From positions 1-33,272 of the IMG/VR virus record IMGVR_UViG_3300012953_005009: a stretch of DNA of 33,272 nt, one strand, 5' to 3'. This stretch comes from a virus (lineage: Duplodnaviria; Caudoviricetes). Made by a program: the position numbers and the translations under genes. Shown piece by piece: positions 1 through 33,272 of this stretch (the stretch's first letter is position 1; every line of letters starts with the position of its first letter). The notes under the pieces were generated by a model. The model did not search any database. It had not been told where the DNA came from and was given only the letters and a program-made list of their open reading frames with translations.

Positions 1-627
1 AATATCACGTGCACGTGCAACACCTACCATAGTGCCGCCACGTCCATGTTCTTTGCGCATCTCCAAACCACGTTTAGCGGCTTCAACCATTCCACTCGTA
101 GGTTTAAATGAATCAGGAAAGCTATCACTAGATTTAGCAGAAACTAATCCGCCGCCTGGCATCGTTTCAATACCAGATACTCCTCTACCACGAAGTTTTT
201 CCCAATGCTTTCTATCAGATACAACTCTTCTTGTCGGCCTAGAAGCTCTTAATATCCTAGAACCTCCAACACCCGCATGCGCACGTGCTGCATTAAACTC
301 TTCTGGGGTACCACAAGGAAACCAAACACCTTGTTTAGACATATGTGCTCCAGAGCAACCCAGTTTTACAGCTTCTCTAGATGCTGTGTCTTCAGAACCA
401 AAAGCTCCTTTAGGAAGCTTCTGATTTGCTTTCTCACTTTGTCGTTTCTTCCACTCTCTAAACTCAGGATTACCAAGCTCAAGAAGTTTATTTAGGTCTT
501 TTTCCGACTCACATGGTCCCCAAGCATCACCAACTTTATGTGATCCAGAGCAACCTAACATCTCTGAAAGTTTTTCAGCTAGCTCCTTCGTCGGAACCGT
601 CTGGCCCTCTAGGGGGTTCTTGGCCAC
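1..627 (-). CDS. Head-module protein with two GCxGxH...PC modules; partial, runs off the window; missing from the ORF track
   Basis: Hand translation shows a GTG at 627 behind an AAGGAG RBS and an open frame to position 1. It reads ...ELAEKLSEMLGCSGSHKVGDAWGPC...FGSEDTASREAVKLGCSGAHMSKQGVWFPC...FKPTSGMVEAAKRGLEMRKEHGRGGTMVGVARARDI. Confidence 0.85.
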   Translation of the reverse strand, partial: MAKNPLEGQTVPTKELAEKLSEMLGCSGSHKVGDAWGPCESEKDLNKLLELGNPEFREWKKRQSEKANQKLPKGAFGSEDTASREAVKLGCSGAHMSKQGVWFPCGTPEEFNAARAHAGVGGSRILRASRPTRRVVSDRKHWEKLRGRGVSGIETMPGGGLVSAKSSDSFPDSFKPTSGMVEAAKRGLEMRKEHGRGGTMVGVARARDI

Positions 628-1201
628 GCTGATCTCCTTCCCTTGTCTGCTGTACGGCAGTAAAGCCATAGTCTTCTGGTTTTATGTCTTTACCTGCTCT
701 TAAAATTGCATTTATATACTTTTTATTATTTTTTTCTTTAGCGTCTTTTAATAAGCCATATAAGCCCTTAGTTATACTCAACAAAGTTTCTGGAGAAGGC
801 TCAGATAACGGTTGATCAATTTCTCTTGAAGCAACAAACATCATGTACCTGATTTTATTTAAGTCATTATAAGAGAGTATTTTAGGATTCTTTGCGGGAA
901 ACATCACTATATAATCATTAAGTTCATTCAAAGACATACCTTCAAGTTCTTGATCGGCAACAGCTTGATCAGCATTGTACTGATTTATTTTATCTACACT
1001 CTTAACGTAGGGAACTCGTTTGATTTCCTTCATCTGTGGAAAAGCCGCTTTCAAATTATTCAAAGAATATGATTCTCCGTAAATACCTTTATACTCATTT
1101 ACCATCTTAGATACAGGGTTTTTAACTGAAAATTTACCAGTCACATCATCTTGAACTTCAACAACTAAAATGTTTTTACCAGTTAAATTGTAGTACTTCA
1201 T
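575..1201 (-). CDS. Hypothetical protein (208 aa)
   Basis: ORF track. Start is coupled to the upstream small ORF by an ATGA overlap. No recognisable motif. Confidence 0.8.
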   Translation of the reverse strand: MKYYNLTGKNILVVEVQDDVTGKFSVKNPVSKMVNEYKGIYGESYSLNNLKAAFPQMKEIKRVPYVKSVDKINQYNADQAVADQELEGMSLNELNDYIVMFPAKNPKILSYNDLNKIRYMMFVASREIDQPLSEPSPETLLSITKGLYGLLKDAKEKNNKKYINAILRAGKDIKPEDYGFTAVQQTREGDQRGQEPPRGPDGSDEGAS

Positions 1202-1365
1202 GACTTAGCCTTTCCAGCCGTCATAGCTTTAATGATTCCTGTAACAAAGTCTAGCTTTTCGTCTTCTGACATGTTGTCTTCCCATTGCTCTCTAGAGGGC
1301 AGCTTGACATAACCTAAATCAATCTTTTCATAAATTGTTTCTTCTTCTTTTTGTTCTTCTGCCAT
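1198..1365 (-). CDS. Small hypothetical protein (55 aa); missing from the ORF track
   Basis: GGTAGGA RBS, then MAEEQKEEETIYEKIDLGYVKLPSREQWEDNMSEDEKLDFVTGIIKAMTAGKAKS*. Its TGA overlaps the next ATG. Confidence 0.8.
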   Translation of the reverse strand: MAEEQKEEETIYEKIDLGYVKLPSREQWEDNMSEDEKLDFVTGIIKAMTAGKAKS

Positions 1366-1391
1366 TGTTTTCCTACCGTTCTTTACCTATT

Positions 1392-1420
1392 ATACTACCC
1401 GTCATGCTATGTTTTGTCAA
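1392..1420 (-). promoter_or_regulatory. Sigma-70/sigma-A-type promoter
   Basis: TTGACA-N17-TAGTAT, with an overlapping TATAAT, directly after the giant gene's stop codon. Confidence 0.65.
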
Positions 1421-1421
1421 A

Positions 1422-4400
1422 TTATTCTTCGCCTACAACATCATCAACTTGTTCAGTTAAGGGAGTAACTTTAATTGTTATTTGACTTTTAGCGTCCTCA
1501 AATGCTTCTTCAAGAAATGCTATTCTTTGGCCTCGGTTGTCAAAATCTGATCTTGGTGCTAGTGCATCTAAGATGCGATTTACCGCTGCGCTACCAGAAC
1601 CTTCTTGCGCTTTCTCTGCAGCGTTTCTTATATCTGAAATGTTAACCGCAATTTCTCCATTCGCCTCTACAACTTCCTCAATTATTGAGTCTAACTCTTC
1701 TCTTAAAGCGTCGCCTTCTAAAACATCTGCATCTAAGGATCTAAGAACTGGTTTAACTACTGGAGCTGTTGGGGCTTCCTCAACTGCTTCAGGAGTCGGA
1801 TCAGCGCCACCCGCTATATTTGCTCGCACTCCTTTAACATGCTCAATAAGCTCTTCTCTATCACGAATGCCCCTTCTTTGATCATTCTCTAAGTTTCTTT
1901 GTATGTTGTCTAAGTAGTTGTCTAACTTCTCGTTATAAGCACGTGACCCTTGCTGATCTCTTCGGCTACCCGGTAAAACCATATTTGTTTCAGGGTCAAC
2001 CAAGTTATCTAACTCTTCTTTAAATTGATCATCGCTTGTAACATCTAATAGCTCTCTCAAACTTAACGGCTCAGTTCTTGCTTTTGATTGCTGTTTAGCA
2101 TCAGCCACGGCTTGCTTATACTCTGAACGGAACTCTTTAGACCTATCAGTAGTCTCATCTAAAAGGTCTGGCTCATTATTGTAGTCAACCTCAGGGAAAG
2201 CATCGTTAAAGTTTCCTGAATCTACATTATCTAAGTCTCCAATAGACTTTTGATTTTGCGCAGCACCTTTCTGCAGTGCCTCGTCAAGGCCCATATCATC
2301 TTTTGAATAGATGTCAACAACATCAAAATGCATGACATCAGTTTCAATGAAATCATCGCTCTCGTCTATAAGGCCGTCTCTGCCAGCTTTAGGTGTCTTT
2401 AAGCTACCATCTGGGTTCTTTATACGTTCTTTTCTAACTTCTCTCCACATTCCTATAGCAACATCCTGATCTAAGTCGCCCAAGTTTGATCGGATCATAG
2501 CATAAACACGCTCTAATTTTTCTTGGTCAACTGAACCATCTGGTTTTATTAACTCTTCGGTCTTGATAACAATTCCTTGACCGTTTCTACCAACTGCCCA
2601 CCCGCTAGTAACATCGGTTCTATCAACAACATTTATTGTTCCTCCACCTTGCGCAACAGCCCGCTTTATAACATTTGACAAATTAGCAGGATTCTTAACA
2701 TAATCTATCTCACTAAAGTTACTCTTCAAAGTAGTCAAAACTTCAGCAGCTGAACGGCCATCAGGTAAATCAGCATAAGCAGGATTATTGGCCATCTCTA
2801 TCAACGCTGCCGAAGTCGGAGCATCAAGGCCAGACAATGGGCCAAACGCAAACATGTCTGTAGCAGACACAAGGGATCTATCGCCATCTGTAAGTCTCTT
2901 AATATTAGCTACAGTATCCAATATGTTGTCTTCATCTACTTTAGCATCCTTAAGTTCCTGTAAAGCTCTAACAGCTTCTTTCGTGGTGTCAGGATAACCT
3001 AACCTATCCAATGCTGCATCAACCGCATCAGGTGAGTTACCATTAAACATTGTCGCCAACAAAACAGATTCGTTTCTATCTATGCTTCTAACTTTGCGTA
3101 AACCATCAAGATCAATATTGGTACCTGGGAATATCTTATTTAACAAACCATGCTTTTCAAGCTCATCAAAGTACCTTCTAGTGCTTGGAACCGAAGCCAA
3201 ACGTCTTTGTAACTCTTTAGCTATTCTAAGAGGGTCAACTTCGCTTAGATCAGCTTCCCGTATTGCTTCTTCAAGATCAGCATCCATTTCGCTGTTACCA
3301 TCATTATTTCCAGTAACAAGCCTTCCTATAGCCCTTAAAGCTCTCAAAGGATCTTGAGAAATTCTTTCTTTCGGATCTCCAATAGCTTTAATTTTCTGAG
3401 GAGCAAGTTGAACTTCACCCACAGCTTCAACTGGATTTCCATCAGCATCAAGAACCTGTCCACCCTCAGGGAAATCATCAGTAACTAAACGCCTCTTTCT
3501 AAGGGAGCCATCACTTTCTACTTCTAAGCCTAAGTCATCTAAAGCACCAACAACATCTATAAATTGTGGATCTGCCGCTGTTCTACTGCCTTCACGTGCG
3601 GCTTCCATTCCATCTGGCGTAAGATCAACTGCTAAACCATTAACAGTTAAGTCTCTACGTGTCATGTCATCTTCAATAGTAGCCCCTGCAGTCGTAAGTG
3701 TTCCGTCTGGAAGCTCTTTTCTCATCGGAGCCATATTTATAACTAGCTCTCTACCAGAAGCTGTGGTCAAGAAATCTTTACCTGTGTACTGTAAATACTC
3801 ATTTCCTTCATTATCTGTTTTAAGGAGTAACGTACCAGTGTTTGGTCTTAAAGATCTAAAGCTTCCATCTGGACCAACTTCAGGAGCGAATCCCATAATC
3901 TCTACCATTTCTTCAATGCTAGCATCTGAAGCCAAATCAACTCTTCCTCGGTCAGGGAACTGGTTAGTCGCCATCATTCTAGCACCATCACCAGTCAAAT
4001 AGAGTTTCTTATCCCCATCAAAGAAACGCCACCTAATTCCACGCTGCCTATATGTTCCATCATCATTTTTCTTACCAATGTCTCGTATTGAGTCAGGCAG
4101 TTGATTTTGTGGACTAAAGATATCAGTAAACCTTCTAAACTTTCCACCAGTTTTAGGGTCTTTAGTTCTTTGCCTCTTAGAGAATGTACCAACTACACGA
4201 TCTTTAAGTCTCTGGAACCTAGACGGCTCAGGGGTAGCAGCATCACCCAAAGTTTCAGTCATATTATCTGCATCTACCGCTTCTTCCCTAACTCTCTCAA
4301 TCCTTTCTCTAGCGCCTTCAGTTCTCTTCAAGGCCTCTAAATAGGACTCAGGAACCTTTAACCTATCTGCAAGCGCAAGATTTTCTCTATCGTCAGTACC

Positions 4401-7400
4401 AATAACTTGATCACGGAACCAAGGTCTAAATACATCGCTATCAGCATCAAGCCCTCTCAAATTAGAACGTTGCTGAACTTCAGGCAGTTCCTGCAACTCG
4501 TTAATAAACGCCTCAAACTCTTGACGTTTTTCATCATCAGACATACCTTCCCTAAACTTAAAGTCGGGAACTGATATAATCTCATCAAATACTTCTTTAG
4601 AATCTCTTGGTGGGGTAGCAGGTGTGCCATCAGACTGAGGTGGAGTTACAGGAGGCGCTGCACGATCAGCTAGCTCATCGGTATCAGCAGCATCAGCAGT
4701 ACCTAGTGACTGCCTAATTTCAGCAGCTACACGGCCACGCTCATAATCACGCTCACGTTGATCAGGAGTCAATCTCCTAGAATAACCCACTTCTATGTTT
4801 CTAGCCTCAACTCTATCTATGCCTAACTCTTCGGCTGCTTCCTCAATGGTATAGCCTTGACGTGTGCGGAGATCCCAAAGTCTTTCTTCTGTTTCCCTTT
4901 GTTCACGTGCTTCATTTGAGAGTCTTGTTCTTCTTTCTCTTCTCTCATCACGGCGTTGACGCTCTGCTTGACGTGCTTCAGCTCTTCGCCTTCTTCTCCT
5001 TAGCCTAGCCTCATATAGCTCGTTAAACTCTGGATTTCGGACCATCTCTCCTGTCTCAGGGTCACGAATTTCCCGTGGAATTCTAGGCTCAGCAGCCTCA
5101 TCGGGTGTTAAGTCGTCACGGCGTACCATTCTACCTTCACGACGTCGTGTATTTAACCTAGCTCTAGCCATAGCCTCATCAAAATCTGCCCTATCTAAAG
5201 TCCTTGCATAATTAACTTCTGCTTGTCTGACCAGACCTCTGTCAACTCCCAAAATATCGGCTGCTTCTTCAACGTCTAAGCCATTTGTTCGTAGATTCCA
5301 AACTCTATTTTGAAAAGAAAGATCATCAGGAGTTGGCGGCGGCGTAGGCGCTCCCCCTGATTCAGGAGCGTTTATTAACCTTAGCGTTTCTTGTATGTCT
5401 GGCAATTCAAGTCTATTAATTGGCACTACGCCTCTTGATTGAGCAGCGTTAGTTATGGCCTCACCAATTGTATCAGGCGCAGCTCCATCAATAGGTATAA
5501 ACTCGCCTGGAAGACGTCTAGAGCCACGTCTATTATAAAGATCTAATAACTCTTCATCGCTCATAGTTCTAAGACGTCTACGTAAAGCTGACATAGCTCT
5601 CTCATCCCATGTGCTTTGCCACCCATTAAATGGACTACCAGCTATACCTACTGCAGCAAGAAGCTCATCTATGCTCATCTCATCGTATCTTCTGTCCAAA
5701 ACTCTTGGATCAAGCCTATCATAGGCCTCTCCTCTAGGACCTCTCGGACTTCTCGGCCTTCTCGGCCTTCTTGTCCTTGATCCTCTATCATTACTTGCGA
5801 CCCTCTCAATAGCGGCTTGTAAACTATTAACCCTATTCTCTAAACTGGTTAGCAAGTCATCCAAACCTGTAATCTCTAACCCGACTGTCGTTCTTTGATT
5901 CACATCCACGTCTGCTTCATCTGCAGGCGTCTCTGGGCTAGGTATTGGAATACCGCCCTGAGTTGTTTGATTAACAAGCTCTTCAAGATTAAAATCTTCA
6001 GGTAAGCCAGCCTGCGGCGCATCTGCAGCAGGGGGTAGCCCATCTTGCTCTACCAAAACTTCTTCAACTTCTGCTCTGTCGGCATCAAAGGCATCTACAC
6101 GCCTTGCTTCAAGGCTAGTGTTTCTAGTAACTCTATCTTCATCTAGCTTAGCTGTAGAAAGTTTTTGCTTATGCTCAGCTTCACGAACTCGGACCTCAAA
6201 CCGATCCATGCCCAATCTTTGAGCGACTTCATCAACACTTAAGCCTTCATCAGTCCGTAGACTATATATTTGCTCGTCTAGATCTGGATTGACTTGGAAT
6301 CCACTTGACTCAACCCACTCACGGACTTGAGGCGCCGTGGGGCTATTACCTGCGGTTATTTCTCTTCTTCCGCCTAAGGCACTAGTAGAAAGCATATTCC
6401 TTCCTTCAGGCCTATTTCTTCGTGCTTTTGTTTCGTCAAGTATCTCAGCAAGATTGCTCATTCTCATCATCAAGTAATCATCACCCGGCACATTAGATTG
6501 CAGGCTAAAAGCAGTTATAAGTTGATCTAAGTCCTCTTCAGTCTCTGCTAAAACCAATGGAGCTGGGGTTGAGCGATCATCAAAGAAATTATAAGCCCCT
6601 TCTAATCTTTCGTCAAACCTAGTTACTGCTTGCAACATTTCAATTGCTTGAGCTCTAGTAATTAAACTGCCGTCAGGATTGGTCCTACCAATTAAAGTTC
6701 CATCTTCAAGTATAGTCGGATCTTGGAATATATTAAAGTCATCATCTTCTGGCCTGTTAACCATGCTGGACAACATTGTTTTAAGTGTATGATTCATAAG
6801 TCTCATGTCCTGAATTTTACCTTGACTAAATGTCATTTCAGAAACTGGAGAAACAGGAAGCCCAACTGCAGACTCAGGAGCCCCAACAGGCGGAGCAGGT
6901 GTAAAATCAGTATCTCTTAAGGCATGAGCTACTGCTCTTTCTACAACTTCTTCGGGCGTCATGCTATTTGCTTGAGCAACCTCAGAAACTTGTTCCATAA
7001 TTGCATCAATGCCCCTTCTTGCAACCTCGTTAGTTCTATCAGTTTGCGCATTAAGTTCATCAAATATTGTAAGCTGTCCAGCTATCTGTGCGTTAGCATC
7101 AGACTCATCATCGTTTTTAAAGAAGTTTGTCCTAAATTTTCTACCCTTGAAAACTTTAGAAAACTTATCAAAGAAATTAGGCGTAGCATCATTATCTGGT
7201 TTAGTTACATCTTTTGAAGCTACTCTTCCAGAAGGAGCGTCTAAAGCGCCTTGTAGAACCTTTTTCAAATTCTCTAAATCTGCTGGAGTATCTACCTCTT
7301 CTATTAAGGAGTCCACATCATCAATTAGTGCCTGAAGCGTAACTTCATCCCCAAGATCAACAGCAATATTGTCTAGAGGATTATCTGTTCCTCTCGTCTC

Positions 7401-10400
7401 TTCAGGGAAATCAGAAGAATTTCTTAATTCGGCAGCAAGGTTAAGTAGGTTAGAAACCTCTTCATCATCTTCACCTAACACGCCTTCATTAGTAAGCTTG
7501 GTGATCACCCTATCAATAGAAGCTGCAGACCTGCTTCGTTCTTCTTCAGTCATCAAAGCCGAATGACGTTTGTCAATAGAGTCTAAACGATTACCATATG
7601 CATCTCTAGGAACATTAGGATTTAATCTTCTTCTAATATCACTAAGCTCAGTTGCCATTTCTCCAGCTATGGCCTGTTCTGGCTCTTCTAACGCTACAGT
7701 TAGATCTGAAACATCTAATTCTAGAGACTCGCTAGCTAGACTAGGAAGACGACGATAATCGCCGTACTCTTCAAAAATTCTTACGTTATCATCACTAACA
7801 GTGTCAAAAGTCCCTAAATTTGCAAGACCGCCAAACGCTGTCATTGCGTTATCTATCTCTGCTTTTACTCTTTCAGGGTCATCAACTCTTCTTTGTGTGT
7901 CAGATCCAGTCATCGCTCTATATAAAGCAGAACTTTTATTAAGATCTCCGTTTGAATCTAATCCAACTAACAGCGAATAAATAGAATATGAATCTGGAAG
8001 GTCATCAACAGACGTATCTGCGGTTAAATTAGCAATACCGTCTTCCAAAGCTCCTTGAAGAATTCTAAGCTCTTCAAGTTTTTCCGGAGTACCCACAATC
8101 GTTAACGCAGCAACATCTGATGGATTAAGATCATCACCTCTGGTTATTTTACTAATTGCCGCATCAGCATCATTTACAATATTGCCAGCTAAGCTAGTAT
8201 TAATGCCAAATTGATTTGTACCCTGTGGGGGTCTTAGACCATACCTAACCCAAGTAGCTTGACCACTATATGCTGTACTACTAACACCAAATGTGGTAAT
8301 TCTATTGCCAACCAAAAATGGTGTTACTCTTTCAACCATTTGTCCGAAAAAACCACCATCAGCAAAACTAATATCTTGATCAACTCCGAGTCTCTGAACA
8401 GGTCTATACCCAGCCGAAAATCCAGCTCCTAGATGAGGATTCCTAGTATCTACATTTAAACCCGCAGTTTCAAAATTAGCTTCTCCGCTTGAGAAATCTA
8501 TATTAAACTGCAGTCCGCCACGTTCCCAATCGTTTCCAGCCCCAGTACCAGTGTAAATTACTTCGCCATTATCTTTTCTACGAAGCTCAAAAGAAAGAAC
8601 TGTATCTACATCTATCCGATCATCGTTATACCGATCTTGCTTTACTATGTTTCTCATAGACATTGGACCATCTGGATCAAATTTAACAAACCGCTCAACC
8701 TCAACAGGCCCATCAGGACCAAGAACCGTAAACGTACCCTTTAACTTAACTCCAGAAGTATTGACAGTGTTACCATCAGCATCGGTAACATCAACATTGC
8801 CAAGCATTTTATTAACAAAATCTTTAATTCTTGCATCCCTTCTGCTGGCAACCGCAGCGCCGCCCAATATACCTTGTCGGAATATATCTTTAGCGGTATC
8901 ACCTACACCCAAATTATTCCAATCTTCATCAGGGGCTACATAAATACCTGTTGATTTATATAGCGCTGCACGGGCAGCGTTGCCCTCAGGAGTATTTGGC
9001 ATAGTTTCACTAACGTTTTTATAGAGAGCTAGTTTTTCTTGATTGCGTAATGCCACAAGCCTACCATGATCTTGCCACGGCACCGTAGCCAAAGCACTAA
9101 CCGATGAAGGTAAATTAGGATTATCTAAAATACTGTCTCGTAGCGTAGCATTTACAGTTGTACCATTTACATAGTTTCTGTACAACGCTTTATCAATTTT
9201 CTGCCGTATTTCAGTACGCTTATTTTGAGCTCTTGCTTTTAGTCTTTTCTTAAAGTTTGTTATACCATACCTAGACTCAAGGCCAAGCGGATTATCTTGA
9301 AGGCTTCGTAAAGTAGCATTGTCTACCTGTGGCTCAGAGTCAGAGTCTCTCCGCATACCCGCCTTGGATAAAAGGTTATTCCTGTCAAAAGTATTTATTC
9401 TACGTAAAGCATCTTCAAACTGTCTAGTGAAATCAGTGATGCCTGCAGGGCTTGCGTCATCATCAGCTATTAAATCACGCATCTCTCTAAACGTATTCAA
9501 CTCCGACATAATTCTAGCGTGTACATTGCGGGCTTTAGCAGAATCTTTATCCACTGGATCATAATCTACATCTGCAACACTTTTAAGAAAATCTACAGCC
9601 ATTTCATCTATTTGATCATCACTTTGATTTCTAAAAAGTGATGAACCTCCAACCGCTCTTGCCTCAACAAGAAGCATCTTTAGGTTATCTCTTGAAATTA
9701 CTGCTTGCTCTTTTACGTCGTTTCTTCTAGCGTTCAAAAAAGGTTCATTAAGAGTTCCATCTTCATTATAAAAAATAGCTGAAGTAATATCTCCTATATC
9801 ATCACTCGTTCTCCGCATGCGCCTACCACGGATAATATTTCTTGACAATCTTTTAAGTTTTTCTGTGCTTGCAGCGTACCTTTGCTGGAGATTTTCCCGA
9901 AGCTCAGCCACCGTTTCTCTAGGCTTTCTTTCAATTCCCGTGTCCGTGGCGTCTCCTCGCCTAATTATCTGGAGTGAAAAATTATCTAACAAATCTTGAA
10001 TTTGCCTACCTGCTCGCTCAACTCTCTCATCAGTACTTGTGTTGTCCGTCAAACGGCCAGCTTCTAAGTTGGCTAATTTCGTTAAGCCTTCCCAAATTCC
10101 TTCAATTTCTCCTCTAGTGCCATTCTCTATAACATCATTTATGTCATTCTTCAAACTGTCTAAAGTATCTCTCGTAGACTGACCACTAAAATATTTTTCT
10201 TGGTCTGGAGTGAGAGAACCTATAGATCTGCGTTGACCAATAGTCCTACCTAAGCTACGCCCTGATCTAGACTCTGTAATGTTTAAAACTTCTTCTAATT
10301 TCTCGTTTAGTCTGGCTATTCCGTTGGATGCTCTATCGGCCTTCTCTTTGCGGCCTCTACCTTTACGACTTATGTTTCTAACAGCATTAGTAGCTTTGCT

Positions 10401-12347
10401 TAAGTTATCTACTATATTAGCGGGGAGCGAGTAGCCACAATTGCTACCTAACCTGTCAGAAAACGTACCGCCTCTACGAGTGCCTGGAGGGCAACGGAAG
10501 CGGCCCAAAGCATTATCAAAAATAGCTGTAGCAGAACCTCGTAAACCTCTACCTGCACCTCTTCCTGCCCGTCTTGCAGCCCTACCCAATCTAGGTGCTT
10601 TCACATCCATTTCTACTTGGCCTAATAGTCGTGTGAAGTTGGCTGTCTTTTCATTTACTAATCTGAAATAGTCACGGGCTAAACTAAAGTCTTCTTTGTT
10701 AATGTGTTTCGCATTAAAAAAAGGGGATACGGATTTTTCCTCACCGTCTATCAATTCATAAACAGGATCATTATCAAGTCGTCTTGGAGCTGACCTAGAA
10801 AGGAAAGTGTCATACACCCATTTTGGAACAAGTTTAGTTACACCACCTGAGCGAACCTGAACTAATTCATTCTTAGCGGTATTATCTGGTATGAAAGAAT
10901 TGTTACGTATCTCGCCAAACTCAACTGTAAACTTACCATCAGAAGTATTGATAAAGTCCATTAATGGAGCGGTTCTATCGGGGTTCCTGCCTGTGTTCTT
11001 AGCGACTGCAGCATTAAAAGCTCTAAACGTTCTATCCTTAACGCCTTGATCAAGCTCTCCGCCTTCACGACTTATTTTAATAACGCCTTCATCTAAAGAA
11101 ATATAGTTATCTCGTATACCTGTGCCAAAAGTTCCTATAGAGCCTTGACCTAAAATACCATCATTATACTTTGTTATCAATGAGCCATCAACCATGTCGT
11201 CAAACTCATCAAGCTTACCTAACTCTTCAAAAGAAACTTTAGGCTCTAAAATAACACCATCTCTTCTCACAAATCTGGTTGGTACATTCTCACCGTTAGC
11301 TATTCTAGCTAAAACCAAATCTACTGATGTTTGCCTTCTTGTCGGGCTTGTCTTTTTAGGCGCAAAGGGTATCTGCGCAGCACGTATAATGTCATATGGG
11401 TTTGAATTGTTTTTAAGATCTCCAATGCTTCTAACAAGGCTAGCATCTCTAGCCAAACTAGCCAGCGCTCTTTCAATTCCTGTCGTAAAAGCACCCGGCC
11501 CAAAACTAGGAATGCCTAATATTTGAGCACCACAAGTGCTGTAAAATTTGTTTGTAAATGTTCCACCTTTTTGAAATCCCGGTGGACACCTGTATTTGTT
11601 TCTAGCGCCTCTTCCAGCACCTCGCACAACTCGTCTAAGTCCTAATCCTCGTCCTCCACCTGGCGTCAAAGTTTCATATATTTGTGAACGGACAGGGCTT
11701 CTAAAATCTGAAATATCACCTGGAAGCAAGATACTACCTACAGCTTGTATTGCTTGACCAGCCGCACTGTTACTTCCAACTATACCAACTCTTTTAACTC
11801 GTATCTCATCTTTCCTATCAGCCACTTCATCTAATCTAGCAGAAAACATAGCAGCTTTTGCTTCTAAAACGTTCTGCCTTCCAGCAATAGGCTGAACCAA
11901 TATGCCATTAAAAGAACGAGACTCAGTAATCATATCTTTGAAGCTGTATTCATAACTAATAAGGTCAGAACCATCTAAAGACTTCTTGCCTCTTTTCTTC
12001 CGTTTCTTTGGTTTCTTAAGAGAACGTCTTGCTCTACCGACAATAGGGCCAAGCTTACCACCTTCATGATGGTTCCCTTCATTTGGCCAAAGACCTGTAG
12101 TTTCATGATGCAGCCACGCACAAATTCTTTGTAAAGGATATAACTCTGGATGGTCAGCTAATATAACTAGACAACGCCTAAATCCGCCTGGCTTTCTCAT
12201 TATTGGACGCCAATATTTAATCAACCTTTCAAGGTTGCCTCTTCTTGGTCCACGTCCACGAAGAATATCACCAGTTATTCGTTCTTGGGGTAAGTCAAGT
12301 ATAGCTTCTTGCGGAGCTTTTATTTCAGATTCCCAGTCAATACTCAT
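1422..12347 (-). CDS. Giant polyvalent protein (~3,641 aa): Cys/His N-terminal module, two CPPG motifs, GNAT-like segment, three HTHs, CCA-adding/poly(A) polymerase-like domain, C-terminal alpha/beta domain
   Basis: Uninterrupted 10.9-kb ORF. The ATG at 12347 (GAGG RBS, just after the upstream ORF's TAG) is preferred over the GTG at 12371. Motifs include RRDLTVNGLA, QDPLRALRA, GLLNKIFP and three LRT..G..V/I.E.A..LG.DR repeats. Confidence 0.9.
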   Translation of the reverse strand: MSIDWESEIKAPQEAILDLPQERITGDILRGRGPRRGNLERLIKYWRPIMRKPGGFRRCLVILADHPELYPLQRICAWLHHETTGLWPNEGNHHEGGKLGPIVGRARRSLKKPKKRKKRGKKSLDGSDLISYEYSFKDMITESRSFNGILVQPIAGRQNVLEAKAAMFSARLDEVADRKDEIRVKRVGIVGSNSAAGQAIQAVGSILLPGDISDFRSPVRSQIYETLTPGGGRGLGLRRVVRGAGRGARNKYRCPPGFQKGGTFTNKFYSTCGAQILGIPSFGPGAFTTGIERALASLARDASLVRSIGDLKNNSNPYDIIRAAQIPFAPKKTSPTRRQTSVDLVLARIANGENVPTRFVRRDGVILEPKVSFEELGKLDEFDDMVDGSLITKYNDGILGQGSIGTFGTGIRDNYISLDEGVIKISREGGELDQGVKDRTFRAFNAAVAKNTGRNPDRTAPLMDFINTSDGKFTVEFGEIRNNSFIPDNTAKNELVQVRSGGVTKLVPKWVYDTFLSRSAPRRLDNDPVYELIDGEEKSVSPFFNAKHINKEDFSLARDYFRLVNEKTANFTRLLGQVEMDVKAPRLGRAARRAGRGAGRGLRGSATAIFDNALGRFRCPPGTRRGGTFSDRLGSNCGYSLPANIVDNLSKATNAVRNISRKGRGRKEKADRASNGIARLNEKLEEVLNITESRSGRSLGRTIGQRRSIGSLTPDQEKYFSGQSTRDTLDSLKNDINDVIENGTRGEIEGIWEGLTKLANLEAGRLTDNTSTDERVERAGRQIQDLLDNFSLQIIRRGDATDTGIERKPRETVAELRENLQQRYAASTEKLKRLSRNIIRGRRMRRTSDDIGDITSAIFYNEDGTLNEPFLNARRNDVKEQAVISRDNLKMLLVEARAVGGSSLFRNQSDDQIDEMAVDFLKSVADVDYDPVDKDSAKARNVHARIMSELNTFREMRDLIADDDASPAGITDFTRQFEDALRRINTFDRNNLLSKAGMRRDSDSEPQVDNATLRSLQDNPLGLESRYGITNFKKRLKARAQNKRTEIRQKIDKALYRNYVNGTTVNATLRDSILDNPNLPSSVSALATVPWQDHGRLVALRNQEKLALYKNVSETMPNTPEGNAARAALYKSTGIYVAPDEDWNNLGVGDTAKDIFRQGILGGAAVASRRDARIKDFVNKMLGNVDVTDADGNTVNTSGVKLKGTFTVLGPDGPVEVERFVKFDPDGPMSMRNIVKQDRYNDDRIDVDTVLSFELRRKDNGEVIYTGTGAGNDWERGGLQFNIDFSSGEANFETAGLNVDTRNPHLGAGFSAGYRPVQRLGVDQDISFADGGFFGQMVERVTPFLVGNRITTFGVSSTAYSGQATWVRYGLRPPQGTNQFGINTSLAGNIVNDADAAISKITRGDDLNPSDVAALTIVGTPEKLEELRILQGALEDGIANLTADTSVDDLPDSYSIYSLLVGLDSNGDLNKSSALYRAMTGSDTQRRVDDPERVKAEIDNAMTAFGGLANLGTFDTVSDDNVRIFEEYGDYRRLPSLASESLELDVSDLTVALEEPEQAIAGEMATELSDIRRRLNPNVPRDAYGNRLDSIDKRHSALMTEEERSRSAASIDRVITKLTNEGVLGEDDEEVSNLLNLAAELRNSSDFPEETRGTDNPLDNIAVDLGDEVTLQALIDDVDSLIEEVDTPADLENLKKVLQGALDAPSGRVASKDVTKPDNDATPNFFDKFSKVFKGRKFRTNFFKNDDESDANAQIAGQLTIFDELNAQTDRTNEVARRGIDAIMEQVSEVAQANSMTPEEVVERAVAHALRDTDFTPAPPVGAPESAVGLPVSPVSEMTFSQGKIQDMRLMNHTLKTMLSSMVNRPEDDDFNIFQDPTILEDGTLIGRTNPDGSLITRAQAIEMLQAVTRFDERLEGAYNFFDDRSTPAPLVLAETEEDLDQLITAFSLQSNVPGDDYLMMRMSNLAEILDETKARRNRPEGRNMLSTSALGGRREITAGNSPTAPQVREWVESSGFQVNPDLDEQIYSLRTDEGLSVDEVAQRLGMDRFEVRVREAEHKQKLSTAKLDEDRVTRNTSLEARRVDAFDADRAEVEEVLVEQDGLPPAADAPQAGLPEDFNLEELVNQTTQGGIPIPSPETPADEADVDVNQRTTVGLEITGLDDLLTSLENRVNSLQAAIERVASNDRGSRTRRPRRPRSPRGPRGEAYDRLDPRVLDRRYDEMSIDELLAAVGIAGSPFNGWQSTWDERAMSALRRRLRTMSDEELLDLYNRRGSRRLPGEFIPIDGAAPDTIGEAITNAAQSRGVVPINRLELPDIQETLRLINAPESGGAPTPPPTPDDLSFQNRVWNLRTNGLDVEEAADILGVDRGLVRQAEVNYARTLDRADFDEAMARARLNTRRREGRMVRRDDLTPDEAAEPRIPREIRDPETGEMVRNPEFNELYEARLRRRRRRAEARQAERQRRDERRERRTRLSNEAREQRETEERLWDLRTRQGYTIEEAAEELGIDRVEARNIEVGYSRRLTPDQRERDYERGRVAAEIRQSLGTADAADTDELADRAAPPVTPPQSDGTPATPPRDSKEVFDEIISVPDFKFREGMSDDEKRQEFEAFINELQELPEVQQRSNLRGLDADSDVFRPWFRDQVIGTDDRENLALADRLKVPESYLEALKRTEGARERIERVREEAVDADNMTETLGDAATPEPSRFQRLKDRVVGTFSKRQRTKDPKTGGKFRRFTDIFSPQNQLPDSIRDIGKKNDDGTYRQRGIRWRFFDGDKKLYLTGDGARMMATNQFPDRGRVDLASDASIEEMVEIMGFAPEVGPDGSFRSLRPNTGTLLLKTDNEGNEYLQYTGKDFLTTASGRELVINMAPMRKELPDGTLTTAGATIEDDMTRRDLTVNGLAVDLTPDGMEAAREGSRTAADPQFIDVVGALDDLGLEVESDGSLRKRRLVTDDFPEGGQVLDADGNPVEAVGEVQLAPQKIKAIGDPKERISQDPLRALRAIGRLVTGNNDGNSEMDADLEEAIREADLSEVDPLRIAKELQRRLASVPSTRRYFDELEKHGLLNKIFPGTNIDLDGLRKVRSIDRNESVLLATMFNGNSPDAVDAALDRLGYPDTTKEAVRALQELKDAKVDEDNILDTVANIKRLTDGDRSLVSATDMFAFGPLSGLDAPTSAALIEMANNPAYADLPDGRSAAEVLTTLKSNFSEIDYVKNPANLSNVIKRAVAQGGGTINVVDRTDVTSGWAVGRNGQGIVIKTEELIKPDGSVDQEKLERVYAMIRSNLGDLDQDVAIGMWREVRKERIKNPDGSLKTPKAGRDGLIDESDDFIETDVMHFDVVDIYSKDDMGLDEALQKGAAQNQKSIGDLDNVDSGNFNDAFPEVDYNNEPDLLDETTDRSKEFRSEYKQAVADAKQQSKARTEPLSLRELLDVTSDDQFKEELDNLVDPETNMVLPGSRRDQQGSRAYNEKLDNYLDNIQRNLENDQRRGIRDREELIEHVKGVRANIAGGADPTPEAVEEAPTAPVVKPVLRSLDADVLEGDALREELDSIIEEVVEANGEIAVNISDIRNAAEKAQEGSGSAAVNRILDALAPRSDFDNRGQRIAFLEEAFEDAKSQITIKVTPLTEQVDDVVGEE

Positions 12348-12348
12348 A

Positions 12349-12522
12349 CTAGGCCTCGTTATTTTCTTCACTTACAGGAATGAACTCATATACTTTTTTC
12401 TCATCGCCGCTATTGTCAACCAAAAGGTCGTGAGATATATCTCCTAAGATAGTCTTTGAACCGATATGATACAGAGCTTGATTAGCCAAGCGTATTCTTT
12501 CCCATGCCGTGTTAGGCGTCAT
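12349..12522 (-). CDS. Small hypothetical protein (57 aa); missing from the ORF track
   Basis: Strong AGGAGG RBS, then MTPNTAWERIRLANQALYHIGSKTILGDISHDLLVDNSGDEKKVYEFIPVSEENNEA*. Fills the gap between the 712-aa gene and the giant gene. Confidence 0.8.
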   Translation of the reverse strand: MTPNTAWERIRLANQALYHIGSKTILGDISHDLLVDNSGDEKKVYEFIPVSEENNEA

Positions 12523-12541
12523 TTAACCCTCCTAAAGGTTA

Positions 12542-14680
12542 TCAGGAAAGTCCGTCAAATTCCTCTTTTAGACTTTCAAACTCTTTTAGAGCTTCATTAA
12601 TATTAATTCCTAAGTCATCTAAGGTTTTTTCTTCTTCCATTCGCTCAGCTTGTGGAGCTTCAGCTTGTGGAGCTTCTGGTGCAGCGTTAGCCTCTCCAGA
12701 CCCGACCATCCATTCATCAGGAATCATGTCTTCTTGACCTAATTCTTCAGCTCGTTTCATAATGTGTTCTTTTGCGGCATCTTTATCTGCTGCACGACCA
12801 TAAGCCTGTATAGCATTTCTAAGATCAGCTTCATCGGCTATTGGGAAAGATCCATCAGGTAATGCATCTCCATTTTCAGCCATCTCTTCTCGCTGTTCTC
12901 TGCTGTACATTCTCTTTAGCTCTAACTCAGCTTCTAATGCTTTTATTTCGTCTTCATCTGAAAGTGGAGCTTCTACTGCATACTCATCGTACCCTAGAAC
13001 CTTACCTTCCATGTCAACAAAAACATCAAAGCTCTTTTGGTCAGCAGTTTCAAGTTGAACTACATAAACATCTTCATTATTAAATATGTCAGGAGATACG
13101 CTTTGTACTTCTCCCCCAACTACTTTTACAGCTGCATTTTCTGCATCAGCGTGTGAAATTATATCCCAACCAGAAAGTTCTTTTTCTTCTAGAAGGGCTT
13201 CATCAATCTTTAACCATCCTAGTTCTTCGCCTTCACCTGAGACAAATATTTCAACTGCTGAACCATCTGCACGTTTAACATCTAGAACAAATATATCATC
13301 AGCACTTGAGTATCCAGACCCTACAATTTCAGAGCCTTCATGCGCTGATTTAACCATTGCTTCAATGTCAGCTAGACCTGGAAGATCGCCTTCTGGGGCG
13401 CATCCACCTCTACAGAAATCACATGGTTGAGCTACAGATTTTCTTTGGAATCCACATAAGAAGTCTTCGCTCTTCATTCTTTCCATTCCTTCTGCTTCGC
13501 CTTGACCAGTAAGCTTTGCGTATTCTTCAGGATTTTCACATGGTAAGAATTTTCCATCTGCTTCATGTGCGCCTGAACAGCCTAATGCTGTTGCCGCTTC
13601 TGCTGCATCTTCGGCTGAATCAAAGAATTTTTCTTTGTATTCAATGTTTCGTTTCATAGGGTTACGTCTGCGATACCGCATACCATACCCTTTTTCAGAA
13701 TCTTCATCATATATCTGAACCAACTCAAAAGCTTCCTTAGCATCTTCATCTAGATCGCCATATTCTTTCAAGTTTAGATACTCTCCAGTGTGGCACTTAT
13801 CATCAAAGTCAGCTTTAGACAAGAAAACTGAAGGAACATCAGGATTTTCATCCTCGTCTTCGTCAGCTTCTCTCGTAAGATTTTCAAGAATTCTAGAAGC
13901 TTTTTCTGCCATTTCTGCAGTGTCTTCTTTTTTCTTTTTCTTCTTATCGTCATCATCATCGTTCATAGAGCCATAACCTTTTTTAGACATCAGATCAGTA
14001 TATGTTTCCATATCAGCACAAGGCATAAACATGCCATTATCGTGTCCGTGCGATCCTTCGCACCCCAGCTCTACAGCACGCTCAGCAGCTTCAGCTGCAG
14101 TTTCAAACATATCTTTCATGTCGTCTTCGTCTTTATCGTCACGATCATGCATAGATCCATAGCCTTTTTCTTCAGCGTCTTCGTCTTCTGATACTTTGTA
14201 TCTGAATGCCCAGCCCATAGGTTCTTCGGTCTTTTCGTCAATGACGTTGACCACTTCGTAACCTTTTTTCTCTTCTTCATCAAGAGCATTAAAAGCCTCT
14301 TCATTTATTAGATCTCCGGCCTCCATAGCTTCTTTGAATCTGATATCAGACATATAAACTGAAATAGCGCCTTCAAAATCTGCAAGCCTAGGCAGGTCTG
14401 TCATATTTTGAGCATCAGCTTTTTGATCTGTATTTTCTAGCTTAGCATGAAGTTCCTCTAGCTCCGCTAATTGCTGTTCTTCTGATTTCTCTTCAGCTTC
14501 TTCTGCAACTTCTTCGGCTACTTCTTCAGCCGCTTCTTCGGCTGCTTCTTCCACCGCTTCTTCGGCTGCTTCTTCCGCAACCTCTTCAGCTTCTTCTTCT
14601 GATTTTACTTCTGTGCTTTCTAGTTGAGCGTGAAGCTTTTCTAACTCCGCTAATTGCTCTTCTAGTTCGTTGTTTTCCAT
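12542..14680 (-). CDS. Acidic modular head-associated/scaffold-like protein (712 aa)
   Basis: Lies immediately after the prohead protease with an AGGAG RBS. Has Glu/Ala helical repeats, two GCxGxH...PC modules, a Cys cluster (CGF...PCDFCRGGC), two PepSY-like units and a C-terminal ALPDGSFPI...LRNAIQAYGRA...HIMKRA...IPDEW module. Confidence 0.7.
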   Translation of the reverse strand: MENNELEEQLAELEKLHAQLESTEVKSEEEAEEVAEEAAEEAVEEAAEEAAEEVAEEVAEEAEEKSEEQQLAELEELHAKLENTDQKADAQNMTDLPRLADFEGAISVYMSDIRFKEAMEAGDLINEEAFNALDEEEKKGYEVVNVIDEKTEEPMGWAFRYKVSEDEDAEEKGYGSMHDRDDKDEDDMKDMFETAAEAAERAVELGCEGSHGHDNGMFMPCADMETYTDLMSKKGYGSMNDDDDDKKKKKKEDTAEMAEKASRILENLTREADEDEDENPDVPSVFLSKADFDDKCHTGEYLNLKEYGDLDEDAKEAFELVQIYDEDSEKGYGMRYRRRNPMKRNIEYKEKFFDSAEDAAEAATALGCSGAHEADGKFLPCENPEEYAKLTGQGEAEGMERMKSEDFLCGFQRKSVAQPCDFCRGGCAPEGDLPGLADIEAMVKSAHEGSEIVGSGYSSADDIFVLDVKRADGSAVEIFVSGEGEELGWLKIDEALLEEKELSGWDIISHADAENAAVKVVGGEVQSVSPDIFNNEDVYVVQLETADQKSFDVFVDMEGKVLGYDEYAVEAPLSDEDEIKALEAELELKRMYSREQREEMAENGDALPDGSFPIADEADLRNAIQAYGRAADKDAAKEHIMKRAEELGQEDMIPDEWMVGSGEANAAPEAPQAEAPQAERMEEEKTLDDLGININEALKEFESLKEEFDGLS
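14490..14600 (-). repeat. Coding tandem repeat, 12-nt unit (EEAA/EEVA)
   Basis: Repeated gcttcttc/ttcttcggct units encode EEEAEEVAEEAAEEAVEEAAEEAAEEVAEEVAEEAEE. Boundaries are approximate. Confidence 0.75.
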
Positions 14681-14710
14681 TATTTTCTCCTAAAAGTTCC
14701 TTAACTTAGT

Positions 14711-16360
14711 TTAGTTAATATTAGCTTCCGTGTCAAGACGATCATCTTCAAATCTGCTAGAAACCGTTGGTTCAAAAGACAGACCAGCTATAGAAAAGGC
14801 AACCTTTTCTAAGAGATCATCATGTTCGTAATCTTTCGCAAACAGAAGATCAATTCCGTCTTCTGTCCTTACTGGAAGAACTGGTAAAGTTTTAACTGTA
14901 TCCAAGACTTCAAACGCTTCAGCTTCACCACATTTGAGATTAACAACAAAGCCTGAAGTTGCTTTTTCAGAAGCAATTACCACTTCAACTTGTTCTTCTC
15001 TCATTTCAACCATGAAATCTTCAACCATGGATATTAAAGCTAGTGTAGCTTCACGTTCTTTTCCTGCGCCCTTAAGCGGAATCATAGCATTATAAGCCAT
15101 GAGTAGTAGTGCCATTGGATCTCTTTGTACAGCGCTTGATGGACCTTTTCTGTATTTGCCTCCGCCTTTTGTTTCTGTATCACAGGAACAAGGCTCTGCG
15201 TCTTTCTTTACGACGCTTTCGTCTTCTGTAACATTTGCACTTGAAACATAATCATTAAATTCGCTTATGTTTGCGTTATTGTCAAATGCTTTGAGAGATT
15301 CTAAGTATGTCTCTCTGTCTTTACATGGGAAGAATCTGCCACCTTCAGAGTGGAATCCTTCGCACCCTAGTGTCATGGCCCAAGATAAAGCTGTATCTTC
15401 TCCAGAAAAACCTTCTGGGTCAATTGGCTCTCCATTCTCTTCTTCTCCGTCACGCATGAGAACACCATGCATTCCTTCTGCTTTTAATGCTGTCATTGGC
15501 TTCCTTTCCATCCTTTCAGCCTCTCCCCCACTTTGTGGAAGCGTTTCAGACACTCCTCCGTCAAGAGGAACATATGTTGTCATTGGTTTTACTCTGGTTG
15601 GAGCGCCAACCATAAAGCGATTTCCTTCACGATGAAAACCAGCTTGCCACACCATTCCCGGCGCAGATTCAAAAACAACTGTATTTTCATCCATGTTTAT
15701 TATTTCAATCGGGCGATTAAGTGCTTGAGAAAGAGCTGTTCTTAAAACAGAACGTGCATCTGAAGGATCAGCGTTTTGTGTTTGACGCAGCCCTCCTTTT
15801 TCTTCAGCATCTTTAACGGAAATAGTGCCTGTTAGTTGATTTGCCCCATGTAAAACTGGAGAAACCTCATAAAGCTCTACTTCTTTTAACATATTAGCTT
15901 GAATGTCATTGTTGAAATCAGCTATCAATGTTTTATATCCGATTGACCATTCTTGCTCATTGCCATAAAAAGCAACATTAGCAAAGGCTTCACGCCCTCT
16001 TTCGGTGTTTAGATTGAATTGAACCTTTGCAAAAAGACCACCAACTTTAGCTTTTTTCATTTTTTCTGGTAGCCTAGGGTCGCTTTTAGGCACTTCATAG
16101 ATATCAATAACCTTTCCGATGGGCTGATTCCAGTCATGGCCCCATACCACACGGGGTTTCCTTCTCTTCAAAGATGCATTAAATGCTCCCGGCATTACTA
16201 CATCTCCTACTGAATCTTTATTGCCTATCGCAGAAACAAAGCATTCTACAATGCCTTGTGCTTTATCTACCCCAATTTGACCTGAAATAGCCTTAAAAGC
16301 AACGTCATCATCGCTTGAAAGTTCAGGGGTAACCACTGAATCTATTGTTAAAGTTGTCAT
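14711..16360 (-). CDS. HK97-family prohead (capsid maturation) protease with a long C-terminal extension
   Basis: The N-terminal ~180 aa carry typical motifs: GNKDSVGDVVMPGAF, VVWGHDWNQPIG, GLFAKVQFNLNTERGREAF, EWSIGY, EVELYEVSPVLHGAN. Located downstream of portal and MuF. Confidence 0.93.
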   Translation of the reverse strand: MTTLTIDSVVTPELSSDDDVAFKAISGQIGVDKAQGIVECFVSAIGNKDSVGDVVMPGAFNASLKRRKPRVVWGHDWNQPIGKVIDIYEVPKSDPRLPEKMKKAKVGGLFAKVQFNLNTERGREAFANVAFYGNEQEWSIGYKTLIADFNNDIQANMLKEVELYEVSPVLHGANQLTGTISVKDAEEKGGLRQTQNADPSDARSVLRTALSQALNRPIEIINMDENTVVFESAPGMVWQAGFHREGNRFMVGAPTRVKPMTTYVPLDGGVSETLPQSGGEAERMERKPMTALKAEGMHGVLMRDGEEENGEPIDPEGFSGEDTALSWAMTLGCEGFHSEGGRFFPCKDRETYLESLKAFDNNANISEFNDYVSSANVTEDESVVKKDAEPCSCDTETKGGGKYRKGPSSAVQRDPMALLLMAYNAMIPLKGAGKEREATLALISMVEDFMVEMREEQVEVVIASEKATSGFVVNLKCGEAEAFEVLDTVKTLPVLPVRTEDGIDLLFAKDYEHDDLLEKVAFSIAGLSFEPTVSSRFEDDRLDTEANIN

Positions 16361-16392
16361 AACACCTCAAATTTTACGTTCCGAACACTTAT

Positions 16393-16404
16393 ATAGTATA
16401 GCAA
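16393..16404 (-). promoter_or_regulatory. Extended -10 promoter (TGCTATACT) upstream of the protease
   Basis: Minus strand reads TTGCTATACTAT. A near-identical TTGCTAAACTAT lies upstream of the portal operon. Confidence 0.5.
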
Positions 16405-16423
16405 GTAGCTTACCTATGCAAGG

Positions 16424-16461
16424 ACACTTTATATAAAGCAAAAAACTACACTTTATATAAA
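16424..16461. repeat. Direct repeat ACACTTTATATAAA x2 (24-nt period) with palindromic core TTTATATAAA
   Basis: Exact copies at 16424-16437 and 16448-16461. A degenerate third copy, ACACTTATATAG, is at 16385-16396. Confidence 0.8.
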
Positions 16462-17244
16462 TTATTTACTAAATCGTAAGAAACATCTACAGTTTATTGT
16501 TAGCGAAGGAGGCGCTATCGGATCTCTCGGAAAGCGTATTGGGATACTATTAACTATAAAAGGCTCACTTATTGCAACATTATCGCCTCTAAGTATTCTG
16601 TGAGTTTCCCTAACCTTATTATCTCGCATTGTTACCCATGTTTTCTTTATGGAAGCATCGTTTAATGCTGAATCATAAAGCCCCATGTTGTAAGACCCCA
16701 GTATGGCAGAATCAGCAATTAACTTCTTTCGCTTTCTTCTTAGTAGCCTAAAAACACTTTTTATCAAATAATAAGCTAATAAAAGCTTGAATGCTATATC
16801 AATATCGTCATCCTCTCCTTCAATGCCAGCGGCTTGAGATAAGGCTTGCACAATATACTTCTGTGTAGTAGAATTAAAAGTGTTAACAGTAGAAACCTGT
16901 TGTGACATAGCCGCACTGGCTGAATCTTCTTGAACAGGCTCACCATAACCTTCTTGAATATTGTCTTCAATGCCCTTTTCATAGGCTTTTTGCATGTCAC
17001 TTATCATAGGGTCGGATGCTGTAGTTAAAGCAGCCATTGAAACTACTGAAGCAAAATCAGCTTGCTCCCCTAAGCCTATCAAAGCTTTTGTAGCTTCTTC
17101 TTCTAAAGCATCTAACGCTAGTTTCTCTTGGGAGTCTATAACAGAGTCTAAAGTTCTTTTAAATGAAGACTCTAAAGAAGTTACAGATTTTTCTACTTTA
17201 GTTTCCCAAGTGTCTTCTAGAAAAGAGGCTTGTGGGGAAAAGGG
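16462..17244 (-). CDS. MuF / SPP1 gp7-family head morphogenesis domain, probably translated as a -1 frameshift extension of portal
   Basis: C-terminal KTWVTMRDNKVRETH...EPF...RFPRDP...TINCRC signature. The frame is open back to 17253 with no ATG/GTG/TTG before the weak TTG at 17082, and it overlaps the portal 3' end at a C CCT TTT heptamer. Confidence 0.85.
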   Translation of the reverse strand, partial: PFSPQASFLEDTWETKVEKSVTSLESSFKRTLDSVIDSQEKLALDALEEEATKALIGLGEQADFASVVSMAALTTASDPMISDMQKAYEKGIEDNIQEGYGEPVQEDSASAAMSQQVSTVNTFNSTTQKYIVQALSQAAGIEGEDDDIDIAFKLLLAYYLIKSVFRLLRRKRKKLIADSAILGSYNMGLYDSALNDASIKKTWVTMRDNKVRETHRILRGDNVAISEPFIVNSIPIRFPRDPIAPPSLTINCRCFLRFSK

Positions 17245-18827
17245 AGGCTCTTCTCACCCTCCTCTTCTTCCTCTTCTTCTAATCCATCTAATACGGAGGG
17301 AACAGCAGATGCGGGTAGTTCAATATCATCAGTTCCTTGAACTTGACCTAACGGAACAAAAGCACCTTCTTCAGGGCTAAATTCAGAAGCTACAGTTTGT
17401 GTAGCATCAGCTCCTTGATCTGCTAAAGGCACACCAGTTTGCACGCCTTGTGGTATTGGCTCAGTTCCTGGTGGTGCTGGATTTAGTATGCCCTCAGTAG
17501 AGGGTCCGCCAGCAGGAAGAGCGCCCTCAGGTCCCATTCCCGGTAATCCTGCAGGTGCACCAGCAGCAGCCGCCGCATTAGGATCTTCCATCGGTTTCTC
17601 TGTGTTTGCAATTGGCGTAAGATTGGGATTAGCTAGTATTGAATCAGCTAAGTCTGCTTGAACTTTCTTTCGCCCTGTCAAAGTCCTATATTCATTTACG
17701 CTTATAAGTCCTTGTTGATACTCCTGTAAATGAAACTGGCTTTGTTCTTGTTGCGACAATATGATAATGGGAACTCCAGTTGTGTCAAAATCAACAAAGT
17801 ATTCATCGCTAATCGGGTCAAACGACCTAGCTATAAGGTCAAGATGTGGCTCCATAGTTTCCATCCAGAAAACTTTGCCTTCTTCCATGGCGTTTGAGAA
17901 AGTTCTATTTGCGGAGTTACCTATAATTGACTCAGGAACACCAAAAGCTGCAAGTATCTCTTCTTTGTTTAGAGTACGCATTTGAATGTAGGCAGCATCT
18001 CTAGGGCTTGATGCGGTGTCAACAAAATCTGCACCGTCATCTGATGCTATAACGCCTACAGCACCAGCCCTTGCTATATTGCCTTGAAAACGTGATCTAA
18101 GTTCATCTTTATCTTCGTCACTTATTTCGCTTCTAACAACAAGCAATCCACCCGGCCTTCCGTCATTTACCAAGAAATTTCTATTATAAACTTTTGCTAA
18201 GTTTTCAACTTCTATGGCTACACCAGCAGCTTGCATAGGGGTCATTGACAAATAAGGATCAAGTGGGTGAGGCCTTCTTATCCAAATAACATTATTTGGT
18301 TTTATAATTCTCTTATCGCCTTGCGGAAGTTTGACTTCGTATCCTGAAACAAATTTAGAAACATGGGGTATCGGTGATGTGTCTTGTGGCGGTAGTAGAT
18401 GTAGCGCCATTGGATCTCCGAGCCTATCCCTAACTACCTCTATAAAGACTCCACGTGAGCTCATCAAAAGCTGGGCAGATAATCTATACCTAAAAGCGAA
18501 AGCGTTTTCTCCAATGTTTGACGTATTGTTAAATACTTCTAGAACACTATCGTTTGAAATTATCTCTCCAAAAGGATTGTTATCCTTTCTGAAGACCATA
18601 GGAAGTTTAGCTTGATTAGAAGCAATAACGTCAATACATCTAAACACCCACGTTATTTTAGCAACACCATCGTTGTAGGCTTTTGTTATATCCCAGCCAT
18701 CATGGTAACCTGTTTTCGGTTGAAGGCTTGGGCTATAGGCTATAGGGGCGCCTACAGAGATAGCTGCTTTTTTCTGCACCTCAGATAAGTTTTCAAAAGA
18801 TTTATTTGTTGTTGGGTTCCACGCCAT
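17217..18827 (-). CDS. Phage portal protein, HK97 family
   Basis: Motifs WVFRCIDVIASNQAKLP, LHLLPP, LSMTPMQAA, NRNFLVNDGRPGGLL, EEILAAFGVPESIIG and GLISVNEYR, followed by a Pro/Gly/acidic tail. Confidence 0.95.
   Translation of the reverse strand: MAWNPTTNKSFENLSEVQKKAAISVGAPIAYSPSLQPKTGYHDGWDITKAYNDGVAKITWVFRCIDVIASNQAKLPMVFRKDNNPFGEIISNDSVLEVFNNTSNIGENAFAFRYRLSAQLLMSSRGVFIEVVRDRLGDPMALHLLPPQDTSPIPHVSKFVSGYEVKLPQGDKRIIKPNNVIWIRRPHPLDPYLSMTPMQAAGVAIEVENLAKVYNRNFLVNDGRPGGLLVVRSEISDEDKDELRSRFQGNIARAGAVGVIASDDGADFVDTASSPRDAAYIQMRTLNKEEILAAFGVPESIIGNSANRTFSNAMEEGKVFWMETMEPHLDLIARSFDPISDEYFVDFDTTGVPIIILSQQEQSQFHLQEYQQGLISVNEYRTLTGRKKVQADLADSILANPNLTPIANTEKPMEDPNAAAAAGAPAGLPGMGPEGALPAGGPSTEGILNPAPPGTEPIPQGVQTGVPLADQGADATQTVASEFSPEEGAFVPLGQVQGTDDIELPASAVPSVLDGLEEEEEEEGEKSLPFPHKPLF
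17238..17244 (-). other. Putative -1 ribosomal frameshift slippery heptamer C CCU UUU
   Basis: X XXY YYZ pattern in the portal frame; a -1 shift lands in the MuF frame. AGGAGG lies 13 nt upstream and a weak hairpin starts 5 nt downstream. Confidence 0.72.
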
Positions 18828-18994
18828 TATTCAGCCCCTAAAATGTAGCCGTACCAGACAGCCAGTAGTCCACCACTTGCAATTCCAACCCCTAAATGTA
18901 CTATACTAATACCAAGGGCTAGTGTTATTATACCCCCACATATTAGTAAATGAGCGGCGTTAGTGCGATTTAAGTATTTTGATAAAAATTTCAT
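18827..18994 (-). CDS. Small two-TM membrane protein (55 aa) preceding portal; missing from the ORF track
   Basis: MKFLSKYLNRTNAAHLLICGGIITLALGISIVHLGVGIASGGLLAVWYGYILGAE*. TAATG overlap with the portal start. Confidence 0.8.
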   Translation of the reverse strand: MKFLSKYLNRTNAAHLLICGGIITLALGISIVHLGVGIASGGLLAVWYGYILGAE

Positions 18995-18995
18995 T

Positions 18996-19024
18996 ATAAT
19001 AATAGTTTAGCAATAATTTGTCAA
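18996..19024 (-). promoter_or_regulatory. Leftward promoter elements for the portal operon
   Basis: TGCTAAACT extended -10 at 19012-19004, and also TTGACA-N17-TATTAT at 19024-18996. Confidence 0.5.
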
Positions 19025-19039
19025 GGAGACAACTAAAAA

Positions 19040-20356
19040 ATGGCGTTACAAGAACCAGACTGGGAATCCATACATAAATGGCTTCAACCTAAAGGATCTG
19101 AATACTGGGTAGAAGAACCTTCCCTTACTCAAAAAGTTTTCTTAAAAACAACTGCGCAAGAAGTATTGTTTGGAGGAGCTGCTGGTGGTGGTAAAAGTTC
19201 AGCGTTGCTAATGGCAGCTTTACAGTATGTAGATATTCCTAGCTACTCAGCTATACTTTTTCGTAGAACATATGCTGACTTAGCGTTGCCTGGCGCTCTT
19301 ATGGATAGGTTTAGAGACTGGATATCTAACTATGAAGATATTCACTGGAACGCAAACCAATATACGGCTACTTTCCCTAGTGGAGCTAGAATAACATTCG
19401 GATACTTAAATAACAGTCAAGATTATCTAAGGTATAAAGGTTCTGAATTTCAGTTTATTGGCATGGATGAGGTTACTGAAATTCGTGAAGCTGACTATCG
19501 CTACTTGTTCTCTCGTTTACGTAGGCCATCTACTGGTCCTTTGTCTCAAGTTCCGCTTCGGATGCGTGCAGCTACCAACCCTGCACCAAACTGGGTTAGA
19601 CAAAGATTTCTAGTAGAAGGTAATGAAAAAGGCAGGATATTTGTTCCTTCAAAACTTACAGACAACCCAGGCATAGACCCTGACTCCTACAGAGCAGTTC
19701 TAGCAGAGTTAGACCCAGTTGAACGTAAAAGGCTAGAGTTTGGCGACTGGTGGGCAACAACCCTTGGGTCAATGTTTGACAGAACGCAATTTGAAATACT
19801 TGAGCCAGCAGAAATACCTGATTTCAATAAAGAAACAACTATAGTTAGGTTCTGGGATTTAGCCGGAACAGAGCCAAGTCCTTCTTACCCTGATCCTGAC
19901 TGGACAGTGGGATGCTTGGGCGCAATGCACGGAGGAATATTCTATGTTCTAGATGTTAGGCGTATACGGGCAAAAGGAGATAGGGTTGAAAAGTTTATAA
20001 AAGAAACTGCAGAAGAAGATGGTGCCGAAATATCAATAATGATGGAGCAAGAACCAGGCTCGGCTGGTAAAAATCTTATTGATCAATACGCTCGTTATGT
20101 GCTCGTAGGATATGACTTCAAAGGACAACGTTCAACTGGCGATAAAGAAACAAGAGCTAAGCCTATGTCGGCTGCAGTAGCTAATGGCAATGTTAGGCTA
20201 CTTCGTGGGCATTGGAATACCGACTACATTGATGAGATGTCAGCTTTTCCGGAAGCTAATGTACACGATGACCAAGTTGATGCTTCTGTGCATGCTTTTA
20301 ATTTATGCGCAGGATTAGGAATGGGCATAAAAAAGAAACTTGAGATTATAGTTTAA
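19040..20356 (+). CDS. terL: Terminase large subunit
   Basis: Walker A GGAAGGGKS, Walker B FIGMDE, motif III AATNP, nuclease motifs RFWDLA and HDDQVDA, AAGGAG RBS. Confidence 0.95.
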   Translation: MALQEPDWESIHKWLQPKGSEYWVEEPSLTQKVFLKTTAQEVLFGGAAGGGKSSALLMAALQYVDIPSYSAILFRRTYADLALPGALMDRFRDWISNYEDIHWNANQYTATFPSGARITFGYLNNSQDYLRYKGSEFQFIGMDEVTEIREADYRYLFSRLRRPSTGPLSQVPLRMRAATNPAPNWVRQRFLVEGNEKGRIFVPSKLTDNPGIDPDSYRAVLAELDPVERKRLEFGDWWATTLGSMFDRTQFEILEPAEIPDFNKETTIVRFWDLAGTEPSPSYPDPDWTVGCLGAMHGGIFYVLDVRRIRAKGDRVEKFIKETAEEDGAEISIMMEQEPGSAGKNLIDQYARYVLVGYDFKGQRSTGDKETRAKPMSAAVANGNVRLLRGHWNTDYIDEMSAFPEANVHDDQVDASVHAFNLCAGLGMGIKKKLEIIV

Positions 20357-20520
20357 GTAACCTCTAGCGCATTCATTAATATCTTTTGAGCATCATAAAG
20401 CTTTTGCTTGTACTCAACCCTGTCTATATCAATGCGGTCTTTCGCCGCTTCTATTGATGCAAGGGCGGCAACTGCTACATCAAATTTAAATGTAACCGTA
20501 ATGTCTTTGTTTTCATCCAT
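20353..20520 (-). CDS. Small hypothetical protein (55 aa); missing from the ORF track
   Basis: MDENKDITVTFKFDVAVAALASIEAAKDRIDIDRVEYKQKLYDAQKILMNALEVT*. Start overlaps the upstream gene's end, and its stop overlaps the convergent terL stop (TTAA). Confidence 0.7.
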   Translation of the reverse strand: MDENKDITVTFKFDVAVAALASIEAAKDRIDIDRVEYKQKLYDAQKILMNALEVT

Positions 20521-21202
20521 GCCATTCTCTATCTAATATATATATTTGATTAATACCGTCATCTAAATGCTCTGCTAAATCAATGATTTCTTCTGGTAGT
20601 AGTCTAACGCATCCCCAAGAGTCTGGGTACTGCTCATAAACTGAATCATAATGATTTGTCCCATGCATCAAAATGCCCCTAACTACCGAATTAGAGTTCC
20701 TATCTTCTTGAGAATACATACGCAAAATAACTGTGGTTAGCTGTCTAGTTAACTGCCACCTTTGGTCCTTAGGTAAGGTTTGATCAACAGTAGCATAACG
20801 ACCAAAACAGCTTGTCGTCGTCCACTGTGCACCTATCTCGTCCATGTCACACACAGTTGCTTCTGCACCTATAGTCGTCATATACCCTACAGGAGTTCGG
20901 TGTGAGTTAACAGTATTCCCTAAGCGAACTATCTTTCCTGCAGCATTGGGTGACCCATGCCCTGTTGATACACGGTATTGTCTTCGTACTGACCCATCTA
21001 CAACGTGCCACATAAACTGTGTTTCAGGATCAACTATAAGCACAGAACTAAACAAGTCTCCAGAGATCTCTGCAAGTTCAGAAAGCCCTGTCTGAACTGG
21101 CTCTGGCAAGCTATTACTTGTTTGTGGAGTAAAGAACAGTGACGTTGAACCAACAGCTAATGCAACTAATATTTTAAAAATATACCATGCGATGTAATGC
21201 AT
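20513..21202 (-). CDS. L,D-transpeptidase (YkuD family) with N-terminal signal/anchor
   Basis: Hydrophobic N-terminus, YRVSTG, RTPVG and the catalytic GILMHGT...SWGCVRL (His...Cys) motif. Confidence 0.88.
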   Translation of the reverse strand: MHYIAWYIFKILVALAVGSTSLFFTPQTSNSLPEPVQTGLSELAEISGDLFSSVLIVDPETQFMWHVVDGSVRRQYRVSTGHGSPNAAGKIVRLGNTVNSHRTPVGYMTTIGAEATVCDMDEIGAQWTTTSCFGRYATVDQTLPKDQRWQLTRQLTTVILRMYSQEDRNSNSVVRGILMHGTNHYDSVYEQYPDSWGCVRLLPEEIIDLAEHLDDGINQIYILDREWHG

Positions 21203-21423
21203 TAGAACAATGTTTCTTCTTGAGGTACTCTACCGCTTTTAACTTGCTTTTGACGATCTAGGCAAGCTGAATGTGCCCAAGCTTCTGGAACAGACATAAG
21301 AGCTAAAGAATTTATGCCGCCTTGAGGTCTAACTTGCGCCCAACCTGAAACCTTGCGGTATACTCCTACTTCTCCTACTTTAACGTCTTCTCTACAAAAA
21401 AAGCATTTTGCTACTCCACGCAT
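21202..21423 (-). CDS. Small putative zinc-finger protein
   Basis: CFFC...HSAC ligand set, GGAGG RBS, tight packing with neighbours. Confidence 0.7.
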   Translation of the reverse strand: MRGVAKCFFCREDVKVGEVGVYRKVSGWAQVRPQGGINSLALMSVPEAWAHSACLDRQKQVKSGRVPQEETLF

Positions 21424-22383
21424 TTATTCCTCCGCTAATATCTTATAAGCTGTTATTTTGTCTCTATGTACTAAGTTATCTATTTCAAAAGACTGTTGTA
21501 TCGCATCATATTCATCTACGTTTCTATGAAAATCATAAAACTCGCAAATAGCGTTAAACAAAGCCCATTTGGTTTCTCCAAAGGTTCCTGAGTTGATTCT
21601 TGATTCATAAAGTTGCTTAACCCTATCATGAACAAACTCTGTATACTCTCTTTTCTTTTTAGTATTAGCCTTAGAAAAACTCCATATTTCTTTAAGATAT
21701 TCTTTTACTTGGTAATTCCTTACTTCAACTGAAAGTTGCTCTATACTATCTGCTATTTGTTTGGTCCACACATCTCTCATCATTAAAACCTCTGATGCTT
21801 CTTCTAGCCGATCTGTGGCGTTTGGTGTATGTCGTTTCCTAAGCGAAAATGAAGCATAGTCACTATTAGAAGAAACTCTGTAAATAGTTGAATTTATTCT
21901 TCTGCTGTCAAGGTTGTAATAGCAAATAGGTATTGAACCATCATGAGAAGTCATAATAACTATATAATTGTCAATTATGTCTTTTGTTTTCTTATTAGGA
22001 CTTAGAGTAAGTTGCGTGGTTCGGACACAGGCGAAGAATTTTCTTCCCCCATCTAAGGTTCCGATGCTTTCCAACACGGCATCACCTGAAGACCTATTGA
22101 CAATGGCTATAGCTTTATCAATTATTATTTCATTAGGTACAACTTGATACCTACCTTTTACAACTTCCCAATTCCATAACTCTAAAGTGATTGGATCTAA
22201 TCTACCCGTCACATATCTATCTTCTACGGTTACAAACTTACCAGTCCGTAAATCTTCAACTTGGACAGGGCTTAGTATGACTTCATAATCAGCATCAGCT
22301 TTCTTTAACATTTCTTCTTTTGATAAGGTCTGATTTACGGCTTCACCTATTTTGTGCCACGTCGGCGCTTTATACATTATCAT
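21424..22383 (-). CDS. DUF932-family phage/plasmid protein
   Basis: Motifs PTWHKIG, YQVVPN, GTLDGGRKFF, TSHDGS, KRHT and GETKWALFNAICEFYD. Confidence 0.85.
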   Translation of the reverse strand: MIMYKAPTWHKIGEAVNQTLSKEEMLKKADADYEVILSPVQVEDLRTGKFVTVEDRYVTGRLDPITLELWNWEVVKGRYQVVPNEIIIDKAIAIVNRSSGDAVLESIGTLDGGRKFFACVRTTQLTLSPNKKTKDIIDNYIVIMTSHDGSIPICYYNLDSRRINSTIYRVSSNSDYASFSLRKRHTPNATDRLEEASEVLMMRDVWTKQIADSIEQLSVEVRNYQVKEYLKEIWSFSKANTKKKREYTEFVHDRVKQLYESRINSGTFGETKWALFNAICEFYDFHRNVDEYDAIQQSFEIDNLVHRDKITAYKILAEE

Positions 22384-22678
22384 TCCTTATAGACTCTATA
22401 CTCTTAACAGCAACTTGATCAAGAGTTGCTCCTAATTCCCACGCAGCTAAAGATATGCAGCTAAGAACTTCTCCAAGTTTTGTAAGCATCTCTTGTTTTT
22501 CTTTTCCATCAGAAATACTTTTACCGTTCTCAATAGAAGCAGTCGCAAAAATTTCAATATCATCTGCTGCGTCAAAAAGTCTGTTTAAAGTATCAAGCAT
22601 CTCTGAATCAAAGTTAGCATTCTCCCTACTTATTAAAGTTCTAACTGCTGCTTGGTATACATTTATTTCAAGTCCCAT
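22370..22678 (-). CDS. MazG-like nucleotide pyrophosphohydrolase fold, degenerate
   Basis: N.YQ..V.T start and KLGEVLSCISLAAWELGATLDQVA resemble MazG ELGDVL...A..LG..L..VA, but the acidic metal ligands are altered. Start re-called at ATG 22678. Confidence 0.5.
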   Translation of the reverse strand: MGLEINVYQAAVRTLISRENANFDSEMLDTLNRLFDAADDIEIFATASIENGKSISDGKEKQEMLTKLGEVLSCISLAAWELGATLDQVAVKSIESIRNDNV

Positions 22679-22679
22679 A

Positions 22680-23201
22680 TCACACCTTCTCCGAATGCCC
22701 TGTAGGCCGCTCAATTTTTATATCTTCTCCACTAGCAGACTCAATAGGAACCCACGCTGGAGAATATGTATGCTGTTTTATTTTGCGCATTTTTACCAAA
22801 GATCCTTCTAGTAAAACTTCAAACTCGTTTTGTGTCATGCCCAATTTTTTACGAAGCTTTTCATCCGAATATTTACCCGACTGATAAATTCTTCGTATTA
22901 ACCTAGATAAGAATTTAGCAACAACGACGCCCCTATATCTATTAAGGTCTATATGTAAAAGCATCGCCTCTACTTTATTTGCTTTAACTACAACAACAGG
23001 AACATCTTTTATAGTTAATTCATTGGCAATAACCCATCGGTGATAACCATCAATAATTGTCCCATCTTTTAGTATTACTAATGGGCTTAGAATCCCATAT
23101 TTTTCTATTGACCCCACTAGTTGCTTGTAGTCAGGCTTAACTATATAACATACGCTTTTCCAATCAGCGGGTTTTAAATCATTAGTTTTAGCAGTATCCA
23201 T
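22680..23201 (-). CDS. ParB/Srx-domain protein with C-terminal HTH (IbrB-like)
   Basis: SIEKYGILSPL...IIDGYHRW and LNRYRG motifs. Start at ATG 23201 behind AGGAGA. Confidence 0.85.
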   Translation of the reverse strand: MDTAKTNDLKPADWKSVCYIVKPDYKQLVGSIEKYGILSPLVILKDGTIIDGYHRWVIANELTIKDVPVVVVKANKVEAMLLHIDLNRYRGVVVAKFLSRLIRRIYQSGKYSDEKLRKKLGMTQNEFEVLLEGSLVKMRKIKQHTYSPAWVPIESASGEDIKIERPTGHSEKV

Positions 23202-23202
23202 T

Positions 23203-24381
23203 TTATCTCCTATCATCATATTTATCTAGCGAATCTGCATCTGCAATCATTTGCTCTTCTTCTTGTGCCAATGCTGCCATTCTTTTTGAATGTGCTCTAG
23301 TTCGTGGGCCAACTGGGGAGGGAGCATCTCCATGAAAGTTATTTAGCAAAAGCGTCCGTAAAAGATGATCTACAGGGTAACTAAACTTATCTAATGCATG
23401 CTTCTTTTTGTACCCATGACAATACGATAGAGCATCACGTTTCATACCCGGCGTTAGCATAGAATCCTCAACGCACATCTTAACTCCATCCCAACCCATT
23501 TGAGCATAAATATCTATAAGCTTTTCTATGTCAAACTCTGCCCATAGTCTTTTTTGTGCATCTATTTCAGGAAACACATCATATAGGCCGTCATAAAATT
23601 CAGGTTCAGTCCTAATCACATCTTCAAGCCGTCTAGCGGCTACAGAGTGTAAAGGTATACCAACTCTTTGGTTGGCTCCGCTCATAGCTGCAAAATCATA
23701 GTATTCGCAATAAGAAGCACTATGCTCTTCCGTTATGAACTTTAAAGCATCGTCAGCCGTCCAATCATAAATTATTTTTGCAAACTTTAAAGGAACTTTT
23801 TTAGGAAGGCCATACGGATGGTTAATATAGTTTTCGTGAAGCTTTTGCACCACAGTTCTATAACGTATCATGGATTCATTGGCACGAACTCCAGTTATGA
23901 ATGCAACCTTGCCTTGCTTTCCTTGCATTGTGTAATGATCAATCCCTAAAGGTATTTCTTCTTTGTTGTCTAAACCAAAATGTTCTGCCCGTATACAGTC
24001 TTTAGGGTAAGGTCTAAAAAGGCGTCCTTGCGCTTCTCTGTTACCTGACCATAATAATATGTACGCTCTTTGACCTAACACCCACTTCTCTTGTCCTTGT
24101 GGTAAGCAATACCATTCCATATCCACCCAATCATAGTTACTGACTTCAGTAACATATTCATCAACTGATGGAGATAAAAATTCTTCATCTCTAAAAATGA
24201 CTTTTACTGGCCCTAAACCTCTTTCTTCATGAACTTCTTTAGCTAAAAATAAACAAGCTGTGGAGTCTTTACCTCCAGAAAATTGCACACACACTGTGTC
24301 AAATGTATCATAAACGTGGCGTATGCGCTGTCTAGCAGCCTCAACACAGTCTATATCAAGGAACATTCTACGTCTTGTCAC
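23203..24381 (-). CDS. PAPS-reductase-like PP-loop protein (IbrA-like)
   Basis: EAARQRI, VQFSGGKDS, FRDEE, ITGVRANESMIR and IYDW motifs. Directly upstream of the IbrB-like ParB gene. Confidence 0.9.
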   Translation of the reverse strand: MTRRRMFLDIDCVEAARQRIRHVYDTFDTVCVQFSGGKDSTACLFLAKEVHEERGLGPVKVIFRDEEFLSPSVDEYVTEVSNYDWVDMEWYCLPQGQEKWVLGQRAYILLWSGNREAQGRLFRPYPKDCIRAEHFGLDNKEEIPLGIDHYTMQGKQGKVAFITGVRANESMIRYRTVVQKLHENYINHPYGLPKKVPLKFAKIIYDWTADDALKFITEEHSASYCEYYDFAAMSGANQRVGIPLHSVAARRLEDVIRTEPEFYDGLYDVFPEIDAQKRLWAEFDIEKLIDIYAQMGWDGVKMCVEDSMLTPGMKRDALSYCHGYKKKHALDKFSYPVDHLLRTLLLNNFHGDAPSPVGPRTRAHSKRMAALAQEEEQMIADADSLDKYDDRR

Positions 24382-24382
24382 G

Positions 24383-25177
24383 TTATTCCTCCATGTATGC
24401 TTCTATAAAGCTTACTAGCCTTTCGGTAGTGGTTTCTCCAGAGTAGTCAGGATTAGACTTTAACCATCTTAAAAAACCATACCATTTAGATTGTTCTTCA
24501 GCATTTGAAAACACAAGGGTAAATTGAATTGCAGCAGAATCGCCACCTTCTACTTTTGTAGAAGTGCTTCCCTGCGTTACAATTGTTTCGGTAGGCACAA
24601 CTGGATTTATAGTAGTAGGTGCTAATATAGATGGAGTACCGCCGTCATCCTCGCCTTCTCCCACTGTTGGGGGAACACTACTGACAATTATCTGTGGTGC
24701 AGACCATGATGACCCGTCTTCACTCAGCGTCTCTGAAAGAATAAGTTTATTTTCCATAGATGCAACCGCAAAATCATCCCATCCTATTGAGTCAAAAAGA
24801 TCGTCTTGTATGAAATCTGAATTAGACACTTCAGATATCAAGTCAAATAGCAGCTCTCCATCGTTGCTTCCTAATTCAGATATTTTGTTATCGGCAAGGG
24901 CGAAAGCTAAAGCTTCTTGTTCGGACAAACTAACCACTGCTACTGCTATTTCTTGCCAGCCTAGTTCTTTAGCGGCTCGTAGCTGGTGGTTGCCAGCAAT
25001 GACCGTAAATTTACCATCTTCATCTTCTACAGCAACTATCGGTTTTAGCTGACCAAACTTATTGTAAGAAGCCTTGATCGCATCTACATCGCCTTGCCTT
25101 GGATTCCTTTCTAATGGCTTCAACATATCTACTGAGGTTGCTAGCTCTATTATAGAATCATCAATATTATGTATCAT
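24383..25177 (-). CDS. ParB/Srx N-terminal domain protein
   Basis: NPRQGDVDAIKAS..KFGQLKPIV...VIAGNH...AAKELGW...ALADNK, then a low-complexity linker and a short C-terminal domain. Confidence 0.88.
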   Translation of the reverse strand: MIHNIDDSIIELATSVDMLKPLERNPRQGDVDAIKASYNKFGQLKPIVAVEDEDGKFTVIAGNHQLRAAKELGWQEIAVAVVSLSEQEALAFALADNKISELGSNDGELLFDLISEVSNSDFIQDDLFDSIGWDDFAVASMENKLILSETLSEDGSSWSAPQIIVSSVPPTVGEGEDDGGTPSILAPTTINPVVPTETIVTQGSTSTKVEGGDSAAIQFTLVFSNAEEQSKWYGFLRWLKSNPDYSGETTTERLVSFIEAYMEE

Positions 25178-25548
25178 TAAAACTGTACCTGTGCCCTAAC
25201 ATTTGCAGCTAATGTTCGCAAAGCGTCACACGCTGTTCTTAAAGAATTTAATTTTTCTCTTTTGGATTTTACTAAAGCTTCTGCAACTAATGCTTCATAA
25301 TGAAGCTCGCTAGTTTTATAACCAGCCCAACTTTCTTTTTGCTTAACTGCGCCTTCGGCAGCTAGAAACTCTTTAAACCACTCTTTCTTATATTGCGCTT
25401 CTTTTTTAGCGTGGTCTGTTGCCAGCAACTCAAAAGCTTCTGTCTCTATTTCCATATCTTGTGTTATTCGTACAATTTCAGATTCTACATGAGCAGAGCT
25501 TATAGGTTGATTTCTAGTATATTGTCTGTTAAATCCGTCTTCTTTCAT
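25177..25548 (-). CDS. Helical/coiled-coil hypothetical protein (123 aa), possibly a recombination mediator
   Basis: ORF track. All-helical pattern, leaderless promoter directly upstream. The functional suggestion is a guess. Confidence 0.75.
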   Translation of the reverse strand: MKEDGFNRQYTRNQPISSAHVESEIVRITQDMEIETEAFELLATDHAKKEAQYKKEWFKEFLAAEGAVKQKESWAGYKTSELHYEALVAEALVKSKREKLNSLRTACDALRTLAANVRAQVQF

Positions 25549-25554
25549 GATAGT

Positions 25555-25583
25555 ATTCTATAAAACTTAACGTTAAAAAGCAA
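25555..25583 (-). promoter_or_regulatory. Sigma-A-type promoter giving a leaderless mRNA
   Basis: TTGCTT-N17-TAGAAT-N6-ATG(25548) with no SD. Confidence 0.75.
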
Positions 25584-25590
25584 ATTTATG

Positions 25591-26124
25591 CTATTCTACA
25601 TTAGGTAATTTACTCCAATCAATCTTATCTAAGGCTGACATACAATCAGCGTTCCAATTATATTCAGAAAGCCCAAACTTTGCTAACATCATTTCTCTTA
25701 AAACCCAAGCATCGCATTCATCGTCTGCGCCTGAGCCAGACCACACAATTCCAGTTTTTGCAGAAATATTAGAAACTACTTCCGCTTTATTAGCATTACC
25801 TTTACCAGTAGCAAACTTAGCTCTATTTGTAGGAGGTATCTCTACATAAGGAATGCCTGCTTGATACAGTTGTAACCGTATGACTCCGCCAAGTTCACCT
25901 TGGGCATGGGCGTGGCTAGATCTTTTAGCAAATGCGTATCCTTCTAAAGCAACTATAGGGCTTTTGACAGAAAGAAGAAGCTTTAAAACGTTAACACAAA
26001 TATCTTCTAACCTTCCCACATCTTTTAACTTAGACTGAATAGTTCCTGTGCCTTCATGCGTAGCCCATCCAGTAGATGTCAAACTTAAGTCAAATGCAAC
26101 AAAAGATTCTTTATTAAACACCAT
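25591..26124 (-). CDS. RuvC-like Holliday junction resolvase (actinophage type)
   Basis: AFDLSLTSTGWA, VALEGYAF, GELGG, KFATGKGNANK and DDECDA. ATG 26124 follows GAGGA; the track start is 26142. Confidence 0.88.
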   Translation of the reverse strand: MVFNKESFVAFDLSLTSTGWATHEGTGTIQSKLKDVGRLEDICVNVLKLLLSVKSPIVALEGYAFAKRSSHAHAQGELGGVIRLQLYQAGIPYVEIPPTNRAKFATGKGNANKAEVVSNISAKTGIVWSGSGADDECDAWVLREMMLAKFGLSEYNWNADCMSALDKIDWSKLPNVE

Positions 26125-26704
26125 ATCTATCCTCATATTCATCAGAAAATATAAAGTATTCTGGTACAGCAGGAATGCCCTTAGACCATGATTCTCTTAC
26201 ACGCTTAGCTTCAGCTATGCACTCATCTTTGTACATAGATCCACTTAAATGCAAGCCTAACAACGAACTATTAAAAGGATTTTCAGTTATAAACATATGA
26301 CAATCTCTACACACATTTAGCAATATTTTTTCATCTAAAATATCTCCACCTTGTGACCTGTTTACAATCTCATGCACATCTACAGCTTGCTTTGTCATAA
26401 TAATTCCTGATGTATTACTTGGCTTATCGCCCCACGATCTTACTTTTGTCATTTCAATCCTATGAAACACATTCACAGCCATACAAGCCTCGCACTCAGT
26501 GCCTTCACCCAATCTATCTTTTACAAGTTTCCGTCTTTTAACATACGTTGCAGACATTTTCTTAGATCGTTTATTTATAGGCTTATTTGATTTTAACTCA
26601 GAATTAGATTTAAGAGTGCTTTCTCCTCTGTTCAAAGGAGTTCTTTTAAGTTGACTGTCTCCCCTTTTCAAAGGAGTGCGCTTAAGAGGTTTTCCTCGTT
26701 TCAT
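26114..26704 (-). CDS. HNH-type endonuclease with basic N-terminal KRTPL repeats
   Basis: CEAC...DVHEIVNRSQGG...NVCRDCH. TGATG coupling at 26704. Confidence 0.8.
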   Translation of the reverse strand: MKRGKPLKRTPLKRGDSQLKRTPLNRGESTLKSNSELKSNKPINKRSKKMSATYVKRRKLVKDRLGEGTECEACMAVNVFHRIEMTKVRSWGDKPSNTSGIIMTKQAVDVHEIVNRSQGGDILDEKILLNVCRDCHMFITENPFNSSLLGLHLSGSMYKDECIAEAKRVRESWSKGIPAVPEYFIFSDEYEDRYGV

Positions 26705-27159
26705 CAAAATGTCCATTTACCATCAATAGCGTCCCATAACCCAACATCTGCTGGATCTACTGGTCGCTTATACTGTAGCTTTAGCTTCTTATGCATCAAT
26801 ATAGCATCTTTTAAAAAACTAGATAGTTTAGAATCAGCATCTTCAGTCTTTAAAAAAAGTAGTCTATCTACTTCAGCTAATTTCTTTTCAGCGTGAAACC
26901 TAAACCTCTCAGACTTTTCAATAACTTTTGCTATTGATTCTGCAGGATCATTTTCAAAATCAGGATAAGTACTTCGTAAAGATATAGCTTCTTTGTTAAG
27001 AGTGTCTAAACGTGTCTGTACGTTGTTTATAATCTTAATCAATGTCTTTTTCCATCTTTCCCTGTTATCAGGGGACCTTAGAATATCTTTAGTCGTTTGA
27101 TCCGCTCTGTTCTTGATATCTTCAGACACCATCAAAGCAAACTCTTGTTCACCTATCAT
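26704..27159 (-). CDS. Hypothetical helical protein
   Basis: ORF track (27180), start re-called at ATG 27159 because of a GGAGG RBS and TGATG overlap. Confidence 0.75.
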   Translation of the reverse strand: MIGEQEFALMVSEDIKNRADQTTKDILRSPDNRERWKKTLIKIINNVQTRLDTLNKEAISLRSTYPDFENDPAESIAKVIEKSERFRFHAEKKLAEVDRLLFLKTEDADSKLSSFLKDAILMHKKLKLQYKRPVDPADVGLWDAIDGKWTF

Positions 27160-27932
27160 CACTTCCTCCAAGCAGGACACATACTTTTAAAACTGCACCA
27201 ATTACATAAAGGCCCTGTCCTCGTCTCAAAAACTCCAGTAGAACAACTTGTAGTTAACTCATTCCAAGTTTGAACAATATTAGCTTTTACATTACTTATA
27301 ACTTTAGGCTTAGGGTCATACACTGCTTTACTTGGTGACTTCAAGTAAATTAGCTCGGCTCTACCAACCTCTAAACCAGTCATTTGCTCAAGCAAAATTG
27401 AATATATCATTATCTGCATTTGCTTTTCCCACTCATACCTCGGCTTAGGCTTTTTACCAGTTTTATAATCTGATATAACAAGCTTGTCTTCTTCTATGGT
27501 CCAACGGTCAATAATCCCAAAAATCGGAACACCATCAATATCGCCGCTTACTTTTTCTTCAATACCCTTGGCCTCAAAAGACGTAGGATCTTCAAGCTTA
27601 AAATAGTTCTCAACACACCACCAAGCTTTCCAACGAAACTGATTTTCAGTTGACTCTTTGACTGGCAAACTTGCAAATTCTTGGCCCCATGAATTATCCC
27701 ACAGTTGCTTACCAATTCTTCTAGCGCTACTTTCGTTCCTATCGTCAGCATCAAGTTTAAACAGCTCTTCTAGTATCTCATGCACAAACGAACCTACTAC
27801 TTGAGCCTCTGTAGAAGGTTCAGGCAGTCTATCAAGCTTTGCGAACTTGTACCGCATTGGGCACTGATTAAAAGTTCCTATAGAGCTTGGGGACATGTAC
27901 TCAGGAGTAGCATATAGCTCTAAATTACTCAC
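27159..27932 (-). CDS. PD-(D/E)XK RecB/Cas4-like exonuclease with 4-Cys Fe-S staple
   Basis: SPSS...QCP, GSFVH, GIIDR, ISDYKTG, QIMIY and C-terminal CNWC....CP. Confidence 0.92.
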   Translation of the reverse strand: MSNLELYATPEYMSPSSIGTFNQCPMRYKFAKLDRLPEPSTEAQVVGSFVHEILEELFKLDADDRNESSARRIGKQLWDNSWGQEFASLPVKESTENQFRWKAWWCVENYFKLEDPTSFEAKGIEEKVSGDIDGVPIFGIIDRWTIEEDKLVISDYKTGKKPKPRYEWEKQMQIMIYSILLEQMTGLEVGRAELIYLKSPSKAVYDPKPKVISNVKANIVQTWNELTTSCSTGVFETRTGPLCNWCSFKSMCPAWRK

Positions 27933-28560
27933 CTGTGCTGCTCTCCTTTACCCAAGCAAGCATCTTATCTAAAAGCTCACCAGTAACATTGTCATTACTA
28001 AACTCAGCATTGTTGGATATAGTTGCCCAATATTTTTTAGCACCTTCAATAACATCTTGAGTTTGGCCGTTTAAGACCTTTCTAAGTTTGTCAAAGTGTT
28101 CTGAAGAAATTGCTGAAGCAGCTTGCTCTTCTATATGCTCTAAATGTTTTGATTCTTCTGATCTTGCCAAATAAAGACCTACCCCAAAATGTTGGGCAGC
28201 CTTTTTAAGTGCATCTGAAACTGCACCCTTCATCTCATCACCAAGATCTAAAATATCACCATTACGAGTTCTTTTTATTTTCTGCCCGCCTATACCATCT
28301 TTATGCACAACAATAGTCGGTGCTTTGTCAGTAGGCACAAATGTAACTGATAGCCTTACATGGGCGACTACAAAATCAGGATCAAGTTGATCTCTTTCGC
28401 ACTTAATAATTTCATACGACCACATATCCACACCCAGAACTTTATTTAGTCTAGTAATAACTTCGCTTATTGGGATATAGGTTAAGCTAGTGCCACCTTT
28501 TTTAAGCTGTTTTTCAACCTCTGAAGGAAAAGGCTCAGACAATAAAGTTAACATATTCAT
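27925..28560 (-). CDS. Rad52/Rad22-family single-strand annealing protein (Sak-like)
   Basis: LTYIPISEVITRLNKVLG..WS, DGIG and KGAVSDALKKAAQHFGVGLYL. Confidence 0.9.
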   Translation of the reverse strand: MNMLTLLSEPFPSEVEKQLKKGGTSLTYIPISEVITRLNKVLGVDMWSYEIIKCERDQLDPDFVVAHVRLSVTFVPTDKAPTIVVHKDGIGGQKIKRTRNGDILDLGDEMKGAVSDALKKAAQHFGVGLYLARSEESKHLEHIEEQAASAISSEHFDKLRKVLNGQTQDVIEGAKKYWATISNNAEFSNDNVTGELLDKMLAWVKESSTGE

Positions 28561-29066
28561 TTGTCTCTCCTAACTACCAAACTACTTTTAGGCGGACTTA
28601 CTTCACAATACTCATCTGGATCAATGTTGAGATCCTTCAAAGCACCAACACGCCAATAAGAAACAGCCCCATATTTCAACATATCGCCCATCATCTCTCT
28701 AGGGGTTTTTCTAACTTCACCCGTGTCAATATCAATGGATGATTCATATATCCGTTGAGCTACGTCTTGCGCTAATGCTGCATGGTCCCAAGCTTTTCTA
28801 GATGAACCAGACTTAACCTCAATAGTAGCACCCTCAACATTTATAGGCGCAGCAGTAAATCCAATACGCTCAACAGTTTCATCTTGCATAGCCCCAAACA
28901 AACGAGTTACGGTAGCTTTAACTAAGTGCATATCGCTTACATCTTGTAAGACTTCTTCGTTAGACAATCTCTTAGTTTTATAGTCTTCGTAGAATGATGT
29001 GTCTAACTCTTCACATGCATCCAATATGGACTTGATAATATCTTTAGTAGCCAATTTAGCCTCCAT
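28557..29066 (-). CDS. Hypothetical protein (169 aa), first gene of the recombination operon
   Basis: ORF track. ATGA overlap with the Rad52-like gene and its own promoter upstream. Confidence 0.8.
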   Translation of the reverse strand: MEAKLATKDIIKSILDACEELDTSFYEDYKTKRLSNEEVLQDVSDMHLVKATVTRLFGAMQDETVERIGFTAAPINVEGATIEVKSGSSRKAWDHAALAQDVAQRIYESSIDIDTGEVRKTPREMMGDMLKYGAVSYWRVGALKDLNIDPDEYCEVSPPKSSLVVRRDK

Positions 29067-29087
29067 AATAAAATAATAGTTACGTAT

Positions 29088-29116
29088 ATTCTATTACGAC
29101 TAAACATAAAAGTCAA
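29088..29116 (-). promoter_or_regulatory. Sigma-A-type promoter
   Basis: TTGACT-N17-TAGAAT, 21 nt before ATG 29066. Confidence 0.75.
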
Positions 29117-29505
29117 TAGTCACCAAGAATGTCTTTGATACCCTCTTCAAAAGAAGTCTCTTCAATATAATTAGCACTTCTATCACGGACAAGATTTTCT
29201 AGTATGCCCTCTAATGTATCTGCAAGATGCTTTATTGCTATATCCCTAACCATCTCACGCTTAAGCTCTTCATCAAAGTTATCTATCATGTCTTCAGTTA
29301 TCTTACTAACAACAAACTCATCAATAATATCTCTTGAATACGTTGCAGATATACCAATAACAATATTAGAACTATCCCACAATAAAACACGATAATCTTT
29401 TGTACCTAAAGCAGCATCATCAGCAGTGATAAACCTTACCCTAACATCACCCCTATACAAAATAGCCAATGTGTCTGGATCTTCATCTGTCTCGTAGTAC
29501 TTCAT
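29113..29505 (-). CDS. Acidic hypothetical protein (130 aa)
   Basis: ORF track. ATGA overlap with whiB. Confidence 0.8.
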   Translation of the reverse strand: MKYYETDEDPDTLAILYRGDVRVRFITADDAALGTKDYRVLLWDSSNIVIGISATYSRDIIDEFVVSKITEDMIDNFDEELKREMVRDIAIKHLADTLEGILENLVRDRSANYIEETSFEEGIKDILGDY

Positions 29506-29726
29506 GCCGCAGAAACAATTCTCTCTATCTCAGGACCAGTTTTTCCGCCCCAAACACCAATTGTAAGCTCATTCTCAACCGCCATAACTAAACATTCGCC
29601 TAAGTAAGGACACTCGTTTGTGCATATTTTTTTAGCTACATTTCTATCCGAAGTTTCCGAAGAAAAAAATAATCTATCTTGACCTCTGCAGGGCGTGCTG
29701 TTATACCAAGTTGGAGTTTTTATCAT
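29502..29726 (-). CDS. whiB: WhiB-family Fe-S transcription factor (74 aa)
   Basis: W....PC...LFF...AKKICTNECP...ECL..A...GVWGG, with four Cys. True start is ATG 29726 (leaderless), not 29843. Confidence 0.93.
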   Translation of the reverse strand: MIKTPTWYNSTPCRGQDRLFFSSETSDRNVAKKICTNECPYLGECLVMAVENELTIGVWGGKTGPEIERIVSAA

Positions 29727-29732
29727 AATTGT

Positions 29733-29761
29733 ATCATACCTGTCTTTTGTAAAGTAGACAA
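29733..29761 (-). promoter_or_regulatory. Leaderless promoter of whiB
   Basis: TTGTCT-N17-TATGAT-N6-ATG. Confidence 0.75.
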
Positions 29762-29775
29762 GCGAAATCTGCCCC

Positions 29776-29804
29776 TTGACACAAATTAATAAACATGATA
29801 AATT
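29776..29804 (+). promoter_or_regulatory. Rightward promoter into the non-coding gap
   Basis: TTGACA-N17-TAAATT with a TG extension. Confidence 0.65.
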
Positions 29805-29810
29805 AATTAG

Positions 29811-30230
29811 CAAAGTATTAAAAGGAGCGTTATTAAAAAACACAACTAGGAAATCCTAATGACATAAAGGTTTACTGAATAGTCGGTGGGTTAGACATAT
29901 ACGAAACTGGTGTAATGAACAGGACACGTCTACCTCAAAGAGGAGCAATTTGAATCGCACGATAAACTAGAAAAACATACTTGGTAGTATGCTAGTCACT
30001 GCACGGAGAGCATTAAGACTTGAGAGGATAGATTCGGAACTAGCAAGAGTCCAAGCGGTTCCGGCACACGGGCAACCAGAGCCATATCTGGGGAGTGTTG
30101 CATCACTGAAAAAATAGGTGGTGTTGGGACTTGAAGGTAAATAGATCTTAAAAAATACGGGTACAGCCTTGAGCATAACGTGCGGAAATTACCATATACC
30201 ACACGATATGGGTAGAGGAGTACGCCCAAA
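29811..30230 (+). ncRNA. Candidate structured non-coding RNA (~400 nt)
   Basis: Has its own promoter, no convincing ORF and several hand-found hairpins. Family not recognised. Confidence 0.4.
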
Positions 30231-30238
30231 ATTAAGCC

Positions 30239-30267
30239 TTGACTTACAGCCAATAAAAGAGTAGAAT
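30239..30267 (+). promoter_or_regulatory. Leaderless promoter of recA
   Basis: TTGACT-N17-TAGAAT-N6-ATG(30274) with no SD. Confidence 0.8.
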
Positions 30268-30273
30268 ACCAGC

Positions 30274-31248
30274 ATGACTAAAGAACAACTTTTAAAAGAC
30301 GCCTTAGGGCAAATAGAAAAACAATTTGGAGAAGGCTCAATTATGAGACTAGGGGACAACACCTCTATGGAAATTGAAACCATCTCAACAGGCTCAATAG
30401 CCTTAGACATAGCGCTCGGAGTGGGTGGACTACCCAAAGGACGAGTGTGTGAAATATACGGACCAGAATCCTCTGGTAAAACCACTCTTGCTTTACATGT
30501 TGTAGCAGAAGCCCAAAAGCTTGGCGGTTCGTGCGCATTCATTGATGCTGAGCACGCATTAGACCCTATCTATGCAGAAGCTATCGGATGTGATGTAGAC
30601 AACTTGTTAGTAAGCCAGCCTGATACTGGAGAACAAGCGCTTACAATTACAAATAAACTCATAGAGTCTGGTGCTATAGACGTTATCGTTGTTGACTCAG
30701 TAGCTGCTCTAACTCCTGCAAAAGAAATAGAAGGAGAGATGGGCGACAGCTTCGTGGGATTACATGCAAGGCTTATGTCACAAGCAATGCGTAAGATAGT
30801 TGCTAACTTAAACAACTCAAAAACAATTCTTATTATGATCAACCAGATCAGAGAAAAAATTGGTGTTATGTTTGGTTCCCCTGAAACGACAACAGGTGGG
30901 CGTGCTCTGAAGTTCTACTCATCTGTGCGATTAGACATTCGCAGAATAGAAACCCTAAAAGCAGACGGAGAAGCATCAGGAAACAAAACAAGAGTTAAAG
31001 TTGTAAAGAACAAAGTTGCTCCTCCTTTCCGACAAGCAGAATTTGAAATTACCTACGGTGAAGGAATTAGCCGAACAGGTGACATTGTTGACATAGGGGC
31101 ACAACTAGGCATCATAGATAAAAAAGGCGCTTGGTACGCATACAATGGTGAGAACATCGGGCAAGGGCGTCTCAACACCAAAATCTTCCTAGACGACAAC
31201 ACAGACGTTCGTGAAGAAATAGCATCTAAAATATACGAAGCTGTATAA
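30274..31248 (+). CDS. recA: Recombinase RecA (bacterial type)
   Basis: [70 protein letters not shown] and KNKVAPPF. Confidence 0.98.
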
Positions 31249-31282
31249 AAAGAAAACCCCGCCTCATAGAGACGGAGTTTTC
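31246..31282. terminator. Intrinsic terminator, likely bidirectional
   Basis: GAAAACCCCG...CGGAGTTTTC hairpin directly after the recA stop. The preceding A-run gives a U-tract on the minus strand. Confidence 0.75.
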
Positions 31283-31356
31283 AACCGACTCTCTATAAGG
31301 TTGAGGACAAAAGGAGCGTCTTCAAAAACCTCAACCCTATAAAGCTTCGTTTTATA
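31246..31356 (-). ncRNA. Candidate ~110-nt sRNA with an anti-SD-like loop
   Basis: Promoter TTGATT-N17-TATACT (31390-31362), a GGTTGAGG/CCTCAACC stem enclosing GACGCUCCUUUUG, then a terminator. No ATG-initiated ORF. Confidence 0.55.
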
Positions 31357-31408
31357 TTCTTAGTATACTAGAGTTCCAAAGTGAAATCAACCAGTACACT
31401 GTGAAAAA

Positions 31409-31606
31409 TTAGCTACCAACGTTTGTAGAACCAGGATCGCCAACCTTAGTTGATGCCCAGCTCTTAACTACTGATAGACCAGCAGCTACTGCGGAAGCTA
31501 AAGCGGTCTTTGCGGAACTCATATCAGTTACCACGAAGACAGACAGAAAAGCTTGCACAAAAGTTGCAACTGATTTTTCAATCATCTGTTTCATAACAGG
31601 ATTCAT
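31409..31606 (-). CDS. Holin, r1t-like (actinophage type)
   Basis: EKSVATFVQAFL...AVAAGLSVVKS...GDPGS pattern with two hydrophobic helices. AGGAG RBS before ATG 31606. Confidence 0.75.
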   Translation of the reverse strand: MNPVMKQMIEKSVATFVQAFLSVFVVTDMSSAKTALASAVAAGLSVVKSWASTKVGDPGSTNVGS

Positions 31607-31732
31607 AGTTTTAATCTCCTTATAGGGGAAGTTAATTAATGAGAATGGTTTATCCATCCTTTTAATAGTCTATACGGAAGATATATCAAAGATCGTTCCT
31701 TTTATAGAATATAACTTGAAATAAAACTTTAT

Positions 31733-31810
31733 TTAACAGCAATCATCGCAGCCACAGAAGCAGTCTGGGCCATCGCAATCACAATATTGGCAATGGAAAT
31801 CTTCACTCAC
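31733..31810 (-). CDS. 25-aa Cys-rich metallothionein-like peptide; missing from the ORF track
   Basis: AAAGGA RBS, GTG start, MSEDFHCQYCDCDGPDCFCGCDDCC* (8 Cys). Begins 7 nt after the upstream stop. Confidence 0.7.
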   Translation of the reverse strand: MSEDFHCQYCDCDGPDCFCGCDDCC

Positions 31811-31817
31811 AGTTTAC

Positions 31818-32084
31818 TTATCCTTTCGCTTTAGATGGTTTACTTGCTCCAGAGAAAGCTGCATCCAGCTCCTCACGTGTCAAAACGCCATCATCAGCGA
31901 AAGCAATAGCAATCTTTTGTAGGACTTGGGCTACAGCCGCTACCCCACTAAGTATTGCAGCTTTGTGGACTGGGATGTCCCCAATCATGGAAGCACCACC
32001 AATAATAGCCATGCACTGTATACCGAACACACTAAGTATTCGTAACACTGTATTGCCGAATAAAGCTAATGAGCTATTCTTCAT
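31818..32084 (-). CDS. Two-TM membrane protein (holin-like)
   Basis: Two hydrophobic segments and a C-terminal FADDGVLTREELDAAF. Sits in the membrane-gene cluster. Confidence 0.75.
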   Translation of the reverse strand: MKNSSLALFGNTVLRILSVFGIQCMAIIGGASMIGDIPVHKAAILSGVAAVAQVLQKIAIAFADDGVLTREELDAAFSGASKPSKAKG

Positions 32085-32265
32085 TTTTGGTAAAACTCCT
32101 ATGGTCTAGTGCAGTGCCTACTAAATGCATTATTAAGCCTGCTATGCTTATTATTATACCTTGCTTTAGCAAAGACGAGCTCAAAGTGATAAGAACGAGG
32201 CCTGTTCCAGCCAAAGTGAACCCAAGAGTAAAGCACTCTTTTAAAAGTCTTCGTATGTAACTCAT
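32074..32265 (-). CDS. Small two-TM membrane protein (63 aa)
   Basis: Hydrophobic segments FTLGFTLAGTGLVLITL and GIIISIAGLIMHLVG. Coupled to its neighbours. Confidence 0.75.
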   Translation of the reverse strand: MSYIRRLLKECFTLGFTLAGTGLVLITLSSSLLKQGIIISIAGLIMHLVGTALDHRSFTKNEE

Positions 32266-33272
32266 TTACCGATTCCTCCTTCCAAATCTTCTAGTCTTCT
32301 TTGCTGATGACGAACTGCCGCCCCCACCAGACCCTCCAGAGGAGGATGCGGACACGCTAGGAGACGAACCTCCAGCCGAGGGGGTCGGCGAAGGTGTAGG
32401 TCCACTAGGCGTTGGTGGAGGTGGCTTAGGTGCTGGTGGCGGTGGAGTGGATGGTCGTGCAGCCGCAGCAGCAACAGTTGCAGTTGCCGCAGCCGCCACG
32501 ATAACACGGCGATCTTCAGTATCAATGTTTGAACCCGCAGCAACATAATCGTTATACGCTTCGTCCTCAAATATATTTACTTCTTCTTCAAATTGTTCTT
32601 TTACATCATCGTCGGCGTCGTTAACGGCATCAACGATGATTGCAATAACTTCGTCATTCTCTTCAATAAGGGTTTCAAAAGCATCTTCATCTTCAAACAG
32701 GTCTTCAATTTCTTCTTCGGTGACTTCACCATCTACAATGTCAAGGAAGTCTTCAGCTAATTCTTCATCTAACTCATCAAGGGCTTCAACTATTTTTTCT
32801 TCTGCTTCGTCAATTTCAGAAAGGTCAACATCTTCAATGTCAATACCAAGGTCATTTAATTCTAGGGCTAATTCTTCATCTTCCTCTGAAACCTCAAACT
32901 CTACAAAGAACTCCTCACTAGTAAGTTCTTCACCAGTTTCTTCGTCAATAAATGAAAACTCAACTTCTTCCCCACCAATCAAAACTCTTTCTACAGGAAC
33001 ATCAGGGTCTAGTGGGTCAGGGTCAACGTCATCAGTGAATCCGTCAAAGTCACAGTCAGGTTCCCACAAGCAATCCACTTCATCATTAAATCTTTCTTCT
33101 GCATCAAAAACTCCATCTCCATCAGTGTCAACTGTCAAGAAGGGGAGGTCGGGATCAAGTGGATCAATATCTTGAAAGTCTTCAATCCCATCAAAGTCAC
33201 AGTCAGGGTTCTCAATACATTGTTCAAATTCTTCCTGGTCAAACACAAGGTCGCCATCAGAGTCAACCGTTA
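32266..33272 (-). CDS. Highly acidic protein with DxDGD (thrombospondin type-3-like) repeats and an Ala/Pro/Gly/basic tail; partial, start outside the window
   Basis: Frame is open to the window edge (TVDSDGDLVFDQ...). Two ~45-aa repeats of TVD.DGD.VFD.EE...C...PDCDFDG..D..D.DPLDPD. Confidence 0.85.
   Translation of the reverse strand, partial: TVDSDGDLVFDQEEFEQCIENPDCDFDGIEDFQDIDPLDPDLPFLTVDTDGDGVFDAEERFNDEVDCLWEPDCDFDGFTDDVDPDPLDPDVPVERVLIGGEEVEFSFIDEETGEELTSEEFFVEFEVSEEDEELALELNDLGIDIEDVDLSEIDEAEEKIVEALDELDEELAEDFLDIVDGEVTEEEIEDLFEDEDAFETLIEENDEVIAIIVDAVNDADDDVKEQFEEEVNIFEDEAYNDYVAAGSNIDTEDRRVIVAAAATATVAAAAARPSTPPPPAPKPPPPTPSGPTPSPTPSAGGSSPSVSASSSGGSGGGGSSSSAKKTRRFGRRNR

Follow-up and report, generated by a model that had tools for sequence, protein, structure and literature searches.

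A conserved, probably catalytically dead class II CCA-adding enzyme-like domain in a giant head-operon protein of a marine phage

The stretch of DNA analysed here (33,272 nucleotides, hereafter the window) comes from a marine phage whose head-assembly operon encodes a giant protein, P0001, with an embedded stretch resembling CCA-adding enzymes. The genes and features of this region are the following:

1422–12371, minus strand: giant head-operon protein P0001, a single open reading frame of 3,649 residues with a conserved N-terminal module followed by variable cargo domains
10692–12347, minus strand: conserved N-terminal module of P0001 (residues 9–560), common to 67 viral loci, with no match among solved structures
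4764–6281, minus strand: three helix-turn-helix repeats (residues about 2031–2066, 2361–2383 and 2501–2536), upstream of the CCA-like domain
2712–4100, minus strand: class II CCA/poly(A)-polymerase-like domain (residues 2758–3220; head, neck and body), from profile and structure matches
2172–2708, minus strand: domain following the CCA-like one (residues 3222–3400), with no match in Pfam or PHROG
12542–14680, minus strand: DUF3721/PepSY-like protein, upstream neighbour of the giant gene, from a profile match
14711–16360, minus strand: prohead protease (Peptidase_S78), from Pfam and PHROG profiles
16462–17082, minus strand: MuF-like head morphogenesis protein, from Pfam and PHROG profiles
17217–18827, minus strand: portal protein, from Pfam and PHROG profiles
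19040–20356, plus strand: terminase large subunit in divergent orientation, from Pfam and PHROG profiles

The portal, MuF-like and prohead protease genes lying upstream agree with the first-pass annotation, which had placed the domain inside a phage head-module protein. Look-alikes of residues 3222–3400 in the Atlas (0.86–0.88, to be taken as leads only) are clusters that include, in part, fusions to portal proteins. Residues 1230–1400 (window 8172–8684, minus strand) have homologues in loci L002, L003, L005, L006 and L009 and matched nothing in profile searches; the end of this segment carries a motif that we take to be reminiscent of phage GNAT acetyltransferases. DUF3721 repeats are found in three head-region proteins, the prohead protease among them (window 1–669 and 12542–16360, minus strand). 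Elsewhere, the contig carries a ParB-like/PAPS-reductase-like/ParB-like trio (22680–25177, minus strand) resembling phage DNA-modification clusters, an L,D-transpeptidase (YkuD; 20513–21202, minus strand), WhiB (29502–29843, minus strand) and a full RecA (30274–31248, plus strand). WhiB, the one indication of the host, suggests an actinobacterium (PMC7771536). Seven loci of the carrier family described below sit in metagenome-assembled genomes of mixed phyla, which we read as misbinned and uninformative on the host.

A search with the N-terminal 550 residues or so of P0001 recovered 67 viral loci (L002–L068), with a prohead protease in 63, a portal in 61, a terminase in 53 and a MuF protein in 52. 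They define a family of head-operon proteins of 1.3–3.7 thousand residues whose reading frames diverge past the shared N-terminus; in L016–L019 and L041–L042, the N-terminal module is a separate gene. A similar gene order is seen in L012 from a reading of the sequence, and the locus of the L071 orthologue has a Phage_capsid gene four genes downstream. Residues 1–600 have no match in Pfam. The predicted structure of the module (mean pLDDT 63) is confident for residues about 260–540; Foldseek found no match to it in the PDB at E ≤ 0.001 and a search of the Atlas gave no usable match, while other Foldseek rows are an uncharacterised phage protein (E 1.6e-19) and, weakly, a minor capsid protein (E 8e-3). 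Among 21 scanned family proteins, seven carry other cargo (Nudix, Fic, pentapeptide and PI3/4-kinase-like domains, several of them below cut-off) and 14 carry none; the motifs of the Fic, Nudix and kinase-like cargo look intact. The CCA-like domain is present in one of the 31 complete family proteins from viral loci (>1,300 residues), and hence is dispensable for the family.

This organization recalls the polyvalent proteins described by Iyer et al. 2017 (PMC5512222), which are likewise large, multi-domain, encoded in packaging operons and variable in domain content among orthologues. P0001 shows the same traits: it has many domains, its gene lies with those for packaging and the head, and its family varies in effector domains. 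The giant protein fits, by analogy, a polyvalent-type carrier whose N-terminus is conserved and whose C-terminal part varies. It differs from them in that its N-terminus has no Pfam counterpart and in its cargo, since the string 'CCA' has no occurrence in the main text of PMC5512222. The same source notes a PBECR domain without activity in the MuF protein of Mu, proposed to bind RNA. A search of a collection of phage records returned no match.

The motif set quoted by the first-pass annotation is found in full, in the right order and in a single minus-strand frame (residues 2790–3082). That annotation had given the domain the span 3120–4010: the location is right, while the domain extends further on both sides (about 2712–4100). 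Its features are as follows, all on the minus strand:

3975–4004: LYLTGDGARM (residues 2790–2799), motif A region
3936–4004: motif A, with G2794-D2795 at the GG position, R2798 kept, M2799 in place of the Asp of RD, and R2810-V-D2812 at DxD
3921–3947: GRVDLASDA (residues 2809–2817), motif A region
3759–3902: lineage-specific head expansion (residues 2824–2871), of low pLDDT, 26 of 48 sites invariant in five orthologues
3735–3737: N2879, at the position of the third carboxylate
3630–3677: IEDDMTRRDLTVNGLA (residues 2899–2914), motif B, from the translated reading frame
3651–3659: RRD of motif B (R2905-R2906-D2907), intact and invariant
residues 2937–2947: FIDVVGALDDL, from the translated reading frame
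3402–3521: insertion between head and neck (residues 2951–2990), poorly conserved, 3 of 39 sites invariant
3330–3392: IKAIGDPKERISQDPLRALRA (residues 2994–3014), motif D, from the translated reading frame
3342–3356: QDPLR of motif D (Q3006, D3007, R3010), with D and R kept and E replaced by Q
residues 3049–3054: RIAKEL, from the translated reading frame
3126–3149: GLLNKIFP (residues 3075–3082), from the translated reading frame

Both Pfam families expected for such a domain were matched, marginally above cut-off, in a 400-residue piece: PolyA_pol (E 5.5e-5, 23.9 bits for a cut-off of 23; only 20.2 bits with the whole protein) and PolyA_pol_RNAbd (E 8.5e-5, 22.7 bits for a cut-off of 22). The same piece matches PHROG 2244, tRNA nucleotidyltransferase (E 1.1e-12). 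Seven NCBIfam CCA/PcnB models also match, all far under their cut-offs (best, 40.4 bits for a cut-off of 290), so that the score of a curated class II family is not reached in NCBIfam; on a 473-residue piece, PRK13299 of NCBIfam gives E 1.8e-10, far under its cut-off. With phmmer, 342 proteins were found at E ≤ 0.001; the best 150 of them comprise two orthologues, the other 148 being for the most part, judging from their motifs, ordinary class II enzymes. A single-sequence phmmer search of the PDB gave no match; a profile search of it gave 20 class II sequences. In a control with the profile, the domain scored 147 bits, a value inflated by the choice of profile members for their similarity to the domain, and its reversal, 200 shuffled versions and further segments of the giant protein scored at most 2.6.

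An AlphaFold2 model of residues 2750–3222 (mean pLDDT 82.9) aligns lengthwise to class II CCA and poly(A) enzymes in Foldseek (E 8.6e-11), and VIA superposes 335 residues of it on 4x4w (Z 25.1, rmsd 4.2). The domain is thus predicted to have the full class II CCA/poly(A)-polymerase fold, with a Pol-beta head and a helical neck and body; this result is partly circular and depends on homology, since 64 of the 67 rows in the model's alignment are canonical. A fold other than the Pol-beta type, which would have spoken against the assignment, is not what the model predicts. Compared with class II CCA enzymes, the domain is alike in the predicted head–neck–body fold, the order of the motifs, RRD and the D and R of motif D, and it differs by GD for GG, RxD for DxD, an Asn as third carboxylate, QDxxR for EDxxR, a conserved head expansion, an insertion of about 40 residues before the neck and its location in a protein of 3.6 thousand residues.

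A nearly invariant DxD is the defining mark of class II CCA enzymes, whose phage copies are taken for tRNA repair enzymes. We tabulated the active-site positions of three orthologues against 64 intact homologues. The substitutions read at first pass (GD for GG, RVD for DxD and QDxxR for EDxxR, with RRD intact) are all present, together with a loss overlooked then, that of the third carboxylate. In detail, (i) the second Gly of GG, a Gly in 64 of 64 intact homologues, is D2795; (ii) the Asp of VRD, present in 63 of 64, is M2799; (iii) the first catalytic Asp (Asp1), an Asp in all 64, is R2810, and the second, D2812, is kept; (iv) the third carboxylate, a Glu in all 64, is N2879; and (v) the first position of motif D, a Glu in 62 of 64, is Q3006. 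The strand register (RVDLASDA against DFDLATDA) is unambiguous and places the Arg at the Asp1 position. RRD, N2911, R3003, D3007, R3010 and R3013 are retained; these residues and R2798 presumably line the nucleotide pocket as in solved enzymes.

These changes differ in weight. According to a preprint (10.1101/2023.12.02.569716), after Hou 2005, the two motif A carboxylates suffice for class II enzymes and the third is dispensable, so that the replacement of the Glu by Asn would not be fatal alone. The E. coli CCA enzyme loses activity in the variants D21A/D23A and D23A, and its D21 is named as a ligand of the metal (PMC6468291). In the human enzyme, Gln occupies the first template position in 4% of functional clones, while D165 and R168 are irreplaceable (PMC11784652), and this position also varies in CC-adding enzymes. 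QDxxR is a weak sign because the exchange of Glu for Gln is tolerated in the human enzyme, and we dropped it as proof of changed specificity. The decisive changes are probably the replacement of Asp1 by Arg and of the Gly by Asp, QDxxR saying little. Neither an Arg at Asp1 nor an Asp at the second Gly occurs in any of the 64 intact homologues or of 73 scorable viral open reading frames.

The set of orthologues consists of P0001 and four long proteins, P0003–P0006 (domain identity 58–64%), to which three near-copies of P0006 and a fragment, P0155, add further rows. The G-to-D, D-to-R, E-to-N and E-to-Q changes are common to the five orthologous sequences and the three near-copies, and all five lineages share GD.AR, DxxRVD, the Asn and QDPLR. 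Motif A, canonically hG[GS]x9-13 DxD, does not hold its two metal-binding carboxylates in any of the five, which read G-D and R-V-D, none retaining DxD, and the third carboxylate is replaced by N2879 in all five and in P0155. That fragment, from one contig and without the motif A region, reads QDPLI and therefore has no base-reading Arg; a distant fragment, P0011, also from one contig, reads DDPTI. Contigs from four other public marine runs carry identical letters, three of them covering the motif A codons, which, with the recurrence of the substitutions in the orthologues, rules out a sequencing or assembly artefact. Further orthologues were sought in viral scans (only L002/L072 and one short unrelated match), in a metagenome scan (only the protein itself, L070 and L071), in genome contigs (none) and in phage records (just one distant 25% match); the known range is narrow, at five lineages. 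In the tree, six orthologous rows form one group with support 99 and a long stem (support 100 and stem 1.43 with four rows); altogether, the stem branch measures 0.86–1.43 and the crown is short.

Pairwise identity is 74.5% in the head, 70.5% in the neck and body and about 47–55% in the linkers. From the three sequences with DNA, for which dS is near saturation, dN/dS rises from 0.08 in the N-terminus to 0.10–0.19 in the neck and body, 0.20–0.33 in the head and 0.26–0.57 in segments of the linkers and the C-terminus. By these estimates, the domain is under purifying selection (dN/dS about 0.1–0.3). Since the five orthologues share the changes and dN/dS is in this range, they reflect neither an artefact nor decay specific to one genome; the simple decay that the first-pass annotation had named as a reason to abandon its reading is not what we see. 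Intact homologues conserve 45 sites to 90% or more. Of these, 23 persist here, and 21 of the 23 do not vary among the five, the background being 215 of 462 (p about 1e-5 to 2e-4, for sites and sequences that are non-independent). The replaced sites are invariant in 14 cases of 22, which is not significant alone (p 0.08–0.28).

The domain is probably a conserved, catalytically dead pseudoenzyme, because Asp1 is replaced by Arg, the phosphate-loop Gly by Asp and the third carboxylate by Asn. Of the two possibilities raised at first pass, the dead module gains from the predicted fold, the sharing of the substitutions by all five orthologues and the purifying selection, while the enzyme of changed specificity fares poorly, with the base-reading D and R intact, the Glu-to-Gln exchange tolerated and the metal-binding half altered. 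A rewired but active transferase, in which D2812 and D2795 and/or D2807 hold one metal and R2810 replaces the second, with tRNA or another molecule as acceptor, appears improbable. It could draw on the invariance of D2795, D2807, R2810 and D2812 in the five orthologues, the tolerance of the Glu-to-Gln exchange, the reported dispensability of the third carboxylate and the active look of other cargo domains of the family. However, D2807, the Asp of FPDRG, lies in a two-residue loop insertion ahead of the catalytic strand, outside the DxD register, the Asp1 Arg and second-Gly Asp have no precedent in the homologues and viral frames scored, and five sites would be invariant by chance, at the background rate of the head, with a probability of about 0.05.

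A functionless relic in slow decay, retained only since an essential giant protein must fold, is less probable still. The entire giant protein has a dN/dS below 1 and the domain is rare in the family, both as expected of a relic, but the head and body are far better conserved than the linkers, and the five lineages show no deletions or differences in decay, with synonymous sites near-saturated.

The pattern of change suggests that the site was altered in the half that handles metal and triphosphate and that selection maintained the half that reads ribose and base. Our preferred mechanism, which as a whole we hold only tentatively, has the dead domain clamping an RNA 3' end or a nucleotide without metal, in a protein probably packaged in the head. 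Two-metal catalysis would be lost through the three substitutions above; R2810 would neutralise a phosphate in lieu of Mg2+, D2795 would fill the unused triphosphate site, and the retained RRD and DxxR would still read the ribose and an A or C base. The putative clamp would resemble an enzyme bound to its product, a completed CCA end, the most likely ligand being the CCA of tRNA. The giant protein would be packaged and then injected, as other polyvalent proteins. Since a capsid holds few 400-kDa copies, the domain would more plausibly serve neighbouring domains by tethering or sensing than shield the tRNA pool as a whole. An action against host anti-phage tRNA attack, proposed at first pass, finds nothing in its favour, and the window contains no tRNA genes. 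Several observations speak against the clamp: the sequences QDPLI in P0155 and DDPTI in P0011, a neck arginine (residue 3016) that varies between G and R, and a Thr in place of the flexible-loop arginine. Many kept residues may moreover be structural salt bridges, so that their retention need not mean a working pocket. The net charge of the domain (–25 to –33) is unexpected in a tRNA binder, but cargo CCA domains with intact motifs are even more acidic; acidity was consequently set aside as an argument against function, being non-discriminating.

Less likely than the clamp, though a serious candidate, is a dead enzyme serving as a mere folded scaffold or protein-binding surface, for the giant protein or a host partner, with the pocket empty and the head expansion as the working surface. 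The expansion is conserved like the head itself (26 of 48 sites invariant against 93 of 170), the long stem (0.86–1.43) and short crown are what a change of function would leave, the domain has a strongly acidic character, and P0155 and P0011 have no DxxR Arg. What tells against an empty pocket is that 21 of the 23 retained canonical sites are invariant, and that they include residues presumably lining the nucleotide pocket.

The clamp allows a broader proposal, which we regard as doubtful: an injected capsid protein would, as early as the first minute of infection, grip or sense the 3' ends of mature tRNA, as one of repeated conversions of phage CCA enzymes to pseudoenzymes; a bolder variant would have a class II fold perform nucleotidyl transfer with one metal and an assisting arginine. 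A selected, naturally dead copy would mean that the annotation of a CCA enzyme in phage cargo can mislead, and would offer a compact test case for which half of an active site persists once catalysis goes; if tRNA ends are bound, phages would have a tRNA-binding module of a new kind, which might be usable as a reagent for CCA ends. A literature search, covering mainly openly available papers, listed no account of a dead CCA domain carried by a phage head protein.

In sequence, the nearest relatives are likewise of the RRDLTxN type, and genes of this kind are frequent on viral contigs (77 loci kept). All three carboxylates are kept in 70 of the 73 scorable viral open reading frames (78 loci; 10 further rows, halves or misaligned, were dropped), unlike here, and none of the 78 viral CCA loci tested has a neighbour resembling the portal, MuF, protease or terminase of the window. 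Jumbo phages are known to encode CCA-adding enzymes (PMC7824862).

A further counterpart is P0169, of the cluster of P0126, in which an intact CCA domain and an HExxH motif stand behind a DxDxDG..QEGT leader; this leader matches 8 of 3,187 open reading frames of the family loci and is homologous to cargo frames of the family (E 1.5e-10 to 2.2e-6). Like the window protein, P0169/P0126 have a CCA domain within an acidic multi-domain protein, but all their catalytic residues are intact and they lie on another branch of the tree. Shared ancestry with the dead domain is not rejected by the AU test (p 0.36, with a long branch). By its motifs, P0169 would be a natural active-looking counterpart of the dead domain. 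No genomic context for P0084/P0126 was found in viral contigs.

Altered catalytic or RRD residues also occur in the CCA-like proteins P0041, P0163, P0117, P0100 and P0011, most of them outside the present clade, indicating that the degenerate CCA theme recurs; P0011 groups as a long-branch sister. Several viral CCA genes are split at one place, between the strand of the third carboxylate and RRD (L073, 2839–5220; L074, 7266–9979; L092, 8025–10780; L126, 8588–10780), with no Rfam intron match at gathering score. In L073, an open reading frame of 240 residues, GIY-YIG homing-endonuclease-like by eye, lies between the CCA halves. Finally, P0061 fuses an RNase_T-family exonuclease to a CCA domain, a possible trim-and-rebuild pair.

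Follow-up and report, generated by a model that had tools for sequence, protein, structure and literature searches.

The phage portal is commonly regarded as twelve identical subunits arranged in a ring, and programmed −1 frameshifting is established at the G/T junctions of tail chaperone genes, where the lambda G/GT tail assembly chaperone shift was reportedly described by Xu, Hendrix and Duda in 2004. The mechanism class is well characterized in Escherichia coli: according to the accessible text of PMC4066793, H_HHU_UUY motifs are among the most efficient −1 shift sites, shifting on C_CCU_UUA and C_CCU_UUU exceeds 0.1% when no stimulator is present, and it is stimulated by GAGG or GGAG located 6–17 nt upstream, while the accessible part of PMC5009743 gives a Shine-Dalgarno (SD) spacing of 9–14 nt for −1 shifts. 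For MuF proteins, binding to portal and DNA at a few copies per virion is known for SPP1 gp7 only (PMC5576092, available portion). In the portions available to us, some of the unverified predictions of PRFect concern MuF-like genes, and a −2 shift in a chaperone gene that uses CCCUUUUUUU is described for phage 9g.

Literature searches turned up neither a portal-MuF frameshift nor the cassette described below, with subscription papers and some supplements outside the scope of the search. Neither appears in the accessible portions of PMC7302621, PMC5512222, PMC4066793, PMC5009743, PMC3711429, PMC10885494 and PMC5576092, nor in those of bioRxiv 10.1101/2025.10.02.679949, PMC2628397, PMC10299305, PMC7911831 and PMC4276943. 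The word 'portal' is absent from the available text of the recoding review PMC5009743, and neither 'portal' nor 'MuF' occurs in two supplements of PMC3711429 and one of PMC10885494. The class of mechanism is therefore known, and it is the portal context and the two-polarity cassette that were not found in print.

Layout of the portal-MuF junction

The window, by which we mean the whole 33,272-nt stretch of DNA analysed here, is a linear virus record with 40% GC and an estimated completeness of 22%, and the sequence matches to it come from marine metagenome runs. The listed runs include no RNA data set, which says nothing for or against expression. The portal-MuF pair lies on the minus strand and is followed there by a prohead protease (PF04586); the same strand also encodes a 712-aa acidic protein and a 3649-aa protein, and the terminase lies on the plus strand. 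The portal matches PF04860 with 182.5 bits (curated Pfam cut-off 39.1) and continues beyond that domain as a linker that is first Pro/Gly-rich and then acidic. MuF matches PF04233 with 37.8 bits (cut-off 29.6), the domain ending 4 residues before the stop, and is of the short type, with PF04233 after the portal and no C-terminal toxin domain. Because, among cultured phages, the portal is matched best by actinophages (36–40% identity) and one of two genome matches is an Acidimicrobiia bin, the host is likely actinobacterial. The features considered are as follows.

18827-17217, minus strand: portal gene, 536 aa, HK97-type, PF04860 at residues 60-384
17263-17256, minus strand: internal SD-like element AGGAGGGT, its GAGG ending 13 nt before the heptamer
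17255-17245, minus strand: fixed-length spacer, with G at −9, A at −7, G at −6 and G at −4 each invariant in 40/40 junctions
17253-16462, minus strand: MuF open frame, 263 codons, −1 relative to the portal, PF04233
17244-17238, minus strand: slippery heptamer C_CCU_UUU (X_XXY_YYZ), in frame
17244-16462, minus strand: MuF coding region counted from the heptamer, 260 codons, SPP1 gp7-like
17237-17217, minus strand: frame-0 portal tail and stop, differing in length and sequence among relatives
17232-17207, minus strand: hairpin proposed earlier, −6.0 kcal/mol, not supported as a conserved stimulator
10742-10719, minus strand: candidate second signal (GAGG, 13 nt, in-frame C_CCU_UUU) in the 3649-aa gene

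The preliminary description had proposed that an SD-stimulated −1 shift at C_CCU_UUU produces a portal-MuF fusion, and its layout stands: re-reading the coordinates places CCCTTTT at 17244-17238, in frame as C CCT TTT, AGGAGG lies at 17263-17258 with a spacer of 13 nt, and recomputation returns the −1 offset of a MuF frame open from 17253. The portal frame reads GAG GGT GAG AAG AGC CTC CCT TTT, followed by six further codons and TAG; the −1 frame has a TGA stop at 17256-17254, four codons ahead of the heptamer, and then 260 open codons. The predicted products agree with the sizes first given, a portal of 536 aa (58 kDa) and, by tandem slippage, a fusion of 528 + 260 = 788 aa (86 kDa). C_CCU_UUU belongs to the H_HHU_UUY class and the 13-nt spacing falls within the 9–14 nt rule. 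The duplex between the SD-like element and the 16S tail is predicted at about −14 kcal/mol for an assumed 16S tail that may differ from that of the host. Rfam gave no match over the junction and one weak match elsewhere (E 0.54).

An imperfect hairpin downstream of the heptamer had also been proposed as a stimulator. It can fold, at −6.0 kcal/mol, but it is no more stable than shuffled sequences (z about −0.4 over 45 nt) and is not conserved. In a set of 21 distinct junctions, downstream stretches of 30, 45 and 60 nt gave median z scores of −0.39, −0.33 and 0.04 against shuffles in a model without pseudoknots, with z below −2 in 2/21, 0/21 and 0/21 junctions, respectively; on these scores and the lack of conservation, the 3' hairpin was rejected as a conserved stimulator. 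Stimulation most likely comes from the SD by itself, with a possible contribution of the spacer. Since no 3' stimulator was found, the efficiency of shifting could be low.

The contigs of eight sequencing runs, among which run X1 may have supplied this DNA and was not counted as independent, list no indel at the frame break, and one contig from another study covering 17100-17498 does not differ from the window. Three runs carry a substitution at 17230, a single site, that is synonymous for MuF and replaces Lys by Arg in the tail of the portal.

Distribution among relatives

Protein searches yielded 211 loci (212 with the window), many of them one contig fetched twice, with MuF in the −1 frame in 109, fused in frame in 60, absent in 25 and in the +1 frame in 7, another 6 being cut and 5 skipped as distant or cut. 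Collapsing these to distinct junctions left 102, comprising 50 in −1, 42 fused, 8 without MuF and 2 in +1. The association of heptamer and frame offset, which had been suggested as a check, is nearly complete: C_CCU_UUH is present in frame in 49 of the 50 distinct −1 junctions, and no in-frame heptamer of any kind is left in those without MuF (0/8) or in the +1 junctions (0/2; L014 and L039), where an ATG overlaps the portal end. C_CCU_UUH is absent from the junction in 38 of the 42 fused relatives; three distant fused relatives (L034-L036) keep C_CCU_UUY there with a weak SD. The one −1 junction lacking the heptamer, L288, groups with fused relatives in the tree described next and could be an indel.

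In a quick tree of 94 rows (SH-aLRT support only), 42 −1 rows, all but L288, fall in one 53-row clade with support of 99, together with MuF-less rows, +1 rows and one fused row. Since the remaining fused rows lie outside this clade, a fused ancestor of the −1 group fits the tree, whose midpoint root was chosen for drawing.

At the nucleotide level, we compared 40 distinct 67-nt segments; because the sequences are related, these 40 counts are not independent events. GAGG at −17 to −14 and T at −12 occur in 40/40 distinct junctions, as do the spacer bases listed above, and a −1-frame stop upstream of the heptamer (TGA, TAG or TAA) is found in every one. The distance from SD to heptamer is constant and that from heptamer to portal stop variable. 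The Pro codon is CCT in 40/40 (background 0.36), the Glu codon of the element is always GAG (background 0.40) and Leu before Pro is CTC in every case (background 0.03). This codon preceding Pro specifies Leu in 27, Ala in 5, His in 3, Val in 2, Asp in 2 and Arg in 1 of the 40, its third base always being C, and the A-site codon is TTT in 33, TTA in 5 and TTC in 2. The resulting 24-nt consensus, hereafter the cassette, is GAG GGU RAG NAN NSC NNC CCU UUH. In viral_contigs the slippery pattern found 77 matches against 0 for a synonymous non-slippery control, in which the upstream part was kept and both synonymous positions were changed at once, single changes being uncounted. The frame offset and the synonymous positions of the signal are thus both conserved, and, judged by these comparisons, selection is acting on the nucleotides of the signal.

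GAGG-N13-CCCTTTH also matched 26 of 27 related records, mostly chosen for the motif, and the reversed pattern 0/27. Among cultured phages, the four closest portals that we examined (Gilgamesh, GMA6, Cantare and Gray; 36–40% identity) are long single ORFs in which no cassette follows the core. In Gilgamesh an in-frame C_CCU_UUC falls within the end of the core; it has no SD and was not counted.

Absence of a conserved start codon for MuF

MuF genes are usually separate and located just downstream of the portal (PMC5576092, available portion), and two junction types in the clade, L014 and L039, carry such a gene with an ATG overlapping the portal end. MuF could then be expressed here from TTG 17082 or a different internal codon, or through coupling with the stop of the portal, with the heptamer being incidental. 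The sequence speaks against this. As stated in the preliminary description, the MuF frame contains no ATG, GTG or TTG for 57 codons after it opens, TTG 17082 being the first candidate, and this start-less part does read as good protein: pN is 0.198 against a pS of 0.53, and variation is greatest at third positions (30, 20 and 43 of 52 columns at first, second and third positions). Homology begins early, with the MuF profile phrog_2468 matching from residue 14 and W-x-x-x-K present at codons 10-20 of the −1 frame in 37/40 junctions. Of 11 near relatives, 5 have TTG at the position of 17082 and 6 have TTA, and there is no SD ahead of this codon, which was rejected as the start on these grounds. 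The first possible −1-frame starts are spread over codons 17-77 in the 40 junctions, there is no start within initiation distance of the conserved GAGG, and it is the lineages with their own ATG that have lost the cassette. A separate MuF gene is, for these reasons, quite improbable.

A candidate second copy and the peptide reading

At the candidate second signal in the 3649-aa gene, a −1 slip would reach a stop after three codons. Among 23 homologous sites (24 loci, one of them cut), the heptamer is kept in 11; GAGG stands at the same spacing in 9 of these and 2–3 nt further up in the other 2. At heptamer-less sites the GAGG spacing occurs in 1 of the 9 where a Pro-Phe pair was located. It is plausible that this site acts as a slip signal in some lineages, although the case appears weaker than for the portal site. 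The peptide K-S-x(1-2)-P-F persists at most of the sites without the heptamer (12/23), which shows, as far as sequence comparison goes, that a peptide-level motif underlies this region. For the same reason, part of the conservation of the portal signal may be at the peptide level, and the cassette may have grown out of a peptide motif.

Taken to its limit, this argument would make the conserved element a peptide, E-G-x-K-S-x-P-F, perhaps a prohead-protease site, with slippage weak and incidental and MuF barely expressed. HK97-type proteases cleave after Lys, K-S-x-x-P-F is kept without the heptamer at the second site, and K-G-A-D-x-P-F is found in fused relatives. Against this, no synonymous non-slippery match was found; Leu can replace Phe provided that the codon begins with TT, and MuF is under purifying selection. 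We give this explanation as little credence as a separate MuF gene.

A slightly poorer candidate is transcriptional slippage, in which the fusion is real and one base is added in a pyrimidine run. A long pyrimidine run does span the site in the window, and the product would be identical, but the T run is just 3–4 long, the C run after it is not conserved, and the phase of the heptamer and the SD-like element at fixed spacing are ribosomal features. There is a negligible chance that misassembly, or a mutation of recent date, broke the frame of a gene that is really an in-frame fusion: in-frame fusions are frequent among relatives (42/102 distinct junctions), occur in cultured actinophages (Gilgamesh gp46; PMC7302621, accessible text) and had been named as a finding that would count against the shift, but they occupy other branches of the tree and give no sign of error here, while run contigs without an indel, the spanning contig, the identical −1 offset in 109 loci from many samples and the single supported clade of −1 relatives contradict an assembly indel.

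The cassette outside the family

The 77 pattern matches comprise 66 in which a portal is followed by the −1 MuF of the window's family and 11 in other genes. Two looser patterns found 97 loci and at least 119 loci (119 of 122 were listed). At the loosest pattern the eight free positions are strongly biased (A at −7 in 38 and G or C at −4 in 39 of 44 distinct 8-mers outside the family motif), so most of its matches are not due to chance. A Pfam scan covered selected matches (13, 19 and 44 proteins). The cassette stands in frame after a portal domain in 22 other loci, 17 with PF04860 and 5 with PF06381; together with the window and L262 (refetched as L299), these portals form 16 clusters at 50% identity. 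Four of the 22 (L054, L308, L331 and L362) have their long continuation in the −1 frame; the other 18 have it in frame 0, with the −1 frame stopping within 2–24 codons, so that the polarity is truncating. The cargos include MuF and a PBECR3 nuclease domain (L344). In L071, Acb1 is found ahead of the cassette.

Two comparisons reveal opposite polarity with homologous cargo: the window and L262, with portal cores 72% identical (one partial contig), and L307/L308 and L347, with portals 84% and MuF 68% identical. L054/L388 was dropped as a third such pair because the cargos are not homologous. The cassette is also found at tail-chaperone G/T junctions (L296/L306 and L368), leading from a tail chaperone (PF11836) into a gpT-like frame (PF06223); by analogy of context, these junctions serve as a positive control for its function. 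The L296 chaperone has a cultured relative in Paenibacillus phage Bob, where a joined chaperone is annotated and its junction lacks the cassette. Matches in helicase, ThyX, terminase, amidotransferase and non-coding contexts (L063, L366, L346, L357, L340, L295, L304, L311, L351, L382, L423 and L427) may be background.

Discussion

Comparison of relatives strongly supports the core claim of the preliminary description. The recoding signal is real and conserved, and it very probably directs an SD-stimulated −1 ribosomal frameshift (probability roughly 0.88). A fraction of ribosomes would slip back by one base near the end of the portal gene, yielding both the 536-aa portal and the 788-aa fusion. 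The 16S tail would pair with the GAGG element, the Pro and Phe/Leu tRNAs would re-pair on CCC UUU, and 3' structure would be unnecessary. GGAGG and GGUGA within the element could pair with an assumed 16S tail in two alternative registers offset by a single base, and a step backwards might be favoured as a result. Both products would likely enter one mixed portal ring, so that MuF would be tethered inside the head at fewer than 12 copies. Such a ring is not required in the wider family, because 38/42 distinct fused relatives lack C_CCU_UUH, and a ratio mimicking that of SPP1, with one or two gp7 per capsid, sits awkwardly with these heptamer-less fused relatives and with sister phages of opposite polarity.

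A broader proposal, which we consider somewhat better than an even bet, is that a portable, structure-free 24-nt cassette is used at module borders (portals, tail chaperones and large head proteins) of unrelated tailed phages, that one-base indels flip it between adding and removing cargo, and that phages thereby control how much MuF or enzyme cargo a mixed portal ring carries. The 24-nt signal behaves like a movable switch between portal and cargo: slipping would append a cargo that lies in the −1 frame and would remove one that lies in frame 0. The use of the cassette in either wiring would, on this proposal, imply an efficiency high enough for both to work, and suggests that efficiency is intermediate or that a wide range is tolerated.

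If these readings are correct, the portal would be a programmed mixture in many phages, and a phage would have a means of packing MuF or effector domains into its head in a defined number. Standard gene calls would be wrong on two counts: here they would cost MuF about 55 residues, and where a 'fused' gene has the cassette in frame they would overlook the short portal. The cassette would be a −1 signal that is short, needs no structure and occurs naturally in both polarities, which would make the role of SD and spacer directly testable.

Comparison with known systems

The locus resembles E. coli dnaX and IS911/IS3 (PMC4066793 and PMC5009743, accessible text) in having an in-frame X_XXY_YYZ heptamer, an SD-like element within the tested spacing and two products per gene; truncation as in dnaX is a feature of the portals with reverse polarity. 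Unlike those systems, which use A_AAA_AAG, it uses C_CCU_UUH (Pro-Phe/Leu) in a phage portal gene with conserved spacer bases, and the 21 junctions share no conserved 3' stem 5–9 nt downstream. With SPP1 gp6/gp7 and the in-frame fusions such as Streptomyces phage Gilgamesh gp46 (PMC5576092 and PMC7302621), it shares PF04233 directly after the portal and a MuF tied to the portal; a recoded, partial portal-MuF fusion is not described for them in the accessible portions of these sources. As in T7/T3, Lactobacillus A2 and Listeria A118, A500 and PSA (PMC5009743, accessible text), a minority of oligomer subunits would carry a C-terminal extension, although in those phages the extended proteins are major capsid or tail proteins and the additions are mostly Ig-like domains. 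The likeness to lambda G/GT (PMC5009743, accessible text) is that a downstream frame lacking a start is reached by a −1 shift, which would fix the ratio of a short to a long morphogenesis protein. Here, the partners are a portal (PF04860) and MuF (PF04233) rather than chaperones encoded between the major tail and tape measure genes, and the products would be portal subunits, which are expected to remain in the virion.

Further occurrences of the cassette

The 24-nt cassette (GAGG, a 13-nt spacer and an in-frame C_CCU_UUH heptamer for a likely -1 slip) has a possible second copy in the window, within a very long gene:
12371-1422, minus strand: 3649-aa open reading frame, directly downstream of the head genes
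10742-10719, minus strand: candidate second GAGG-N13-C_CCU_UUU, in frame within the 3649-aa gene
Of 23 complete sites homologous to this candidate, 11 retain the heptamer, in most cases with the GAGG element (SD) alongside; a -1 slip at the candidate would yield a product of about 552 aa. The full-length protein resembles a packaged polyvalent protein and has weak matches to HTH, sigma-70 region 4 and tRNA nucleotidyltransferase/poly(A) polymerase.

Among the fetched loci, the cassette lies in frame inside large acidic and very long proteins at eleven (L098, L102, L345, L359, L396, L403 and L411; L393, L415, L426 and L446), both polarities being represented, with cargo in the -1 frame (which a slip would add) or in frame 0 (which a slip would cut off); the seven loci scanned gave no informative Pfam match for these proteins. 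A cassette-like sequence also lies immediately upstream of a UvrD-type helicase domain in L063 (at 2501) and L366 (at 1801), the latter with a MutS-I domain upstream, and L433 is similar in appearance; for these three, a genuine boundary between modules and background are both possible explanations. The cassette is also present at junctions of tail assembly chaperone G/T type:
L296, 2501-2524, and L368, 1801-1825: junction supported by Pfam
L294 and L437: junction assigned by eye only

Portal relatives

Within the clade of portal relatives with MuF in the -1 frame, the cassette has been lost at two loci, where MuF lies in the +1 frame and has an ATG of its own that overlaps the end of the portal:
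L014, 5427-5500
L039, 5427-5503
The portal relative at L045, 3806-7175, has an in-frame insertion of about 370 aa with a terminal HN followed by Thr, which by eye is probably an intein.

Other genes of the window

16360-14711, minus strand: protease with a long C-terminus
14680-12542, minus strand: very acidic 712-aa protein
19040-20356, plus strand: terminase large subunit
30274-31248, plus strand: RecA, phage-encoded
20513-21202, minus strand: L,D-transpeptidase (YkuD) domain protein, phage-encoded
The terminase gene lies by itself on the plus strand amid minus-strand genes, its transcription directed away from the portal. DUF3721 repeats are common to the acidic protein and the long protease C-terminus, and the seven acidic-x-Lys-small motifs of the former may be protease sites.
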